This document shows positions 1-64,000 of a DNA stretch of 64,000 nucleotides, piece by piece. The position numbers and the translations under genes are program-made. The stretch is taken from the IMG/VR virus record IMGVR_UViG_3300030688_000021, one strand, 5' to 3'. The number at the start of each line of letters is the position of its first letter. Position 1 is the stretch's first letter. The notes under the pieces were generated by a model that ran no database searches, was not told the origin of the DNA, and saw only the letters and a list, made by a program, of their open reading frames with translations. Origin of the DNA: an uncultured virus (IMG/VR IMGVR_UViG_3300030688_000021) (taxonomy: Duplodnaviria > Heunggongvirae > Uroviricota > Caudoviricetes).

Positions 1-168
1 ATTTTAATCTTGATGCCGCCGTGAACCGCTTCCTAGGCTGGAAGCTGCCCGATGATTTCAACCCAGATGGTGGGATCACCCGAAACTCGAAATTCAACAG
101 TCTTAAGCCTACCGGCACCAACCTCATGGACGCCACCCAGGCTCGTGAGATGCTGGCCTATGTGCTGG
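1..168 (+). repeat. Direct repeat, copy 1 (copy 2 at 58999-59166)
   Basis: Read base by base: identical except one substitution (position 126 a vs c). Confidence 0.95.
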
Positions 169-464
169 ATGTCCAGGAAACGGACAAGGAGACCATCCAC
201 CTGGGAGGCCAGACCTTCAAGGTCTCCACCTTTAGCTTCGAGCAGCTGCAGCGGATGATGCCTGCTTTCGGGAGGCTCGAACTCGGGATGGCCGAAGGCG
301 GTCTGGACGCTGCCCTCGAAATTATCTCTGCTGCCCTACCTGACGTGGATCTGTCCACCCTTTGCACTACCGTCCCTGAGATCCTGGCAGCGGTGCCGGT
401 GGTGGCCCGCGTCTCTGGGCTGGTCCAGCTGGGTATGGCTCTGGCGGGAAAGGCAGAGCTATGA
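1..464 (+). CDS. Hypothetical protein, 5'-truncated (true start MTDFNL lies just outside the window); C-terminal half resembles tail assembly chaperones
   Basis: N-terminus matches the paralogous segment starting at 58992; stop overlaps next ATG. Confidence 0.7.
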   Translation, partial: FNLDAAVNRFLGWKLPDDFNPDGGITRNSKFNSLKPTGTNLMDATQAREMLAYVLDVQETDKETIHLGGQTFKVSTFSFEQLQRMMPAFGRLELGMAEGGLDAALEIISAALPDVDLSTLCTTVPEILAAVPVVARVSGLVQLGMALAGKAEL

Positions 465-643
465 CTGACGACATCACCGCCATGATCGAGCAGGGCACGA
501 AGCTGGCCGAGGCTTCAACATTTAATTTCCCCACATTGCGAACGCTTATGAAGCTGTTCCCGGACGATGGCCCTTTCATCGCCACCGTGCAGGACATCAT
601 GCCAGACATCAAGGAGTTTAAAGCGGAGGACAGCTATGGATAA
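461..643 (+). CDS. Hypothetical protein
   Basis: ATGA coupling; N-terminus MTDDITA shared with ORF 57795. Confidence 0.65.
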   Translation: MTDDITAMIEQGTKLAEASTFNFPTLRTLMKLFPDDGPFIATVQDIMPDIKEFKAEDSYG

Positions 644-1064
644 CGAGATGATCAAGCGCCTTTATTCTGCACTCGGGAATCCTGGGAATGAGCCAGACCC
701 TATCAAGAGAGTCATCTCCGCCCTCACCCCCGCCGACCTCGCGGCCCTGGTGCCAGGAAGCTCTGCAATGCTGGATGTTTCCAGAGAACGCAGACGCCAG
801 ATTGAAGTCGAAGGCTGGGGTGAAAGTCATGACGATAATCACAACGCTGGGGAGTTAGTCGCCGCCGCATGTACCTATGCACTGGAGGCGACCTTAGATG
901 GTCCAAAAGCGCGTGGGGTTTGGTTCCATCGGCTTTGGCCGTGGGATTTGAAATGGTGGAAACCTAAAGACAAGCGCCGCGACCTGGTCCGAGCCGCTGC
1001 GTTGCTCGTGGCTGAGATTGAGCGTCTGGACCGATCTGCCGCGCCTGCGCCGGGAGGTGAGTGA
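636..1064 (+). CDS. Conserved phage hypothetical protein (ERRRQ..EGW..HDD..WKP..RRDLVRAAALLVAEIERLDR family)
   Basis: RBS ggagga before ATG 636; motif widely seen in phage early regions. Confidence 0.8.
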   Translation: MDNEMIKRLYSALGNPGNEPDPIKRVISALTPADLAALVPGSSAMLDVSRERRRQIEVEGWGESHDDNHNAGELVAAACTYALEATLDGPKARGVWFHRLWPWDLKWWKPKDKRRDLVRAAALLVAEIERLDRSAAPAPGGE

Positions 1065-1167
1065 TGTGGTGGATAATTGGGATTTTCGCGGTGTTCATTC
1101 TCGCCATGTGCGGGGATGGTAGTGACGGCGAAGACTACGGGCCGGGGCTTTAAACGGGAGGAAAGCA

Positions 1168-1443
1168 ATGCTGATTGACCGACTGGCAATGGCGGTTCAT
1201 GCCGCCGATGGACTTGAAGCCTTAACCGATTGGGAAATGATCCCCGACAAACAACGAGAAGGATATGGTTTTGTTGCCCACGCCGTCCTGGCCCAGCTTG
1301 AAGCCGAGGGGCTGAAGGTGGTTCCGGCAGAAGAGACAATGGAAATGCTGACCGCCGCCATCTCCGCCGAAGACCATGGCGGAGATGGCGATACGTGGGC
1401 CGCAAAGCTCAATTCAGCCCCAAAGCTGGAGACGCTACCATGA
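1168..1443 (+). CDS. Hypothetical protein (paralog at 59860-60072)
   Basis: RBS ggagga; shared MLIDRLAMAVHAADGLEA. Confidence 0.7.
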   Translation: MLIDRLAMAVHAADGLEALTDWEMIPDKQREGYGFVAHAVLAQLEAEGLKVVPAEETMEMLTAAISAEDHGGDGDTWAAKLNSAPKLETLP

Positions 1444-1616
1444 TTGGGATACCTAGCGGGTGGGAGGAGATCGCGGCGATCGTCCCCGTGAACAAATATT
1501 ATGGCAGTACGAAGGAGCGTCTTTTAGACAACCTTCGCTCTATCACCCCGATTACCGTATGGTTTGCACCATATCTTATCTATGATCGGCGCAGCAGCCA
1601 GAAGGACGCATTGTGA
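1440..1616 (+). CDS. Small hypothetical protein, MIGI..SQxDA family copy 1
   Basis: ATGA coupling; paralogs at 2443 and 60069. Confidence 0.6.
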   Translation: MIGIPSGWEEIAAIVPVNKYYGSTKERLLDNLRSITPITVWFAPYLIYDRRSSQKDAL

Positions 1617-2025
1617 GCAGACGCAATCACGTCAAGCGGTCTAAACTGCCGCGGGTGGCTACGTACCTCCCCTCAACGGCTCGATTACGTTGACCTGGGC
1701 CAGGGTAGATGGGCGCAGGTCATCAAATGATCGCCGTCGCTGTCGCGCCCAGCAGATTTGTGGAGGATGCCATGCGAATTAACAAGCCACTTACTGGCCA
1801 CACTCACGGCCCTTCGTGGTCAGGTGAAAAGCGAGATTGGCGTGGTACGCAACCGAGATGGTACCAGTGGCTCTCGCTTGGTTGGGTGTGGCTTAATAGC
1901 CATCCGCCTGGAGATCCTCATTTCTGTGGCGGGCGTCTCTTGGTTTATACCAGGGTCCATTGCCACATGATCGACTTCCAGTACTGGTGGTTGATTAAAA
2001 GACTTCGTGGCAGATAAAATATCTG

Positions 2026-2079
2026 TTTACAAAGCCACCTGTGAGAGCTAAGATGCTTTATCAAATCCTTGCTGAGGAG
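2026..2079 (+). promoter_or_regulatory. Sigma70-type promoter plus GCTGAGGAG leader motif
   Basis: TTTACA 2026-2031, 17 bp, TAAGAT 2049-2054; GCTGAGGAG at 2071; GTG start 2086. Confidence 0.8.
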
Positions 2080-2085
2080 CTCCAA

Positions 2086-2328
2086 GTGTCAGACACCGAA
2101 TTCCATGAACGAGCCAGGCTCACTCAAGGCCTTCAACGGGCAACGAACAGTGAGCTGTTTGCCTTTCTACACGTCGCGCAGCAGTACATGCTGGCGAATG
2201 CCCACCATGGCTCTCCTTCGGCTCGAGCTGAGTTTGCTCTGAGGATCAGAGTGATGACGGCCGTGTTGCGTGAACGGCATGTTTGGCCGATGGTGATCGA
2301 GGGAGGTCGTCATGGCAATGATGTCTAA
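2086..2328 (+). CDS. Hypothetical protein
   Basis: GTG 6 nt after GAGGAG, in frame with ORF track. Confidence 0.65.
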   Translation: MSDTEFHERARLTQGLQRATNSELFAFLHVAQQYMLANAHHGSPSARAEFALRIRVMTAVLRERHVWPMVIEGGRHGNDV

Positions 2329-2442
2329 TGAATTCTGGCAGAAGTTTTCTTCGGTCTGTCTCACTTGGGGCATGGGTCCATGTGACCTTGAGTTTAAGCA
2401 GAACCGCAAGGGTGTCTGGGTCTGGGCGCGGAGGGTCTCATT

Positions 2443-2628
2443 ATGATTGGCATCCAAACAGGTTGGGAGTTCTGGGCGGCTTTGGTTTTTGGCTTTGAAG
2501 CCCGCGACCGATACTCTGGCTTCTACTGCAGCGCGCCCGTGCGCTTAGCTGATCGCCACGCCGACGGAACCTGGTGGGAATTCAGGGACCAGCTTGACTG
2601 GACTGTTAGCCAGGACGACGCGTTATGA
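2443..2628 (+). CDS. Small hypothetical protein, MIGI..SQxDA family copy 2
   Basis: RBS ggagg; conserved termini with 1440 and 60069. Confidence 0.65.
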   Translation: MIGIQTGWEFWAALVFGFEARDRYSGFYCSAPVRLADRHADGTWWEFRDQLDWTVSQDDAL

Positions 2629-2836
2629 GACCCGTGCGCCTTCGTAATGCTTCTCTGGCAATGACCTACGCCGTAAGGGTCTCGCTAAAGAACCGCTCTT
2701 CTCAAACTGTGTGGCGCGGCGCGCATAACGGCCTTGAGGTATTCTGGCTAGACGCATGCACAGACGAGGCCCAAATGAACCATGACCTGGCCGGCCACCG
2801 TCTCTACGCCATCGTTCGCCCCAAGAGGAGGTCTCG

Positions 2837-3073
2837 ATGACCCGCATTCTTTTGATGTTACTGGCCTACCATCTCGGTGTCGGTTACGCGGTTGCTCGTC
2901 ACACTGAGCAGCTCACAGGCATCGTCCTGAGCGACGATGAGTTGACGGCTATCGTGTTGACCTGGCCTGCGCAACTTGCTCAAACCCAGGTGGTTGTCCA
3001 TCGCCTTGCCCATGAGCTGGCCAACCCAGCTCCGGCTCCCACCCAAAGAGACCTAGAGGAGAATGAAAAATGA
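2837..3073 (+). CDS. Hypothetical membrane protein
   Basis: RBS gaggagg; hydrophobic N-terminus. Confidence 0.6.
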   Translation: MTRILLMLLAYHLGVGYAVARHTEQLTGIVLSDDELTAIVLTWPAQLAQTQVVVHRLAHELANPAPAPTQRDLEENEK

Positions 3074-4116
3074 GTGGTGTTAAAAAGCTGAAGCGGAAGC
3101 TTCGGCAGGTTAAGGATCAGAACCTTGAGTTAAAGGTTCAGCGCGCTGTTGAGGTCAACGTCGAGCAGTTGATCGACAAGCTGTTGCCTCATCAACAAGA
3201 CTTGTTTCGAAGCATCAACCTCACCGCTTCAACAAACGGCGCGGTTTATATCGGAGCTTCTCGGGCCCCCGGAAAGTCGACGTTTTGGGACGTCGTTCAC
3301 CCTCGGTGCCGTTGCCAGATCGTGCCGTTGGCTGCACCGAAGAACACATTCTTCGACGCATGCTGGGAGATGCCCGGCGTCCGCAAACCGGCTTTGGCGG
3401 GCTTCGATTACGCGGCTGCCGAAAACAGAATTTTCGCGTGGACTGGCCAGTACGAGACCAGGTTTGACCACACCTGGGACGCGTTGCGCTATGGCTCCCG
3501 AGTTCATGGGGGTTATACCGGCCGCCTGAGTGATCTTCTGTCCCAATCACGGCAGCAAGATCAGATGAAGGCCGAGATCAACAAGCTCAAGTCTCAGTTA
3601 GAGACGAGCCAGATGGTCTGCCAAGGCTTTCAGGACAGAGCTACTCTGGACAATCAGCGCATCCATGAGCTGCACAACTTGCGTGAGCGTAATCGGGCCC
3701 TGTCAAAGACAGTCCTAGAGATGGCAGATACCGAAAAGAGTACCCAAAGCTGCGTCTACGCTCTCAAGGCCGAAAGAGCAGAGCTCCAAAAGTACATCGA
3801 CGAGCAGGACAGTGCCATGCTCAAGCTTTCGTCTGAGCTTGAGAACGCCAAGCGGACTGCCGGGCTGTTCACAAATCCGTCTCTGATCCACCTAGCCGGC
3901 ATCCAACTTAGCGACGCTCACGTCGGTGCTGCGGCCGTCATCTATGGGCACAGGGACTCTGTTGCGGCCGTGTCAGGACTCGTTGATGCCTTGCGAGCCC
4001 AAGTCGAGTCTCAGGCAAAGGTTCTTCAGGACATTAGTGCGACGATCAACGCCGTTGGCACTCCTACAACGAAACTCATCGTGGTCAAGTCGCTGTTAAA
4101 GGACGGCGGGGTCTAA
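3070..4116 (+). CDS. Hypothetical protein: array of terminase/MuF/PolA-like motifs followed by a coiled coil
   Basis: 348 aa, RBS gaggag, ATGA coupling; motifs detailed in findings. Confidence 0.85.
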   Translation: MSGVKKLKRKLRQVKDQNLELKVQRAVEVNVEQLIDKLLPHQQDLFRSINLTASTNGAVYIGASRAPGKSTFWDVVHPRCRCQIVPLAAPKNTFFDACWEMPGVRKPALAGFDYAAAENRIFAWTGQYETRFDHTWDALRYGSRVHGGYTGRLSDLLSQSRQQDQMKAEINKLKSQLETSQMVCQGFQDRATLDNQRIHELHNLRERNRALSKTVLEMADTEKSTQSCVYALKAERAELQKYIDEQDSAMLKLSSELENAKRTAGLFTNPSLIHLAGIQLSDAHVGAAAVIYGHRDSVAAVSGLVDALRAQVESQAKVLQDISATINAVGTPTTKLIVVKSLLKDGGV

Positions 4117-4124
4117 AATACCTG

Positions 4125-4181
4125 TTTACAGACCAACTAGCTGGTGGTAGGATGCTCTTCAGAACAACGCTGAGGAGCATC
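4125..4181 (+). promoter_or_regulatory. Sigma70-type promoter, GCTGAGGAG motif, RBS-sequestering hairpin
   Basis: TTTACA 4125, 17 bp, TAGGAT 4148; motif 4169; inverted repeat 4151-4162/4170-4181. Confidence 0.8.
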
Positions 4182-4186
4182 TTACT

Positions 4187-5089
4187 ATGACTAAGTCTGA
4201 CTCGATCAAAGCCAAGATCGCTAAGCTGCTTCAGATGACGGCGACGCGCGGGTGCACCGAGGCTGAGGCCTCGGTAGCCATGGAGAAAGCTCAGAAGCTC
4301 TTGCTGGAGCACAATCTGACTGAGGTCGACGTGCTTGGCGCCTCCACTGAGAACAAGGGCCATCGAGAGGAGGATGACTTCCTTGCCTACGCCTGGGCTA
4401 AGAAGGTCTGCAGCTCGATCGCCGAGCTCTATGACTGCTCCTACCATGAACGTCGGTCTGGACGCCACAATCACTTTCACAGCACCTTCAAGGGTCGACA
4501 GTCGAACGCAGAGACCGCGAAGCTGATTGCGCAGTTCGTCATTAGAACAATCCTTAAGCTGAGTCGCCAGGCCCAGAAGGACGCCGAGGCCGACAATCGC
4601 TACGCGACCGACTTTCAGCACGGCTGCGCAGGTCGTGTCTGTGTCAAGGCCTTAGAGCTGTGGCGCGAGGCCAACAAGGAAGCCATTGAGGCCAAGCAAA
4701 GGGCCAAAGACCTAGAACTCGAGGCATACAATAAGCTCCGACCCAACTTCGACAACCTGCCTCCTGGCACTTACTCCTTTGAGCTACTTGGCAAGGGCTG
4801 GAATACCCTTAAGCGGCCTGTGGAGCTGAATGAGATCCAGGCGGTGGCCTACTTCAATTCGCTCATGAAGGAAGAACCTCCTCGAGGTGTTTATCTCGTG
4901 GCCATACGGTGCCTCAGCGGGCATCTTCAGAGCGACAATGAATACTGCTGGCGACTGAGGAATGAGGTAGCCAAGAAGGGCCGAGTGAGCGTCCAGAACA
5001 AGGAAGCCTTTGAGGCTGGAAAGACTGCTGGCGCCTCTATCGGACTTCACGTCCAAGTTGTGGCAGGTCCCTCAAATCAGTTGATGTAA
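4187..5089 (+). CDS. DUF2786-type domain protein
   Basis: N-terminal KIAKLLQM..TEAEA..AMEKAQKLLLEHNL signature; F.G...N and F..GC motifs. Confidence 0.8.
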   Translation: MTKSDSIKAKIAKLLQMTATRGCTEAEASVAMEKAQKLLLEHNLTEVDVLGASTENKGHREEDDFLAYAWAKKVCSSIAELYDCSYHERRSGRHNHFHSTFKGRQSNAETAKLIAQFVIRTILKLSRQAQKDAEADNRYATDFQHGCAGRVCVKALELWREANKEAIEAKQRAKDLELEAYNKLRPNFDNLPPGTYSFELLGKGWNTLKRPVELNEIQAVAYFNSLMKEEPPRGVYLVAIRCLSGHLQSDNEYCWRLRNEVAKKGRVSVQNKEAFEAGKTAGASIGLHVQVVAGPSNQLM

Positions 5090-5106
5090 AAAGCGCAAAA
5101 TATTTG

Positions 5107-5151
5107 TTTACGGCCCTTTCAAAACACGTTAGGGTCGTTCTTGCTGAGGAG
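5107..5151 (+). promoter_or_regulatory. Sigma70-type promoter plus GCTGAGGAG motif not adjacent to a start codon
   Basis: TTTACG 5107, 17 bp, TAGGGT 5130; motif 5143; next ATG at 5229 has its own RBS. Confidence 0.7.
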
Positions 5152-5228
5152 CTGAGCCGGACGACGTCGTCAAGCCTCTCCTCGAATTTTGACCACCAGA
5201 TGTCAAATCCAATCAAGGAGAGCACCAA

Positions 5229-5501
5229 ATGTCGTTGAGCGAAAATTCGAAGATCGATGCCCTGACCGCCAAGACTGAAGCCGGCAAGATGACTGTCGCC
5301 GACCTGGTCGAAAAACTGGTCGAGCTGGCCGACGCCGAGACCGCCAAGGCCGTCAAGGCCGAGACCAAGCGCCTGCTGATCGCCGTCAAGGAAACCGTCG
5401 CCGAAGCCGTGGCCGAAGCCAAGGAAGCCGGCGCCAAGGAAAGCGCGAAGCTTCTGACCGAGCTGGGCAAGAACATCGCCGAGGCCGCCAAGGCCGAATG
5501 A
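5229..5501 (+). CDS. Ala/Glu/Lys-rich helical hypothetical protein
   Basis: RBS aaggag; strong GC3 codon bias. Confidence 0.8.
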   Translation: MSLSENSKIDALTAKTEAGKMTVADLVEKLVELADAETAKAVKAETKRLLIAVKETVAEAVAEAKEAGAKESAKLLTELGKNIAEAAKAE

Positions 5502-5564
5502 CCTGCAGGGACCTGGGCCTAATCGCCTGGGTCCTTCCAGCCTGACTGCTGAGGAGTCAAACCA

Positions 5565-5786
5565 ATGCGCGTTTACAAAGTCCACACCAAGGACGACGAG
5601 GGGAAGACCCACATCCAGGTCGCCGGGTCTCAGGCTGCCGCCAAGCTCGCCCGGGACGGTCTTATGACCTCGGCCCACGTGGCCAAGAAGTCCGTCTTGA
5701 TCGAAGAGACCGAGCTATCCTACAACAAGGGCGAGCTATTGGAGCAGATTAATGACCTCCTTGAGGAGGTGCGCCATGGCGCGTAG
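5565..5786 (+). CDS. Hypothetical protein
   Basis: GCTGAGGAG at 5548 precedes ATG. Confidence 0.75.
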   Translation: MRVYKVHTKDDEGKTHIQVAGSQAAAKLARDGLMTSAHVAKKSVLIEETELSYNKGELLEQINDLLEEVRHGA

Positions 5787-6039
5787 CCCTACGGTGGCCC
5801 CTCCGGCTCCCAAGAAGGACATGGTCAACCACCCCAGTCACTATGCCGAGTCGGGCAACGGGATCGAGTGTATCGACGCCATTCGGGCGGCGCTGGGCCG
5901 AGAGCAGTTCATCGGCTTTCTTCGCGGCACCGTGATCAGGTATCAGTGGCGTCTGGGCAAGAAGGTCGATGACGTCGAAGATAACTCTAAGGCCATCTGG
6001 TACGCCAACAAGCTGGCCGAGGTCTTGGACGAAGAATAG
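5776..6039 (+). CDS. DUF3310-type protein
   Basis: DMVNHPSHY, IECIDAI, GFLRG..IRY.WR..KK, KAIWY motifs. Confidence 0.9.
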   Translation: MARSPTVAPPAPKKDMVNHPSHYAESGNGIECIDAIRAALGREQFIGFLRGTVIRYQWRLGKKVDDVEDNSKAIWYANKLAEVLDEE

Positions 6040-6498
6040 GAAGGTCACCCACTCCCCCGGGTAAGCCACACAACGTCGCCGGGTCCGTTGGGACCTTCTG
6101 AAGACCCGGCACCTTTAGCTAGCCTGTGAAGCACCATGAGCGCAGGTCGTAATACCCAAAGGTCCTCGCAGCGATCGATCCAGAGAATGGTGACACGGGA
6201 GCGGGTCGATACTCCTGGGGTTGGGAAGCGCGGCGGAAAACTCCAGCCAAAGCTTCGCAGGCTTGCTAAAGGTTTGATTAGGCTCGGGCTCCTGGCTTGC
6301 CAGAATGACCTGAACCTGAGGATGGTTGAAGTGCAGCTCGCGATAGCTTAGACCTTCAACCGTCCTCGAAGATGCCGAGGTCCAGTGCGGGTTGCGTTCT
6401 CCAATTGCGGGGGTAGGCCAAGCGGGGACTGGGCATAGGGTCACCTCCTTAAGTGTGAGGCGGGCGGAGCGCGGTGCCGCAGGCTTGAGGGAGGATCC

Positions 6499-6801
6499 AT
6501 GAAGACCGAGTTGCAACAGGCCCTGGCTTTGCTGGAGCTGCCCGAGACTGTAACCCTCGAGGACCTGAAGACCCGGTGGCGAGACCTGGCCAAGGAACTG
6601 CATCCGGATGCTGGCGGTGATCCAGTGAAATTTGGGGAATTCAACCGGGCCTACAAAATTGTGGTGGAACACGCTGGGGCCCCAGTTGATTGTCCTGAGT
6701 GCGGCGGGTCCGGGCGTGTCCCCATGGGAGGTCGAGTCAGCTTCTCGGCGATCATGATCATGTGTCCGGCGTGCAACGGCTCCTGTAAGGTCCCGCGCTG
6801 A
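6499..6801 (+). CDS. J-domain protein with DnaJ-like zinc finger
   Basis: LAKELHPDAGGD; CPECGGSG and CPACNGSC. Confidence 0.85.
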   Translation: MKTELQQALALLELPETVTLEDLKTRWRDLAKELHPDAGGDPVKFGEFNRAYKIVVEHAGAPVDCPECGGSGRVPMGGRVSFSAIMIMCPACNGSCKVPR

Positions 6802-7040
6802 TGGCGCAGTGCAGCTATATTGTTTCCGGTTCCGGTCGTCGGGCAGTCTTCTGTGACCAGAAGGCCATGAACGGGTCGGCGTACTGCCAAGAGCATCACG
6901 AGCTGACACACGCCGATAGAAAGGTTCAGGCTGAGTTAGATCGTGAGTATCATCTGCGTAAGGCCAAGCGCCCTTGGCTGAACGATGGTCGTAAGTGGAG
7001 ATCAGCGCCTAAGGGTGGCGGTGTTCGTAAAATGCTGTAG
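6801..7040 (+). CDS. Small Cys/His protein resembling the GcrA C-terminal zinc module
   Basis: CSYIVSG..FC..GSAYCQEH pattern. Confidence 0.5.
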   Translation: MAQCSYIVSGSGRRAVFCDQKAMNGSAYCQEHHELTHADRKVQAELDREYHLRKAKRPWLNDGRKWRSAPKGGGVRKML

Positions 7041-7418
7041 GAGAAAAAGATATGTGTACCTGTGCCACGGCCAAACGCCGCCGCAAGCAGCATCGTAAAT
7101 CGCGCAAGTACCGCTCTGCGATTAAATAGGAGGATGAAATGAGCGCCGACTCGCCCCTGTTGTTAAGACTACCCGTGACGGCCCTGGGCGCCGTTCTATC
7201 TTCAGTAACGCCGAGTACAAGAGGCGTGAGGGCGGAAAATACGTCCCCGCCGGCCCGCGCAAAAATGTCGGTCATACTTTTGCGCTTTGTCAACCTTTAA
7301 AGATCGCAAGCACGCGCGGTCTGCTTGGCCGTTAACCTCTTTAAGCCTCGGTGGGAAACTGCCGAGGCTTGAGAAGTCAGGAGGGCATGTTGCCGCTCCA
7401 TTCTGAGGAGAGTATCCA

Positions 7419-7640
7419 ATGAAGTTCAATCGTGTTTATCGTGGCACCGACGACACCCAGGCTGGTGGTGCCGGTGACCAGCCGATCGAGGGTGGCTTCG
7501 GCGGCCCGACGGCTGAGGGTGTTTCTGAGCACCCCGCAGTCTCGTTCCTGGCGGAGTTGGAAGCGAAGCTGGAGACGGTGGGCGAAGAGCTGAAGGCTGA
7601 GGCCCTGGCTCTGATTGCCAAGGTTCGCGAGGTCCTGTAA
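7419..7640 (+). CDS. Hypothetical protein
   Basis: CTGAGGAG RBS at 7403; codon bias. Confidence 0.7.
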   Translation: MKFNRVYRGTDDTQAGGAGDQPIEGGFGGPTAEGVSEHPAVSFLAELEAKLETVGEELKAEALALIAKVREVL

Positions 7641-7726
7641 CCTCTTCGAAACTCGGTCCTGACGCGGGCGCTTGGCTGGACGGCCTACCCAGACTGAGCG
7701 CCCGCGTCGTCGTATGGAGCTGCACC

Positions 7727-8155
7727 ATGGCAACAAAGCTTGTTCGAAGTCTGATTGACGGTATTGCCTGGCTCGCTGTGGTAGTCGTCGCCCTAGTGAT
7801 AGCGGTAGCCGTCGCCCTAGTGATAGCCTATCTCGGCCAGTTAGTGGTCCCGGCGCACGGAGCTGAGGTTTCTATGGTCACGGCTACTGGCGACGCTGTC
7901 GCCTGGCATTACATGCTTGATCGCCAAGCGGCAGATGCCCTGTACCGTCACCGTCTGGTGCATCTTACGGATGTCGTGGTAGTCGATAGCTACGGAACGA
8001 CGGCCGTGCTTCATGGAACCTCTTATGAGACCCCGATCTATGTCAAGCTCAAAGATGACCGTACCTTGGCCAGAGGTTCAAGCATCGAATTGACCTGCCG
8101 AGGCGCAGGGCTGGTGTTTAACGGAGACCCCTATTTCAAGGAGTGCGAATTTTGA
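7727..8155 (+). CDS. Membrane-anchored/exported protein, possible OB-fold
   Basis: N-terminal TM helix, PAHGAE signal-like motif, C-terminal TCRG..FKECEF. Confidence 0.6.
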   Translation: MATKLVRSLIDGIAWLAVVVVALVIAVAVALVIAYLGQLVVPAHGAEVSMVTATGDAVAWHYMLDRQAADALYRHRLVHLTDVVVVDSYGTTAVLHGTSYETPIYVKLKDDRTLARGSSIELTCRGAGLVFNGDPYFKECEF

Positions 8156-8578
8156 AGCACTACGAATTCTGCAATGACACGCTCATGGTGTCGTTTACGC
8201 TTTACGTCCCCAAAGGTGTGAAGCCTCCGCAGTTTGACGAGGTTGTCGCGTCTTTTGCTCGTAGGCACGGCCTTGAGCCTATCTATCAAGATTGGGGCAT
8301 TACGACACTCAATCTCTGCCATCTACACCGTAACTACGTGCCTGGTAAGGAGATCAAATCATGTCTCGTACGAAGCAATTGCTGCGCAGCACCACCTGCT
8401 TGCTGAACCCGTCGTTCTGGTGGCTCTCAAAGCCGCCCAAGACTGAGACCTTTATGATGCTCGTCGGCGGGAAGGAGATACCGTTCTGCGCCGTGGACAC
8501 GAAAGACGCGAAGGCCTTCGCCAGGACATACAAGGCTCAGGCCCTGGCTTCCGTGCCCTCTGGACTGCAGGTAGTGCT

Positions 8579-9508
8579 ATGACACAATTCAAGCCCATGC
8601 TGGCCGGCAAGACCGATGGCAAGAACTTGACTTTCCCCGTTCTAGCATCTCCTAAGCTTGACGGGGTCCGGGCGATTGTGATCGATGGCCGAGTTATGAG
8701 CCGCTCCTTGAAGGAGATCCCGAATGCCCATGTTCAAAAGCTGTTTGGTAAGAAGCAGTATGAGGGCTTGGATGGTGAGTTGGGCATCGGTGAACCCACG
8801 TCTGCCGATTTCTATCGCAAGACCATGAGCGGCGTGATGTCGGCGGATGGCGAGCCGGACGCCAAGTTTTTTGCGTTTGACGACGTCCGGTTGCGCGGCC
8901 AGTCGTTCAGGGTGCGTCAAACAACGGTCTGCGGGCGTGTACTTGCGCACGCTCGTAAAGAGCTCATCGCCGTCCCACACGTTGAGGTCAAAAGCGAGGC
9001 TGAGCTGCTTGAGCTGGAGGCCAAGTGGTTAGCCCAGGGCTTTGAGGGCGCGATGATCCGCTCGACGACTGGGCCATATAAGTGTGGCCGCAGCACGGAG
9101 AAGGAAGGCTGGCTTCTCAAGCTTAAGCGGTTTGAGGACAGCGAGGCTGAAGTGCTGGGCTGCTACGAGCTGATGCACAACGCCAATGAAGCCACAAAGG
9201 ACGAGCTTGGGCGTACCAAACGCAGCAGCCACAAGGCTAACAAGCAGGGTCGAGGCACGCTTGGAGGTCTTCACGTCCGAGACCTTAAGACCGGCGTCGA
9301 GTTCAACATCGGCACTGGCTTTGATGACGCGTTGAGAGTGGAGCTGTGGTCATTGCACCAATTGAACGTAGCGCCGCAGGTTCCTGCAAAGTTCTCTGCA
9401 GGAGCTGTAGTTGGCCGAGTTGTCAAGTACAAGTTCTTCCCCACTGGCTCGAAGGACAAGCCGCGCTTCCCGGTGTTCCTGGGCTTCCGTGACTTGATCG
9501 ATATGTAG
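8579..9508 (+). CDS. lig: ATP-dependent DNA ligase
   Basis: Motif I SPKLDGVRA, DGEL, AFD, EGAMIR, LLKLK, IGTGF, PRFPVF. Confidence 0.95.
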   Translation: MTQFKPMLAGKTDGKNLTFPVLASPKLDGVRAIVIDGRVMSRSLKEIPNAHVQKLFGKKQYEGLDGELGIGEPTSADFYRKTMSGVMSADGEPDAKFFAFDDVRLRGQSFRVRQTTVCGRVLAHARKELIAVPHVEVKSEAELLELEAKWLAQGFEGAMIRSTTGPYKCGRSTEKEGWLLKLKRFEDSEAEVLGCYELMHNANEATKDELGRTKRSSHKANKQGRGTLGGLHVRDLKTGVEFNIGTGFDDALRVELWSLHQLNVAPQVPAKFSAGAVVGRVVKYKFFPTGSKDKPRFPVFLGFRDLIDM

Positions 9509-9562
9509 CCCTGCAATTACGTATATAGGTATTTGTAACAGAGGCCCTTAGGCGGGCTTCTG

Positions 9563-9595
9563 TGCTATAATCTCCTTAGTTCAACGCTGAGGAGA
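9563..9595 (+). promoter_or_regulatory. Extended -10 promoter, GCTGAGGAG motif, RBS hairpin
   Basis: TGcTATAAT 9563-9571; motif 9586; inverted repeat 9571-9579/9587-9595. Confidence 0.7.
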
Positions 9596-9601
9596 GTCAT
9601 T

Positions 9602-9766
9602 ATGAAGAAGCCCACCATCGCTAGTGTCTGCCGCGAAATGATCATTGCCGGTAAGACCGACAACCAACTCGAGCGCAAGCTGCGTCGGATCTTTGGAATG
9701 TCACTTGATCGAGCCCACTATAACGCCAGTTGGTATCGGTCAGAAGTGCGGCGCAAGAAGGCCTAA
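9602..9766 (+). CDS. 54-aa stand-alone WYR-domain protein (not in ORF track)
   Basis: Translated by hand: MKKPTIASVCREMIIAGKTD..ASWYRSEVRRKKA; homologous to C-termini of 9892, 19740, 20442. Confidence 0.8.
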   Translation: MKKPTIASVCREMIIAGKTDNQLERKLRRIFGMSLDRAHYNASWYRSEVRRKKA

Positions 9767-9815
9767 GGTTTAAGGGCGGGGGTGCCACAAAGGTGCCCCG
9801 CCCTTAAAATATGTG

Positions 9816-9891
9816 TTTACACGCCCACTAGGCGTGATAAGATGCTCTCATGAATGACGCACACAGCGCCAACCCTGCTGAGGAGAGCATC
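9816..9891 (+). promoter_or_regulatory. Sigma70-type promoter plus GCTGAGGAG motif
   Basis: TTTACA 9816, 16 bp, TAAGAT 9838; motif 9877; 9841-9849 complementary to 9883-9891. Confidence 0.75.
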
Positions 9892-10284
9892 ATGACCGAC
9901 GTCAAGACCATCAACACCAAGACCCGCGACGCCGCCACCGCCCAGCTGCGCAAGCTCGGTATCGCAAAAGAATTCTATAACAAGTTCATCACCCACCACG
10001 AGGGCGGTTTCAGCGTCGAGCTCGGTGCCGCGAAGAAGTTCCTCGAGCCGCCCAAGACCACCAAAACCAAGACCGCCAAAGCCAAGCGCGACGTGAAGCT
10101 AGATGGCGTCACCCGCCGTGAGGACACTGTCTCTGCCCGTGCTCGTCAGCTGATCCTCGAGGGCTTGGCCAACAAGGACGTCTTCGCCAAGCTGAAGGAA
10201 GAGTTCAACCTTCCTGAGACGAAGAAGTCCTACCCGGCCTGGTATCGCTCTGAGCTGCGCCGCCAGGGCAAACTCCCCAGCTGA
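9892..10284 (+). CDS. Basic protein with C-terminal WYR domain
   Basis: RBS then ATG 9892; SARARQLILEG..PAWYRSELRRQGKL. Confidence 0.85.
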   Translation: MTDVKTINTKTRDAATAQLRKLGIAKEFYNKFITHHEGGFSVELGAAKKFLEPPKTTKTKTAKAKRDVKLDGVTRREDTVSARARQLILEGLANKDVFAKLKEEFNLPETKKSYPAWYRSELRRQGKLPS

Positions 10285-10348
10285 GCTGCTGAAGAGCCCT
10301 TGGCCGGAAGGCTGAGGGTTCAGGTCTTTTGACGAGGAGCATCGAGCT

Positions 10349-10555
10349 ATGCCGTACGTTCACCCCAACTTAAAAACCAAGAAGGCACTGAAAGAAGCGC
10401 TTGCCAGTGGCCAGCTGGTTGAGGTCTTTCAGCCCGGGCATGGGAAGGTGCCTGACGACGGTGCCGTCTACCTCGAGGGCCCACACTTTCCAGCGCCACA
10501 CGCGTGGTACGCCGAGGGCACGACGGCGGGTGGAAAGCTCGCCAAAGTCAAGTAG
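10349..10555 (+). CDS. Conserved phage hypothetical protein
   Basis: RBS gaggag; KTKKALKEAL..LEGPHFPAPHAWYA. Confidence 0.8.
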   Translation: MPYVHPNLKTKKALKEALASGQLVEVFQPGHGKVPDDGAVYLEGPHFPAPHAWYAEGTTAGGKLAKVK

Positions 10556-10613
10556 CCGAGGAGCGTAGCCCCGGGCCATCCCCGAGTCCTGGGGCGTCAA
10601 GCGAAAATAACTA

Positions 10614-10662
10614 TGTACTTCTTCTTGGCCGTGCCGTAGGATGTCCTTGTCTTGCTGAGGAG
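10614..10662 (+). promoter_or_regulatory. Sigma70-type promoter plus GCTGAGGAG motif
   Basis: TGTACT 10614, 17 bp, TAGGAT 10637; motif 10654. Confidence 0.7.
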
Positions 10663-10669
10663 CCCCCGA

Positions 10670-11119
10670 ATGTCCATCCCCCTCAAGGCCTACCACGATC
10701 AGATCGTGCGAGGTCTTCTTTCTTACCCGCGTGTCCGTCTGATGGCGACTGATGTCCTCGGTCCTCGGTCATGCATGGCTATGGCTGCGGCTTCCCTTGG
10801 GCCTCAGACGAAGATCCTGGTTGTCTGCGCGACCGTGCTCAAGACGACCTGGGACCTTGAGCTGGAGCAGGTCGGCGCCGTAAAGCCGCAGCAGGTGCTG
10901 CCGGCCACACGTCTTGACGCCATGATCCCTCGCCTGAAAGGCGTAGAGTTCGATTTGCTCATTGCCGAAATCTCGACCCAGGGTACCGCCACGGCCAAGA
11001 AGCTTGGGTCTCTGATTGAGCAGTCCAAGCGTTGCTGGATCCGCGACCTCTCTCTCGGCAACAATTATGGTATCCATGAGCTGTGCGAAACGCATGGCTT
11101 TACCGACCTCCCACTGTAA
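10670..11119 (+). CDS. Degenerate SNF2-like N-terminal RecA-fold protein
   Basis: PLKAYH, KILVVCA..TTWDLEL, FDLLIAEIS align in order with helicase motifs Q, Ia, II but lack catalytic residues. Confidence 0.6.
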   Translation: MSIPLKAYHDQIVRGLLSYPRVRLMATDVLGPRSCMAMAAASLGPQTKILVVCATVLKTTWDLELEQVGAVKPQQVLPATRLDAMIPRLKGVEFDLLIAEISTQGTATAKKLGSLIEQSKRCWIRDLSLGNNYGIHELCETHGFTDLPL

Positions 11120-11131
11120 GGACTTAGACCC

Positions 11132-11575
11132 ATGGCCAAGCCGCCGATGGACACAGCCGCCAATACATCTCCGGCCGCCAAGCCGAAGAAACCTGTAATC
11201 AAGATGCCGAAGACGATCGGAGCCTGTGCCGACATGCTCTACGAGCTGCGGGCTAAGCGCTTAGCAGCTCAGAAGATCACCGACGAGCTCGAGGCCCAGG
11301 AGAAGGCCGTCAAGGAGCACATCATTCAGACGCTGCCGAAGTCCGAGGCCTCGGGCGTGGCCGGAAAGGTGGCCCGAGTCACGGTTGTCACGAAGGATGT
11401 CCCGCAGGTCGAGAACTGGGACGACTTCTATAAGCACGTCAAGAAAACCGGTCAGTTTGACCTCATGCAGCGCCGGTTGGCCGACACCGCAGTCAAAGAG
11501 CGCTGGGACGCCGGCAAGCAGGTCCCTGGCGTGAAGGTCTTTCATACTGTCTCCGTTTCCCTGAACAAGCTGTAG
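11132..11575 (+). CDS. Conserved replication-module hypothetical protein
   Basis: PQVENWDDFY..FDLMQRRL..VPGV pattern typical upstream of phage PolA genes. Confidence 0.8.
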   Translation: MAKPPMDTAANTSPAAKPKKPVIKMPKTIGACADMLYELRAKRLAAQKITDELEAQEKAVKEHIIQTLPKSEASGVAGKVARVTVVTKDVPQVENWDDFYKHVKKTGQFDLMQRRLADTAVKERWDAGKQVPGVKVFHTVSVSLNKL

Positions 11576-11584
11576 GAGGACGTG

Positions 11585-11971
11585 ATGGCCAAGTACATCG
11601 TCACTGACAAGAACGGCCTCGTATTTGAGGTTGAGGCCGACACGTGCTACGAGCTTGGAGGAGACCTCACGCTGCTCGCCGGCGGCGGCCAGCTGGCCGC
11701 CCAGTGGTCCATCGGGATGTGGGTTTCAGTGGTCAAGACCGCGAAGGTCAAGTCCTCTGACGCGGTCATCAAGCTCTCGGTCGCAGAGATCCAATCTGGC
11801 CTGACGCGCGTCAGAGCTGCTGAAAACTTGGTACCGCAGCTTCCGTCTGGCCACGACGGTCGTAACACTTGGCTCTTGAACTATGGGATTGGGTTTCAAT
11901 CTGTCGCTCTTCGAACCAGTCGAGGCGTCAAGTTCGACTTCGAAACTCTTAGCGCGGAGACCATGTCGTGA
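11585..11971 (+). CDS. Hypothetical protein
   Basis: RBS aggagga; coupled to thyX. Confidence 0.7.
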   Translation: MAKYIVTDKNGLVFEVEADTCYELGGDLTLLAGGGQLAAQWSIGMWVSVVKTAKVKSSDAVIKLSVAEIQSGLTRVRAAENLVPQLPSGHDGRNTWLLNYGIGFQSVALRTSRGVKFDFETLSAETMS

Positions 11972-12582
11972 AGATCATCAATCCATCGACCGAGATCCTG
12001 ACTGCCACGCCTGACTTGGAGCGGACCATTGAGCGGGCTGGCCGAGTTTGCTACAAGTCAGAGGACCGGATCACCGGGGACTCGGCCGCGAAGCTCATTG
12101 CTCGTCTTGCCGAGAGCAAGCACGAGTCAGTCTTGGAGCACGGGTCGATCACTGTCCTGTTCGTCTGCGATCGCGGGGTCTCTCACGAACTAGTCCGTCA
12201 CCGGATCGCCAGTTTCTCGCAGGAGAGCACCAGGTACTGCAACTATGGCAAGGACAAGTTCGGCAACGAGATCACTCTGATCCAACCTCTACTTGGCCCA
12301 GACCCGTCCTTGGAACGAGAGCAAGCTTGGCTTGACGCCTGCCGGGCTGCAGAGTCGGCGTATTTTGAGCTTCTTGACATGGGCGCCTCCCCACAGGAAG
12401 CCAGGTCTGTGCTGCCCAACAGCCTCAAGACCGAGGTAATCATGACCGCCAATCCGCGTGAGTGGCGTCACGTCTTCAAACTGCGTTGCGCAGAAACTGC
12501 CCACCCACAAATGCGTGAACTGATGATCCCGCTCCGCGAAAAGTTCCAGCAATTTTGGCCGGCGCTGTTCAGCGACCTTTAG
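11968..12582 (+). CDS. thyX: FAD-dependent thymidylate synthase
   Basis: HESVLEH, RGVSHELVRHRIASFSQESTRY, EARSVLPN. Confidence 0.97.
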   Translation: MKIINPSTEILTATPDLERTIERAGRVCYKSEDRITGDSAAKLIARLAESKHESVLEHGSITVLFVCDRGVSHELVRHRIASFSQESTRYCNYGKDKFGNEITLIQPLLGPDPSLEREQAWLDACRAAESAYFELLDMGASPQEARSVLPNSLKTEVIMTANPREWRHVFKLRCAETAHPQMRELMIPLREKFQQFWPALFSDL

Positions 12583-12664
12583 GCCAGGAAGGTCAGGCCC
12601 ACCCCAGGATGTAAAGCACTCTGAAACGGGCCACCCTCGATCAAAGCTAAGAAGGAAGTCACAC

Positions 12665-13483
12665 ATGGTACGCGCCCCGAAAACCACTGGTACCGCCGTC
12701 GCGAACTGGGATGAAGAGCTGGCGAAGCTGGCTCAACTCTCGGCCGGCATGGAAGAAAGCACCGCCTCTGGTCAGTTCTTCTCGCTGCAGAGCGGCCAGT
12801 TGTCGTTCAACGATACCCCGCTGCCCGGCAATGAAATGGCGGTTATCATCCTCGACTCGGTCCTGGAGAACATTTACTACGAGGGCGACTATGACTCCGC
12901 TGAGCCTCAGTCGCCGGCCTGCTTCGCGTTCGGCCGCGACGAGAAGTCCATTTGCCCGCACACGACTGTCGTTGAGCACGGCAGCGCCCAGTCCGAGCAG
13001 TGCCAAGGTTGCCCGCAGAACGAGTGGGGCTCCGCGAACAAAGGTCGCGGCAAGGCTTGCCGCAACACTCGGCGTCTGGGCATGATCCCGGCCGGTGTTT
13101 TCAAGAACGGCAAGTTCGATGCTGTCAAGGACGTGGCCCACTACGAGTCGGCCGGTGTCGGCTATATGAAGTTGCCTGTGACCTCGGTCAAGGGTTATGC
13201 GGCGTTCGTCAAGCAGCTTCAAGCCAGTCTCAGTCGCCCGCCTTTGGGCGTCTTCACCAAGGTACAGGTGGTGCCGGACTCCAACACCCAGTTCAAGGTC
13301 CTGTTCACCGCTATCGACACCGTGCCGGCCAACCTGCTGCCGACGCTCTTGGCTCGCCACAATGAGGTCAAGGGTTTGATCGAGTCTCCTTACAGCTTGG
13401 CTGAAGAAGCTCCGGCCAAGCCTGCTCGTGGTCGGGCCAAGCCGGCGGCCAAGAAGCCCGCAGCTCGTGGCGGCAAGTACTAA
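12665..13483 (+). CDS. Putative ssDNA-binding/replication protein
   Basis: YY..YD..PACF, C..CP.N.WGS..GKAC motifs; position before PolA. Confidence 0.6.
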   Translation: MVRAPKTTGTAVANWDEELAKLAQLSAGMEESTASGQFFSLQSGQLSFNDTPLPGNEMAVIILDSVLENIYYEGDYDSAEPQSPACFAFGRDEKSICPHTTVVEHGSAQSEQCQGCPQNEWGSANKGRGKACRNTRRLGMIPAGVFKNGKFDAVKDVAHYESAGVGYMKLPVTSVKGYAAFVKQLQASLSRPPLGVFTKVQVVPDSNTQFKVLFTAIDTVPANLLPTLLARHNEVKGLIESPYSLAEEAPAKPARGRAKPAAKKPAARGGKY

Positions 13484-13537
13484 GAAAACCACGGCCCGGG
13501 TCTTCATGACTCGGGCCCTCTACCTCCTGGAGCTACC

Positions 13538-13738
13538 ATGACCTTTACTACCTGGATGGAACTGAACACCAAGATGCAAATGGCCACGGAGGAAGACTGT
13601 GTGTCGTTGCTGAAGGCCGAGAAGGAAGACCGCAAGCGAAAGCAGTTCTTGCTGCGGATCCACTCACGGCTGAACAGGTTGCGGGCCGCGCGTGAGCGGT
13701 CTGAGTTGGTGGCCATTGCAGAACTGGGTTGGTCATGA
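13538..13738 (+). CDS. Hypothetical protein
   Basis: RBS ggag; coupled to pol. Confidence 0.7.
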   Translation: MTFTTWMELNTKMQMATEEDCVSLLKAEKEDRKRKQFLLRIHSRLNRLRAARERSELVAIAELGWS

Positions 13739-15696
13739 GGAAGCCAAAGATCCCAAAACCGGTCACGGTCGACTTTGAAACCTTTGGCATCGAAGGTCGG
13801 CCAAAGTACCCACCAATTCCTGTGGGCGTCTCCATTAAATACAAGGGCATGAAGGCCAAGTACTATGCCTGGGGCCATGCCACGAATAACAACTCCTCAT
13901 ACGCAGAGGCTCGCGAAGCCTTAGAGAAGGCCTGGGCGCATCCCGATGGCGTGTTATTCCACAATCACAAGTTCGACGTGGACGTGGCCGCCACTCACAT
14001 GGACCTGCCTGAGCTGCCGTGGGACAAGTACCACGACACCATGTTTCTGGTGTTCTTGGATGACCCAAACCAGATCGAGCTGGGACTGAAGCCATCGGCC
14101 ACGAGACTCTTGAACATGCCTCCCGATGAGCAAGACGCCGTGGCTGATTGGTTGGTTGAGCACCAGCCGTTGAGCCATGTCGGGGTCAAGATCGGTCATG
14201 GGAAGTCGTCAAAGGAGCATTACGGAAAGTACATCGCCTTCGCTCCTGGTGACATCGTGGGCAAGTACGCCGACGGCGACGTTATCCGCACCGAGAGGAT
14301 CTTCGAGAAACTCTGGCCTTCGATCGTCGAGCGTGGGATGCTGAAAGCTTATGACCGCGAGCGCGAGCTTGCCATGATCCTCTTGGACATGGAGCGGCAG
14401 GGCGTCAGGCTCGACCTAAAGCGCCTCAGGTCAGACGTGGCCATGTATTCTGAGACGATGGTGGAGCTCGAGACCTATATCCGCAAATCTCTCAAGGCAC
14501 CAGACCTGAACATAGACGCGGGCGCTCAGTTGATCGACGCCCTGATCGCGGCTGGTAAGTCGAACCCTGATGAGCTGGAGCTGACGCCTACAGGCAAGTA
14601 CAAGTCCGACAAGACAGCCATTGGCCATGGCTGCCACGATAAGACTTTGGCGGCTGTGCTCAAGTACAGGTCTCAGCTGAAGACCTGCCTGAACACGTTT
14701 ATGAAGAGCTGGTTGGCCACGGCCGAGGCCTCTGGCGGGTTTATCTTCACCAGTTGGAACCAAACCAAGTCTGCTGAGGGCTCAGGAGCCATCGGTACGC
14801 GTACTGGCCGTCTGTCGTCTACCCCGAACTTTCAGAACATCCCAAAAGAGTTCGCGGCGATCTTTGCCCATGACGAGAAGGACCTAAAGAAGGCCAAGCT
14901 CTTGCCGAAGTGCCCCTTTAAGGGTGGCCTCCCGCCGCTGCCCTTGGTGCGAAGCTACATCATCCCGTACGCCGATGGCGACGTGCTGATCGACCGAGAT
15001 TACAGCCAGCAAGAGCCTCGTATCCTCGCTCACTTTGAGGACGGCGCGCTGAAACAAGCGTACATTGACAACCCTTGGATCGATTACCACGACAACGCCA
15101 AGGAGCATCTGGAGCGTGTTCTTCACAGGCCATTCGAACGTAAGCCTGTGAAGAACATCAATCTGGGGATCATCTACGGCCAGGGCGTCGGCAGTCTCGC
15201 CATCAAGAACGGATCGTCCGTTGAGGAAACCAAGGAGCTGAAGGATCAGATCTTTGGTCTGTATCCTGGTCTGCGAGACATGTACAAGGACATGAGGCTC
15301 AGGGCTAAGACCAACACACCAATCCACACATGGGGTGGCCGTGAGTATTACTGCGAGCCACCTAAGCTCATTGATGGGCGGCTGAAGACGTTTGACTACA
15401 AGATGGTCAATACTCTCATTCAGGGATCGGCTGGTGATTGCACCAAGGAAGCTATCATCCGCTATTACAGAGTCAAGCCAAAGCACCACAGGCTTCTTCT
15501 CAACGTGCATGACCAGCTGACGGCATCGGTGCCGAAGGCTGAGCGGTTCAAGGCCATGGAGATCATGCGTCATGAGATGGAGGGAGTGGAGTTTGACGTT
15601 CTTATCCTCAGCGAAGGGTCAATGTCGGAGACCAATTGGGCTGAACTTATCGACACCGACAAAAAAGGAAAGCCAGTAAATGCCTCCCATCATTAA
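13735..15696 (+). CDS. polA: Family A DNA polymerase with 3'-5' exonuclease
   Basis: VDFET, HNHKFD, TGRLSS.PNFQNIP, DYSQQEPRILAH, K.INLGIIYG, IQGSAGD, VHDQ. Confidence 0.97.
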   Translation: MRKPKIPKPVTVDFETFGIEGRPKYPPIPVGVSIKYKGMKAKYYAWGHATNNNSSYAEAREALEKAWAHPDGVLFHNHKFDVDVAATHMDLPELPWDKYHDTMFLVFLDDPNQIELGLKPSATRLLNMPPDEQDAVADWLVEHQPLSHVGVKIGHGKSSKEHYGKYIAFAPGDIVGKYADGDVIRTERIFEKLWPSIVERGMLKAYDRERELAMILLDMERQGVRLDLKRLRSDVAMYSETMVELETYIRKSLKAPDLNIDAGAQLIDALIAAGKSNPDELELTPTGKYKSDKTAIGHGCHDKTLAAVLKYRSQLKTCLNTFMKSWLATAEASGGFIFTSWNQTKSAEGSGAIGTRTGRLSSTPNFQNIPKEFAAIFAHDEKDLKKAKLLPKCPFKGGLPPLPLVRSYIIPYADGDVLIDRDYSQQEPRILAHFEDGALKQAYIDNPWIDYHDNAKEHLERVLHRPFERKPVKNINLGIIYGQGVGSLAIKNGSSVEETKELKDQIFGLYPGLRDMYKDMRLRAKTNTPIHTWGGREYYCEPPKLIDGRLKTFDYKMVNTLIQGSAGDCTKEAIIRYYRVKPKHHRLLLNVHDQLTASVPKAERFKAMEIMRHEMEGVEFDVLILSEGSMSETNWAELIDTDKKGKPVNASHH

Positions 15697-16420
15697 GAAG
15701 ATCACGTCTTGGTCGTTCAGCCGGTACAGCGCCTATGTAGGCTGCGCTTTCAAGGCCAAGCTGAAGTTCATCGACAAGCTGCCTGAACCTGGAAATGACG
15801 CCATGGCCCGCGGATCGGCGATCGGCAAGATGGCAGAAGATTACGTCAAGGGGGCGATCGCGCGGCTCCCCAAAGAGCTGAAGGCCTTCGAAGCCGAGTT
15901 CAAGAAGCTGAAGGCCACGTACAAAAAAGGCTCGAAGCTGCTTCCCATGACAGTGGAAGACACCTGGGCCTTTCGTGCTGACTGGACCCAGACGGTCTGG
16001 AACGACTGGAATGGCTGCCGAGTCAGGATCAAGATCGACGTCGGCCATTTTGAGGACGAGAACACCTATGTCGTGACTGACTGGAAGACCGGCAAGTTCC
16101 GTCCTGAGAAGAACGCTGAGTACCTGGAGCAGCTCGAGCTCTACGCTCTTGGGGCTCTTCTTAAGTACGAGGCCATGGACCTGACGGTCAAGGTGCGACT
16201 GGGCTACCTTGACCAAGGGATCATGTACACGGGCGAGGGTGACACTGAACTGACCTACACCCTGAAGGACCTGCCTGGGCTTAAGAAGCTGTGGGAGAAG
16301 CGCGTGAAGCCGATGTTGGCAGACACACGCTTCGCCCCGAAGCCGAGCAATCTGTGCCGCTGGTGCCACTTTGGCCAGAGTGGCGTGGCCAACGGTGGGC
16401 CCGGGTGCTGCAAGTTCTGA
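15680..16420 (+). CDS. PD-(D/E)XK (Cas4/AddB-like) exonuclease
   Basis: WSFSRY..C, KIDV, VTDWKTGK, QLELYA, CRWCHF. Confidence 0.9.
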   Translation: MPPIIKKITSWSFSRYSAYVGCAFKAKLKFIDKLPEPGNDAMARGSAIGKMAEDYVKGAIARLPKELKAFEAEFKKLKATYKKGSKLLPMTVEDTWAFRADWTQTVWNDWNGCRVRIKIDVGHFEDENTYVVTDWKTGKFRPEKNAEYLEQLELYALGALLKYEAMDLTVKVRLGYLDQGIMYTGEGDTELTYTLKDLPGLKKLWEKRVKPMLADTRFAPKPSNLCRWCHFGQSGVANGGPGCCKF

Positions 16421-16430
16421 GGAGGTCAAG

Positions 16431-16589
16431 ATGAAATATGGCGTATGCCGCGCCACCACACTGGTGGTACTGGTGTCCACGGTGAACGAGTGGATCGATA
16501 AGGGCTGGAAACCTCAGGGAGGCGTTTCAGTAGACTCTGGCAGCGGCATGGCGCAGTATAGCCAGGCTATTGTAAAGCGCAAGGAGTGA
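16431..16589 (+). CDS. DUF1737-like small protein
   Basis: VNEWIDKGWKPQGGVS..YSQAIVK; RBS gaggagg. Confidence 0.7.
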   Translation: MKYGVCRATTLVVLVSTVNEWIDKGWKPQGGVSVDSGSGMAQYSQAIVKRKE

Positions 16590-16595
16590 CACGCT

Positions 16596-16769
16596 GTGGA
16601 GATATTAGACGAAGGCGATCCTTGCCCTGCGTGTAACATTGGAAGCATGCAGTTTCCTCCGGTGGAGAACTGCAGTTGCCACGTCAATCCTCCTTGTGGT
16701 GCGCGCGTTGATAGCGCCTTGCGCTGCGGCAATCCTGACTGCGGTTACACTGAAGGGGACGAGATATGA
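16596..16769 (+). CDS. Small Cys-rich protein (not in ORF track)
   Basis: Hand translation: CPAC..NCSCHVNPPC..CGNPDCG; RBS aaggag. Confidence 0.65.
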   Translation: MEILDEGDPCPACNIGSMQFPPVENCSCHVNPPCGARVDSALRCGNPDCGYTEGDEI

Positions 16770-17311
16770 TCGACGTTATGGTTGACCTTGAAACGGTCGG
16801 CAATAAGCCTGGGTGCGGGATCCTCTCGGTCGGCGCCGTGTTCTTCGACGCCAAGGCCGGAGAGCTCGGGGCTGAGCACTACGAGGTCGTGCGGCTCAGC
16901 ACTTGCGAGGAGGCAGGCTTAGTCAGTGACCAGAGCACGCTTGATTGGTGGGCTGGCCAGTCGCCCGAGGCCCGTCAGGTGCTGACTCAGGCCGGCAAGA
17001 AGCGTGGGAACGTCAAGTTGCCCAAGGCCCTTGAGAACTTCAACGAGTTCTTGTTGCCGGCCGGTAGGCGATCAGTGCGGGTCTGGGGGAACGGCTCGGA
17101 CTTCGATAACGCCATTCTGGCCGTGGCCTACGGTAAGACCGGAGTTCAGCAGGGCTGGGAGTTCTGGAATAACCGCTGCTACCGGACCTTGAAGGGCTTC
17201 TTGCCCGCGCTCAAGGCGGTCCGCACCGGCACCTACCACAATGCTCTGGACGACGCCAAGACTCAGGCTGTTCACGCCTGCCAGCTGCTCAAGCATCTGA
17301 ACCTGGCATGA
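16766..17311 (+). CDS. DEDDh 3'-5' exonuclease
   Basis: MVDLET, WGNGSDFD, HNALDDA. Confidence 0.92.
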   Translation: MIDVMVDLETVGNKPGCGILSVGAVFFDAKAGELGAEHYEVVRLSTCEEAGLVSDQSTLDWWAGQSPEARQVLTQAGKKRGNVKLPKALENFNEFLLPAGRRSVRVWGNGSDFDNAILAVAYGKTGVQQGWEFWNNRCYRTLKGFLPALKAVRTGTYHNALDDAKTQAVHACQLLKHLNLA

Positions 17312-17501
17312 GTAAGCACACGTTCGAAGCCGATATTCGCCCAGGATCAAAGGTCCTGATTGATGGCCAAAAGGACATGGAGGCCAAAGTGCTGTGCGTA
17401 GCTTTTTACATGGACTACTCGGCGGCCTCTGTAACCTGGTGCTCGAATGGGTCGGTTATTGAGCAGTGGTTCGACACATGGCGACTGCATAAGGTCTGAC
17501 C

Positions 17502-17873
17502 ATGCAGCTACTCGAGTCAGATATTGAGCGCAAGGTCTGCCGAGAAGCCCTCAAGCTGGGGGTGCTGAGTTGGAAATTGACGATCTTGGGTGAGACAGGC
17601 ATCCCTGATCGTCTTTTTCTCATTCCAGGTGGTAGGCCACTGCTCATTGAATTTAAGCGGCCTGGCGAAGAGCCGAGGCCTAAGCAGACACACTGGCACG
17701 AGCTTCTGACCAAGCTCGGCTACGACGTAGAGGTTCACGATGACGCTGAAACTGCTCTCCGAGCTATTATCCGTGCCCTGGAAGCCGCACAATTACCAAA
17801 AGAAGGCGATGAAGTTCCTTCTCGAGCACGCGTGCGCCGCGCTGTTTCTCGATCCGGGACTGGGCAAGACTAG
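17502..17873 (+). CDS. VRR-NUC domain nuclease
   Basis: ESDIE, GIPDRL, IEFKRPG, Q..WH..L..LG. Confidence 0.9.
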   Translation: MQLLESDIERKVCREALKLGVLSWKLTILGETGIPDRLFLIPGGRPLLIEFKRPGEEPRPKQTHWHELLTKLGYDVEVHDDAETALRAIIRALEAAQLPKEGDEVPSRARVRRAVSRSGTGQD

Positions 17874-19248
17874 CATCACCCTGGGGGCCTTCAAGGTCCT
17901 CAGGAAAAAAGGCGTCGCCAGCCGAGTGCTGCTAGTCGCCCCACTGCGGGTCTGCTATTCTGTGTGGCCTCGCGAGACTCAGAAGTGGACAGACTTCAAG
18001 GATATCAAGGTAAAGATACTCCACGGAAAGAACAAGAACGACTTGCTTCAGGAACTGCTTGCCGGGGAGGATGCGGCCGACGTCTACGTGATCAACCCAG
18101 AGGGCTTGGAATGGCTGCTCGACGTCACAAAGACTAAGGGCTCGAGTGGCAAGACCAAGGTCGAGGTTAACCTGGCGCGGTTCAAGAAGCTGGGTTTTGA
18201 CACGCTGATCATCGATGAACTGTCGAAGTTCAAGCACACCACCTCAAATCGGTTCAAGGCCTTGAAGTGCATTCTCCATACATTTTCACGTCGCTGGGGC
18301 TTGACTGGGTCTCCGGCCCCGAATGGCCTGATGGATCTATTTGGACAGTGCTTCATCCTGGACCAAGGAAACGCGCTGGGTCAATACATCACTCACTATC
18401 GGTCGAAGTACTTTCTGCCAAGCTACGATGGGTTCGGGTGGACTCTTCAAGAGGGCGCAGACCAGCTGATCTATAAGCGGTTGGCTCCGCTGGCCTTGCG
18501 CATGGCGGCAGAGGACTATCTCGACATGCCGGCGCTCGTGACGAACGACATCTTCGTCGATCTACCTGACTCGGTGCGAGAACTCTATGGCCACTTAGAG
18601 GACGACCTGATTGCGAAGCTTGACGAGCGGACCATCACTGCTGCCACGGCAGCAGTAGCCTCGGTCAAGTGCCGCCAAGTGGCCAACGGCGGGATCTATC
18701 TCGAGCCTGACATTCTTAAACTCTTGAAGAAGCAGAAGTCAGATCGTGAGTGGGTTAACCTCCACGACGCCAAGACCGATGTTTTGGAAGAACTGATCGA
18801 GGAGCTGCAAGGGTCGCCACTCCTGGTGGCCTATGACTTCGCCCACGATTTGGACCGCCTAAAGGCCAGGTTTGGTAAGGACATTCCTATCATCGGTGGC
18901 AGAGGCGGAAAGGCCTCAGACACGGGCAAGCTGATCGATCAGTGGAACGCCGGTGACCTGCCCTTCCTATTTGCGCACCCTCAGTCCGCGGCCCATGGGC
19001 TTGATGGCCTGCAGTTCGTGGGGAACCACGTGTGCTGGCACTCACTGACCTGGGACTACGAGCTGTATGGCCAGTTCATCAGCCGTGTGCTTCGGCAGGG
19101 GAGCAAGAGCAAGCGGGTGTTCAACCACCGGATCATCGCCCGGGACACGGTTGACGAGCGGATTGCGTTTGACTCGCTAGAAGGCAAGAAGAAGGGGCAG
19201 CAAGCCTTATTTGAGGCCTTGAAAAAGTTGGGCCGAGGCAGAAAATAG
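17740..19248 (+). CDS. SNF2-family helicase
   Basis: PHNYQ, DPGLGKT, IIDELS, LTGSP, HGLDGLQ, Q..R..RQG. Confidence 0.95.
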   Translation: MTLKLLSELLSVPWKPHNYQKKAMKFLLEHACAALFLDPGLGKTSITLGAFKVLRKKGVASRVLLVAPLRVCYSVWPRETQKWTDFKDIKVKILHGKNKNDLLQELLAGEDAADVYVINPEGLEWLLDVTKTKGSSGKTKVEVNLARFKKLGFDTLIIDELSKFKHTTSNRFKALKCILHTFSRRWGLTGSPAPNGLMDLFGQCFILDQGNALGQYITHYRSKYFLPSYDGFGWTLQEGADQLIYKRLAPLALRMAAEDYLDMPALVTNDIFVDLPDSVRELYGHLEDDLIAKLDERTITAATAAVASVKCRQVANGGIYLEPDILKLLKKQKSDREWVNLHDAKTDVLEELIEELQGSPLLVAYDFAHDLDRLKARFGKDIPIIGGRGGKASDTGKLIDQWNAGDLPFLFAHPQSAAHGLDGLQFVGNHVCWHSLTWDYELYGQFISRVLRQGSKSKRVFNHRIIARDTVDERIAFDSLEGKKKGQQALFEALKKLGRGRK

Positions 19249-19251
19249 GTG

Positions 19252-19304
19252 TTTACAACGGTGGGTAGGAGCACTAAGATGTTTCTACTAACGCCGCTGA
19301 GGAG
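19252..19304 (+). promoter_or_regulatory. Sigma70-type promoter plus GCTGAGGAG motif
   Basis: TTTACA 19252, 17 bp, TAAGAT 19275; motif 19296. Confidence 0.8.
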
Positions 19305-19312
19305 TGAAGATC

Positions 19313-19513
19313 ATGGCACGCAAACAGCTGAAAACTGACAAGCGCTACATCGCCATGCAGATGATGGCCACGATAGGTTGGGACCCTAAAAATCCGAACG
19401 GCTATGGTCCTTGTGCCTTCCCTCGTGATGAATTTCTTGAGATCGAGGCGCAGATTGATTATGATCTGTCTCACCCTCTCGCGTTTCCCAGGTTGAAGGA
19501 GGACCGATCATGA
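19313..19513 (+). CDS. Hypothetical protein
   Basis: ATG after motif; coupled to next ORF. Confidence 0.65.
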   Translation: MARKQLKTDKRYIAMQMMATIGWDPKNPNGYGPCAFPRDEFLEIEAQIDYDLSHPLAFPRLKEDRS

Positions 19514-19737
19514 TCATCGTCATCCACATCCACTTCGTCGGCCAGAAGATCCTGCGTCCGTTCAACCGTGCTTCGTCGTTTGACGAGATGTGTGAAATGC
19601 TGAAGACCTTTATTGTGGCTGAGAGGATGCAGGTTACTGACTTGAAGCTGCACGACAACTTTGGCACTGACGAGCCCATCATTAAGGCCCGTAGCGCCGT
19701 GGCAGAGGTCGAGTTCTTTGCCTTCTTGGAGGACTGA
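19510..19737 (+). CDS. Hypothetical protein
   Basis: RBS aaggagg; ATGA coupling. Confidence 0.65.
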   Translation: MIIVIHIHFVGQKILRPFNRASSFDEMCEMLKTFIVAERMQVTDLKLHDNFGTDEPIIKARSAVAEVEFFAFLED

Positions 19738-19739
19738 TC

Positions 19740-20378
19740 ATGGCCAAAGCCCCGAAGCCAATCACCGGCACCAACTACTTCAAATTCCATTGCCCGGTCT
19801 ATGGGACCGTTCGCTCCTTCGAGGAGGCCAAGCAGCTGTGCCTGGACCACTCAATGGGCCGGCGAAACCACTCGGCCATGGTGCACGCCATCCTCCGCGC
19901 CTCGAAGGACCCGATCTTGCACATGCTCCATGAGGAGCGCTTGGCCGGCCATCCCATCTACTTCACCGAGGACCCTGACGCCGAGCCAGGCTACCCAAGC
20001 GACGCCGTGCTGGAGCGGATCGCTCCACTGCTGATCCTCGACTCCTTCATGCAGGGCTGCACCGACGAGGAGCGGACCCAGCTGGTCGCCCTGAACGAGT
20101 CAGCAGTTCCTGTTGGCACCAGGGTCTCAGGCTCAGCCCTGAAGCCCAAGCGCAAGATGGGTAAGACCACTGCCTCTGACAAGCCCAAGGCAGTCAGGAC
20201 TCCACGCGAGGCCGGCAAGCCCTCAGCTGCCGGTCGCTTCCGTGAACTGATCTTGGCCGGTGGTAAGTCAGACGACGAGATCTTTGCAGCCGTCAAGGCG
20301 GAATTTAACCTCGACGACAATCGTAGGTCGTACGTGGACTGGTACCGTAAGGATCTGAAGAAGCAGGGTAAGTTATAA
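19740..20378 (+). CDS. Protein with C-terminal WYR domain
   Basis: KPSAAGRFRELILAG..YVDWYRKDLKKQGKL. Confidence 0.85.
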   Translation: MAKAPKPITGTNYFKFHCPVYGTVRSFEEAKQLCLDHSMGRRNHSAMVHAILRASKDPILHMLHEERLAGHPIYFTEDPDAEPGYPSDAVLERIAPLLILDSFMQGCTDEERTQLVALNESAVPVGTRVSGSALKPKRKMGKTTASDKPKAVRTPREAGKPSAAGRFRELILAGGKSDDEIFAAVKAEFNLDDNRRSYVDWYRKDLKKQGKL

Positions 20379-20385
20379 AAATCAG

Positions 20386-20437
20386 TTTACGGGCATCGTC
20401 GTCCGTGCTATGATGCCTAATCTGCCTTGCTGAGGAA
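20386..20437 (+). promoter_or_regulatory. Sigma70-type promoter plus GCTGAGGAA variant
   Basis: TTTACG 20386, 17 bp, TATGAT 20409; motif 20429. Confidence 0.75.
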
Positions 20438-20441
20438 TGAC

Positions 20442-21536
20442 ATGGGCAAAAAGTATCCCTACACCAGCACCCGCTACAGCCAAGGTCCCTTTCGAGTGGC
20501 AATTGGCGCGGCGTTCTCAGGGCCCTCCCGTCTGTGGAACGGCAATGAGCATCGTCCTACGGCGGTCGTGACGAAAGTTCATGCAGATTACATCCGCGTG
20601 GCGTCGCACGACTTTTTCCAGGTCGAGATCTTAGAAGTTCGACACGTTGACTTCGCCAAGCTGTTTGAGCCGCTGCTGGTTCCTGGGATCCAGGCTGCCT
20701 ATGAGCTGCTTCACCTCTGTGATAGTATGCTCATCGTTCCTCCAGTGGACACCGAGCTCCAAAAGCTCATCATCGACCCTAAGGAGGACGTCGTGCCACG
20801 CGACAAAACAAAACTACCGTCGAAGACCAATGCCACAGCCGAGAAATTTGCTGGGACCTTGACCGCCTACGGTCCTGGTCCTCGGAGCAACGGTCGAAAC
20901 CACACCTGCCTCGTCACCAAGCGAGACAAGGAGTGGACTGAGTACGTGTCCTTGTATGACGGCTGCACCATGGGGCTCGTGCTTGGGAAGACTCACACAG
21001 CTGAGTTTGACCTGTGGTACGCCAAGTCGGACAATTTCCCCGTCGTCAAGCTGGCGAACCTCTATTTCGAGTATGCACGCCACGCCGGGGCTACCAAGGA
21101 GGCACTGGATGTCCTGTGCCGAGTCATCAACATTTCTGATCAGGAGTACGAAATGGCTGTTGCCAAGAAGAACGCCCAAGCCCCGAAGGCTGATACCGAA
21201 GCTGCCAAGCCGGCCTCTGAGCCCAAGGCCACGAAAGCGCCTGCCGTGAAGTCCGCTGCTGAGCCCAAGGCTCCTGCTGCGAAAGCCGCCAAGGTCGACA
21301 AGCCCGCGGCGAAGACCGACGCCAAGGCGGATACCGGAGCCGCCAAGCCCTCTGCCTCGGCGCGCTTCAAAGAGCTGATCATGGCCGGCAACAAGACCGA
21401 TGACGAGATCTTCGCCCTGGTCAAGACCGAGTTCAGCCTGTCCGACGACAAGCGCGGCTACGTCAAGTGGTACCGGAACGACATGGCCAAGAAGGGCCTT
21501 AACCCGCCGGCGGCCAAGGAACCCAAGGCCAAGTAA
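20442..21536 (+). CDS. Protein with Ala/Lys/Pro-rich linker and C-terminal WYR domain
   Basis: KPSASARFKELIMAG..YVKWYRNDM; possible internal starts with RBS near 20793 and 21153. Confidence 0.85.
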   Translation: MGKKYPYTSTRYSQGPFRVAIGAAFSGPSRLWNGNEHRPTAVVTKVHADYIRVASHDFFQVEILEVRHVDFAKLFEPLLVPGIQAAYELLHLCDSMLIVPPVDTELQKLIIDPKEDVVPRDKTKLPSKTNATAEKFAGTLTAYGPGPRSNGRNHTCLVTKRDKEWTEYVSLYDGCTMGLVLGKTHTAEFDLWYAKSDNFPVVKLANLYFEYARHAGATKEALDVLCRVINISDQEYEMAVAKKNAQAPKADTEAAKPASEPKATKAPAVKSAAEPKAPAAKAAKVDKPAAKTDAKADTGAAKPSASARFKELIMAGNKTDDEIFALVKTEFSLSDDKRGYVKWYRNDMAKKGLNPPAAKEPKAK

Positions 21537-21547
21537 CGAAACTCTCT

Positions 21548-21588
21548 GCAAAGGCGCTTAGGTCTGACGCCTGAGCGCCTTTGCTTTA
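21548..21588 (+). terminator. Probable intrinsic terminator
   Basis: gcaaaggcgcttagg / cctgagcgcctttgc stem followed by ttt. Confidence 0.65.
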
Positions 21589-21608
21589 TCTGATTGAGGA
21601 TGTGGACC

Positions 21609-22427
21609 ATGGTTCAACGACGTGAAAAGACCCGGGATGACCGGGACTACGACAGCACACAGCTCCGTGAGGCTGGACATGGCAAGACGTTGGGGCGAGA
21701 CTACTCGGCGCACTTTTTCCGCTGGAGTTTCGCCCGGCGGTTCATCGGCCTGAAGGACAACGTCATCGAGGTCGGCTGCGGCGAGGATCGGCCCTTGAGC
21801 AAGATCTTGACGGGCGGGGCAGCTCCTCACGTGAACACTTACGTGGGCGTGGACATCAACAAGCTCAAGACGTCGAACAGCCAGCGCCTGACCTTCATTG
21901 GCGAGTTCAACTTCGTCGAGCGCTGGAAGGAAGCTCTGAAGCTGCGTCCTGAGGGCTACGACGTGGTCGTGAACTACGAGGTCATCGAGCACATGGCCGT
22001 CGAACACGGTGCCGCGATGCTGAAGGCCTTCTTCCAAGTGCTGAAGCCAGGTGGTAAGCTGTTGCTGTCGACACCTTGCTACGACGGCAAGCGCCACGCG
22101 GCAAACCATATTCATGAATTCACGGTGCCTGAGCTGCAGGGCTACATCGAGAAGGCCGGCTTCGTGATTGAGCAGCGCTACGGCACTTTCATGGACATCA
22201 AGCACATCGGGAAGCCAGCCAGCCAGCTCGACCCTGAGCTGACCAAGGCAATCCTGAAGGTCCACAAGGAGCTGGAGTCGTATTACGACAACGACGCCCT
22301 GAGCTGCCTGTTCGCGCCAATCTACCCGAACCAGGCCCGTAATAACCTGTGGGTCTGCACCAAGCCTGCCGACGGCAAGCCTGCGAAGTCGGCCAAGAAA
22401 ACCACCGTCAAAGGAGCGCCCTGGTAA
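21609..22427 (+). CDS. Class I SAM-dependent methyltransferase
   Basis: VIEVGCG, YVGVDI, YDVVVNYEVIEH, LKPGGKLLLSTP, HIHEF. Confidence 0.92.
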   Translation: MVQRREKTRDDRDYDSTQLREAGHGKTLGRDYSAHFFRWSFARRFIGLKDNVIEVGCGEDRPLSKILTGGAAPHVNTYVGVDINKLKTSNSQRLTFIGEFNFVERWKEALKLRPEGYDVVVNYEVIEHMAVEHGAAMLKAFFQVLKPGGKLLLSTPCYDGKRHAANHIHEFTVPELQGYIEKAGFVIEQRYGTFMDIKHIGKPASQLDPELTKAILKVHKELESYYDNDALSCLFAPIYPNQARNNLWVCTKPADGKPAKSAKKTTVKGAPW

Positions 22428-22942
22428 TGGAAACTGTCCCCCCTTTCACTCGACCGCTGGTGCCTGATCACGAGCTTCGCGACGTCCGTGAGTTCATGCT
22501 GAAGTTCGGCCAGCTGGTCCACAACGTCCCTGGGCATCTCACTAAGCGCAAGCTGGGTGAGCGCGAGGTCTTCATGCAAGAAGAACTTAATGAGTTCAAG
22601 GAAGCCGCCTCCAAGCAGGATCTGGCCGGCATGGCCGACGCCCTCGTCGACCTGTGCTACGTACTTAAAGGCACGGCTATTATGCTGGGCCTGCCGTGGG
22701 AGGCGCTGTGGGCTGATGTCCATCGGGCCAACATGTCCAAGGTCAAGGGGCTGACTCACCGAGGCCATCTGGTGGACGCCAAGAAGCCTGAGGGCTGGAT
22801 TGGGCCCAAGACCTGGGAGCTTCTTGAGGAGTTCGGCTACGTCCAAGCCAGCTGGTGCACTCCTGAGTGGTCAGCCCACCGCGACGAGTCAAAGTGCCGC
22901 GACGACGAGATCCATCAGGAGGCGTCCCATGGCTCCGTTTGA
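22427..22942 (+). CDS. MazG-like (all-alpha) dNTP pyrophosphohydrolase
   Basis: EELNE, ADALVDLCYV..G, VHRANMSK, KPEGW..P. Confidence 0.9.
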   Translation: METVPPFTRPLVPDHELRDVREFMLKFGQLVHNVPGHLTKRKLGEREVFMQEELNEFKEAASKQDLAGMADALVDLCYVLKGTAIMLGLPWEALWADVHRANMSKVKGLTHRGHLVDAKKPEGWIGPKTWELLEEFGYVQASWCTPEWSAHRDESKCRDDEIHQEASHGSV

Positions 22943-23861
22943 TCGTCATTCGTGCCGGCTCACAATTTTCGAGGGTCCCGATGGAAGTGGAAAGACCACG
23001 GCGGCCAAGTCTTACGCGCGATTAAACAACGCCAAGTACGTGCACTTCGGACCGCTTGCCAAAATCACCAAGGGATTGGCCCGCCTGTACGTCGAGGCCA
23101 TGATGCCGGCGCTGCTCGGGTATCAGGACGTCGTCTTCGACCGCTGCTGGTTGAGCGAGGTGCCGTATGGCCTCGCCTTCCGTAACGGCGAAGACCGCCT
23201 GGGTGACGACCAGCGACGGATGCTCGAGCGCTTGGCTCTTCGATGCGGCGCCGTCGTGGTGAAGTGCTTACCGCCGTGGTCCACTGTGCGCGGTAATTAC
23301 CTCAGCAGGAAGGAGATCGAATACCTCGAAAACGAGGATCAGCTCATGTTGGTCTACGGGCAGTACCAAGCCATGGCGACAGCGCTTCCCGTCTATAACT
23401 TTGACTACACCGCGCATGCGTCTGGTGTTCCAGTCGTTAACTCGCTGCGCAGTCAAAGCCATTCTGTGTCAGTCGCCTCAGCCGGCAACGCACTGGCCAA
23501 AATTGTGCTCGTGGGCGAGAATTTCGCCGAACCTTGCGAGCATGGTCCGTGGTACCAATGGCCGTTCGCATCGTTCACCGGCTCTGGCTGCAGCCAGTGG
23601 CTAACTCAGCAGCTTCACGCAGCCGGGATCGGAGAGAACCAGCTGTGCTGGGTCAATGCCGATCAAAATCTCGAAGAATTCTTCGAGAAGTCGACGAGTC
23701 TAAGCTCCACGGTCTTCGCGCTTGGCGGCACTGCTAGTGGGGTCTTAGATCGTCTAGGGCAGTGCCACGTTCGTCAATCGCATCCACAGTATTGGAAGCG
23801 GTTCTGGTCTGCCGAGCCCTATCCTCTCATTGGCGCCATCAAGGAGGTCCTCAATGCTTAA
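22929..23861 (+). CDS. dNMP kinase fused to uracil-DNA-glycosylase-like domain
   Basis: IFEGPDGSGKTT and FDR..SE.PYG; C-terminal LVGE, VNA, FALG..A, HPQY. Confidence 0.8.
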   Translation: MAPFDRHSCRLTIFEGPDGSGKTTAAKSYARLNNAKYVHFGPLAKITKGLARLYVEAMMPALLGYQDVVFDRCWLSEVPYGLAFRNGEDRLGDDQRRMLERLALRCGAVVVKCLPPWSTVRGNYLSRKEIEYLENEDQLMLVYGQYQAMATALPVYNFDYTAHASGVPVVNSLRSQSHSVSVASAGNALAKIVLVGENFAEPCEHGPWYQWPFASFTGSGCSQWLTQQLHAAGIGENQLCWVNADQNLEEFFEKSTSLSSTVFALGGTASGVLDRLGQCHVRQSHPQYWKRFWSAEPYPLIGAIKEVLNA

Positions 23862-24669
23862 AGAAGCCGCTCCGCTGTCGAACGTCTGGGTTAAGACCCT
23901 GGCTGACATTATCGTCAACGGCCACCCGGTGGCTCCTCGCGGCCAGCGCACCTTGGAGATCCCCCAACATACCGTGTTGGTTGACATGCTCCACCCAGTG
24001 TTGCTGGTCAAGGAGCGAAAGCTCCAGTATCGGTTTATGGCGGCCGAGGCCCACTGGATCTTGTCTGGTGACAACCGGGTGGAGACCATCGCCCCGTTCA
24101 ACAAGAACATCGGCCGTTTCAGTGACAACGGCCAGACGTTCGACGGAGCCTATGGTCCTCGGATCCAGGCTCAACTTGACTACGTGGTCGAGAAGCTGTT
24201 GGAGGATCCAGACACGCGCCAGGCTGTCATGGCTATCTGGACACCGAACCCCGAGCCTTCGAAGGACATCCCCTGCACGGTGGCTTTTTCGTTCATGGTC
24301 CGTGGTTCGAAGCTGAATGTCCACGGCTTCATGCGTTCCTCGGACGCATGGTTGGGGCTTCCGTATGACGCCTTCAACTTCAGCATGCTTGGCGCTCTGG
24401 TCTGCGACAGCTTGAACCAGCGCCGGACTGACAAGCTGTCTCCAGGTACGCTCTTCTTGACGCTTGCGAGCAGTCACCTCTACGAGCAGCATTGGGCCGA
24501 CGCCGAGAAGATCATCGATCAGTCTTTTTGGGATTCATACTCAGATCCTGTGCCCTCAAATTACTATGAGGGTCTTGGCCTGACGCTCTATCTGCTCGAT
24601 GGGCTGAAGCACACGACTCCTGGGCATCAGGCTCGGTGGTGGGGGGCGAAAGATGCGGCCGTCTCGTGA
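23854..24669 (+). CDS. Thymidylate synthase-fold enzyme, predicted dCMP (hydroxy)methyltransferase
   Basis: GAYGPR, TRQA, DIPCT, MRSSDAWLGLPYD, SSHLY. Confidence 0.88.
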   Translation: MLKEAAPLSNVWVKTLADIIVNGHPVAPRGQRTLEIPQHTVLVDMLHPVLLVKERKLQYRFMAAEAHWILSGDNRVETIAPFNKNIGRFSDNGQTFDGAYGPRIQAQLDYVVEKLLEDPDTRQAVMAIWTPNPEPSKDIPCTVAFSFMVRGSKLNVHGFMRSSDAWLGLPYDAFNFSMLGALVCDSLNQRRTDKLSPGTLFLTLASSHLYEQHWADAEKIIDQSFWDSYSDPVPSNYYEGLGLTLYLLDGLKHTTPGHQARWWGAKDAAVS

Positions 24670-25147
24670 CGATTGGGCTCTGGAGCTGGTCAGGGCCACG
24701 GCCAAGCGCTCAACATGCCTGCGCCGTCAGGTGGGCTGCGTGCTGCTAAGCGCACGTGGCCACGTGTTGGCCACCGGATACAACGGGGTTGCGGCTGGGT
24801 TGCCCCACTGCAATGAGGTCACCAAGATAACCACTGGGCCATGTGGTGGCAAGGTCTGGGGCCACGCTTGCTCAGGGGCGCACTCGGCCAGTGGTACGAA
24901 CTTGGATGGCTGCCAGGCAATCCACGCAGAGCAGAACGCCCTGTTGCAGTGCAAGGACGTTTACGAGATCGACACTTGCTACGTGTCAGCCAGTCCTTGC
25001 ATGACCTGCGTGAAACTGCTTCTGAACACTGGATGCACGAGGATCGTGTTCATCGACGAGTACCCCCACAAGGAAGCCGGCACCTTGTGGACACAGAACC
25101 GCGGTGCCTCGGGCTGGGTCCTTGATGGTGGAAAATTGCCGTTCTAG
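24653..25147 (+). CDS. dCMP deaminase
   Basis: RSTC.RRQVG, TGYNG, HAEQNAL, SPCMTC. Confidence 0.95.
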   Translation: MRPSRDDWALELVRATAKRSTCLRRQVGCVLLSARGHVLATGYNGVAAGLPHCNEVTKITTGPCGGKVWGHACSGAHSASGTNLDGCQAIHAEQNALLQCKDVYEIDTCYVSASPCMTCVKLLLNTGCTRIVFIDEYPHKEAGTLWTQNRGASGWVLDGGKLPF

Positions 25148-25159
25148 TGAAATTATGTA

Positions 25160-25214
25160 TTTACAGCTTCTCAGCAGCGCACTAAGATGCTTCTATCAAC
25201 GCTGCTGAGGAGCT
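25160..25214 (+). promoter_or_regulatory. Sigma70-type promoter, GCTGAGGAG motif, 15-bp RBS-sequestering inverted repeat
   Basis: TTTACA 25160, 17 bp, TAAGAT 25183; motif 25204; arms 25165-25179/25200-25214. Confidence 0.85.
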
Positions 25215-25218
25215 AATC

Positions 25219-25503
25219 ATGAAGACCTTCGACCTTACACCCAAAGAAATGACAGCCGCCCGTCGCTTTGTGCAGGTTTGCCTCCACGGCATGGGAGGTT
25301 CCCGCCCCAGCGACCTTGAGCAGGACGAGTATACCTGGGTTTCCCTCGAGGATCTTCTGAGCGACTTCACCCGCCACGAGGCCGCCGGCCTGATGTCCTC
25401 CCTTGCTGACAAGGGCTTTATCTTTGAGTATGACAAGAAGACGTGGGTGGTTGACACCGACGGCTGGCGCTGGATGGATACCGTCTGGGATAAGCCCATC
25501 TGA
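25219..25503 (+). CDS. Hypothetical protein, possible winged helix
   Basis: AAGLMSSLADKGFI pattern. Confidence 0.7.
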   Translation: MKTFDLTPKEMTAARRFVQVCLHGMGGSRPSDLEQDEYTWVSLEDLLSDFTRHEAAGLMSSLADKGFIFEYDKKTWVVDTDGWRWMDTVWDKPI

Positions 25504-25614
25504 TAAGGCAAGAGCCATCTGAAACAGACTGAGACCTGCGTCTATAGGCCCCAGTCTGTTTACCTAAATCCCTGCACGGCCAGATGAGGATCCTGCCGTG
25601 CCCTGGAGAGAACC

Positions 25615-26082
25615 ATGGAAATAAAGCATGACTTCAAGGGAAGGCTCTTCTCGGCCGATGACGTCAGGGCCTACGCCCTGGCTGGGAACGCTATCCTGAC
25701 CCTGAAATCCTCCATAACGGGAGGGCGCCACACTTACAAGATCCGGAAGAAAAACGACACGGAGTTGTGGTACGTGAGCGCTCTCACGGGCTCAGACAAC
25801 GACAAGGCCTCATCATACTCATACATGGGCTCCATCCAAAATGGCCAGTACCGTCATGGCTGGTCCAGAGCCAAGGTGCCAACGACCTCTCAGAGCCACA
25901 AGGTCTTCGATTGGTTCTGGAAGCTGCTGGCCACTGGGCCTGTGCTCCACAAGGACCTGGAGGTCTGGCACGAGGGACGCTGCGGCAGGTGCGGCCGTAA
26001 GCTGACTGTGCCGGAGAGCATCAGCCGAGGCCTTGGGCCTGAGTGCTCGACCATCGTGGGAAGCCGTCATGACCCGCGTTGA
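25615..26082 (+). CDS. DUF6011-type zinc-finger protein
   Basis: HEGRCGRCGRKLTVPESISRGLGPEC. Confidence 0.88.
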   Translation: MEIKHDFKGRLFSADDVRAYALAGNAILTLKSSITGGRHTYKIRKKNDTELWYVSALTGSDNDKASSYSYMGSIQNGQYRHGWSRAKVPTTSQSHKVFDWFWKLLATGPVLHKDLEVWHEGRCGRCGRKLTVPESISRGLGPECSTIVGSRHDPR

Positions 26083-26191
26083 TCTCGTGCCTCCTCAGAT
26101 GCCGTGTGACCAGCACCTTCTCGCTGAGTTCCGCGAGCTCACAAGAATTCCGTCGGCCGTGGCGCGTGTGGCGTGCGAGATAGGAGGCTGA

Positions 26192-26698
26192 ATGATGACA
26201 CATCTTGAGCCCAAGTGGCAGTCCCTGGTCAATCTTGGTTACCGCAAAACCTCTAACAAGTACGGTTTAGTCAGCCGTCTTGACCGCCCTGACTGGGCAG
26301 CCCACCTTGAGAAGGAGACGAACAGGGCGGTCGACGCCGACGAGATATACGGGCAGTGGGAGGACTACTGGAGGCGGTGCCGCAGTAAGGACACACTGGA
26401 ATTTGGCGCTGAGCTGCCCAGAAACTTCCCCAGCTCGTCGGGTGCCAGAACTGGATATCGACGCAAGCCTGGTGATCCTGAGGCCACCGTGCTCACGTGG
26501 AAGCAGCGAGCTGAAATCGCTGAGGCGAAGTTGCAAAGACAAGATTGGTTGAATTGGAGAAGCGAAATGCAGTGCTCAGCAAAGGCGGATGAAGATCCCT
26601 ACGCGTGGCTTGGTAGAATAGCGTTCTGGGTGCTTATGGCGGCTCTTGCGGTTATTCTGGCCATTGCGTCAATCAAGTTTGGAGGACCAAAATGCTGA
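26192..26698 (+). CDS. Hypothetical protein with C-terminal TM helix
   Basis: RBS aggagg; ORF track. Confidence 0.65.
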   Translation: MMTHLEPKWQSLVNLGYRKTSNKYGLVSRLDRPDWAAHLEKETNRAVDADEIYGQWEDYWRRCRSKDTLEFGAELPRNFPSSSGARTGYRRKPGDPEATVLTWKQRAEIAEAKLQRQDWLNWRSEMQCSAKADEDPYAWLGRIAFWVLMAALAVILAIASIKFGGPKC

Positions 26699-26973
26699 AC
26701 ATCAGTGAGATCAACATGAAGGTCGAGGCCTTACGGTGCCTCACGTCGGAGATCAGAATGATGCTTCGCTACTCCCCCGACACAGAATTTGCTGTCAAGA
26801 TCGGTCCGGCAAGCGAGGACATTAGAACTGTTCTCAGCGCCAGGTCAATTGTGAGATCGATGTTCATGCAGGCCCGTGGGATGCAAAGCTGGTTTCGCCA
26901 CGCCGGAATTGACCCCGGTATCGAGCTCCCTCGCAAAGAGCACGGAACCATGAAACCCACGTCGGAGGACTGA
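26692..26973 (+). CDS. Hypothetical protein
   Basis: RBS ggagga. Confidence 0.6.
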   Translation: MLNISEINMKVEALRCLTSEIRMMLRYSPDTEFAVKIGPASEDIRTVLSARSIVRSMFMQARGMQSWFRHAGIDPGIELPRKEHGTMKPTSED

Positions 26974-27243
26974 GAAATGCCTGGAGGACTGCCTAAGAGC
27001 AAATCAGCGGCCACTGTCTGCGCCCGGAATGTCAGGGCCGTCGCCGAAGATTTAAGGACCGCCGCGGCCAGCCTTGATGAGTCAGCGAAACTCTACGAGG
27101 GCGGCGATTATGACAACGCCCACTTTGGTGTCACCGGCGCGCGCTCATCCTTCTGAGGCGGATGGCAAACCACAAAAATGGTTGAGATCATCTACGTCGA
27201 TGGACAATGGGGCTGGATCTACCGATACCAGCCCCAAGACCTA

Positions 27244-27762
27244 TCAGCCAATGACGCAAGGCCCTCCCAGCAAGGGAGCCAACACCCAGGCGGCACCAGT
27301 CACGCCGCCAATCATCAGCTCCCACCCAGTTTCCCACCCGTCCCAGTACGGCCTCCAAAGGGGCACCAGCGGTCCCCAGGTTTTCAGTGCCCAGGTGCCA
27401 ACAGCCAAGATCAGCCCAATCAGGGCGGCCGGCCACCAGCCGGTGATCATGACGACGAGGATGGGCGCCCATCCAAACCGCCACAAGACCTTCCACGGCT
27501 TGCTGAAGTCCTGGGCCAGGGTCATGTCCGCCATGAACAGGACTGCCAAGGCGACGGCCTTCAGCAGGGCGAGGTCTTGGACACCGAAGAGCGGGTGGTG
27601 CCAGTAGACCGTGGCGGCAGGAGCGGCCAGAAGTCCGTACCCAATGACAACCTGCCAACGGTGTAGACCGAACACCGCATCGAGCCCGCCCTGAAGGTGA
27701 CGCAGGCCGCCACCCAGCAGAAATGCCAGGACGGCGACCCAGATAATCAATGAGCCAGACAT
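27244..27762 (-). CDS. Multi-pass membrane protein, last gene of the late operon
   Basis: Several hydrophobic helices; overlaps Rz stop. Confidence 0.75.
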   Translation of the reverse strand: MSGSLIIWVAVLAFLLGGGLRHLQGGLDAVFGLHRWQVVIGYGLLAAPAATVYWHHPLFGVQDLALLKAVALAVLFMADMTLAQDFSKPWKVLWRFGWAPILVVMITGWWPAALIGLILAVGTWALKTWGPLVPLWRPYWDGWETGWELMIGGVTGAAWVLAPLLGGPCVIG

Positions 27763-28277
27763 TGTGCCCTCACAGCTTGGTCGTCTTCGATCGCCTCACG
27801 AAGACGCAGGTTCAGTTTGTCGGCTTCTTCGGAGAAGCTGAGAAGAAATTGGTCAGCTTGGTCAGAAAGTAGCCGTCCGGCAGGAGCGGGTCCGTGACCG
27901 CTGACGGCGCCGGAGGCAGGCTTATCGGTGGAGCCTCCACCACAGCTCCCACGTCCGGTGGCGGCGCCTGGGTCGAGCAGGCCATGAGCTGCAACAGAAG
28001 CACGGCCGTCAGCGTAAGCTCTATCAATGTTTGATTTGTGGGCCTCATTATCTCTCTCCTGCTGTGCTCGAAGGGTGGCGGCGTCTTGCTCGGCCGCCAG
28101 AGCACGTTTCAAGGTCTTGGCGTACTCACCGGCTGCAGCGGTCTTCAGCTTCTCGCTGGCGATTGTCCAGGTCTGGTTCTCGTCGAAGGTGCCCTTGTCG
28201 TAGCCGTGGGCGTAGGCGTACCAGACGCTGGCCCCAAAGACTAGGACGACACCGAGGATGATCCACGGATTAGGCAT
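27747..28277 (-). CDS. i-spanin (Rz-like)
   Basis: N-terminal TM, coiled periplasmic region, follows endolysin. Confidence 0.8.
   Translation of the reverse strand: MPNPWIILGVVLVFGASVWYAYAHGYDKGTFDENQTWTIASEKLKTAAAGEYAKTLKRALAAEQDAATLRAQQERDNEAHKSNIDRAYADGRASVAAHGLLDPGAATGRGSCGGGSTDKPASGAVSGHGPAPAGRLLSDQADQFLLSFSEEADKLNLRLREAIEDDQAVRAQCLAH
27812..28048 (-). CDS. o-spanin lipoprotein (Rz1-like), embedded in Rz
   Basis: Lipobox LMA-C, Pro-rich mature part, alternate frame inside Rz. Confidence 0.8.
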   Translation of the reverse strand: MRPTNQTLIELTLTAVLLLQLMACSTQAPPPDVGAVVEAPPISLPPAPSAVTDPLLPDGYFLTKLTNFFSASPKKPTN

Positions 28278-28280
28278 TGT

Positions 28281-28988
28281 TCACTCCTCACCCATTGCGC
28301 GGGCGTACTTGGGGCGGCGCTCGATCAGCACGTTGCGGACGTAGCCCCGGTTGATGCCAAAGAACGACTGGCCGTAGCCTTGGACCTTGGTCTTCTGTTT
28401 TAGGCTCGTGCGTTCGACGTTGCCGAACCACAGACTTGGGTCGCAGCCCTCAGTATGCTGGCACAGCTTTATGTCACCAAGCGTGCCACCAAGCCCTCCA
28501 TTGTACGCTGCGAGGGCGAAGGCCAGCTGGCCTTCCGATGCAGGAAACCGCTCGAAGTTGAAGCGATCCTTGACGACCAGGGCTCGGAGCTGTAGAGTCG
28601 GGTCATACCGATCCTCCCACTTCCAGCTCTTCAGGCTGGGGTCCATTCCCTTCACCTCGGCCCAAGCGTCAAAGCGACTGGTCTTGGTGAGCTGACCAAG
28701 TCCGAAGCCGTACTCACGGCTGGTCTTCAGCTCGGTCCTGGGGTTCCAGCAGCCCTTCGAGCGGAGGCTGATGCATGTCTCCTGCTCGACCTGAGCTCCC
28801 AGGGCTGAGGGCAGCGGTAGTGTGGGCCACCGTGCGGCCTCCTCGGCCTGGAGGATCGGGAGGTACTGCACGGCGTTGGGTGGCAGCTCCGAGCCCCAGG
28901 CTGCCACGCCCACTAACCACAGGAAGAACGCGAAGGCCCACGCAAGAAAGACGCAGGCCGCGTAGAAGACCGCCCGCTGGTCCTTCAT
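28281..28988 (-). CDS. Lytic transglycosylase endolysin with N-terminal signal/anchor helix
   Basis: QVEQET, GFGLGQ, AAYNGG, YVRN. Confidence 0.9.
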   Translation of the reverse strand: MKDQRAVFYAACVFLAWAFAFFLWLVGVAAWGSELPPNAVQYLPILQAEEAARWPTLPLPSALGAQVEQETCISLRSKGCWNPRTELKTSREYGFGLGQLTKTSRFDAWAEVKGMDPSLKSWKWEDRYDPTLQLRALVVKDRFNFERFPASEGQLAFALAAYNGGLGGTLGDIKLCQHTEGCDPSLWFGNVERTSLKQKTKVQGYGQSFFGINRGYVRNVLIERRPKYARAMGEE

Positions 28989-29311
28989 CGCAGCATCACC
29001 ACGTTGGCGTAGAGCAACGTCGACAGCACGACACACGTGCCCACGAAGACCAGGGCAGCTCCGATTGGGGTCTGGACCGCCAGCTCTGCGACGTGTTGAA
29101 GGTCAAGGCGGGGGAACAGCACACGGCGGGTGAGCTGGCTGACCAGGGCCACTCCGACAACCATCGCGGTGGACATCAGAAGGGGGCTGAGCTCCGCGTG
29201 GCCAGTGATACCTGGCAGCCAGTGGTCCAGCAGCAGCAAGATTGCCACAAGACCGACGAGCATGAGCGGGCGGGTCAATTCTCGGTGAAGAAGTAGAAGA
29301 ATGAACTTCAT
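28985..29311 (-). CDS. Putative holin
   Basis: Three TM helices, coupled to endolysin; RRVLFP.LDL. Confidence 0.75.
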   Translation of the reverse strand: MKFILLLLHRELTRPLMLVGLVAILLLLDHWLPGITGHAELSPLLMSTAMVVGVALVSQLTRRVLFPRLDLQHVAELAVQTPIGAALVFVGTCVVLSTLLYANVVMLR

Positions 29312-29320
29312 GACAGGCTC

Positions 29321-29800
29321 CTAATGCCAGTGCTTGGAGAAAAACTCGATAACCTGTTTGGCGCACTCGACAACGTTATCACCAAATAGGACGGACACAA
29401 GCCCCACACCACCCGCAGCCACGACGTGCTTGCTGCGGATATGCGGGGCCAAGCCGCCGTGGCACGGTTCAGCTGGTGGTGCTTCCATGGCGCTAACTCG
29501 TGCATGGAGGACGGCCATCGTGGCTTCATTCAGCTTGTGACGCTCCTCAAGCATCTCACGCCACTCTTCCTCATTGTGGGCGTGCGCCCCAAAGCCCGTG
29601 GAGAGCTCCGTGACCTGCTGAGACAAGGCGTCAAGCTTTAAGCCGTCCGCAGTGCGCTGCCGCAGCCCCTCCTTCATGTAACCACGTAGCTCCCCGAGGA
29701 GGAGCATGTGGTCAGCTTCGTTGCCCATTTCGTGTCCCCTGTTAGGGGCTGCGACCTCCATACTTCGCAGCCCCGTTGCCCAATCAAGTTCTGTGGTCAC
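29321..29800 (-). CDS. Hypothetical coiled-coil protein with C-terminal hydrophobic segment
   Basis: ORF track; start uncertain. Confidence 0.55.
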   Translation of the reverse strand: MTTELDWATGLRSMEVAAPNRGHEMGNEADHMLLLGELRGYMKEGLRQRTADGLKLDALSQQVTELSTGFGAHAHNEEEWREMLEERHKLNEATMAVLHARVSAMEAPPAEPCHGGLAPHIRSKHVVAAGGVGLVSVLFGDNVVECAKQVIEFFSKHWH

Positions 29801-30038
29801 GCCCCGGCCGAAGGCGCAGTCGGGGTCAACTGCGCCCGCAACGCGGTGACCTTAGCGTTCAACGCGGCCGGCCAGCCGCCATCGGTGCCCAGCACCGCCT
29901 CGCGGACACGCCGATGGCGACTAAGACGGCGGTGTCGGTGGATATGTCGAGGAGAGGAACAGTAACGGTCATGATGGTTTCCTTTCGTTGAAACCGTGTG
30001 TATCAGAAACATTATTTCCTACAGAATTTTGCTTTCCG

Positions 30039-30386
30039 TCAAGTTCCAGCAGGATAAGCAGGAACGCCCGGAAGCGACTGCGTCGGATCGCCCGCCGTCT
30101 TTGCCCCGGTAATGGCCCTAAGGTCAGCCCGATAGGTTGCCCAAGCGGCAGGAACAGCCACCCCATTTTCTGCGCAGCGGAGGATCGTCACATCAGATTT
30201 GTCGAGGGACGCCTGGGCTTGGGCCTGATAATTTGCCCATAGTTGCGCGGCGGTCGGAGCGCGAGCTGCCGCCACCTCATCATCTGTCAAAAGCGCGAAT
30301 CCATTCGCCGTGAAGCAGGATACTAATCCAACGTCTCCCATGTCGTCATGCAAGGAACCATCGGTGGGATTTTGCCAAATACTCAT
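30039..30386 (-). CDS. Tail fibre assembly chaperone-like protein
   Basis: LDKSD..WATYRADLRAI..P..P; follows fibre. Confidence 0.75.
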   Translation of the reverse strand: MSIWQNPTDGSLHDDMGDVGLVSCFTANGFALLTDDEVAAARAPTAAQLWANYQAQAQASLDKSDVTILRCAENGVAVPAAWATYRADLRAITGAKTAGDPTQSLPGVPAYPAGT

Positions 30387-30398
30387 TATCAGTGCTCC

Positions 30399-32357
30399 TT
30401 AGCGAAGTTCGGCCCAAGTATTGATCGTCCCAGTTCCAGCACTTGCGGTGACAATGTAGCTGCCTCCAGGCGGCACAATTGCTGTCAGCGGCAGAATTTG
30501 AGCTCCATCTGCGTAATTGTTGATCGATGCGGATGAGGCAACAACACCATTGACCGTCAGGTTAAACGTGGCGACAATCGAATCCGCCACACCCAACGAA
30601 ACCAGAATGGGGCGATTCGTTGGGTTGTAATAAGTCGTGCCGAAAGCACGGCTTGCCGACACGTTTTGCCACGTCTGTCCAAAACCCAGGCTCTGCATTG
30701 CAGATAGAGCCTGCCCACCCTGTCCCTGCACCAATGTCGGGGCCGTCGCCCATGTTCCGGCCGTTGCCTCTGTGATGGCGATATAGCCGACGATGCGGAA
30801 TGGTGAATTGGCACCTACGGACGACGCGCTATAGATCACGCTAGCCGATGTCGCACCGCTGCTGATCGTGGTGGGGCTGATCAGCGTGGTTTCGTCTAGG
30901 TTCAAGCCTCCCGAGATGTTGGCGATGCAGAGAACTGGGGAGCCCGCGTTGTAAGCCACCAGTAAGACAAGCTGCGATTGGACGGTCGATACGGTGCCAA
31001 GCGTTGCGGTGCTCGGAACGGTGATTGACAGGGCAGACGTAATCTGTTGGTTGATCGTCGCCCCGCTTGTCAACGTGGCGGATCGGAACGTTAATGTGGT
31101 CGGGTTTAGGCCAGCAGTTAGGGCATTCGCGGCGACTGACGCCGATACGCTCTGGATGGAATTAGCCACGATAGCCACGCCACTAGCGGGCTGATAATCG
31201 ATGCACTGCCAGTTTCCCGACCCAAGATATTGGAATTGAGCCGTATCGCCTGCGGCAGTGATGATGTTTGCCTTGCCGGGAAGGATCAAAGACGTTGAAT
31301 TGTAGGTCAGCGTCATGGCCCCGGAAAATGTCAGGGTATAGATCACACCAGAAGTTGCGACGGAGCTTCCGAAGCTGGTAACTGTGGTAGTCCCAGAGAC
31401 GTTTACGCTCTGGGAAAACGACGTGCCGAGATCGACTGTAGATGCAGACGCAATGGTGACGATGCCAGAGCCAGCCGGGCTAATGGACAGATACAGAGCG
31501 CCGCTGTTGTTAGTGAAGATCGTGCCAATAAAGCCCTTGGGAATGGTCGAACCAGCACCAGCCGAGCCGCCGTTGATCGCGTCACCGGCATTCGTGGCAA
31601 TGGTCGCCGCGCCACCTTCAGCGAAGATCGTGGCGACGAAATTAGAGCCTAGGACGGTACTTTGCACGAAGGTGTAGGTGACGGCGGCAGTGTTGACGTA
31701 ATAGGTGCCAGTGTTCGAGCTGGCCACGCTCTGGGCAGCCGAGACAACCTTAGTCGTGCTGACCATGCTGGCCACGCTGTCGAGCTGGAACTGCGTACCG
31801 TCGTAGCGGAGCTGGACCAGGTCACCGATTTGCAGCTCGCCACCCGTCAAGGCTGTGGGGCCGCTCGCACCGTCTTTGTACAGGTTCTTGGCTGGCAGAG
31901 CCGAGATAGCCACCGTAGTGGCTCCGGTGTTCGCTGCCGTGACCAGGAACACATACGCCATTTGGCCCGTGACCAGGGTCGTGACCGCCGGAGACGGGGT
32001 CAGCACGAGGGCATTCGCTGTCCCGCCCGCGGAGCCGCAGTAGACGGTGCTTTGCGGCGCATTGGCCGCGACCAGGGTGATAAGCGCGTTGGTGAAGTTC
32101 GTTGTCAGAGCCGCCAGGTTGCCGTCATCCAGCACACTGGTGTTCAACTCAGTCGAGATGAACGTGGCCAGCGCGGCGGCCATCATGGACGACTGGCGCG
32201 CGACCTTGTTGAACTGCGTGGACTTGGCCAGACCCGTGGCGTAGCCGTTGACAAGCGTACCCCCAGCCCCCAGGTCGGTCAGAAATTGAGCCTGACTCTC
32301 GACGTTTGCCCCTGAGCCATTGGCAAAGGGTTGGTAGTCTACCACGTTTGTCATCAA
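30399..32357 (-). CDS. Tail fibre protein
   Basis: N-terminal G.A.S.Q.NK..RQ....AAL anchor; Ser/Thr/Gly-rich; C-terminal QTWQNV..R..GTTYYN.T.RPI, WAELR. Confidence 0.9.
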   Translation of the reverse strand: MMTNVVDYQPFANGSGANVESQAQFLTDLGAGGTLVNGYATGLAKSTQFNKVARQSSMMAAALATFISTELNTSVLDDGNLAALTTNFTNALITLVAANAPQSTVYCGSAGGTANALVLTPSPAVTTLVTGQMAYVFLVTAANTGATTVAISALPAKNLYKDGASGPTALTGGELQIGDLVQLRYDGTQFQLDSVASMVSTTKVVSAAQSVASSNTGTYYVNTAAVTYTFVQSTVLGSNFVATIFAEGGAATIATNAGDAINGGSAGAGSTIPKGFIGTIFTNNSGALYLSISPAGSGIVTIASASTVDLGTSFSQSVNVSGTTTVTSFGSSVATSGVIYTLTFSGAMTLTYNSTSLILPGKANIITAAGDTAQFQYLGSGNWQCIDYQPASGVAIVANSIQSVSASVAANALTAGLNPTTLTFRSATLTSGATINQQITSALSITVPSTATLGTVSTVQSQLVLLVAYNAGSPVLCIANISGGLNLDETTLISPTTISSGATSASVIYSASSVGANSPFRIVGYIAITEATAGTWATAPTLVQGQGGQALSAMQSLGFGQTWQNVSASRAFGTTYYNPTNRPILVSLGVADSIVATFNLTVNGVVASSASINNYADGAQILPLTAIVPPGGSYIVTASAGTGTINTWAELR

Positions 32358-32365
32358 TGATGCTC

Positions 32366-33022
32366 CTAGTTAAACGTGCCGAAGGCGCCGACATCGAAGC
32401 CCGCGATTGCGGTGCCTTCGGCGTCGAAGCCAAAGAACGGGGTGCTCGCCAGCGTTGGCATGACGTAGTTGCGGACACCGACCCCAGCCGCGCGCAGATT
32501 GAGATATCCACCTTCAAACAAGGCGAGGGTGACGGCGTCAGGAGACGGCCCCAGCAGGCCCATGTAGATTGACATGTCGCAATTGTCTTGGATAGCGATC
32601 TGGTAGCCTGCCGCCCCAAAGATCACGGCCCAAGTGGCGTAGGCCCCTGGCACAGTGCCGTTCCACGAGTTTGCCACGATCGTCGCCCGAAGCAGCGTCT
32701 TGTAGGCGTCATCAGCCAGTGACACCAGGCCACTCGTCGGGTCGTACGGGCCCTGCCAAGTGCCTTGGTCCAGACCGACGCCTGAGGTATCCAGCGCGAA
32801 GTACACCCCCGTGAGTGGCGTAGTGAGCTGCCGTGGCCGACCGATCCACTGGCCGAGGACGTCGAGCTGGGCACCCCAAGCCGCGTCGAGGTCGTAGGCC
32901 TGCTGCATCGCGTTCATGGTCGCCTGAAGGTCGACCGCCGGTTGGACCTGCGCCGTGATCATAGCCATGAAGTTCGGCTTGTCGTTGTGCTCGCTCGTGA
33001 TGAGGCCGGTGTAAGCATTCAT
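32366..33022 (-). CDS. Baseplate wedge protein (DUF2612-like)
   Basis: DLD.A.GAQLDVLGQWIG, L.DDAY..L. Confidence 0.88.
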   Translation of the reverse strand: MNAYTGLITSEHNDKPNFMAMITAQVQPAVDLQATMNAMQQAYDLDAAWGAQLDVLGQWIGRPRQLTTPLTGVYFALDTSGVGLDQGTWQGPYDPTSGLVSLADDAYKTLLRATIVANSWNGTVPGAYATWAVIFGAAGYQIAIQDNCDMSIYMGLLGPSPDAVTLALFEGGYLNLRAAGVGVRNYVMPTLASTPFFGFDAEGTAIAGFDVGAFGTFN

Positions 33023-33023
33023 G

Positions 33024-34313
33024 TTAGTGCGCCGCCAGGCTGATGTTACTGACCGAGCCCTGCGCAGCAGCGTTGAACGCAATCGCGACGTCCGACGCTG
33101 CAAGACTGCCGAGTGAGGTTCCGATCGTGATCGCGGTGACGTCGTAGGTGGCAGAGAGCGCGTCGAGCTGAGCCTGCGTCACGGAGGCGCCAGACGGGAG
33201 CACACCTGAGGCCTGCATGGCCACCGACACGGCTGCAATGGCCGCGGTCCCTGAGAGGTTCGCTGGGCCCCACAGACGGCCGAGGTAGCAGTTCACGCCG
33301 ATGCCAAGACCGGCGATATACAGAGCCAGGGTCTCCTGAATGTAGGTGCCGGTGGTCGAGACGTACCCAGGCAACGCCGTCAGCGTCACCGACGCATAGA
33401 TCGGGGTCTCAGCCAGAGCGTAGAAGTTGATTACGACTGGCATGCCAACCGGGTCCAGGACCGTGACCGACGTCGAACCGTAGGTGCCAGTGCCCTCGGA
33501 CTTCACGGCCTCAATTGTCTGTGCAATGGTCGTGATGTTCCCGCCCTCAACCACGGCCGAGATGTTGTGCGCCGGAATGCCGTGCGCATCAGTCGCCGTC
33601 GTGCAGTTCTCGTACACCAGGTACCGACCAATGCCAGAAAGATTTCCGATGGCCCCACTGATCGACTGCAGAGGCGTGACGGCCGCTATCGACGTGGAGA
33701 CTGACTGGCGCCGGCGCAGAGCGGCATCTTGCTCGACAGCGGCGCCAGGAACCGAGGCGCTTGAGTTGCTGGCGCTCTGCCACCCGAGGGTCGGGGTGTA
33801 GATTGCTCCGGCGTTCGACGCCGTGTTGATCAACAGGGCCGCGATGCTGATGGCTCCCTGATCCTGGGCCGTGGCGGTGACCGTGATTGACCCGCTCAAG
33901 GGGATATCCACCGAGGTCGGCAGGTTCCATAGGTTCTGCGAGACATCCTGCACCACGCCATTGGTGATGGTCGTGCCAGCCTGCCCGATGCACGTCACGG
34001 CTACGGTGCTGTACGACGGGACCTCACGGGCCAGCCCATTGATCTTCACCAAGGACGACAGCTGGGCGCCCTGTGCGTAGGACGGTGAGAACGAGTTGAA
34101 GACGTTGATCGCCGTCTGATTGCAGTCATTGATCGCCGAGGCAAACACGGCCAGCATCTGCCCATCCTGGCTGTCGGGCGTCAGGATGGCGTCGGAGCCG
34201 TAGATGTTCCAGTACGACGCCTGCAGGCTGGCGAGGATGTCGGAGTACGACGGCGCCGAGATGCCGGTATTGGTGATCTGCGCCGCGAGGGTTGTGAGTG
34301 GATAGGTGGTCAT
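33024..34313 (-). CDS. Baseplate J-like protein
   Basis: PDSQDGQ, EQDAALRRRQ, GIPAH.I..VVEGG. Confidence 0.92.
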   Translation of the reverse strand: MTTYPLTTLAAQITNTGISAPSYSDILASLQASYWNIYGSDAILTPDSQDGQMLAVFASAINDCNQTAINVFNSFSPSYAQGAQLSSLVKINGLAREVPSYSTVAVTCIGQAGTTITNGVVQDVSQNLWNLPTSVDIPLSGSITVTATAQDQGAISIAALLINTASNAGAIYTPTLGWQSASNSSASVPGAAVEQDAALRRRQSVSTSIAAVTPLQSISGAIGNLSGIGRYLVYENCTTATDAHGIPAHNISAVVEGGNITTIAQTIEAVKSEGTGTYGSTSVTVLDPVGMPVVINFYALAETPIYASVTLTALPGYVSTTGTYIQETLALYIAGLGIGVNCYLGRLWGPANLSGTAAIAAVSVAMQASGVLPSGASVTQAQLDALSATYDVTAITIGTSLGSLAASDVAIAFNAAAQGSVSNISLAAH

Positions 34314-34666
34314 GCGAGAACTCCCGAGATGGTGGCGAGACCGTAGATCGTATCCACCGTCAGCTCGACGGAGAGCGACCGAGCGGTCGTGTTCAGGATA
34401 CTGGTGTATGACACAATCGCTGTCACGCCCTGGGTGTCCAAGACCCTGGCTTGGATAGCGAGATCGTATGAACCCTGTGTGCCTTTGCCAAGGATGTTCT
34501 GGTAGTAAGGGGTGCCCTCGGTGGTATCCAGGAACCACTCGCCAGTGAAGAGCTTAAGGCGGGTCAGGATCAACTGGCCCACGGCCTCGGGGCTGTTCAC
34601 AAGGAAGTTGGCACTTCCTTGACCGAGCGCGTAATCGCCGTTGGCATCTAGAGCTCGGTACCTCAT
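34310..34666 (-). CDS. Baseplate/sheath initiator (gp25-like)
   Basis: MRYRALDANGDY, TRLKLFTGEWFLD..EGTPY. Confidence 0.85.
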   Translation of the reverse strand: MRYRALDANGDYALGQGSANFLVNSPEAVGQLILTRLKLFTGEWFLDTTEGTPYYQNILGKGTQGSYDLAIQARVLDTQGVTAIVSYTSILNTTARSLSVELTVDTIYGLATISGVLA

Positions 34667-35421
34667 CCCATGGGTCCTCCAGAAGTGCCGCCAGGCTGAA
34701 CGCATGTGTGCACGTGTGTCTTCAAGTCAATCCCATCCGCGGAGACGTTACCGCTGGTAACAACGATGTTGCCAGTGATCTGGGCCGACGTTGACCCTCC
34801 AGAGCCGACCATTCCATTATTGTAGGTGAATAGGCCGTCGACGGTCATGGCGCCAGTGCAGCGGGTGAGGGGCGTGTTAAGGGTCACGCTTACGGGTGCC
34901 GTCACCGTGACGGTCTTGGCACCGGCGTTCAGGTCGATGACCGTCGAGCCGTCATCCGCGCGGAGCTGGACTGAGTTGGTGGAGATGTTTCCGATCACAT
35001 GAGGCTGGGAATTAAACCCGACAAACGCAAACCCGTCCGACAGGTCATGGAGACGAAGCTCAGCTTGAGTCCGCGCAGGTACCGAGGCCGAGGTCCCAGA
35101 CAACCACCAATTATCGATGCACAGCGTCGAGAAGACCACCAAGCACTCATCACCATTCGCAACTGGGAAGGTCAGGGTGTGCCCGCCGCCGTGTGGGAAG
35201 AACACCGGGACGTCGACCAGCAGCGGCAGCGTGATCCACTGTGACCCACCCTGCGGCAGGCGGACAGGCACCTGGATCGTCGGCTGGACAACCACGGTCA
35301 TGGCCGCCGCGTTGAAGCTCTGAACCGTTCCAGGAAGTGCAGTCCACAGGCTCGCCTCCTGGCCGCGCATGAACGAGCGAAGCGCCTGTAGCGGGTCAGC
35401 AATGCGCTCACGGGGATCCAT
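34663..35421 (-). CDS. Baseplate spike (Gp138/GpV-like)
   Basis: DVPVFFP.GG, GDECLVVF, RLHDLSD, C-terminal HVH. Confidence 0.9.
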   Translation of the reverse strand: MDPRERIADPLQALRSFMRGQEASLWTALPGTVQSFNAAAMTVVVQPTIQVPVRLPQGGSQWITLPLLVDVPVFFPHGGGHTLTFPVANGDECLVVFSTLCIDNWWLSGTSASVPARTQAELRLHDLSDGFAFVGFNSQPHVIGNISTNSVQLRADDGSTVIDLNAGAKTVTVTAPVSVTLNTPLTRCTGAMTVDGLFTYNNGMVGSGGSTSAQITGNIVVTSGNVSADGIDLKTHVHTCVQPGGTSGGPMG

Positions 35422-36412
35422 ACTGTGCTCCTACTGTGTAAGGGCTGACCGAGTTGTTCGAGGCGTTGAGGGCAATGCAGGTCAAGTCGGTCTGCCAAGC
35501 ATGGCCACGCGTGTCGCCAGAGTGCTCGACCACCAGGACCTTGTAGAGCCCGTCCGCGGCAATCTGGGCCAAGAACTGCGTATCTACGGCGTTGTCACCT
35601 TGGACCGGCTCGATTGCGGCCAGCTGGTTGTACGGGATATTGAACGGGTTACCCTTTGCAGCGACGGTCTTGTTGATCGACTTGTTGTCGATCTTGACAA
35701 GGCACCCGGTGCGCAGCTTGGGGTTCATCAGGCAGGTAGCCAGGACACCACCATTGGTCTGCTCCGGACGACCAAGGAGCCCGGTCTGGGTCGTCAGCAC
35801 CACGGCTTCACCAGCGCGATAGCCGGTCAGCGGGACTGTGTGGATGACTCCGTTCTCGATGAACCATGACTGCCCGGTTGTTGCCGCGTACTCACTTGCA
35901 TAGTCCCTGATCATGCCGCACAGCACCTTCCCACGAGGGAGGATCCCACCAGGAGGAGCCGCAGACCCAGGAGCCACCTTGGCACCATACGGAGCCGCAG
36001 CTTGGTTCAGGGCGTTGAGCTGTGTACCGTAGGTGCTGCCAGCAGCCAGAGTGGTATTGATGATACCGAAGTTATGTAGCAGGTCACCGTCGGTCGCGAA
36101 GATGTCGAGGTACGTGTCGACGCCTTCACGGCCAGAGTGATACTGTTTGACGGTGCCGGTGAACACCTCGCCGTAGTTCCCGTCGCCGACGTAACCACCC
36201 TGGACAGAGACCTTGTTGAACTCGCCCGTCACCAGGTTGACATGCTCCTGGCTCAGGTTGTAGACCCGGATTTCGGCGTGGAATGGGGTCTCACTGTCGG
36301 GCGCATGGGTGTGGAAGCTGAACTCCAGCTCCGACAGGTCAAGCGCTTGGGTCTCGGACGACAGCAGCAAACCAGCCTTACGGCCGAAGAGGCGCTGGGG
36401 TGCGGCGGTCAT
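35408..36412 (-). CDS. Baseplate hub protein
   Basis: IRVYNLS, GLLGRPEQT, GDTRG..W. Confidence 0.85.
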   Translation of the reverse strand: MTAAPQRLFGRKAGLLLSSETQALDLSELEFSFHTHAPDSETPFHAEIRVYNLSQEHVNLVTGEFNKVSVQGGYVGDGNYGEVFTGTVKQYHSGREGVDTYLDIFATDGDLLHNFGIINTTLAAGSTYGTQLNALNQAAAPYGAKVAPGSAAPPGGILPRGKVLCGMIRDYASEYAATTGQSWFIENGVIHTVPLTGYRAGEAVVLTTQTGLLGRPEQTNGGVLATCLMNPKLRTGCLVKIDNKSINKTVAAKGNPFNIPYNQLAAIEPVQGDNAVDTQFLAQIAADGLYKVLVVEHSGDTRGHAWQTDLTCIALNASNNSVSPYTVGAQYGSP

Positions 36413-36726
36413 GACGCCACCTGGAAATAGAGATGCCCTGAGGTCCCCAGGGCGCTGAACGTCGGAGGCTGTGACAGGTCGTTGTCAGTGAACGCGATCA
36501 GCTGACCACCAAGCTCAAGGTAGGCGTACTGCGCCAGCAGGTCACAGCCAGTGACCAGCGGGATGTTGTCGAGGATCGTCACACCGGCTGCGGTGGCAAT
36601 CGTGAGCTGCCAGACCTGTCCAGGCCAGTTCCAAGCGGTGGTCAGCTGGTACTGCACACCGCCCAGCGTGATGTAGAACTGCTGCGGAGCAGCTGCAAGC
36701 GGGACCTCGTAAGCAGTCGTGGTCAT
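36409..36726 (-). CDS. Small baseplate protein
   Basis: IPLVTGCDLLAQY.YL; synteny. Confidence 0.8.
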   Translation of the reverse strand: MTTTAYEVPLAAAPQQFYITLGGVQYQLTTAWNWPGQVWQLTIATAAGVTILDNIPLVTGCDLLAQYAYLELGGQLIAFTDNDLSQPPTFSALGTSGHLYFQVAS

Positions 36727-37346
36727 TGCGTGTTCCCCACAGGCTGAGCAGACTTTGTTCCGGCTTGCGCAGTCGGCGGCGGAGTTGTCTGCTGATCAGC
36801 GGCGTTGGCCGTGGCGCCGGTGTTAATGACCTGGGTATAAGCGATTAGCACCTGCTTGCACGAGACGACGAGGATCAGCCCGTGCTCGGTCTTGTCAGTC
36901 GTTGTCGTCGAAAGGCTGGTGATAAGCATGTTGTTGTAGACACGCTTGCCTGTCACAATATCAAATGGCGCACCGCTCGCCTGCAGTGCGCGGAACTTCG
37001 TGTAGGTGTCTTGCATCTCGGTCGAGGGGCCATTGAGCAGGCCCTCAGCACCGGCGATCGTCCCCGTGACGACAGACCCGAGGCCCGCTAGCAAGCCTTG
37101 AGGACTCGGGCTCTCAGAGAAACCGCAGCGAATGGTCAACTGGGCTGGCCGCATGAAGCAATGGTCTGACACGACGGCGCCGTACTCGACCGGGCGGCTG
37201 GTGATTTCCAGCTCATCGTGGTGCTCTTCTTCAAGCGTGACCTGAGCGACGAGGCCACCAATCTTACGCTGGGTGCTGCGCAGCAGGATATTCTGCAGCA
37301 CCATGCTCGCGGCGCCGGTGGCAAACCCAAGGACTGGAGTTCCCAT
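36723..37346 (-). CDS. Tail tube initiator/Dit-like protein
   Basis: EEEH.D..IT..PVE.GA..SDH, TGKRVY.NMLI. Confidence 0.82.
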   Translation of the reverse strand: MGTPVLGFATGAASMVLQNILLRSTQRKIGGLVAQVTLEEEHHDELEITSRPVEYGAVVSDHCFMRPAQLTIRCGFSESPSPQGLLAGLGSVVTGTIAGAEGLLNGPSTEMQDTYTKFRALQASGAPFDIVTGKRVYNNMLITSLSTTTTDKTEHGLILVVSCKQVLIAYTQVINTGATANAADQQTTPPPTAQAGTKSAQPVGNTQ

Positions 37347-37347
37347 C

Positions 37348-39090
37348 TCAGTTTGCTCCAGTGGGGATCGGCGTGAAGTTGCCGAAGGCCGTGGAATTAC
37401 GAACAAGAGTCGAGGCCAACGTTTTCGCATGCCGGTCTTGGGCAGAGCTTACGCGGTCTGCCGTCTCGCGCGCGTCTTTACCCGCCTCGACAGAGATTGT
37501 GGTATTGCTGGAGACCGTGATTGATCCCCCAGTCGACGGCATGTCAAACGCTGACCCGGCGAAGCGACGCCGCTGGTCGGCCACCTCTGCTGCTTTCACT
37601 GCCGATAGGCCCGAGGAGTACCGCTCAAACTGACTGCCAACGATATCAGAGGCATCTCCGTACGACGCCGTGGTTTTCAGTTTGTCGCCAGCGCCACGCT
37701 CGGTGTTGTTGAGTTCCCAATTGGCAAATTCGATCTGAGCGTCAAGGCTGTCAGGGTTCAGGCCGTTCTTTTTTGCAAATTCCTTGAGCATCTTCTGGCG
37801 ATTATGGTCCCATTGGAATATGCCGTGCATCCCGATAGAATTTGTGGTGTTTGGGTCAAGAGTACCATTGGTCTCATGCGCTGCATTTCCTACAAGCCCG
37901 GCAGCCGCGGCCTTAGACCAGCCGAGTTCTTGGAAACGGCGCATCAGATATGCGGCCTTGTTTCCGCTTGCTGCGATGGCTTGCTCGGCGTAGGACCTGC
38001 CAAGGCCTATGCGACTTGCCTGGTTGTCGAACCACGCGGCTCCAGGAACGTTGGCGTCGATCCAAGAACCGGCCCTGTCGTTAGGATCGGCAGCGGTGAC
38101 CGCGAGATCAGCCAAAGCTCCGTATACAGCTGCCGCGCCAAGCTTACCGAGAATTCCGCCCTTCCCAGCCCCGCTCTTCCCACCAAAAACCCCTTTGGCT
38201 ATGGCGAGACTAGCTCCTGCAGCTACCTTGGCGCCGACGGCACCAGCCGCAACGGTACCGATAAGCGCCGGAGCTCCGCCGTGCGCCTTGTCCCAACGTT
38301 CTAACATCTGGAACATGTGGTCAAGAGCAGTGTCACCCTTACCGAGTTGGTTGAACCTCTGAATGACTTCGTCGATCCAATGGACAACGTCGGTGAGAGG
38401 CTTTACCAGGTGCGTGGCGAACTTGTCACCGGTAATTGCGAGGTCGCCGTCGAGCTGCTTCAAGGCGTCCATAAACTCTCGTGACAGAGCAGTTAAACCA
38501 CCAGGCCCGTCGAGCTCGACGCCGGCGTCGTGTAGATGCTTTTTGTACTCATCAGCGTCATGCGTGATCTTCTCGAGATTGTTCTCGAGGTACATCAGAT
38601 CCTCAGGGCCCATACCAAACTGCGAGGCAATAGGGATAGCAGCGTACAGAGGCATCTCTTTGAGCTTTTTGACGAGCGCCAGCAGCTGGTCACCGGTGTC
38701 GGTGATCTTGCCCTCTGGGTCTCCGATCAGGCCATGGAGCCACGCCTCTTTCCCAGGGTTGCCGGCGAGGGCCATCTTCAAGCGCTTCACGGCGGCTGCG
38801 GCCTCGTCGCCAGAAGAGCCAGACCGCTCAAGTGCGTTGCCGATCGAAGTGATATTTGTGGCCGATGCTCCGGTCAATTGAGAAGCGTAATAGAGGTTCG
38901 TCATATCGTAGGAGATGCTTTTGACCATCTCCTCAACTGCCACGGCCGAAGCAGTGGCAGCAGCTCCGACCTTGAGAGCAGCGGCAGTGGCGTCAGCAAG
39001 GCCCCCCTTAAACTTGGCAAGGGCGTTGGCATCAACCTTGTACCCAAGGCTAACCAGAAATTCCTTGATGACGTCAGAGTTACTGCTCAT
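37348..39090 (-). CDS. Tape measure protein with C-terminal tail lysozyme-like domain
   Basis: IKEFLVSLGY N-terminus; AAGLVGN..HE, GIFQW..R, FER. Confidence 0.88.
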   Translation of the reverse strand: MSSNSDVIKEFLVSLGYKVDANALAKFKGGLADATAAALKVGAAATASAVAVEEMVKSISYDMTNLYYASQLTGASATNITSIGNALERSGSSGDEAAAAVKRLKMALAGNPGKEAWLHGLIGDPEGKITDTGDQLLALVKKLKEMPLYAAIPIASQFGMGPEDLMYLENNLEKITHDADEYKKHLHDAGVELDGPGGLTALSREFMDALKQLDGDLAITGDKFATHLVKPLTDVVHWIDEVIQRFNQLGKGDTALDHMFQMLERWDKAHGGAPALIGTVAAGAVGAKVAAGASLAIAKGVFGGKSGAGKGGILGKLGAAAVYGALADLAVTAADPNDRAGSWIDANVPGAAWFDNQASRIGLGRSYAEQAIAASGNKAAYLMRRFQELGWSKAAAAGLVGNAAHETNGTLDPNTTNSIGMHGIFQWDHNRQKMLKEFAKKNGLNPDSLDAQIEFANWELNNTERGAGDKLKTTASYGDASDIVGSQFERYSSGLSAVKAAEVADQRRRFAGSAFDMPSTGGSITVSSNTTISVEAGKDARETADRVSSAQDRHAKTLASTLVRNSTAFGNFTPIPTGAN

Positions 39091-39312
39091 GCGCGGCATT
39101 CCATCTTCTGGTATTCTCGTCTTGGGCGTCCAACATGTCGTTCATTCTGGCGACGTCATGAAGGCCCAAGGTACCATTAACCAAGCTCTCATACAAACAC
39201 ATGCCCCGCAGCACCGGACGAAGAACCCAACCCTCGTTATCCGGCAGTGAAACCAGATCTATTCCTGCAGCTTCGGCTCGTCCGTAGGCAGGGGCTGCGG
39301 GGCGGGCATAAA
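39080..39312 (-). CDS. C-terminal extension of tail assembly chaperone, -1 frame (not in ORF track)
   Basis: Hand translation ..SLPDNEGWVLRPVLRGMCLYESLVNGTLGLHDVARMNDMLD..; open back to a TTTT run in the upstream gene. Confidence 0.7.
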
Positions 39313-39663
39313 ACGCGACAGGTTGTCCACAATGACAGCGTCTACCAGCATAATCATAGTGTCCATGCCGATGTCGCTAAACATCAGGCCACCCCCCTTG
39401 GCCTGGACTGGAGCCCAGCCCGTATCCTGCTTCCGATAGACAACGCCAAGGCAGGTACGGAGGATGAACTCAGCGTCTTCGTTCTCCATTCCGCGGAACG
39501 CCATGGTGTACATGAAGACGACTTCTTCCGGCTCCACGGCCTTCGGACGGGTTACGATGTTCCCCACCAGCAGCGCGGGGAGGCGCCGAGAGACATGGAA
39601 CTGCGTGAACACGTCCATGTCGCCGGCGCGGTACTCAGCTCCGTTGATGGGGAACTCGATCAT
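39259..39663 (-). CDS. Tail assembly chaperone
   Basis: Between tube and tape measure; QFHVSRRL. Confidence 0.85.
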   Translation of the reverse strand: MIEFPINGAEYRAGDMDVFTQFHVSRRLPALLVGNIVTRPKAVEPEEVVFMYTMAFRGMENEDAEFILRTCLGVVYRKQDTGWAPVQAKGGGLMFSDIGMDTMIMLVDAVIVDNLSRFMPAPQPLPTDEPKLQE

Positions 39664-39666
39664 GGT

Positions 39667-40113
39667 TTAGACTCCGGCGCCCAGAGAACGGTCGATAGTG
39701 ATGGCGTCGAATTCCCACTCGACCGGTTTACCCTCGGTCGCGTAGATGATGTCTGGGGCCTTGCGGAACGCGACCTGCTGGCAGGTGACGGCGTCGCCCG
39801 AGACAAGACCGGCGCCGGAGATGATGTTTTGACCGTGGGCCGACGACGACGCGGTCTGGAAGGCGTACATTGCGGAGAGAAGCGAGTTGTTCGGAGAATT
39901 TTTCAGCAGCCTGACAGTGATCTTGCCAGACTTATTGGCCTTAAGGGTATGCATACCGTTGCCGTCAGCGCCAATGTCCATCTTGTTGACTTCTTCGGTC
40001 GGCGAAAACGTGATGCCCTCACCGTCAGCAGCAGAGCCGGCGCCGAGGTTCACCATACCCCCAGGCCCGACAAGGGCGCAGTTGAAATCAAGGAACGAGT
40101 AGGAATACGACAT
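39667..40113 (-). CDS. Tail tube protein (DUF3277-like)
   Basis: YSFLD, IGADG.GMH, SP.N..L. Confidence 0.88.
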   Translation of the reverse strand: MSYSYSFLDFNCALVGPGGMVNLGAGSAADGEGITFSPTEEVNKMDIGADGNGMHTLKANKSGKITVRLLKNSPNNSLLSAMYAFQTASSSAHGQNIISGAGLVSGDAVTCQQVAFRKAPDIIYATEGKPVEWEFDAITIDRSLGAGV

Positions 40114-40130
40114 GGTTCAAAGCTCCTGAA

Positions 40131-41621
40131 TTACTGGTTGACCACAACACCGACAACGACATCATGAATGGCTCCGGCAAGCTTCAAGGCAACCTGGAAG
40201 GGTACCGAGATGCGGGCCGCACGGTCGGCCTGAGACTGGGACGAAATCGGAGGGGCATAGACGTAGAAGCCCTTTGGCAGGAAGTCGCCTTGGCTGAGGG
40301 TACCAAAGCCGGCGCTGTTCCACTGCCCGGGGGCCGCGGTTCCATTGGTAACAGCCTGGCCGCAGACCTGCTCGATATTCGTCAGCAGCACATGATTGCC
40401 GGCGTCGGTCTGAGGGATCTTCGTGGGGCTGGTGTACAGCGCATTGAAGAGGGTAGTCTGAAGATCAGAGACAAACCAATCGACGTCGGTGATCGTGTCA
40501 ATGAACTGCCCAGACGCCACCTTGCCCGGTTCGATGATCGTGGTGTCGTTGTCGTAAGCGACGTACACGTTACAATTCTTGCTTTCGAGCGCGCTCATCT
40601 GAGTCGTATTCAAGGTCTCAGCAATGACACCAGGCTCGGCCTTGTACATCAGCGTGATGGCGGTGCTGTTGCCGTTATAATCGACGACGATCGCGCGTCC
40701 GAGCAGCGAGCAAACGGCATACGCGGAGGACGAGCTGAACTGCACCAGGGTCTTATTGTACCCGAGAGACTTCATCACGTAGGCGATGTCAGTGGTGCTG
40801 GACGAGGTGAGCACTCCCGCTTCCTGAGTACTGATGCCATACAAGTGGCGGGTGTTCGAGGCCTCGATATAGGCGCCCACAGCTTGGTGGTCACTGTCAG
40901 ACGCGCCGCAGATGAACAGGGCGTACCACGACTGCCCAAAGTTGGCGTCAAAGGTAGTCACGGCAGAAATGGCGGTTTCAGCTGCGATGCCGGGGACAGA
41001 ATATGAGCCAGAGGAGCCGACCGTCAGGCCGAGCATTCCAGAAATGTCGGTGCCAGAGATGGGGGCGATCGCAAAGCCGACGGCCGAAGTCGTGCCGGTC
41101 GAGTTCGACGTGATGATGAACTGACTGAAGTTCGAGTTCCAGGTGACGACTGCGCCGGTCAACACGGCATTGATGACAGAAGCCACGCCGTTCAGGTTGG
41201 TCACGTTGGAGAAGTTCAGACTGGCGACGTTCTGAGCAGAGCCACCGTCGATCGTGACCTCGAAACCGCCTGAGGTGACGGCAGTCCAGACAGACAGCGC
41301 CTGCTGGGCGGTGGAGAGCGTCGATCCCACAAGTTGACCGCTCGAGGCCGTCTTGGCCCAGCGCCCGATGCTCAGTGAGGTCGGCTGAGGGCTCTGGCCG
41401 AAGTAGTCGACCGCCGCGTAGTATTCAGGGGAGGCGGTGCCAAAATCAGAGGCGACCTCAGTCGGACCCGAATAATTGCGGATCCGCTCAGAGGTATCGA
41501 TGACATTCGATGAGCCGAGAACCAGAAGTGTATTGAGGTTTTGCATCTGCGCAGCCTGGGGCGTCAGAACAACACCAACCTGGATGAGCCGAGAAATGGG
41601 AAGCGCGTTTGCCATTGTCAT
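40131..41621 (-). CDS. Tail sheath protein (DUF3383-like)
   Basis: DFG..SPEY.AA..YF.QSPQP, KIPQTD.G, LAGAIH. Confidence 0.93.
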   Translation of the reverse strand: MTMANALPISRLIQVGVVLTPQAAQMQNLNTLLVLGSSNVIDTSERIRNYSGPTEVASDFGTASPEYYAAVDYFGQSPQPTSLSIGRWAKTASSGQLVGSTLSTAQQALSVWTAVTSGGFEVTIDGGSAQNVASLNFSNVTNLNGVASVINAVLTGAVVTWNSNFSQFIITSNSTGTTSAVGFAIAPISGTDISGMLGLTVGSSGSYSVPGIAAETAISAVTTFDANFGQSWYALFICGASDSDHQAVGAYIEASNTRHLYGISTQEAGVLTSSSTTDIAYVMKSLGYNKTLVQFSSSSAYAVCSLLGRAIVVDYNGNSTAITLMYKAEPGVIAETLNTTQMSALESKNCNVYVAYDNDTTIIEPGKVASGQFIDTITDVDWFVSDLQTTLFNALYTSPTKIPQTDAGNHVLLTNIEQVCGQAVTNGTAAPGQWNSAGFGTLSQGDFLPKGFYVYAPPISSQSQADRAARISVPFQVALKLAGAIHDVVVGVVVNQ

Positions 41622-41627
41622 GTACCC

Positions 41628-42230
41628 TTATTGACTGACTGTGACGGTGACACTCGGGGTGTCTATCTCGTTCTGCGGATAAACCACGAGGTCGGCGGCG
41701 AGAATGGTTAGGACTGGATAGGTGCGCTCAATCAAGCGCCGAACACGGAAGGGCATATCAAGCCTGTAATACCAGAGCGTGTTGAGCAAGACCGACGCCC
41801 CACGAGGACCTTTGACTTCAATCAGCGACACCTTGGCAGCCCTCAGGGTGTCGAGGTTCTGGCCAACACTGAGCCCGTCACGGATTAAGCTGTACGTGTC
41901 ATCGGCTGAAGGACCGTAGATGCTGCAGAGGATTTCCAGCTCCTCCTGTCTAGACACGACATCGGCGCCATTGCCGCCATTCAGAGTAGGATCGTGTTTG
42001 ACGAAGGCATTGGCGTCACCGCGGCGATGCGCAATTCCGAGCGACACCCAGGTCGTGCTGTTGCTCGGAGGAGACGGGAGCGTCACCTGCCAACGAGGGC
42101 GGACCATGGTTCCATCAAGACCGGTCAGTCCAACGATAAGACGCTGGAACAGAGCGATCAGATTAGCGTCCTCAAGGGGAGGATTGGCGTCCATGGGAGT
42201 GAGAAAGCCTGCGACGTTGCTTGGCATCAC
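41628..42230 (-). CDS. Tail terminator/neck protein
   Basis: VRPRWQ, YGP; synteny. Confidence 0.78.
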   Translation of the reverse strand: MMPSNVAGFLTPMDANPPLEDANLIALFQRLIVGLTGLDGTMVRPRWQVTLPSPPSNSTTWVSLGIAHRRGDANAFVKHDPTLNGGNGADVVSRQEELEILCSIYGPSADDTYSLIRDGLSVGQNLDTLRAAKVSLIEVKGPRGASVLLNTLWYYRLDMPFRVRRLIERTYPVLTILAADLVVYPQNEIDTPSVTVTVSQ

Positions 42231-42586
42231 GGAGCACTCGTCAGGTTGATCATGTCACACTCGGCCTGATAAAACCCAAAGTGCGACAAGTTGGTTACCT
42301 TGCGGACTAGGTACGTGCTGCCTCCCCACGCGATGTTGTCAGCTTGGAAGCCGGTGGCCGCGTCAAGAAGCTTTGTCTTGGTGTAGATGGTGACGTTGTC
42401 CTGTGAGTGGACATACTCAGCTTCGAGCACCATTGGATTGCCCTCAGTGGCGACCGTGCCAATGAGCTCAAACGTGCTCTCGACCACACGACCAACACCG
42501 TCATCACCGATGACAGAGGCGCGTCGAGTGACAACGACTGTGGAGGCAAAATCAGGATCTTGGACGATATCGCCAACGTCAATCAT
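42227..42586 (-). CDS. Head closure protein
   Basis: DV.D...DPDF; synteny. Confidence 0.72.
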   Translation of the reverse strand: MIDVGDIVQDPDFASTVVVTRRASVIGDDGVGRVVESTFELIGTVATEGNPMVLEAEYVHSQDNVTIYTKTKLLDAATGFQADNIAWGGSTYLVRKVTNLSHFGFYQAECDMINLTSAP

Positions 42587-43173
42587 TTGGTGCGCCTCCG
42601 AAGGACGTAGGTGACTGAGTTGCGCATCTGGCCGGTGTTGACCAACGGCCTAATCCCAGCGGCATCTTGCGCCTGGTCTGGGGCAATTCCGTCACTGACC
42701 ATCTGAAGATATTTCTTCTCGCTCTTACGACGCGTGGCAGTTCCGCGGGCCTTGGCTCTGGCGGCGATGGTCGCCGGCTTCAGCGCCTCGAAGTCGCCGT
42801 TCTGGATTACGTGGCGGACTGACGAAACTGCAGCCATGCCGGCCGCGCTCAAAGCGCTGGTAGCTCGTCCCTCATCGGAACTCAGCAGGGCCTCTGCGCC
42901 ACCTCGCAAACAAGTAGCGATCTCGGCCTGGGCTTCTTTGACACCCGGAACCAAGAACGGGCGAGCTGGGATCCCAAGCTCAGGAGCACCAGTTTCTTGG
43001 ACGTAGGCGATCATCGCGTTATTGGGGCCGCCAGACTCTTCTCGGTCAGACTCTTCTCGGTCGGCGTTCTCCGACGGAACACCGACCATGACAACGCGTC
43101 CGACGAGATCCTGAATGCTCTTCAGGACTTTGTCGACGTTATCCTTGGTTACGGTAGTTCCGTTCTTTGCCAT
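42583..43173 (-). CDS. Neck/tail completion protein
   Basis: VGVP, IPARPFL, PLVNTGQMRNSVTY. Confidence 0.82.
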   Translation of the reverse strand: MAKNGTTVTKDNVDKVLKSIQDLVGRVVMVGVPSENADREESDREESGGPNNAMIAYVQETGAPELGIPARPFLVPGVKEAQAEIATCLRGGAEALLSSDEGRATSALSAAGMAAVSSVRHVIQNGDFEALKPATIAARAKARGTATRRKSEKKYLQMVSDGIAPDQAQDAAGIRPLVNTGQMRNSVTYVLRRRTK

Positions 43174-43174
43174 T

Positions 43175-43561
43175 CTACACCACCAACGCGCCGGCGCCGA
43201 CCATGCGGGTATACTGAATGAACCTGGTTCCGTAGTTGGTCAGGTTCCAGTTACCGGCTCCGTCAATCATGCCCGCCCCGGTGTCGTAGCTGACGCTGAC
43301 AGGGCCGACAGACTTAGAGGCGATAGGACCAGATGACTGACCTGGAACAGAGCCACGAGCACCGGACGCCACGTTCGGAGCTGAAAGAGCCAATTGATGA
43401 GCCACAAACAACCCGGTACCGACGTCCAGCAGCTCAGCCCAACGTGTCACGTTCAGCTGAATGGACGCCACATAGAGCCACTGGGTTATCGCGGCGTCTG
43501 TGTAGACGGTGGGGTCGGTGAACTCAGGATATAGGTCTCGGAACGTGGCGGCGGTCAGCAT
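43175..43561 (-). CDS. Head-tail adaptor (DUF4054-like)
   Basis: FR..YPEF, AHQL, SVSY, T.YG..F. Confidence 0.88.
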   Translation of the reverse strand: MLTAATFRDLYPEFTDPTVYTDAAITQWLYVASIQLNVTRWAELLDVGTGLFVAHQLALSAPNVASGARGSVPGQSSGPIASKSVGPVSVSYDTGAGMIDGAGNWNLTNYGTRFIQYTRMVGAGALVV

Positions 43562-43565
43562 GGCC

Positions 43566-43865
43566 CTAGCCCTTCTTGCGCTTGACGGCATCGATCTTGG
43601 CCCGAGCTTTGGCGGCGCCTTCGACGTCATTCTTGGCTTCAGCGTCCTCGAGCTCGGCGACGTCTTCGGCCAGTTCGACGGCATCTTCGTCGTCATCCGG
43701 AGCCTCACCGAGCACGACGCCACCGGCAGCTTCGAAATACCAATGCTCGGTCAGGCCCTTGTCCCGAGGCGAGATCCCTGCGGGGATCTTAATCTGCTTT
43801 CCGTCGTTGCCGGTGATCGTAATCCCGCCGACCGGAACATTCACGAGAACTTTGCTCATCTTCAT
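43566..43865 (-). CDS. Small virion-associated protein
   Basis: RBS aggaga; HWY motif; follows MCP. Confidence 0.7.
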   Translation of the reverse strand: MKMSKVLVNVPVGGITITGNDGKQIKIPAGISPRDKGLTEHWYFEAAGGVVLGEAPDDDEDAVELAEDVAELEDAEAKNDVEGAAKARAKIDAVKRKKG

Positions 43866-43916
43866 CTCTCCTGAGATCGGTTCGCGGGGAGGACCTGAGA
43901 TCCTCCCCAACGTGCC

Positions 43917-44954
43917 TTAGATGCCGTCAGCGTACTGAACGGTTTCGGGGTAGACGAACTCGACGCAACCCAGGCGGCCGAAGTAGGTGGTCAGCTGGTA
44001 GATCGAGCGATATTCGACCGGAGTGCGCTGCAGCGGGACCAGGGGGTACCGCACACGGTCTTCTTCCTGAGTGTAGGCGACCATGCGATCGGCGCCACCG
44101 GCACCACGGCCGACCAGCCACTTGCACGGCTGGATGTCAAGATCACGGCCCTGGCCGGTCTTCAGCAGATTGTTTTCCTTCAGGAACTGCATGATGGAGA
44201 TATTGCCGGCGGTGCTGACCTTCTTGCTGACGAGCAGCGAGAACTGGGTCGGGGGCAGCAAGAGCTTCTCGGGGATGATGGCCCAGCCGGAAGCGGCCCA
44301 GGCGGCGTTGACCAGGGTGTTGACGTCGTTCAGGATCTGGTCAGCCGCAGTGCTGCCACCCGACGTGTCGTCGGCGATCTTCTGAGCCCAGGTGGTGTGG
44401 CCGGAACCGTTGGCCACCACGTTCGAGGCGGTCACCAGCAGGGAGTTCAGCAAGCCGTAAGCACCGAGCGTCGAGTCGCCGATGTAGACCTGCTCATCCA
44501 CGTCCATGTTGTGCTTCAGCTTCAGGGCGTTGTATTTCTGCACGTCGATCGGGCGGCCCAACTTCTGGGCGGACTCGAGCTCGGGCACGGTGAAGCTGAT
44601 TTCCTGGCCCCAGAGGTACAGGGGGTTGGTGGTCTTGCCGATGTCCAGGGCCATCGAGGTGATGGCGTTGCTGTCCTTGCCAATCCAGCTCTTGCCACCA
44701 GGGGCCATGCCGCCAGCCGCGGCAAACGAGGAGTTGGTGAATGAGCTGTATTCATCGGCCATGCTCACGTCGGAGCGCAGGTCGATGTCTCGGCTCCAGG
44801 TCACGCTGACCAGCGGCTCGTGGAGTTTCTGGTCGAGGCGCTCAAGTTCACCGATCAGGAACGAACCGGTACTGTCGACGGTCCGAGCGTCAAAGGTCGT
44901 GAAGGCGTCGCGGGTTCGGGCGCGGATCAGACCGGGCTTTTTCGGGGTGTGCAT
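43917..44954 (-). CDS. Major capsid protein (DUF2184-like)
   Basis: FLIGELERLD, GRPID, YIGD..YGLLN, VYPET..Y.DGI. Confidence 0.93.
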   Translation of the reverse strand: MHTPKKPGLIRARTRDAFTTFDARTVDSTGSFLIGELERLDQKLHEPLVSVTWSRDIDLRSDVSMADEYSSFTNSSFAAAGGMAPGGKSWIGKDSNAITSMALDIGKTTNPLYLWGQEISFTVPELESAQKLGRPIDVQKYNALKLKHNMDVDEQVYIGDSTLGAYGLLNSLLVTASNVVANGSGHTTWAQKIADDTSGGSTAADQILNDVNTLVNAAWAASGWAIIPEKLLLPPTQFSLLVSKKVSTAGNISIMQFLKENNLLKTGQGRDLDIQPCKWLVGRGAGGADRMVAYTQEEDRVRYPLVPLQRTPVEYRSIYQLTTYFGRLGCVEFVYPETVQYADGI

Positions 44955-44970
44955 TTGCGAGGTCTCCCGC

Positions 44971-45468
44971 TTAGACGTTGAAGGCGATTTCGGTGTTGCC
45001 GTTGGCATCGGCAGGACCGGTGTAGATGGCGTCGGTCAGCAGAATGGTGTTGGTGCTGTCGGCCGCGGCTTCGAACCCACCAATCGGCTTGCCAGTGGCC
45101 GCAGCGGCGACGCGGACATACACAGCACCGTCGAGCGCCGAGGCCGTGGCGCCGTTGAGCTTGACGGTGATGTAGCCGCGGCGCAGAACGTTGCCGATGC
45201 CGGAGGAGGGCGGAGTCGAGGTACCCAGGCCGTCGGTGCCGTTGCCGGTGGTCGGGAACGGGCGGACGTAGATGCCGTAGACCGCCTCAGCCGCGTCGCC
45301 GGTGGTGATGGAGCGAAGAGCCTTGCTCGTGGCGTCGATGGCGACGGCAACGCCGAAGGTGGTCGGATAGTTGGTGGGGTCCAAAGGACGGGCTTCGATC
45401 GTGGCGGCCGAGGACCGGGTCACGGCGCCGGGAACGCCGGCCGGCATGCGGTAGGTGAAAGCAACCAT
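44971..45468 (-). CDS. Capsid decoration/cement protein
   Basis: YRMPAG.PG, RPFPT, LRRGY.TV. Confidence 0.82.
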   Translation of the reverse strand: MVAFTYRMPAGVPGAVTRSSAATIEARPLDPTNYPTTFGVAVAIDATSKALRSITTGDAAEAVYGIYVRPFPTTGNGTDGLGTSTPPSSGIGNVLRRGYITVKLNGATASALDGAVYVRVAAAATGKPIGGFEAAADSTNTILLTDAIYTGPADANGNTEIAFNV

Positions 45469-45480
45469 TGCTTGAGCTCC

Positions 45481-46863
45481 TTACTTGTGCTTCCAGAACG
45501 CACGGTTCTGGGCGTTGATGTCGGCGACGTTCTTCGGGCCGATGCCCACGTTGCCGCCGAGGTCTTTACGGATCACGGGGCTGTTCTGCTTGCCGACCAC
45601 AGCAGCCGCGCCGTTGAACAAAACGGCGACTGAGTCACAAGTGGCGGTGCGCAGGTTGAGCTTATTGCCGGCCAACACCGAGCTGATGGCGTCACGGCTC
45701 TTGCCACCGACGGCCCACGCCTTCTTCAGGGCGTCCTTGCGGAACTTGCACAGGGCGTCGCGGGTCGTCTTGGGGTTCTTGCTGTCGACGGTCGGGAACT
45801 TAATGCCGGGCACCAGGATTTCGGCTCGTGAGAAGGTGTTGCGGGCCTCGGTCGACAGAGTGCCCATGGCAGCGTCACGGCCCTTGGCCTTGTCTTCGCC
45901 GAGGATTTCACCGCCCTCACCTTCTTCACCACGGCCTTCACCACGGCCTTCGCCCACGACCTCTGCGTCCTCGCCGAGGACCTCACCGCTTTCTTCTTCA
46001 TCCTCGGCCGACTCGGGGTTGGCCAGTTTGGCCACGGCCTCAGCCAGGTCTGCCAGGGTGTTTTCGATCGCTTCAAAGCGAGAGTCGACGTCGGATCCAC
46101 CAGCATCGGGACGCTCGGTTTCATCCGCGTCAGACACCGGAGCTTCCTCGGCCTTGGCGCCGAGGTGGACGTGGACGTGGGTGTCACCACGACCGGCTTC
46201 GACCGGGCCTTCCTCGTCATGGACCTCGCCGAGATCGATCCCAGCATCTTCCATCAGTTTCTCCACGCCTTCGGCATCCTTGCCCTTGATCAGGGTGCGA
46301 ACGCGGTCGCGCAGCGTAACCTTCTTGACTGCCATTGCTTTATCTCCAATTGCGCATCGAGGACCACAGCGGCCTTTTTCAACGAGTGCGACATGGTTTC
46401 CGATGATGTTGTGCTGCTGGCCGACGCCGGCACTCAGCTGCTCATAGTCAGCGTCATAGCCGCATGATACTTCACGCTTACCATCCTCGATGTCCTTGAT
46501 GGCTTGCAGGTCTGTGATCACGAGGTCGGCCAGCAGGCAATCCTCAAGCTCACCCTCTCCGCGGCGCACGTTTTGGACGTGGCCGACGGAAAGTTCCTTC
46601 CAATTCTCTGGAGTGACGTCTTCCTCGGGATGGTCATTGACCGAGGCTTTGCCCTCGAACGACGCGATCGTCGCGGGGCTGAATAGCTCTTCAGGAGTGC
46701 GGGTCACGCGGATCAGACCATCCTTCCCTGCGTCGACCGGAATTTCACCCTCAGCGTAGAGCATCGGGGCCGTGCTGGCGATTGGCACGTCGTAGCAGAT
46801 AAGGAAACCTTCGGGCGTGAATGCACGCTTGGAGCCGAATGAACCCTTGCTGTAAAACTTCAT
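45481..46863 (-). CDS. Prohead protease/scaffold (DUF2213-like)
   Basis: TPEGFL, SFEG...DHP, EVSCGY, NHVALV..GRCG. Confidence 0.92.
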   Translation of the reverse strand: MKFYSKGSFGSKRAFTPEGFLICYDVPIASTAPMLYAEGEIPVDAGKDGLIRVTRTPEELFSPATIASFEGKASVNDHPEEDVTPENWKELSVGHVQNVRRGEGELEDCLLADLVITDLQAIKDIEDGKREVSCGYDADYEQLSAGVGQQHNIIGNHVALVEKGRCGPRCAIGDKAMAVKKVTLRDRVRTLIKGKDAEGVEKLMEDAGIDLGEVHDEEGPVEAGRGDTHVHVHLGAKAEEAPVSDADETERPDAGGSDVDSRFEAIENTLADLAEAVAKLANPESAEDEEESGEVLGEDAEVVGEGRGEGRGEEGEGGEILGEDKAKGRDAAMGTLSTEARNTFSRAEILVPGIKFPTVDSKNPKTTRDALCKFRKDALKKAWAVGGKSRDAISSVLAGNKLNLRTATCDSVAVLFNGAAAVVGKQNSPVIRKDLGGNVGIGPKNVADINAQNRAFWKHK

Positions 46864-47158
46864 TCCGACCCTCCAAGGTCTATTGCCCATCCGTAGAGGT
46901 ATGGCGCCGCTGGGTATACCATAATTGGTGTGGTATGTACACTATTATTTGGTGCCAAACCAATAATTACTCACCAGACCAGCAGAGTGGCCAGTGCTAG
47001 TGAGTAAAGGCCAAATACCCATCATTCAGGAGGCGTTGTGGCGTTCACGTTTGGCGCCTCAAACCCAGGCCAGCCTTCATCCACATCGAAGCACTTCTCA
47101 CACGGCGCACTGTCCACTGGACCAGCCGCGTGCTTACATCCGCAGCATCCTTGTTCCG

Positions 47159-47845
47159 TCATAGTAGTTCCAGTACACAAGAATTTTTTGTAAGTTTCAG
47201 AACCTTAAATTTGGACCCTTTATCCAAAAGGATTTCATTTTTCGTTCTGTTCTTTACTTCTCCGTCAAGGGGGATTGCCTTTGCCCCTTTTGGTAGCTGA
47301 ATAGTCATCCAATGAGTCAAAGAAGAACCCGTAACACTAGATTTATTTGTCGTAGTAGACATGAACCCCGCGTCACTCACCTCCCCATTTTTTGCTTGGG
47401 CGACGATCTTTGACCACGCTTCATTGTCAACGCCACGATAAACAGTCATGTCTTTCTGAAGGCTGGCCTTAGAAAAAGCATCGTCAAGAGATGAAATGGT
47501 TTGTTTCAAATGTTTTGAATTTCGGATCGGTGTCCCGGACGAGTATTTGCCTTTTTCCACGGACGTGCCATTGCGCAAATAGTCATTGATTGGATAAGAC
47601 CCGGACAGCGTGTATGTCTCCAGCGCTTGCTTATTGGATTTAGACAATTCATTTTTTGTAGTGGTTTTCTGTTCTGACGGTTTTGAGGCTTGGGTTAGCG
47701 GAGTGGTAATCTTAGATTTTGAACTTAGCCGGCCACCTGCGCCAGCTATCACTTTCCCGACTCCGTTCACCAACACATGCGAGCCTGTCATGGTGATCCA
47801 GCGCTCAGAGTCATCAGTAGTGTGGACGTGGATGTGGGTAGTCAT
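47159..47845 (-). CDS. ADP-ribosyltransferase (R-S-E clade, VIP2/C3-like)
   Basis: YT..Y.IN.YLR, VYRG, GFMSTT, NEILL..G..F. Confidence 0.85.
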   Translation of the reverse strand: MTTHIHVHTTDDSERWITMTGSHVLVNGVGKVIAGAGGRLSSKSKITTPLTQASKPSEQKTTTKNELSKSNKQALETYTLSGSYPINDYLRNGTSVEKGKYSSGTPIRNSKHLKQTISSLDDAFSKASLQKDMTVYRGVDNEAWSKIVAQAKNGEVSDAGFMSTTTNKSSVTGSSLTHWMTIQLPKGAKAIPLDGEVKNRTKNEILLDKGSKFKVLKLTKNSCVLELL

Positions 47846-48598
47846 CTACAACTCCTCTGGGATGACCGGCTCTGGGTAGCACCGGCAATTTGGGATACAG
47901 CCGGCATGCCCAGTCAACTTGTCAAGTGTTGGTGGGCTGTCCCAACGAACGAACTGCCCTGCCATTTTCTTGTGGGACGGTCTGACATCGTTATCCGATG
48001 ACGTGCGCCAGATGTAGCCCGGAGACCCGATGCCCTGGGCCCGAGCTTGCATGAGTGAGGTCTGAGTCCGTCCAGTCTCTGTCCTGGCAATTAGCGTTGC
48101 CCGACTCGCGGTGACATGGCCGGTCTCTAAAATCTCTTTGGCAACCTCTGCAGCCCGAGTAGAGTTGGTTAGTCCCTCGATCGTGAGCTTGTGCACTCGC
48201 TGCGCTGCCTCAATGGGGAGGCTGGTGATCAGGTCCACGTGCTGATCGAGAAGGCGGCGTAAACTCTGCCCACTGACTTCCTTGTCAAGCTCAGCGCGTA
48301 GAGCATTCGAAAGACCCTTGGTCTGGGCTTTCCAAGAGCGGCGGTCTTGGTGGTCGAGCTCAGCAATCAGTCGACCTGCAACAGACTCGGCCCAAGGCTT
48401 CAGCACCTCTGAATACCGCTCCAGAACCTGACTGATTTTTTCGGATGACTCAGCAGTCCCGACCGGGAAGCCCTTGACAATTCGGCCAATCTCATGGGCG
48501 ACCCGCCTCAACTCTCGCGCGTAACGCAGCTCCAAGCCCTTCGCGCGTTGGAAGTCGGCTCGTTGAGTCTTGGCGTCGTGAGTTGGGCGGAGGGGCAT
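47846..48598 (-). CDS. MuF/SPP1 gp7-like head morphogenesis protein
   Basis: LIARTE, YIWRT..D..VRPSH, NCRC.PEP. Confidence 0.93.
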   Translation of the reverse strand: MPLRPTHDAKTQRADFQRAKGLELRYARELRRVAHEIGRIVKGFPVGTAESSEKISQVLERYSEVLKPWAESVAGRLIAELDHQDRRSWKAQTKGLSNALRAELDKEVSGQSLRRLLDQHVDLITSLPIEAAQRVHKLTIEGLTNSTRAAEVAKEILETGHVTASRATLIARTETGRTQTSLMQARAQGIGSPGYIWRTSSDNDVRPSHKKMAGQFVRWDSPPTLDKLTGHAGCIPNCRCYPEPVIPEEL

Positions 48599-48601
48599 GG
48601 G

Positions 48602-49090
48602 TTAGTCCTTGTACACGTCGCCGCGCTTGGTGACCTGAATACGCTTCGGCGTGCTTGACGAGATTTCATCTTCATCGTCAATCTCGTAGATCTTGGTATC
48701 CTCGCCACCAGGCAACTCATTACCAGGGCGGGCGGCCATCTCATACCGCTCGCCTTTGAAGTTAAGCGGGTTTGGCCAGTTGGAGGAAGCGGTTCCAAGG
48801 CGAGGGTCGACGTCCTTCGTGATCTTCATGATGGCGTCACGGGCGCGGGTCAGGGCGCAGGGAGCGGAGTCCCACATTTCATTCTTGGTGCGGTTCGCCT
48901 TCAGATATTCCTCAGCTTTTTGCTTGCCCTCGGGCGTGCGAGGGAACCGCTTAACAGTTCGACCACTGTCGCTCACGATGACCCAATTATTTCCGGTATC
49001 AATAACCTCAGGACCGCTGTCCTTCGTCCCACCAATCTGCCCCATCGCGTCACGGATACGAGAGTAGGCATCTTTGTTCTGAGTCATCAC
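48602..49090 (-). CDS. Hypothetical protein, probable internal head protein
   Basis: Between portal and MuF; repeated xxD(A/S) motifs. Confidence 0.7.
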   Translation of the reverse strand: MMTQNKDAYSRIRDAMGQIGGTKDSGPEVIDTGNNWVIVSDSGRTVKRFPRTPEGKQKAEEYLKANRTKNEMWDSAPCALTRARDAIMKITKDVDPRLGTASSNWPNPLNFKGERYEMAARPGNELPGGEDTKIYEIDDEDEISSSTPKRIQVTKRGDVYKD

Positions 49091-49092
49091 AT

Positions 49093-50997
49093 TCACTCCG
49101 AGGTCTTGACGGTTAACGGCTTTGCCCAATCATCGGACTTTAGCCAATCTTTGAACTGTTTGAGGGTTAGCACCTTCACGCCCATGATCCGGTCTTGGCC
49201 CTTGCCGTCGTGGTAGCTGGCGCAGTAGTCACGGATCGCAGAGCTTTGGTTAAAATAGCCGAGCATACACTTGTGCTCGTCGAACTCGCCGGTGCTCAGG
49301 TTGGCCTGGTCGATCACGTAGACCCTCTGGCTGTGGCGAAGAGGACCGACGAAGACATCCATACCTTCATCAGGGCCCTCAGCTGAACCGGTGCCTTCGA
49401 CATAGCCGTAGTCGGCCGCCATCTTGGCATGCCAAGAACCGTCTCGAGCCTTACGAACCTCACCCTTGCCCGTCTCAATGACGAGAGGGAGCCCCTGGTA
49501 GTCGAGCTTAGTCATAGGCCTCGGCGCTTCGCCGTCATCTGGCATCGCCTCGTCCTTGATGCTACCGAGGTGACGCTGAGCTTCCTGGATCCCAACAGGT
49601 TGCCCAGCGTCACCGGCACCTTCCTCCTCGCTGCCCATGGCCTGTTCAGCGTTCGGAGGAGGAGCACCCTTAGCAGCTGTGATGTCCTCATCGGTGATGT
49701 TCGTCCAAATGCCGGTCTGGCGTGACGACTGCCGCAGCTCTTTGAGAGCCACGTCCTGAGTGACAAGACCAGACTCCCAAGCGCTTTGGACCGTGGTCGT
49801 GACACCGGAAGCAACGTCTGCCTTCTCTTTGTCATTCGGCACCTTGAGGGAGCGGAAGGTGAAGGTCATGTCAGCAGGCGGGTCAATCCCAAGCTCTGAG
49901 CGGCACAGCAGGTCGAGGATCACGCCCATGGGTTGACGCAGGCGGGTATCCTGCTTACGACGGATCGACTCGTAATAGTTAGTCAAATCGGTCTCACCAG
50001 TGCTGAAACCAGCGGGTGACTGGCCAAACAGACGAACTAGGGGCACCTCAACTGCGCCGGAGATCTGTTCACCCATCTGCATGAGCACGTCACTCAGACC
50101 GGCGAAGGTGTAGGTCTCAGAGCTGAATTCATCTTCGGCGTCCAAAAGAGTGATGCTCTCGTTGGACTGCATGGACCTCATCATGTCCATCTGTTTGAGT
50201 AGGCCGTTGAGGGCAGGACCACCCATCGCCACGGTCTCGCGCAGTGACTTGACCTTCAGGGTTCGTAGGTGGGCGCGGTAAACCAACTGCGCGGCGCCAA
50301 GCGTCGTAGAGTCAAAGGCGACGAGCCGGTCGTAAATGCGCTCGACCACGCTCTCACCCCAAAGCATCTCACCGAGCTTCTGGAAGTAGGGCAGGTCAAG
50401 GCCCTCGAAGCGGATGACGCGGCTGTAATGGATCTTCTCACGAGGAAGACCTGGAGCGTCGGCCACAACATTGTAGAACTTGGGCTTACCCAGATGAGGG
50501 CCGTAATCCGTGACCAGGTCGTTGACGTCGGCTTGAACCATCCACCGGTCAAGAACCAACATGCCTTTGAACTGACCCTTCTTGATGCTGTCAGTGCGAA
50601 GGGGCTCGGCCATGCTCTGGTTTTCGATGAGGAAGACACCGATCGCGCCGCCAAACAGCCGAGACCAACGAATTGTGTTGGCAACGCCGTCCCACACTTT
50701 CTCCATCAGCGCCGACTGAAGCAATTCGATCTGGTCCGGCGGAAGTTGGGCCTGGATGTCGATACCCGCGCGGGTCATGTCTTCGGCTGGGGCATCCACC
50801 GCTTGGCCAATCAACCATGAACCACGGTACATCGCTTCGAGTTGCTGGCGATTGCGGGTGACGTAGTTGAAGCTATAGTTGGCCTGAGACGCCAAGTTGT
50901 CAGCCCCAAGACCCACGCGAGCTTGGAAGTTGGTGAACCCATCGCGCGTCTTGGTCCCAGCACCGCGCCCTCGGTTCCTGATGGTTTTCCTGCTCAT
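49093..50997 (-). CDS. Portal protein (DUF1073-like) with C-terminal inorganic-pyrophosphatase-like domain
   Basis: MYRGSW..VD..AEDMTR.G, PLVRLFGQSP.G, NYY; C-terminal DYGY..T..D.MDVFVG, FDEHKCMLG. Confidence 0.92.
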   Translation of the reverse strand: MSRKTIRNRGRGAGTKTRDGFTNFQARVGLGADNLASQANYSFNYVTRNRQQLEAMYRGSWLIGQAVDAPAEDMTRAGIDIQAQLPPDQIELLQSALMEKVWDGVANTIRWSRLFGGAIGVFLIENQSMAEPLRTDSIKKGQFKGMLVLDRWMVQADVNDLVTDYGPHLGKPKFYNVVADAPGLPREKIHYSRVIRFEGLDLPYFQKLGEMLWGESVVERIYDRLVAFDSTTLGAAQLVYRAHLRTLKVKSLRETVAMGGPALNGLLKQMDMMRSMQSNESITLLDAEDEFSSETYTFAGLSDVLMQMGEQISGAVEVPLVRLFGQSPAGFSTGETDLTNYYESIRRKQDTRLRQPMGVILDLLCRSELGIDPPADMTFTFRSLKVPNDKEKADVASGVTTTVQSAWESGLVTQDVALKELRQSSRQTGIWTNITDEDITAAKGAPPPNAEQAMGSEEEGAGDAGQPVGIQEAQRHLGSIKDEAMPDDGEAPRPMTKLDYQGLPLVIETGKGEVRKARDGSWHAKMAADYGYVEGTGSAEGPDEGMDVFVGPLRHSQRVYVIDQANLSTGEFDEHKCMLGYFNQSSAIRDYCASYHDGKGQDRIMGVKVLTLKQFKDWLKSDDWAKPLTVKTSE

Positions 50998-52232
50998 TAC
51001 GCCATAGCTCCGAGTTTGGCGAACACGCCGACCGTGCTGCTGCGGCGGATATAACCGTCCAAAGCGTAGCGCAGGGCGTCCCACAGATGGTTGTTGGCAT
51101 CGACGATCACGGGCAATACGTCACCGGTGTTCTGATCGACCTTGTACTTATACAGCGCGGCTTCCATAGTGAAGTGTTTGCAGCGCGGGTGGATAACGAT
51201 CTTCGTGAAGCCCTTGAGGTGGGCAATGCCGTCCTCAATCGATCCAGGCCATTTGTCAGCGGGAGCAATGTTGAAGCCCTGGCGACGAACGTAGCTGATG
51301 GTCTCAGGCCTCGCGTTATCGGCCTTGACTGGCCACTCTCTGGATTTCGGCACGGAGTCGAAGAAACCAGGGAGTTGCTCGAACTCTACCCCGCGGCCAT
51401 AGGCCTCATGGGTGACGTAAAGCGTGTTGTCCTGGATGTAGCACCGAACCATGACGGTCGGGTCTTGGGAAAAGCCCCAGTCCACCCCGTAGTAAGGTCT
51501 GACATCTTCAGGCTCAGAGAAATCATCGACGATGTAACGGCCTTTGAAGATGACAGCATCGCTGATCGTCCGGCAGTTGCCGTTCCAAACCCAGTCATAG
51601 GCGTCGGGGTCCTTGGCCAACATATCCAGTCGCTCGTCATTGAGTACCTCAGGAAACCATGGGTTCCCATCGAAGTTGACCTTGACGACGAGGGCGTTCT
51701 TCGGCGGGTTTATTACGAAGCGCTTCCAGGTCGAGGACTCAGAGTCATCGGGGTTAAAGGTCACCCAGATTTCCGAGTATTCCTTGCGGATGGTGGGGAT
51801 CAGGATCTGCCAGGACTCGGCGGATACCGACTGGGCTTCTTCGACCCAGCAGACGTCGATGCCCTCAGTCGACTTAATTTCATTGATGTTGCGGCGAAGG
51901 CCTTTGAACAGGAACTCAGACCCAGTCAACGGGCAAAGAATACTGTTCTTCGTGATGACGAAAAAAGAACTGAGGCCCAAGGCCTCAATCTGGTCGCTCA
52001 ACAGTTTGTGGACTGAGTCCGCGATGGACGTTTGAAATTCACGGACGCAGAGCACTCGGACCTTGCTGGTGTACGCGAGGCTGATCAGCACCCGCGCGAT
52101 GGTCCAGGACTTGGAGGAACCACGCCCACCGTAGAACACCTTGTAGCGGTGGTTCCGGTAGAGACCACGAAAGGCGCCTGGTACGTCGAGACCAATGTCT
52201 GGTTTTTTCTCGATGCAGGCGAGGGTCGTCAT
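50997..52232 (-). CDS. terL: Terminase large subunit (PBSX-type)
   Basis: YGGRGSSKS, WVEEAQ, TFNP, GVDWGF, ADNARPE, NHLWDALRY. Confidence 0.97.
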   Translation of the reverse strand: MTTLACIEKKPDIGLDVPGAFRGLYRNHRYKVFYGGRGSSKSWTIARVLISLAYTSKVRVLCVREFQTSIADSVHKLLSDQIEALGLSSFFVITKNSILCPLTGSEFLFKGLRRNINEIKSTEGIDVCWVEEAQSVSAESWQILIPTIRKEYSEIWVTFNPDDSESSTWKRFVINPPKNALVVKVNFDGNPWFPEVLNDERLDMLAKDPDAYDWVWNGNCRTISDAVIFKGRYIVDDFSEPEDVRPYYGVDWGFSQDPTVMVRCYIQDNTLYVTHEAYGRGVEFEQLPGFFDSVPKSREWPVKADNARPETISYVRRQGFNIAPADKWPGSIEDGIAHLKGFTKIVIHPRCKHFTMEAALYKYKVDQNTGDVLPVIVDANNHLWDALRYALDGYIRRSSTVGVFAKLGAMA

Positions 52233-52594
52233 TTCTTCTCAGAGGCCTCGACGAAGTTGACCACAAGCTTGGGAAGCATGGCGGCCATCTCAGCGGGAGA
52301 CCCGTGCATGAAGGCGCCCTCAATGGCGACGGGGAGCTTGCGGTGCATGTAAGGCATCAGGAGCTCGGCGGCCCAGCGCTTCTCGACCATGGGGGCGTCC
52401 TTGTCTCGCAGCACTGAAGCGGCAAATTCCAAGGGCGTGATGCCACCGGCCTTAACTGCCAGCGCTTGGCGCTGAGCGTCGGTCAGGCGGTTCTCCTTAT
52501 GGAGCCCAGGTCCACCACGAGGACCCTGGGGCCGAACGCCTCGTAGCGTCACGGCGGGCATGTGGTCTACAGGTTCACGCTTTTTCCCGGCCAT
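52229..52594 (-). CDS. terS: Terminase small subunit
   Basis: TPLEF, AA..L.PY.H.K; directly upstream of terL. Confidence 0.8.
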   Translation of the reverse strand: MAGKKREPVDHMPAVTLRGVRPQGPRGGPGLHKENRLTDAQRQALAVKAGGITPLEFAASVLRDKDAPMVEKRWAAELLMPYMHRKLPVAIEGAFMHGSPAEMAAMLPKLVVNFVEASEKK

Positions 52595-53016
52595 GTGGTC
52601 TCCTTGTGGTTTGAGAATGCCCTGAAGTCTCCACTATACCACGAATTGATATCGTCTGTAAACACGATTGTTGGACGGCCGGAAGCCCTTCCCTGCCCGG
52701 TTCTGGCTTAGTTTTGTGAAAATAGCTCTGTGGTTCATGTGGCCGGTCCTCTTTCATGGCGGTGAATTTGGGAGCGCCAGGGCCAAGCCCAAAGAATTGT
52801 GGTCTTTGACCACAAAACTAAGCTGCTACAAGCTACAGGGTTTCTCTATTTTCCTAGAAAAGGAAAGTAAAGATGGTAATTTAGATAGATATAACCGTCC
52901 TTAGTAGGGTAATCTTAGAAGTACAAAGTGCTTGCTGTAGCGCACCGTGCACCGGGCTCAGCCCAAAGCCCCACAATCTTAAAAACTTCATACCATTGCC
53001 GCCAAGAATTTTTCAG

Positions 53017-53045
53017 TTTACCCTGCCGAGAACCCATGATAGTAT
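53017..53045 (+). promoter_or_regulatory. Sigma70-type promoter
   Basis: TTTACC 53017, 17 bp, TAGTAT 53040. Confidence 0.6.
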
Positions 53046-53073
53046 CCTATTAATCACATGGAGAATTGGTCAT

Positions 53074-53646
53074 ATGCCACACGGTCGTTGTAAACCCCCA
53101 GAAAATGTTCTGGCCAAAGCAAGAATGGCTAGGCATAACAAAAAGAACGGTTTTGTATCCAAAGACCAACCATTGGTCCAGCCGTTCTTCAACTTCGACG
53201 ATCTTGGTGCATTCCCAATAGAAACTGAGTCTGCAGCTAAAATACTAAACGATTATTTTGCGGGTCTTAGCGGAAGCCCTGATCCCGCCATCCGAACTGT
53301 GGTCGAGGCGTTTAGATACTTGGCATCTGAACTGGTCGAGACTCGCCTTACGCTACTGGCGGTGGCCAGAAAAAAGTCCACAAACACCGGCGTCTCTGAA
53401 ATGTGGGCTCGTCGCCGAGACGCCGAGATCTTCAAGATTAATTCCTCCACAAAAGGGCGCTTCGAGCTACAAGGTTGGAAGGCCTTGCTTGAATATACCG
53501 GGCTCCAAGAAAAGTACTTGCGAAACAAGTTTTGTAACGGCAAGGGCGTCTTTCAACCGACAATCTTCCGTGGCAAAGATTGCACCGAACCCGAGCGGAT
53601 GCGGATTGAGCGGCCCAGTCAGGTTAAGCCCAAGAAGGCTCTCTAA
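53074..53646 (+). CDS. Hypothetical basic protein, lower GC
   Basis: RBS ggag before ATG 53074. Confidence 0.7.
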   Translation: MPHGRCKPPENVLAKARMARHNKKNGFVSKDQPLVQPFFNFDDLGAFPIETESAAKILNDYFAGLSGSPDPAIRTVVEAFRYLASELVETRLTLLAVARKKSTNTGVSEMWARRRDAEIFKINSSTKGRFELQGWKALLEYTGLQEKYLRNKFCNGKGVFQPTIFRGKDCTEPERMRIERPSQVKPKKAL

Positions 53647-53689
53647 ATTTCTGTGTACATAGACCTTCTCTTAAGGCCTTATCTACCCT

Positions 53690-53826
53690 TGCCGGCGGGC
53701 CCCACGTTGCTCGTCACCAGGTTGCAGTACCTGGCCTCGGCACCGTTCTCCTCAGCAAGGAACGCGGAGCCCGTCGGCACCTAAGACAGAGCTGAGGCTG
53801 TCAAGGGCGGCTGAGCTGAGCAGCCG
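53690..53826 (+). ncRNA. Candidate structured RNA/leader upstream of primase
   Basis: Closing stem 53690-53700/53769-53779, internal hairpins, CTCCTCAGC at 53748-53756, two hairpins with AGCTGAG(G) loops. Confidence 0.6.
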
Positions 53827-53848
53827 AACTCGAGAACGGAATGATCAT

Positions 53849-55954
53849 ATGCCCCCACGTAAACGCTCTACCGCTACACCTGCCGCCTCGTCTGAGGCCT
53901 ATCGTCTGGCCTTGTTGAAGCTTGAGACCTCAGGCCTTGACCATGACGACTTTCGTCTGTTGAAGCTAGAAGCCATCGAAAACTCTACGACCTGCTTCGC
54001 TCACTTCAATCCTGTAGCTGGGCTGAAGATCCCGTACCTTGACCCATGGGACCCCACAAAGCAGCTTTCGTTCCTCCCTAAGTGGCCGGTGTTCTATCGC
54101 CTCAGGTATCTGAAGGATCACGTGGGCTTCGAACAGGCCGGCGGCGGTAAGGTGACCAGGTACGTCCAAGAGCCGAACACCGGGGTCTGCGCCTATTTTC
54201 CCCAGAACGCCACCAGGCCTTGGGCCGAAGTCCTTAGTGATTGGCGAGAACCTCTCTTGATCACTGAGGGTGAGCTCAAGGCGGCCAAGGCCTGTCGAGA
54301 GGGATTTGCCACCATCGGTCTTGGTGGTGTGTTCAACTTCCGCTCCACAAAGGAAGGCGTGCCTTTCATCCGAGAGCTTGAGCGCGTGGTTTGGGCCAGA
54401 CGAGCGGTGTACCTCGTCTTTGACTCTGACTTCCGCAACAACGAGCACGTCGTGCAAGCCATTAACATGCTGGCCGAAGAGCTCATGGATCGTGGGGCTC
54501 TGCCCTTCTACGTTGCCCTCCCAGATGTGTACGAGGAGGAAGACAAAAAGACCGGTCTTGACGACTTCCTCATGGCCAACTCAAAGGCAGACCTTGCGCT
54601 GCTGCTTCACCAGGCTCAACCAATGACCATGGCCAAGGGCCTTTGGGCGTTGAACCAGCAGGTCGTCTACGTCCGAGACCCTGGCATGGTGGTCGTTAAG
54701 AAGACTGGCCAAAAAACCTCGCCCGACGCCTTTAAGAACCATTCATACTCGACCCAAACCTGCCACGAGTACACGTTCGGCCCCGATGGCAGTCCTAAGC
54801 TGACGAAGAAGTCGGCGTCGGCCAGTTGGCTCAAGTGGGAGTTCCGCGAAGAGGCGATTAAGCTGACCTACGCCCCAGGCAGGGAGATGTTCTGCCAGAA
54901 TGAGCACGACGACCGCTGCTACAATACCTGGAAGGGTTGGGGCTGTGAGCCTAAGAAAGGGGACGTGAAGCCCTTCCTTAAGCTCGTTGACCACCTGTTC
55001 ACAGGAGCTGAGACCGAGCTGAAACGCCATTTCCTACGGTGGCTGGCCTATCCTTTGAAGTACCCGGGAATTAAGATGTTCAGCAGCTTCGTCATCCATG
55101 GCAAGGTGCATGGAACCGGCAAGTCCTTGTTGGGTGCCACGATGAGGAAGATCTACGGCACGAATTTTGCGAAGATCAATCAGAAGGACCTTGAGCGTGA
55201 CTACAACGACTGGGCCGAGAACAAGCAGTTTGTGCTAGGCGAAGAGATCACTGGCTCAAACAAGCGGAGCGAGGCTGACGCCCTCAAGGACCTGATCACC
55301 CAGACCGAGATGCGGGTCAATGGGAAATACGTGCCGATCTATACGATCCCAGACGTCATCAACTACCTGTACACCTCCAACCATCCTGACGCGTTCTTCC
55401 TTGAAGACGACGACCGACGCTTCAACGTCCACGAGGTTATCGTCGGCCCCATGGGCGAGGAATTCTACATCGACTATATGATGTGGCTGGATGGCGAGGG
55501 TCCTGGGGCTCTGTTCGATTATTTCATGAAGCTGGACCTCGGTGACTTCAACCCGACAGCTCCGGCCTTCAAGTCCGCCGCTAAAGAGCGTATGATCATG
55601 GACGGGAAGTCAGACCTTGGGGCTTGGGTCCACGAGCTCTTGGCCGACCCTGACAGCCTGTTGCGGGTTGGAGAGATCAAGCTTACCAAGGATCTGTACA
55701 CCAACAAAGAGCTGCTTGACCTCTATGACCCGCTGGGGAAGACGAAGGTCTCAGCTCAAGGCATGGGGAACAACCTGAAGAAGGCTGGAGCTAGGCAGAT
55801 CCTTGACGGAAAGCCAATCAGGGTCGGAGACGTGCAAGACCGGTTCTACGCAGTTCGGAACGTAGGTCGCTGGGCTGAGGCCACGGCTGCCGAGGTCAAG
55901 GCTCACTTAGCGCCAACGGCCGGGGGCAAGGCTGGGAAGAAAGGGAAGTACTGA
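53849..55954 (+). CDS. Primase-helicase (Toprim DUF3854-like plus SF3-type NTPase)
   Basis: ITEGELKA, FDSD, GLDDFL; GKVHGTGKS, GEE, TSN, DDRR. Confidence 0.92.
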   Translation: MPPRKRSTATPAASSEAYRLALLKLETSGLDHDDFRLLKLEAIENSTTCFAHFNPVAGLKIPYLDPWDPTKQLSFLPKWPVFYRLRYLKDHVGFEQAGGGKVTRYVQEPNTGVCAYFPQNATRPWAEVLSDWREPLLITEGELKAAKACREGFATIGLGGVFNFRSTKEGVPFIRELERVVWARRAVYLVFDSDFRNNEHVVQAINMLAEELMDRGALPFYVALPDVYEEEDKKTGLDDFLMANSKADLALLLHQAQPMTMAKGLWALNQQVVYVRDPGMVVVKKTGQKTSPDAFKNHSYSTQTCHEYTFGPDGSPKLTKKSASASWLKWEFREEAIKLTYAPGREMFCQNEHDDRCYNTWKGWGCEPKKGDVKPFLKLVDHLFTGAETELKRHFLRWLAYPLKYPGIKMFSSFVIHGKVHGTGKSLLGATMRKIYGTNFAKINQKDLERDYNDWAENKQFVLGEEITGSNKRSEADALKDLITQTEMRVNGKYVPIYTIPDVINYLYTSNHPDAFFLEDDDRRFNVHEVIVGPMGEEFYIDYMMWLDGEGPGALFDYFMKLDLGDFNPTAPAFKSAAKERMIMDGKSDLGAWVHELLADPDSLLRVGEIKLTKDLYTNKELLDLYDPLGKTKVSAQGMGNNLKKAGARQILDGKPIRVGDVQDRFYAVRNVGRWAEATAAEVKAHLAPTAGGKAGKKGKY

Positions 55955-56370
55955 GATGATGACGTTCGACGAGGTGGTGGCTGTCGTGGCGATTGTAATA
56001 GCCGTGATGGTCGTGGTGATAGGCAGCTTCAGTGACTTGGCGGACCAGAAAGCCTGTGGCTCTATTGGGGCTGGGATCTACGCCATTGGCCACGCTCGCG
56101 TGTGTCTGTTACCGGACGGTAGTCTGAAAGCTGTGCCGTAAGCGTTTATCTGTTTAGGAGATGTGTGATGAGCGACCTTTATCATAACGGTCTACTTGTA
56201 GGCTCGATAAACCTCACCGAGGAATGGCAGTCGGATATGCGGCTTCAGAATGGGCTGCTGCGTCTGACCGTGGGCCAGGCTAAGATCACGCTGCGGCAGT
56301 TTGGCCACTCGGTCATGGTTGTCTCTGGCGAGCCGAAGCAGTTGCGGTGCCTACCTGAGGTTCGGTTGTT

Positions 56371-56811
56371 ATGAACGACATCAACTGGAACGACCACCCT
56401 GCTGCCGTTCAGGCGAAGATCTTCGTTACGAACCAGAATGCTTGTCTGAGTTGGATAGCTAGAGCCCCACAAAGAATTTTGGCGCCCTTAGGTGGTCTAT
56501 GGCAGTTAGATCCTGGTTCGCGATACGCGCTGGAAGCCAGAAACGCTTACGGCAAATTAGTGTTGATTGGCACCGAGTTCCCTAACCTCCTTGGAGGACT
56601 TGAGCTAGAGCAGGTCGGGCCTACGAAGGTGGCTTTAAATCTGAAGCTTGGTGTTTACCGAGATCGCCGTCCGTCGTTTTCAATGCTCCACCTGATTATC
56701 CCATGCCGCCAAGAGCACGGCCACGTCAAGGTGAAGGTGTCAATGCCGCACGGCGTGATACTGATTGAACCTGAGCCCTTGTCCGAGGCTTGCTGGTACC
56801 AGGAAGCGTAA
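56371..56811 (+). CDS. Hypothetical protein
   Basis: Coupled ORF in operon. Confidence 0.55.
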   Translation: MNDINWNDHPAAVQAKIFVTNQNACLSWIARAPQRILAPLGGLWQLDPGSRYALEARNAYGKLVLIGTEFPNLLGGLELEQVGPTKVALNLKLGVYRDRRPSFSMLHLIIPCRQEHGHVKVKVSMPHGVILIEPEPLSEACWYQEA

Positions 56812-56819
56812 AATAGCTA

Positions 56820-56876
56820 TTTACAGACCTTGGTCGGCAAGCTAAGATCAAGGTTATGAAATTCCTTGCTGAGGAG
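56820..56876 (+). promoter_or_regulatory. Sigma70-type promoter plus TTCCTTGCTGAGGAG
   Basis: TTTACA 56820, 17 bp, TAAGAT 56843; motif 56868. Confidence 0.8.
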
Positions 56877-56882
56877 CATCAA

Positions 56883-57470
56883 ATGATTTACACCACATTC
56901 TCTGAGCTTCGCAAAGCTGGTGCCTGTGTTGAGGGATACCGAAAGCTGGCCAGGCACCTTGGCTCGGTCGAGTTGTACGGCTGCGAAACACCGATTACGG
57001 TGCAGGTTATTTTGGAAAGCAATGACTTTGACGATGCCTTGTGGTCGCTGGCTAATGCTTGCGGACCGGAAGGCGAGAAGATAGCCCATGCTTTTGCCTG
57101 CGACTGCGCAGAGAGAGTTGTCCACCTTTACGAGGCCAAATATCCAGATGATCCTCGGCCCCGTAAGGCCGTCGAGACGAAGAGGGCTTGGTTGCGGGGC
57201 GAAGCATCCGATGGTGAGTTGGCCGCCGCCGGGGCCGCCGCCGGGGCCGCCGCCTGGGACGCTGCCTGGGACGCTGCCTGGGCCGCCGCCTGGGCCGCCG
57301 CCTGGGCCGCCAGGGCCGCCGCCAGGGCCGCCGCCTGGGCCGCCGGGGACGCCGCCGGGGATGCCGCCGGGGATGCCAGGGACGCCGCCGGGGACACCGG
57401 GAACGCCAGGGCCGCTGAACTTAATTGGCAGAAACAACGTCTCACTGAAATGTTAGGGGAAGAAAAATGA
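56883..57470 (+). CDS. Phage protein with AAW/AAG tetrapeptide repeats (Imm5-like core)
   Basis: GAC.EGY.KL, DDALW, FACDCAERV, DPRPRKA. Confidence 0.85.
   Translation: MIYTTFSELRKAGACVEGYRKLARHLGSVELYGCETPITVQVILESNDFDDALWSLANACGPEGEKIAHAFACDCAERVVHLYEAKYPDDPRPRKAVETKRAWLRGEASDGELAAAGAAAGAAAWDAAWDAAWAAAWAAAWAARAAARAAAWAAGDAAGDAAGDARDAAGDTGNARAAELNWQKQRLTEMLGEEK
57222..57415 (+). repeat. 12-bp coding tandem repeat (gccgccNgggMc)
   Basis: Visible tandem units encoding AAGA/AAWD/AAWA/AARA/AAGD. Confidence 0.9.
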
Positions 57471-57794
57471 CCGAGAAAAACCGATATCAAATTGCCGTCG
57501 ATGCGCGGCTGTGCGGGGCACGGAACGGCATGGTGATCGTGCTGGACGATGGAAGCCGGTGGCGACTGCGCGGCCTGACCATCGAACCCGTCGCCGTGTG
57601 ATAAGGGGAACAAGCCCGCGCAGCGGCTGCCGCCGGCTCTTGTGCCTCCGCTGCCAAATACGGTGGGCGGGAAACGCTGTGGCTGCTGCAACACCGCAAA
57701 GGAAAGTCCTACGGTGAGATTGCCGAAATGTTCAACGTGCCGCGTATCCAGGTTCTGGATGCGTTGAACCGAATTTTGAAGATGGAGCGACGGA

Positions 57795-58301
57795 ATGACT
57801 GACGACATCACCGCCCTGATCGAGCAGGGTAATAAGCTGGCCGATGACCTTGATGATGTTGAGGGCAACGGCTCTGATTTTGGCATTATGTCCTCAATTC
57901 GTGCGGAGCAGATCGCCTACTATCGGGGCAGCTCAGCGACCATGCTGCGGCTAATGGCTCAAGTTGAAGCCCTCGAAGACGATATTGTGACCGTCAGCCT
58001 ACGATCCCACGAGCGCGGGGAAGAGATTGCGCGGCTGCGGGAGGCTCTGATTACGCATCACCACTGGCACCTAGAAACTGGCGTGATCTTAAAAATTCCC
58101 ACGGGAGATGGCGATTTCGTTGAGCTGGACAACGCTGAGGAATATGCCGACAGCGCACTTTATGAACAGACGGCAATTGCCCTCTCGCCCAGCCAAGACC
58201 CGGAGCCTTGCCCGAAGTGTGGGGGCGTGAATTTCGTAAGCGACAGTCTCGGCAATCCCGTCCCTTGTGATTGCACCGGCAAGAAGGAGTCCGCATTATG
58301 A
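57795..58301 (+). CDS. Hypothetical protein with C-terminal zinc ribbon
   Basis: CPKCGG..PCDC; N-terminus shared with 461. Confidence 0.75.
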   Translation: MTDDITALIEQGNKLADDLDDVEGNGSDFGIMSSIRAEQIAYYRGSSATMLRLMAQVEALEDDIVTVSLRSHERGEEIARLREALITHHHWHLETGVILKIPTGDGDFVELDNAEEYADSALYEQTAIALSPSQDPEPCPKCGGVNFVSDSLGNPVPCDCTGKKESAL

Positions 58302-58544
58302 GCTTAGAACTGCTTGTTCCTTTATGCGCGTTATGGGCCGTTATTACGGCAAGCGTATTTGCGTTAACGCTATACGACGATGTGTTGCATAACGGCCGTA
58401 TCTCAGGAGAATATGTCCTGTGGGGTGTACTGTGGTCATTAGTGTGGCCATTGGGGTTTATTTATTTTGTCGTCTCGTCTCCTCTTCTCTTAATTGTGGC
58501 TGCTGGCAAGAAGTTTTCCGAAATAACGATTTGGGAACCCGGCC

Positions 58545-59213
58545 ATGAATGACAAGATGATCAAGCGGATTGGTGCAGCGCTGATCCCAGCGCTGACCGG
58601 TACTTACGATTGCATCCGCGTTTGGGAAGCGTGGTCAGTCGGGACAATGGGCGAAGACGACTTCGAGGAAGTCTCCGAAAACCCGGAACGGCTCAACGAA
58701 ATAGCTCAAGCGGTAATCTCCGCCCTCACCCCCGCCGACATCGTGGCCTTGGGTGCGCGGTGCTGGCAACCGATTGAGACAGCACCGAAGGATGGGTCGA
58801 AGATCATTCTGGCCCGTATCGGAGAAAACGAAGTTGGGAAAAATCTTGGCGTGTGGTGGGCGTGTTCTGGCTCATGGTCGGAGAAGTATTCGCGCTGGTG
58901 GGATGGTATCGAACCATGCGGGTTCAATCACCCCACCCACTGGATGCCACTACCCGCCGCGCCATCGCCTACTGGAAAGAAGGAGGTCAGCATGACCGAT
59001 TTTAATCTTGATGCCGCCGTGAACCGCTTCCTAGGCTGGAAGCTGCCCGATGATTTCAACCCAGATGGTGGGATCACCCGAAACTCGAAATTCAACAGTC
59101 TTAAGCCTACCGGCACCAACCTCCTGGACGCCACCCAGGCTCGTGAGATGCTGGCCTATGTGCTGGGGATCGAACACGGTGGGCCAGCCGCGCCTGCGCC
59201 GGGAGGTGAGTGA
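58545..59213 (+). CDS. Mosaic hypothetical protein containing DUF551-like module
   Basis: WQPIETAPKDG..PTHWMPLP; internal RBS/ATG at 58992. Confidence 0.8.
   Translation: MNDKMIKRIGAALIPALTGTYDCIRVWEAWSVGTMGEDDFEEVSENPERLNEIAQAVISALTPADIVALGARCWQPIETAPKDGSKIILARIGENEVGKNLGVWWACSGSWSEKYSRWWDGIEPCGFNHPTHWMPLPAAPSPTGKKEVSMTDFNLDAAVNRFLGWKLPDDFNPDGGITRNSKFNSLKPTGTNLLDATQAREMLAYVLGIEHGGPAAPAPGGE
58999..59166 (+). repeat. Direct repeat, copy 2 of 1-168
   Basis: Direct comparison. Confidence 0.95.
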
Positions 59214-59464
59214 TGAGCCAGGGACCAGAATGGGCGAATAGCCAAGTCATATACTCCGTCGTCATTGGTGACTTGGGCCAGGGGATAGAAACCCACCAAG
59301 TCGGGCGCAATGACGGGCAAGGTGTTACTCGGATCGAGGCGTGCACCAAGTCCGGCATGTACGCTGATATCCCCTATGTCCGCGTCTGGGCAGGCGAAGA
59401 TATCCTGGCCGAATATTGCCAGCACAACATCATCGGCGTGACGTTCGCGCCAGGGGGTGAGTGA
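59210..59464 (+). CDS. Hypothetical protein
   Basis: Bounded by two APGGE/GTGAGTGATG junctions. Confidence 0.7.
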   Translation: MMSQGPEWANSQVIYSVVIGDLGQGIETHQVGRNDGQGVTRIEACTKSGMYADIPYVRVWAGEDILAEYCQHNIIGVTFAPGGE

Positions 59465-59859
59465 TGAAAGTCCTGATGGTGTCTCTGTGGATGCGCCCGC
59501 ATGAAGTTCTGCCCATATGCCACTGCCAAACGAGGTTGTTCAAATGATCAAACCCGAGCTACTCGCGGCATTGAAGGCTGCCAAGGGGTGGAGTTACGAT
59601 CTTGGAACGGTGTTCCATAACGCCTTTCCCGATGTCCCGGTCGATAATGATGTAATGCCGTTGTGCCTAACATCGGTTGACGCCGCCCTGGCCTTTGCCG
59701 AGCGGATGTTGCCGGGGTGGTTCATAAAGCTGGAGATTTGGGCGGAATCGGCAAGCTGCCATATCGGGAAAAGCTGGTGGCCGGAGCAGACAGCCCCCAC
59801 CGTGCCGCTCGCCATCGTCATTGCCGTGGTCGAGGCGCTGACTGCGAATGAGGAAAGCA

Positions 59860-60072
59860 ATGCTGATTGACCGACTAGCAATGGCGGTTCATGCCGCCGA
59901 TGGACTTGAAGCCGAGGGGCTGAAGGTGGTTCCGGTGGAGGCTACAGAGGAGATGCTGGGGTGCCAGTGGGAAGGAGAAGAAGGCGATTTTGCTGAGACA
60001 CTCCGAGAACAGGCATTCGCCGACTGGAACTACGCCCTCGCCGCCGCTCCGAAGCCGGAGGAATTGCCATGA
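59860..60072 (+). CDS. Paralog of 1168-1443 lacking 28 internal residues
   Basis: Direct comparison. Confidence 0.7.
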   Translation: MLIDRLAMAVHAADGLEAEGLKVVPVEATEEMLGCQWEGEEGDFAETLREQAFADWNYALAAAPKPEELP

Positions 60073-60236
60073 TCGGCATTCCGAGCGGGTGGGAGGAGAT
60101 CGCGGCCTATGAGATGCAAGCTTCATTCGTGATTGGTCGCGCTGAAGATTACGGGCAGTATTTATGGACTTCACTTCCCAATGGCTGGTGGATACTCACG
60201 CACGACTGGACGATCAGCCAGGAGGACGCATCATGA
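60069..60236 (+). CDS. Small hypothetical protein, MIGI..SQxDA family copy 3 (not in ORF track)
   Basis: Hand translation MIGIPSGWEEIAA..WTISQEDAS. Confidence 0.65.
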   Translation: MIGIPSGWEEIAAYEMQASFVIGRAEDYGQYLWTSLPNGWWILTHDWTISQEDAS

Positions 60237-60815
60237 GCCAACACCGTTGTTACAGCAGTAGAGGCATCGTCTGCCCATATTGCGGACACCTCCACAATGA
60301 TAGTTGGGAATGGTTTCCGAATGGTGAGGGAGACAGAGAGGGAGAGTGCGAATCCTGCGAAAAGCCCATTTTCGTATCATTGTCCATCACCTATAATTAC
60401 ACATCAAAAGCTATGGGGGAATAAGTGATGGCTGATCTTCGGGAAGACCTTGCTCGGATTATATGCAATGCACGTATCGACTAAATCCGCCATGTCATGC
60501 TGGACGGACAAAGCGACGATGCGGCCATGGCTGAGAAATCGCATGGGCGGATTTTGCCTGGACGATCTTGCTAGGGGTTGCTTGGCATGGCTATCCGATC
60601 AGGACAGAACGGCGCATAATGGCAACGCCTGCGACGGGTGCGCGAGGCTAAGCGAGGGGGACTGATAGATATGAGCAACGATCCTGGGTTTTGGGGAACG
60701 GTTCTATTTTGGGATGTTGCCGCACTTGTGGCATATTGGCTATACACGCTGATGGTGCCGCCGAATAGGCCGTAACCATTCTTGATCCAGATTTTAGCGC
60801 CGCAAACCCGGTCGT

Positions 60816-61265
60816 TCAGGGCCGGGATAGGCGCGTTTTTCCTTCCTTTTTCTCCGGCGGTCCTTCCCGTTGCTGCTCGATGTACTGCTTCACGATTTCC
60901 AGCGGAGCGCCGCCGCAGGATGCAGCAAAATAGGACGGGCTCCAAAGGTGGTTGCCCCAGAGCTTGCGCTTTACCTCTGGGAAGTTCTGTTGCCGCAAGC
61001 GGCGACTGGAGACGCCTTTCAGGCTGTTCACCAGCTTGGAAAGCTGCACGGTGGGCGGATACTCGATGAGCAAATGAACATGGTCGTCCTCGCCGTTCAC
61101 CTCCTTCAGCACCGCGTCAAACTCGGCGCAGACGCCGAGGAAGGCGTCTTTTAGCACGACATGAACACGATCTGTAAATACGCCTCTCCGGTATTTTGTG
61201 ACGAAGACCAAGTGAACATGAAGCGCAAAAACAACGCTCCGCCCCCTACGGTATTCGGTATCCAT
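60816..61265 (-). CDS. tnpA: Y1 HUH transposase
   Basis: HLVFVTKYRR, DHVHLL, KGVSSR, LWSPSYF, YIEQQ. Confidence 0.96.
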   Translation of the reverse strand: MDTEYRRGRSVVFALHVHLVFVTKYRRGVFTDRVHVVLKDAFLGVCAEFDAVLKEVNGEDDHVHLLIEYPPTVQLSKLVNSLKGVSSRRLRQQNFPEVKRKLWGNHLWSPSYFAASCGGAPLEIVKQYIEQQREGPPEKKEGKTRLSRP

Positions 61266-61304
61266 TCGCTTGCCTCCATGAGTTAGACCTATTATACTCA
61301 TGGC

Positions 61305-62525
61305 ATGGTTACGCTCAAGGCATACCGCTATCGCTTGTATCCAAGCGCCGAACAGGAAGCCCTGTTTCGGCAGACGGTCGGCTCGTGCCGGTTCGTCTAC
61401 AATCTTTGCCTTGAGCAACGTCGCCTGGAATGGCATCGCAGCAATCCGCGACGCCTGACCGCCTATGACCAGATTAAGGAACTCCCGGCGCTCAAGGATG
61501 AAGCGCCCTGGCTGCGTGACGCTCCCAATCACCCGCTTCAGCAAGCGGTCGTCGATCTGGAAAAGGCGTTCAGGAATTTCTTCGACGGTCGCGCCAGCTT
61601 CCCGAAATTCCGCAAACGTGGTGACCGCGACAGCTTCCGCTATCCCGATCCGAAGCAATTCAAAATCACGGCGGAGCGGGTTTTCCTGCCCAAGGCCGGG
61701 TGGGTGGATTGGACCCAGCATCGCCCGATGGAAGGCAAGCCGAAAACGGCCACGGTCTGCCGTGAGGCGGATTGCTGGCATGTCTCGATCCAATGCGAGA
61801 TCGAGGCGGCGGATCCACTGCCTAATCTCGGCCCTGCCGTGGGAATCGACCTGGGAATTGCCAAGCCACTCGTCCTTTCGACCGGCGAATTGGTCATGCT
61901 GCCGCGCACCAGCGAGAAGGAGCGGCGCAAGCTGGCAACCTTGCAACAGCGGTTGGCGCGGCGGGACAAAGGCTCCCAGAACCGGCGGAAGGCCAAGATG
62001 GCCGTTGCCCGGTTTCAGGCGAAATTGACGCGGCGGCGCAAGGATGCCGCCCACAAGGCGACGACGACAATTGCCAAAAACCACGGCCTTATCGTCGTCG
62101 AGGATCTGAAGGTGCGCAACATGACGGCCAGCGCGGCGGGAACCGTCGAGGAACCGGGCCGCAATGTCCGGGCCAAGGCAGGTCTCAACCGCTCCATGCT
62201 GGATGTCGCGCCTTCGCAAATCCGCCAAATGCTGGAATACAAGGCGGCTTGGCATGGCTCCCGGCTTGTCGCTGTGCCTGCCGCCTACACCAGCCAGCGA
62301 TGCAGCGTCTGCGGCCACGTCCACAAGGATAACAGGCGGACGCAAGCCGAATTCCTGTGTCTGGAATGCGGCCACGCTGAAAACGCCGACACCAACGCGG
62401 CGAAGAATATTCTCAGTCTTGGACTGAAAACCGGAGGACTTCCGGGGATGGCCTGTGAATCGAACCGCGTTAGCGGTCGGAAACAGGAAAAGCGGGCCGT
62501 GAGGCACCGAAGCTCGGCCCTTTAG
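61305..62525 (+). CDS. tnpB: TnpB RNA-guided nuclease
   Basis: YRYRLYP, GIDLG, VEDL, TSQRCSVCG..CLECG, NADTNAA. Confidence 0.96.
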   Translation: MVTLKAYRYRLYPSAEQEALFRQTVGSCRFVYNLCLEQRRLEWHRSNPRRLTAYDQIKELPALKDEAPWLRDAPNHPLQQAVVDLEKAFRNFFDGRASFPKFRKRGDRDSFRYPDPKQFKITAERVFLPKAGWVDWTQHRPMEGKPKTATVCREADCWHVSIQCEIEAADPLPNLGPAVGIDLGIAKPLVLSTGELVMLPRTSEKERRKLATLQQRLARRDKGSQNRRKAKMAVARFQAKLTRRRKDAAHKATTTIAKNHGLIVVEDLKVRNMTASAAGTVEEPGRNVRAKAGLNRSMLDVAPSQIRQMLEYKAAWHGSRLVAVPAAYTSQRCSVCGHVHKDNRRTQAEFLCLECGHAENADTNAAKNILSLGLKTGGLPGMACESNRVSGRKQEKRAVRHRSSAL

Positions 62526-62578
62526 GGCCGAGAGTAGTCACGGGTTGTTTGCACTTTATGCAAAGAAGGGGGGATTTG

Positions 62579-62818
62579 ATGGCAAACGGACGTAAGACGC
62601 CCAAGGATTGGGCCAGTGAGGCCGCAATCAAGCACTGTCTGCATTATGGGGCAGAGTGCACTATTGCCGAGGTTGTCGCCGCAGCGTTGGCCGATAGCCC
62701 GTGCGGGACATGCGCCCATAAGGGCGGGAGGGAAGACGGGAATTATGACGAACTGTGCGGGGAGTGTCGGTTCTTCTATGGGGATCGTTACCGGGAAATT
62801 GGGGAAAATGAGGAATGA
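62579..62818 (+). CDS. Small Cys-containing hypothetical protein
   Basis: RBS aaggggg; CGTC..CGEC. Confidence 0.55.
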   Translation: MANGRKTPKDWASEAAIKHCLHYGAECTIAEVVAAALADSPCGTCAHKGGREDGNYDELCGECRFFYGDRYREIGENEE

Positions 62819-63378
62819 ACACGTATGATAAAATTGAAATAGCAATCCGTCGTGCGGTAAATCACGTAGCATCGTCAACAAGAAGTGACGTTTGTAAGGT
62901 TTGTATAGACCCCCAACTAATGACGCGCCAATATATGGAACATTCCATTAAATGTTGTGGTCATGCCATATTTCATTCAGAGATGAGGTGTTACCATTGT
63001 CGCGCAAATATTCATTTAGATTATTCTGATTGCGGGCACATTTACGCTATGGAACAATCATGGTCCAATTAAATTATGATGAGATATGATCAATGGTAAG
63101 GTTTGTCGTTGGAGTGTATGCCCTAATCTCCGCATGCGCAGTAATCATTGTAATTGCCGCTTTTACCAATGTCTTTGGGTTGGGAACGAAAACTGTTTTT
63201 GCGCCGATTGGTACGGGTCATTCCATGAAATCCAGCAATACAACGACGCCATGGGGCCGAGAAGAATAAGCGTATTGACGCGACATGTGGCGCGATATAT
63301 CGTTTGGCTTCCTATCTTGACATTCTCCCCAAGACAACTTCCCCGGATGCGCCTTGAAACGCTCCGGGGTTTTTCTTG

Positions 63379-63714
63379 TCAGGCGTTAGAGTCTTCTATC
63401 CCCAACCGATCCTCAATCTCACGCTCGCGGTCAATGATCTGCCGCAACAGCGCGACCTCTGCCAACAGCGTGTTGTGATCCTGAATTGCCCTGGCCTCGC
63501 TGCCTCGGTTCAGGACGGCCTGCCCAACCATGATCACCGAGAGCATGACGCCCTGGTAATAGCTGGACGAAATGGCATCGAAGATTTCTTTCAGATGGGG
63601 GTTTGTCCAGCAATAAAAACACACGACAGAAAACGCCACGCTGAATTCCATAGAGCCGATAACGACGGTTAGCCAGGCTGCGATTGCGTCTCGGCAACGG
63701 GTGTATGTTCTCAT
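63379..63714 (-). CDS. Membrane protein, DUF1003-like
   Basis: IA.WLT..IGSM, SS..Q.VMLSVIMVGQ. Confidence 0.6.
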   Translation of the reverse strand: MRTYTRCRDAIAAWLTVVIGSMEFSVAFSVVCFYCWTNPHLKEIFDAISSSYYQGVMLSVIMVGQAVLNRGSEARAIQDHNTLLAEVALLRQIIDREREIEDRLGIEDSNA

Positions 63715-63774
63715 GATGATATTCCAGTGATTTGAGTGTGAGCGAAAAAAATAGCGCGACGCCAATTTCCCCTA

Positions 63775-63840
63775 TTGACTTCGGATTAGCGACACGCTAA
63801 TATCACTTCATCAAGACGGGATGATCCCGCAAACTGAGGA
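63775..63840 (+). promoter_or_regulatory. Sigma70-type promoter with hairpin over the -10 and CTGAGGA RBS
   Basis: TTGACT 63775, 17 bp, TAATAT 63798; attagcg/cgctaat inverted repeat; ATG 63848. Confidence 0.7.
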
Positions 63841-64000
63841 AAAGACAATGACCAGAACCGTTATCATCAATGGAACCGCCGTCGCCATGCCAACACGCGC
63901 AGTTGCGTATAAGCACGCTGATCCGACGGAAGATGCGCGTTGGGTCTACGATGATGACGAGGCTAGGGAGATTGCCCGAGAGGATATATCTCTGATTGTC

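Follow-up and report, generated by a model that had tools for sequence, protein, structure and literature searches.

Organization of the locus

We analyzed a 64,000-nucleotide stretch of DNA from an uncultured tailed virus (the window), in which five open reading frames on the + strand, at positions 21609-25147, each overlap the next. The junction overlaps are 1, 14, 8 and 17 nt, the first formed by the pyrophosphatase start codon and the methyltransferase stop, and a Shine-Dalgarno-like motif lies 5' of each of the four junctions. Based on Pfam and PHROG searches, the genes encode, in order, a virus-specific, SAM-dependent class I methyltransferase (21609-22427; Methyltransf_23, 6.7e-14), a MazG-like (PRA-PH) all-alpha NTP pyrophosphohydrolase (22427-22942; PRA-PH, 1.3e-15; phrog_671, 2.3e-21), a kinase-UDG fusion, a thymidylate-synthase-fold enzyme that we predict to be a dCMP hydroxymethylase (23854-24669; Thymidylat_synt PF00303, 1.4e-23) and a dCMP deaminase (24653-25147; dCMP_cyt_deam_1, 3.5e-18; phrog_174, 1e-33). 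The deaminase scores 65.8 bits over a cut-off of 25 and has the HAE and PCxxC zinc motifs in its translation. Immediately upstream, between the operon's first gene and a preceding gene with its stop at 21536, lies a terminator-like hairpin on the + strand (21548-21584), made up of a 16-bp stem and, after it, a run of T.

Two further + strand genes bear on the operon's likely role. A flavin-dependent thymidylate synthase, ThyX (11968-12582; Pfam Thy1, 1.6e-51), would make dTMP, and a family A DNA polymerase, PolA (13729-15696; DNA_pol_A, 2.8e-48), would incorporate a modified dNTP; PolA is positioned 5' of the cassette, an order kept in related loci. Structural genes of the myovirus type (sheath DUF3383, Baseplate_J) are also present in the window, and no glycosyltransferase family was found among its 71 ORFs, many of which are matchless (Pfam, E<=1e-4). 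An earlier note on this DNA, made by reading the letters, had described five coupled genes, a separate thyX starting at 11968 and no recognizable glycosyltransferase, all of which are borne out here, including the MazG-like identity of the second gene.

Diagnostic residues of the synthase homolog

The synthase homolog contains RSSDAWLGLPYD, in which the final Asp, encoded by GAC at 24367-24369, is residue 172. Alignment places this residue opposite Asn177 of E. coli ThyA and Asp179 of T4 gp42, as had been claimed from the sequence. The accompanying claim, that Asp here confers dCMP preference, likewise agrees with the literature: both the MetaGPA paper (PMC8670742) and a recent study (NAR 2026, PMC13326640) state that with N177D the enzyme comes to prefer dCMP over dUMP. 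The remaining key residues, all on the + strand, are D138 (24265-24267), the catalytic C141 (24274-24276; E. coli C146), T142 and D164 (24343-24345), such that in E. coli numbering the enzyme reads Asp143, Thr147, Asp169 and Asp177, matching D145, T149, D171 and D179 of T4 gp42. The Asp143 equivalent stands three residues ahead of the catalytic Cys; because one MAFFT run had placed a gap there, we read this position directly as Cys minus 3. E. coli ThyA, T4 gp42 and RB69 gp48 served as alignment controls, and since the published E/T/N/D pattern of RB69 gp48, the positive control, was recovered in the same alignment, the residue reading works.

In the NAR 2026 study, enzymes with a bulky residue at position 143 yield a methyl product and those with Asp or Glu a hydroxymethyl product, a relation described as a correlation only, and D169N marks 5-hydroxy-dCMP synthases (PMC13326640). 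Since the window enzyme agrees with gp42 at each of the four published diagnostic positions, it is predicted to be a dCMP hydroxymethylase, as opposed to a thymidylate synthase of the ordinary kind, a dCMP methylase or a 5-hydroxy-dCMP synthase. Neither the canonical ThyA nor the ThyA-like dCMP methylase signature is present, as Asp and Thr take the place of a bulky hydrophobic residue at 143 and His147. The best solved relative, the CMP 5-hydroxymethylase MilA (PDB 5b6d, 3.5e-21), likewise carries Asp at 143 and at 177; its role is not the one proposed here, as it belongs to the mildiomycin antibiotic pathway, not to phage DNA synthesis, and its substrate is the ribonucleotide CMP.

The same pattern extends across 50 sequences, comprising the window and 49 related loci. 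Asp occupies the 177 and the 169 positions in all of them (50/50 each) and the Cys minus 3 position in 49/50; the catalytic Cys and the core residues Arg166/Ser167, Glu58, Tyr94 and His207 are kept in 50/50, and the combined pattern KD[IVYC]PCT + RSxD + PYD is found in 49/50. The single canonical-type relative (L042) has Leu143, His147 and Asp177, scores 3.8e-83 against PF00303 and lacks the SAM methyltransferase.

These residues also bear on the idea of a flavin-dependent enzyme like RB69 gp48, which would make 5-hydroxy-dCMP and give a final base derived from 5-hydroxycytosine. The window enzyme and RB69 gp48 have Thr147, Asp177 and an acidic 143 residue in common, and diverse phages make 5-hydroxycytosine (PMC13326640). 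However, the window has D164 at the Asp169 position, and 49/49 relatives also have Asp, against Asn in RB69 gp48. As a glycosyltransferase is also missing from the window's matches, we regard this identity as extremely unlikely.

Conservation of the cassette and cultured relatives

Gene order is conserved in 49 related loci anchored on the kinase, with the synthase homolog present in 49/49, the MazG-like gene in 45/49, and the methyltransferase and the deaminase in 43/49 each. The kinase fusion has 648 homologs overall, and the methyltransferase occurs in 347 related viral loci. When loci are instead anchored on the methyltransferase, the fusion is found in only 45/80, and 27 synthase-bearing loci are without it, so the kinase step may come from other sources. 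ThyX was found in just 2/5 complete relatives.

Two cultured phages, Stenotrophomonas phage AXL3 (gp27-gp31) and Pseudoxanthomonas phage PW916, carry the same five genes in the same order. Where it aligns, over 47-69% of the region, their DNA is ~70-73% identical to the window, and their synthases are 52-54% identical to the window's and show the same residue pattern; in contrast to the window with its myovirus-type structural genes, both are siphoviruses of ~47.5 kb. According to the AXL3 report (PMC7504290), that phage also encodes ThyX, and its DNA resisted 35/37 restriction enzymes. Only TasI and Tru1I cut, at the all-A/T sites AATT and TTAA, and no G- or C-containing site was cut; these digests equally fit modification of C or of G, and 5-methylcytosine, 5-hydroxymethylcytosine or a derivative. 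A literature search found no DNA-base chemistry for AXL3.

Another reading of the same restriction data would make the synthase homolog a dCMP methylase, with 5-methylcytosine replacing cytosine and an unrelated job for the SAM methyltransferase. Xanthomonas phage XP12 makes 5-methylcytosine via a dCMP methylase, which counts in favor of this reading, and full substitution with 5-methylcytosine would equally explain the resistance of AXL3 at G/C-containing sites. Furthermore, N177D alone makes a canonical thymidylate synthase a dCMP methylase, as stated in the MetaGPA paper with reference to mutant studies of 1992 (PMC8670742). What makes it unlikely is that positions 143 and 147 are Asp and Thr, exactly like T4 gp42, and not a bulky hydrophobic residue and His, and that a methylase-type enzyme does appear within the group, in the canonical-type relative noted above, in a locus without the SAM methyltransferase.

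The genes could also serve ordinary dTMP supply, or a 5-hydroxymethyl-dUMP pathway acting on thymine, leaving cytosine untouched. This is how the authors of the AXL3 and PW916 reports annotated them (thymidylate synthesis pathway or dUMP hydroxymethyltransferase), and all NCBIfam thymidylate synthase models do match the synthase homolog, each below its threshold. Against it, Asp177 is invariant, dTMP synthesis is already covered by a separate ThyX, and AXL3 DNA is cut precisely where neither G nor C occurs, which together render such a role very unlikely.

The pyrophosphatase and the kinase-UDG fusion

The second gene's PRA-PH match scores 58 bits over a cut-off of 21.3, and its closest solved relative is DR2231 (6.9e-10), from which we infer a putative dCTP/dUTP pyrophosphatase.

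The third gene's product is an uncharacterized protein, for which the earlier note had proposed a fusion of a dNMP kinase and a UDG. Both halves are recovered as such: a thymidylate-kinase fold at the N-terminus (residues 1-176, 22929-23456, +; phrog_761 thymidylate kinase, 1.8e-10) and a UDG fold of family 4/5 at the C-terminus (residues 176-310, 23454-23861, +), the latter from the predicted structure. The model of the fusion has a pLDDT of 89.1 and a pTM of 0.89, with the two domains packed rigidly against each other. Within the kinase domain, the fusion alignment shows no variation in the P-loop FEGPDGSGKTT or in a DR motif, and the P-loop is the sole part that matches curated family models; the domain as a whole falls below their thresholds (PF02223, 17.1 bits vs 27; TIGR00041, 21.2 vs 83). 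Structurally, it resembles P. falciparum thymidylate kinase (PfTMPK, 2wwg; Foldseek 2e-6) and, in VIA-align, dNK/TMPK structures at Z 12-13 (1g3u, Z 12.8; 8puu, Z 13.2), with lower scores for polynucleotide kinases (Z 9-10.4). We therefore predict from the model a dNMP-kinase-like P-loop fold of the TMPK/dNK type that lies outside the curated thymidylate kinase family.

The UDG half is invisible by sequence, with no match in Pfam or in a profile search of PDB sequences. Its modeled fold aligns with T. maritima UDG (1l9g) at Z 10.8 and an rmsd of 2.6 A over 125 residues, and also with 6ail (Z 10.3), 2d3y (Z 10.2) and 1ui0 (Foldseek 7e-5). F213, N243, H285 and P286 are invariant in the alignment, and the position after the conserved motif-A Gly is variable (E, Q, D, A or T). 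Presumably the invariant residues belong to the pocket and the catalytic motifs of UDGs.

This architecture raises the possibility that the fusion acts on DNA, with the UDG-fold domain flipping out 5-hydroxymethylcytosine and the kinase phosphorylating its hydroxymethyl group for later substitution, by analogy with the 5-hmdU DNA kinases of thymidine hypermodification. The two domains are always fused and rigidly packed in the model, the presumed pocket residues (a stacking Phe, Asn and His-Pro) are kept while the residue after the Gly varies, and in one relative (L043) a protein consisting only of HMUDK_hel, the 5-hmdU DNA kinase helical domain (1.1e-43), takes the methyltransferase's place, immediately upstream of the MazG-like gene and two genes upstream of the fusion gene. 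That hint is a single case, however, and the closest folds are mononucleotide and nucleoside kinases over polynucleotide kinases. Moreover, a pathway acting on the nucleotide pool requires a kinase for the modified dNMP, and robust incorporation in the NAR 2026 assay needed the cognate dNMP kinase (PMC13326640). We consider a DNA-level kinase improbable, and favor a kinase acting on the modified dNMP.

The SAM methyltransferase

The first gene's Methyltransf_23 match scores 52.4 bits over a cut-off of 27, with an invariant VGCGE motif of the GxGxG-like SAM type. A fold search with its model (pLDDT 88.1) confirmed a Rossmann-type fold and returned generic class I methyltransferases only, at a TM of about 0.5. 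Its atlas clusters are 88-100% viral, and it co-occurs with this type of synthase in 72/80 methyltransferase-anchored loci, 5 of the 8 misses being cut by a contig end. Four relatives (L030, L035, L042, L043) keep the cassette without it, so it is not essential. In the MetaGPA data, Methyltransf_23 was not significantly associated (27 vs 1436, corrected p 1). This virus-specific enzyme is a candidate, and likely, tailoring enzyme. More tentatively, and with the odds against it, we suggest that it O-methylates the hydroxymethyl group, so that many environmental phages of this group, along with AXL3 and PW916, would carry 5-methoxymethylcytosine for cytosine, with the kinase-UDG fusion a new type of bifunctional enzyme serving the pathway. 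Our literature search found no report of 5-methoxymethylcytosine in natural DNA. In relative L131 the methyltransferase and a C5-cytosine DNA methylase domain are fused in a single 639-aa ORF, and in six loci a gene of the latter type directly adjoins the methyltransferase.

A model for cytosine replacement

Combining these results, we propose a T4-style cassette that probably rewires the nucleotide pool, such that the phage DNA would carry a C5-modified cytosine instead of cytosine. Most likely, with a probability that we put at roughly three in four, the operon swaps cytosine in the viral DNA for 5-hydroxymethylcytosine, possibly methylated further. The proposal is based on which genes are present, on the diagnostic residues, on how the cassette is conserved among relatives and on the resistance of AXL3 DNA to restriction; the enzymatic steps and the identity of the final base are all deduced from sequence and comparison.

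In this model, the MazG-like pyrophosphatase would hydrolyze dCTP, and probably dUTP, to the monophosphate, keeping cytosine from new DNA while supplying dCMP, which the synthase homolog would convert with methylene-tetrahydrofolate to 5-hydroxymethyl-dCMP. The thymidylate-kinase-like domain would then phosphorylate this product, host enzymes would complete the triphosphate and the phage PolA would incorporate it. The deaminase would send part of the dCMP to dUMP, from which ThyX would make dTMP, keeping thymine normal. Finally, in the most speculative step, the SAM methyltransferase may methylate the hydroxymethyl group.

Cytosine replacement would shield the viral DNA from bacterial restriction enzymes, and complete replacement is among the strongest phage defenses against restriction enzymes and CRISPR. 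Each new derivative has also found use as a tool, in epigenetic sequencing and in the discovery of enzymes. If the methyltransferase does tailor 5-hydroxymethylcytosine, one more natural DNA base would become known, along with a new class of DNA or nucleotide O-methyltransferase. Phages with the cassette form a large group, most of it uncultured, and as AXL3 and PW916 are cultured, the chemistry is open to direct testing. The cassette is also relevant to phage therapy, for which AXL3 is a proposed candidate against Stenotrophomonas, as hypermodified DNA influences sequencing, engineering and host range.

The core of the cassette is a known kind of system and an already recognized signature, and the finding is therefore less novel than the earlier note supposed. 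Four of its Pfam families, together with the Thy1 family of ThyX, are among those enriched in the experimentally cytosine-modified contigs of MetaGPA (eLife 2021, PMC8670742, supplementary table 2): Thymidylat_synt (109 vs 303, corrected p 2.7e-112), dCMP_cyt_deam_1 (1.0e-85), PRA-PH (1.2e-45), Thy1 (1.7e-36) and Thymidylate_kin (4.6e-4). Like the window, the MetaGPA network comprises a thymidylate synthase with Asp177, PRA-PH and dCMP deaminase, which co-occur with a 5hmC carbamoyltransferase (PMC8670742); that accessory enzyme derivatizes the 5hmC hydroxyl, whereas the window has a SAM methyltransferase. Asp177, ThyX with the deaminase, PRA-PH, the kinase fold, the AXL3 digests and this enrichment all support the inference of cytosine modification first drawn from the sequence, to which we add a predicted narrowing of the product to 5-hydroxymethyl-dCMP and the methyltransferase as its likely tailoring enzyme.

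The T4 hydroxymethylcytosine pathway follows the same logic with the same set of activities; gp42 is its dCMP hydroxymethylase, gp56 its dCTPase/dUTPase, gp1 its dNMP kinase, cd its dCMP deaminase and td its thymidylate synthase. Although gp42 shares the four diagnostic residues, it is only about 23% identical to the synthase homolog. Unlike in T4, the genes overlap in a single operon of five, the kinase resembles thymidylate kinase and has a UDG-fold domain fused to it, dTMP would come from ThyX and not from a ThyA-type td, and a SAM methyltransferase is present instead of a glucosyltransferase, of which none was found. The PRA-PH/MazG-type pyrophosphatase has no direct similarity to T4 gp56 (BLASTP E 0.24), which matches Pfam dUTPase_2 and is annotated as clearing dCTP and dUTP from the pool, and in three relatives (L025, L094, L101) this gp56 family, dUTPase_2, fills the MazG slot.

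Organization and conservation of the operon

The window is phage DNA, encoding portal, major capsid, sheath (DUF3383), Baseplate_J, PolA, ligase, SNF2 helicase, primase-helicase and ThyX proteins. The five-gene operon at 21609-25147 (+ strand), described in the earlier note, was borne out in all its particulars, including the GAC codon at 24367-24369. It encodes, in order, a class I SAM methyltransferase (Methyltransf_23, 6.7e-14), a MazG-like PRA-PH pyrophosphohydrolase (1.3e-15), a 310-aa protein in which sequence comparison picks up only a thymidylate-kinase P-loop (phrog_761, 1.8e-10), a thymidylate-synthase homolog (PF00303, 1.4e-23) and a dCMP deaminase (3.5e-18). Successive genes overlap by 1, 14, 8 and 17 nt, a Shine-Dalgarno-like motif occurs at each junction, and a 16-bp terminator-like hairpin (21548-21584) separates the operon from the upstream gene. 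Our results support the cytosine-modification function proposed for these genes and sharpen the product prediction: the operon is a cassette for replacing cytosine in the manner of T4, with 5-hydroxymethyl-dCMP as its predicted product. Its core belongs to a familiar type of system, and what is new lies in the methyltransferase, which is conserved, and in the kinase-UDG fusion encoded by the third gene.

Two cultured phages, AXL3 of Stenotrophomonas and PW916 of Pseudoxanthomonas, and a contig from Manatee Spring match the region at ~70% DNA identity, and all three carry these five genes in identical order. The methyltransferase is missing from G001, the nearest record, which is a 23-kb fragment. 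We then compared 49 loci, comprising 46 from an IMG/VR scan anchored on the fusion protein and 3 from GenBank. The synthase homolog was present in all 49, the MazG-like gene in 45 (two of the four misses fell at a contig end and one had a dUTPase_2 gene in the slot), the deaminase in 43, and the methyltransferase also in 43, with two misses due to a contig cut and four real ones (L030, L035, L042 and L043). The usual order was PolA, exonuclease, SNF2, one or two small conserved proteins, methyltransferase, MazG, kinase-UDG, synthase and deaminase. Among the 5 complete relatives ThyX turned up in just 2, so that the others presumably depend on the host for dTMP.

Predicted product of the synthase homolog

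According to a 2026 paper in NAR (PMC13326640), N177D (E. coli ThyA numbering) confers a preference for dCMP, D169N marks the flavin-dependent 5-hydroxy-dCMP synthases, and at position 143 bulky residues accompany a methyl product, Asp or Glu a hydroxymethyl one, as in T4-like enzymes and MilA, a rule that its own authors give as a correlation only. We aligned the window protein (23854-24669) with the products of E. coli thyA, T4 gene 42 and RB69 gene 48, reading position 143 at a fixed offset (Cys minus 3). At positions 143/147/169/177, ThyA has L/H/D/N, and RB69 gp48, which shows the published signature and so serves as a positive control, has E/T/N/D. The window protein (D138, T142, D164 and D172) carries the same residues as T4 gp42 (D145, T149, D171 and D179) at all four positions, D/T/D/D. 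In one larger MAFFT run the 143 column was off by one residue, so that T4 gp42 read Phe there instead of the published Asp/Glu; that column was set aside.

The best solved sequence relative of the synthase homolog is MilA, a CMP 5-hydroxymethylase (3.5e-21), which together with the D/T/D/D pattern points to 5-hydroxymethyl-dCMP as the predicted product. The suggestion in the earlier note that this enzyme would act on dCMP is thereby supported by the residue rules and made more specific. D/T/D/D was found in 49 of 50 synthase sequences, the sole exception being L042 (8878-9768), a locus without the SAM methyltransferase, whose canonical-type synthase (PF00303, 3.8e-83) has Leu143, His147 and Asp177, as would be expected in a dCMP methylase. 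A related synthase homolog, 44% identical and with the same D/T/D/D, is gp16 of the Pelagibacter podovirus HTVC119P (L052:4932-5780); the other cassette genes are absent from the annotation in the 10.7-kb stretch viewed.

Modified DNA in related phages and contigs

In the AXL3 report (PMC7504290), genomic DNA of this phage resisted 35 of 37 restriction enzymes and was cut only by TasI and Tru1I, the sites of which both consist of A and T only. Its authors deduced an alteration of G or C from these digests, which distinguish neither C from G nor 5mC from 5hmC; they assigned the cassette to thymidylate synthesis and noted gp50 as a ThyX homolog. Our literature search found no paper linking AXL3 to hydroxymethylcytosine. 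Tri-arabinosyl groups, which are bulky, stop an AATT cutter (PMC13326640), and since AXL3 DNA is cut at that site, there is a weak suggestion that its modification is probably small.

In the MetaGPA study (PMC8670742), the families most strongly enriched in phage contigs that had been picked experimentally for their modified cytosine were Thymidylat_synt (109 vs 303, corrected p 2.7e-112), dCMP_cyt_deam_1 (1.0e-85), PRA-PH (1.2e-45) and Thy1 (1.7e-36), and Thymidylate_kin was significant as well (4.6e-4). The study also describes TS, PRA-PH and deaminase occurring together with a carbamoyltransferase that modifies the hydroxyl of 5hmC. By these enrichments, ThyX and four of the cassette families together already count as a known mark of phage DNA with modified cytosine.

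Pyrophosphatase and kinase-UDG fusion

The closest solved relative of the window pyrophosphatase is DR2231 of Deinococcus (6.9e-10), which we take to be dUTP-specific. T4 gp56 is annotated as clearing both dCTP and dUTP from the pool and matches dUTPase_2 in Pfam, a family that takes the slot of the MazG-like gene in L025, L094 and L101. The window protein has no direct similarity to gp56 (E 0.24), so we infer a dCTPase role rather than assign it.

The fusion protein has 648 homologs at E<=1e-3, mostly full-length and ~55% identical, and its structural model, built from 35 sequences, reached a pLDDT of 89.1 and a pTM of 0.89. In this model, residues ~5-187 resemble thymidylate/deoxynucleoside kinases (Foldseek 2wwg, 2e-6; VIA-align Z 12-13), and residues 176-310 resemble family 4/5 uracil-DNA glycosylases (VIA-align; 1l9g, Z 10.8, rmsd 2.6 A over 125 residues; 6ail, Z 10.3; 2d3y, Z 10.2). 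By sequence, the UDG half had no match in Pfam, and a profile of 20 C-terminal domains gave chance matches only against PDB sequences. The alignment retains an invariant Phe, Asn and His-Pro motif, which we take to be the UDG pocket motifs, and the residue following a conserved Gly is E, Q, D, A or T. We therefore call the C-terminal half a putative pyrimidine-pocket domain and assign no activity to it. Nothing relevant to a kinase-UDG fusion appeared among the literature matches listed.

The fusion was present in only 45 of 80 methyltransferase-anchored loci (the best 80 of 347), and 27 loci had the synthase without it. The fusion-less loci inspected carry, between MazG and synthase, a conserved ~130-aa ORF with the motif RGGHPGALA...DYN...NFEGL.DTALDIINYAGF (L061:8205-8600, with equivalents in L055, L067, L081, L088, L094, L101, L110 and L113); two such ORFs were checked, with no Pfam match.

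A candidate tailoring methyltransferase

The SAM methyltransferase is the unprecedented part of the cassette. Its conservation exceeds that of the surrounding genes (~70% identity across phages vs ~55% for the fusion protein), and its Atlas protein clusters, 88-100% viral, are all unnamed. A scan anchored on it yielded 347 viral stretches with a related gene. The synthase homolog lay nearby in 72 of the best 80, and of the 8 misses 5 fell at a contig end and 3 were distant homologs (41-44% identity). A D / T-or-H / D motif expression matched 71 of these 72 synthases, the remaining one being on the same contig as L031, itself read D/T/D.

The slot adjoining the methyltransferase is variable and occupied by DNA-level enzymes. 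In six loci (L025, L026, L028, L033, L037 and L048), a C5-cytosine DNA methylase-like gene lies between methyltransferase and MazG, its product keeping the PPC catalytic motif and QxRxR, with ESV replacing ENV; in L131 (5807-7726) such a domain and the methyltransferase share one 639-aa ORF. A gene of this kind is odd in phages predicted to lack unmodified cytosine. The methyltransferase itself is replaced in L043 by a protein consisting of the 5-hmdU DNA kinase helical domain only (6795-7628; 1.1e-43), and in L030 (3069-6120) by three unrelated genes, one with a weak PLP-enzyme match.

This variable slot, together with the analogy to the MetaGPA carbamoyltransferase, makes the methyltransferase a plausible candidate for tailoring the hydroxymethyl group. 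Against such a role, four relatives dispense with it, Methyltransf_23 was not significant after correction in MetaGPA (PMC8670742), and fold and family searches give no substrate. Matches to PDB sequences were weak O-methyltransferases (best 1.6e-4) that did not pinpoint one, NCBIfam returned UbiG, Hen1 and others far below threshold, and Foldseek returned generic class I folds, with CmoM bound to tRNA at rank 4. That the enzyme O-methylates 5hmC in particular seems doubtful, and our literature search found no paper reporting methoxymethylcytosine in a phage.

Upstream proteins and further features of the window

Three window proteins (9850-10284, 19740-20378 and 20427-21536, all + strand) share a ~50-aa terminal module (phrog_34102), with a consensus of roughly RF+ELI..G..DDEIF..VK.EF.L...+..Y..WYR.D..K.G. 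The latter two lie directly upstream of the operon, where homologs occur in nearly all related loci; Pfam, NCBIfam, PDB and Atlas searches gave no lead for either, and only PHROGs of unknown function matched. The same module ends the C5-methylase-like proteins of L025 (8e-9), L033 (3e-5) and L028 (5.5e-4), and may act as a common tail for docking or for binding DNA.

Elsewhere on the - strand, the protein at 47159-47845 has an ADP-ribosyltransferase exoenzyme domain (PF03496, 9.6e-26) and adjoins a Mu F-like minor head protein (47846-48598), which suggests a virion-associated ADP-ribosyltransferase. The portal (49093-51084, -; Phage_portal_3, 8.9e-104) has an inorganic-pyrophosphatase-like domain (InPase PF18823, 1.2e-29) at its C-terminus. 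A 563-aa ORF at 60816-62507 (-) ends in an IS200-like Y1 transposase domain (PF01797, 3e-42) and is possibly an insertion element within the phage genome.

Follow-up and report, generated by a model that had tools for sequence, protein, structure and literature searches.

The C4 RNA of phages P1 and P7 is approximately 77 nt long and contains three stems, P1–P3 (PMC5320573). According to the accessible part of that account, RNase P makes its cut in the C4 precursor at the 5′ end of P1, ribosome-binding sites are occluded by a conserved loop, and specificity comes from a variable one (PMC5320573). The CI RNA of phage P4 is described, in the accessible portion of its source, as being processed from an untranslated leader and pairing with a downstream segment, seqC, and it blocks the phage's own replication genes (PMC4825925). 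Sar, OOP, PreS, VpdS, PAK_P4as15 and STnc6030 are also phage-encoded regulators of translation that act by base pairing, and the accessible sections of the 2025 review that covers such phage sRNAs hold no example from a lytic phage of a repressor with many targets that acts on a repeated early-leader motif (PMC12197685).

Here we describe a predicted RNA in the leader of a phage primase gene. We found no description of it in the literature. The accessible parts of PMC12360218, PMC10914365 and PMC9414467 hold nothing on a primase-leader RNA, and our motif, its domains and three sample identifiers were unmatched in the readable supplements of the Fremin catalogue (PMC10690425). The RNA family is apparently undescribed so far, and it may be an unnamed entry of that catalogue.

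The element upstream of the primase

The window, a 64,000-nt stretch of DNA from an uncultured virus (IMG/VR IMGVR_UViG_3300030688_000021), represents most of a tailed-phage genome. Its + arm encodes a ligase, ThyX (11968–12582), DNA polymerase A, a helicase and nucleotide enzymes, and its − arm encodes terminase, portal, capsid and tail sheath. A cluster at 21594–25147 contains genes for a methyltransferase, an NTP pyrophosphohydrolase, a kinase, a thymidylate-synthase-like protein and a dCMP deaminase, which together with ThyX suggests a modified DNA base. The early arm also carries an IS605-family TnpB (Cas12f-like) gene (61305–62525), and an ADP-ribosyltransferase-family gene (47159–47845, − strand) adjoins the head morphogenesis gene in the head module. 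The divergent gap between the terminase and the early arm (52795–52945) holds repeated GCTAC/GTAGC words, and in many relatives it holds TGTAGC runs and a CTAAGT..TTGATT box; this gap is possibly a replication origin or a packaging site. The features around the primase gene are as follows.

53017–53045, + strand: weak sigma-70-like promoter TTTACC-17-TAGTAT, found by eye, below the scan threshold
53074–53646, + strand: upstream ORF, syntenic in many relatives and found in 23 of 38 carrier records
from 53654, + strand: second, degenerate promoter candidate starting TGTACA, found by eye, below the scan threshold
53691–53782, + strand: predicted small RNA (covariance model 42.6 bits, E 9e-5, with this sequence in the training set)
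53691–53700 with 53769–53778, + strand: closing stem P1, first pair G-C (family covariation)
53717–53734, + strand: inner ccagg/cctgg hairpin, variable in the family (sequence; family covariation)
within 53691–53782, + strand: seed hairpin, then an unpaired 3′ tail ACC(U) (covariance model)
53743–53762, + strand: antisense segment, the core plus flanks that lengthen the leader pairing (complement lengths)
53750–53758, + strand: core CCUCAGCAA, invariant or near-invariant columns of alignment A2 (57 sequences)
53785–53802, + strand: predicted cis target hairpin 1, GCTGAGG in the loop (family stem statistics)
53808–53826, + strand: predicted cis target hairpin 2, GCTGAG in the loop (family site counts)
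53832–53839, + strand: second cis segment GAGAACGG, next to the ribosome-binding region of the primase, complementary to 53743–53750
53849–55954, + strand: primase-helicase (DUF3854 + DUF5906), 701 aa, the cis-regulated gene in the proposed model

A reading of the sequence alone had placed a stem here (arms 53690–53700 and 53769–53779), and every sequence and coordinate that it gave for the element was correct on recheck against the window, as were the positions of + strand hairpins at 53785–53802, 53808–53826 and 5543–5559. In the minimum-energy fold of the element the CCU is paired with AGG, leaving CAGCA as the only open bases. Single-genome statistics are weak: the fold z-score is modest (−2.0 for 53685–53830 and −1.0 for 53640–53870), and the 14 complements of at least 9 nt to the element are unexceptional, 675 of 12,795 sampled 25-nt windows having at least 12. 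GCTGAGG occurs 36 times in the window against 14.7 expected, a count reached in none of 100 shuffles, and GCTGAGGAG occurs ten times on the + strand and once on the − strand, the sole − copy being the element. The case for the RNA rests mainly on leader position and on the relatives. No Rfam 15 family was matched in the window at the gathering score; matches to ssNA-helicase (E 0.083) and s2m, both sub-threshold and on the − strand, were rejected, the weak ssNA-helicase match falling in the divergent gap.

The promoter scan found no promoter at the RNA of the window, which has no consensus promoter there, and no intrinsic terminator, a feature of interest because P4 CI causes premature transcription termination, was found on the + strand between 52700 and 54100. 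The promoter at 53017–53045 could supply the RNA by read-through. A 155-nt contig identical to 53701–53855 (depth 4.4) was present in one of three metatranscriptome contig sets, of which small shares were covered; it spans the RNA and leader with strand and ends undefined and is a weak hint of expression.

A conserved RNA family and its comparison with C4 and CI

Primase relatives were drawn from annotated phages, viral contigs, metagenomes and genome contigs, and included 80 of the 318 from one viral-contig search, 29 genome-contig loci and 3 loci from a metagenome scan with a single protein. A helix-plus-core screen yielded 60 distinct RNAs, 57 of which were aligned (A2) and used to build a covariance model. 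The model gave 56 matches in 95 chosen sources, one in each and all on the primase strand, 5 of them outside the training set, and the RNA lay within ~700 nt 5′ of the primase in the 55 matches with a mapped primase. It missed locus L063, a training member, and L019, and it matched none of the loci whose primase is less than ~45% identical. Among the matches listed from two DNA pattern scans of viral contigs, which were mostly chance, no member lay beyond the primase clade; as negative sets, 1 of 80 and 5 of 79 of these listed loci matched the model, all known members. The family may be spread more widely than the primase clade.

The sequence-only reading had proposed looking for covariation in the region upstream of the primase, and this revealed a conserved structure with compensatory changes. 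Pairing in the P1 closing stem reaches 94.5%, two-sided changes occur at all 12 pairs, and its covariation score is 0.66 compared with 0.19 when shuffled and at most 0.11 when slid, values that are biased in favour of the stem because a helix search chose the stems and the alignment was made to fit the structure, with the G-C first pair imposed. The inner helices are ~80% paired, P2 being highly variable, and the median length is 88 nt. The unpaired N-C-C tail, partly a selection criterion, is present in 50 of 59, and the helix score at the RNA was attained at 16 of 1,080 random positions (18 loci). An Rfam search of 15 loci returned nothing but a tRNA. We conclude that this is a real, conserved phage RNA family. 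Two loci have variant RNAs before the primase: L066 (~9830–9945) keeps the outline of stem and tail with another core, which is matched at the primase start, and L113 (~6400–6560) has, behind a good promoter, a longer element that is self-complementary.

Carriers of the RNA include the cultured phages AXL3 and PW916. The AXL3 copy is at L009:752–847, which corresponds to about 46794–46699 of MT536174 (minus strand). In AXL3, early-arm ORFs (five annotated) are preceded by six + strand sites at leader-like spacing; one other site is inside the polymerase gene, and the structural half has a single site, inside a tail gene. AXL3 is virulent and did not form stable lysogens, pseudolysogeny is possible, and the latent period is ~2.5 h, according to the accessible portion of its report (PMC7504290); PW916 is called lytic in the title of its report (PMC9414467). 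Searches of the 38 carrier records, 31 of which are at least 90% complete, for tyrosine integrase, HTH_3, ParA-type ATPase and resolvase found none of them, and controls were positive. The carrier phages look like a widespread and strictly lytic group.

Like C4 (RF01695), the RNA has a closing stem and two inner hairpins at a median of 88 nt, and a near-invariant core complementary to ribosome-binding sites alongside a variable second segment. Its anatomy, with the N-C-C tail, would be compatible with cleavage by RNase P, as in C4, at the 5′ end of P1. The RNA differs from C4 in that none of the 38 carrier records exceeds the 45-bit gathering score of RF01695; two weak matches (17.2 and 12.4 bits) sit away from the RNA, and searches of the window region and of L049 with a cut-off of E 10 gave no RF01695 match. 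The core sequence is different, and the predicted targets, the primase with about ten early leaders, go beyond one operon. Where C4 precedes an antirepressor operon and serves temperate immunity, the downstream gene here is a primase, and the 38 records hold no lysogeny genes of the kinds sought. As in P4 CI, there is a complementary target downstream in the same predicted transcript, ahead of replication genes. The upstream seqA of P4 is absent from entries with a matched promoter: a sigma-70-like promoter (looser pattern) was matched 5′ of the RNA in 46 of 66 entries, the window not among them, and there is no room for seqA because P1 starts ~5–8 nt past the −10 box where one is found. In further contrast, the present RNA has many predicted trans targets, and P4 CI serves lysogenic immunity whereas AXL3, in the accessible text on it, could not form stable lysogens (PMC7504290). 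By analogy, the RNA would act in the manner of C4 and CI, and it is not a member of the Rfam C4 family.

Predicted target sites in cis and in trans

Within the primase leader, CCGTTCTC (53743–53750) is complementary to GAGAACGG (53832–53839), just 5′ of the primase ATG at 53849. In the family, exactly two GCTGAG-like sites lie within 115 nt downstream of the RNA at 50 of 64 loci, and three at 2 loci. The first is flanked by a stem of at least 4 bp in 45 of 61 loci, compared with 21% of 1,649 background GCTGAG occurrences. The longest complement to the second segment averages 7.3 nt in a phage's own leader versus 5.9 in the leaders of other phages and 6.0 in random windows of the same genome (p 5e-5, 16 primase-cluster representatives), an uneven effect that reaches p < 0.05 individually in 5 of the 16, the window (p ~0.3) not among them. 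A duplex-energy test of the cis sites was set aside as composition-confounded, since an upstream control favoured a phage's own sequence as well. In L028, L037 and L052, an extra ORF of ~150 codons, which by eye looks like a homing-endonuclease insertion, lies between the RNA leader and the primase.

Among one-mismatch variants of the cis sites (56 loci), GCTGGG is the sole clear enrichment, with 11 observed and 2.06 expected; the next variants stand at 3 versus 1.5 and 3 versus 2.1, and the other wobble variant, GTTGAG, was not seen. GCTGGG keeps a G·U pair with the U of the RNA, which favours RNA pairing over a DNA operator. This strand-specific wobble tolerance is the best single argument for RNA–RNA pairing, and it disfavours the idea, raised in the sequence-only reading as grounds for rejection, that the element is just a − strand copy of a DNA operator.

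Elsewhere in the window, 11 + strand sites are perfectly complementary to the element over 9–15 nt:

2066–2079, + strand: predicted trans target, 14 nt, leader of ORF 2086 (GTG)
4169–4177, + strand: predicted trans target, 9 nt, leader of ORF 4187 (DUF2786/DUF7168)
5140–5151, + strand: 12-nt site carrying GCTGAG in tandem, no start codon next to it
5547–5556, + strand: predicted trans target, 10 nt, inside hairpin loop 5543–5559, leader of ORF 5565
9586–9595, + strand: predicted trans target, 10 nt, leader of ORF 9602
9876–9886, + strand: predicted trans target, 11 nt, before ATG 9892, with an in-frame ATG also at 9850
10651–10662, + strand: predicted trans target, 12 nt, leader of ORF 10670, ahead of the ThyX, DNA polymerase and helicase genes
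19296–19304, + strand: predicted trans target, 9 nt, leader of ORF 19313
20425–20436, + strand: predicted trans target, 12 nt, leader of ORF 20442
25203–25212, + strand: predicted trans target, 10 nt, leader of ORF 25219
56862–56876, + strand: predicted trans target, 15 nt, leader of ORF 56883 (Imm5-like)

The complement lengths claimed at the outset hold, both for the five longest sites (15 nt at 56862, 14 at 2066, 12 at 5140, 10651 and 20425) and for the others, which were said to reach at least 9 nt and reach 11 (9876), 10 (5547, 9586, 25203) or 9 (4169, 19296). A start codon follows GCTGAGG by 6–11 nt at 10 of the 11 sites, 5140 being the exception, and a −10-like TAnnnT box lies 11–19 nt 5′ of 8 of the 11. 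A candidate bipartite site at 10311/10330 was dropped, TGACGAG being found 13 times on the + strand of the window. GCTGAGG is also conserved shortly 3′ of the primase in relatives (L013:8140, L014:12858, L048:12579, L055:12137), often without an adjacent start codon, and in L013 and L014 a second segment there is complementary to the phage's own RNA too; the site at 5140 may be of the same kind.

Across the relatives, the leader motif occurs together with the RNA. Leader-position GCTGAGG was counted at 110 sites in 54 RNA-bearing loci (958 kb), 42 of which have at least one, versus 1 site in 23 RNA-negative loci (371 kb), where no alternative leader motif was found de novo except in L066, which is cis-only. 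The share of GCTGAGG occurrences in leader position is 19% (142 of 733), compared with at most 8% for any one-mismatch word. Flanking bases were compared with the RNA of the same phage, using whole records where available. Of the three bases that follow the core, 1.6–1.8 agree with the RNA of the phage itself versus 1.0–1.2 when permuted (p 0.0002–0.0018 over four clustering levels with 8–21 primase-cluster representatives), the three that precede the core agree as well (p 0.0002–0.004), and positions +4 to +6 show no match.

Counted over all 36 phages with sites, without de-replication, position +1 is G at 15 of 44 sites where the RNA predicts G versus 6 of 98 where it predicts A; where the RNA predicts AC, 16 of 33 sites read AC and one AG, and where it predicts AG, 27 of 46 read AG. 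The AC flank class requires only two changes on the primase tree (quick tree, 30 rows), so that few events underlie part of the trans signal. The leaders of many G-class phages hold a Shine–Dalgarno-like AG instead of matching their own RNA (5 of 5 in L070); Shine–Dalgarno selection is drawing many sites to AG. The core itself is swapped in three cases, counted in favour of the model. In L078 it is changed to CTCTCGGC, and GCCGAGAG occurs in cis and in one trans leader; L066 has a different core matched at its primase start, a cis-only case; and L063 has a variant core, its one canonical leader counting against the model. The expectation that the loop would co-vary with the repeated ribosome-binding motif is thus borne out for the core-adjacent bases and for the matched core swap in L078. 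The RNA is conserved, its structure covaries, and it co-occurs and co-varies with its targets.

Proposed mechanism and rival explanations

From these patterns we infer transcription, a discrete transcript, RNase P processing, repression and a purpose, and we judge the following scheme probable. A host sigma-70 promoter would drive a single transcription unit made up of the RNA, its leader and the primase. The ~90-nt RNA, folded into a long closing stem with its N-C-C tail left unpaired, would be freed from the leader in stable form, probably through an RNase P cut at the 5′ G and trimming of the 3′ end, by analogy with the accessible account of C4 (PMC5320573). Its open CAGCA loop would touch GCUG in the target loops first, with pairing then spreading over GCUGAGG(AG). 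In cis, the RNA would bind the two looped GCUGAG sites and the second segment at the primase start, lowering primase-helicase synthesis, and this control of replication genes is analogous to that described for P4 CI in the accessible part of PMC4825925. In trans, it would cover the Shine–Dalgarno sequence of about ten short early leaders. Through its accumulation the RNA would provide a negative-feedback timer for switching off early translation, and it could also silence an incoming related phage, possibly giving superinfection immunity. The comparative tests support the sequence-only reading of a phage RNA that may control the primase in cis and occlude ribosome-binding sites in trans, and its term "global switch" is plausible.

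A broader version is tentative and, in our view, rather doubtful: the RNA, matured by RNase P and carrying an invariant seed, would be an RNA-only master repressor that replaces the protein repressor throughout a broad clade with no detectable integrase or CI-type protein, silencing the primase and the heads of early operons and allowing both a timed or carrier (pseudolysogenic) state and immunity to superinfection across the clade.

The same pairing could instead activate or stabilise messages, by opening leader hairpins such as 5543–5559 or by relieving a pre-primase attenuator. The cis targets do sit in hairpin loops, and IsrK, a structural homologue of P4 SeqA, offers a precedent in that it activates downstream translation, as stated in the accessible text of PMC4825925. 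Yet the pairing covers GAGG/AGGAG itself and ends 6–11 nt before the start codon at 10 of the 11 window sites, and most leaders are, by eye, ~25 nt long with little structure to open, which makes activation unlikely. Less probable again is that GCTGAGG is a protein-binding site, as a DNA operator or in mRNA, perhaps for the product of ORF 53074–53646, with the RNA being cis-only or an inverted copy of the site. Sites just 3′ of −10 boxes are where operators often lie, a protein site would co-vary within a genome too, and the small upstream protein is syntenic and has a helix-rich C-terminal module (beta-beta-alpha-alpha-beta). We take this module to resemble NUMOD1-type DNA-binding modules, which Pfam did not confirm; the upstream ORF has no Pfam match, no PDB fold match at E ≤0.001, and Atlas matches of at most 0.76. 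The family is small and fast-diverging, the copies in the window and L002 being 35% identical where their primases are 98% identical. Against a protein reader, the orientation of the motif is fixed (antisense in the RNA, sense in the leaders), target variation is wobble-biased, and a second, variable segment is complementary as well. HTH_3 is absent from the 38 records. Of the 31 near-complete carrier records, 14 gave no match to the upstream protein, and several of these 14 nevertheless contain leader sites. With its family detected in 23 of the 38 records and no fold identified for it, the protein is unlikely to be an obligatory reader of the motif.

We give least credence to a cis-only primase attenuator in phages whose leader motif is simply a shared Shine–Dalgarno habit without trans regulation. 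GAGG/AGGAG is indeed a Shine–Dalgarno sequence, and the raw complement count in the window is unremarkable, but the GCT 5′ of it is unneeded for ribosome binding and one-mismatch words fall well short of the leader share of GCTGAGG given above. Moreover, the leaders of AC-class phages mostly carry AC or AT, which are not optimal for Shine–Dalgarno pairing, and the motif hardly occurs in loci that lack the RNA.

Under the repressor reading that we prefer, a known design would be scaled up. In the accessible accounts of C4 and CI, each RNA governs a single operon of a temperate phage (PMC5320573, PMC4825925), and here the design would extend to about ten dispersed early genes of phages with a strictly lytic appearance. 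This bears on how early genes may be shut off without a repressor in lytic phages that use the host RNA polymerase. A short seed and leader pair could also serve as a compact translation switch. The model is directly testable, as two carriers, AXL3 and PW916, are cultured, and the long latency and possible pseudolysogeny of AXL3, described in the accessible portion of its report (PMC7504290), matter for the therapeutic use of such phages.
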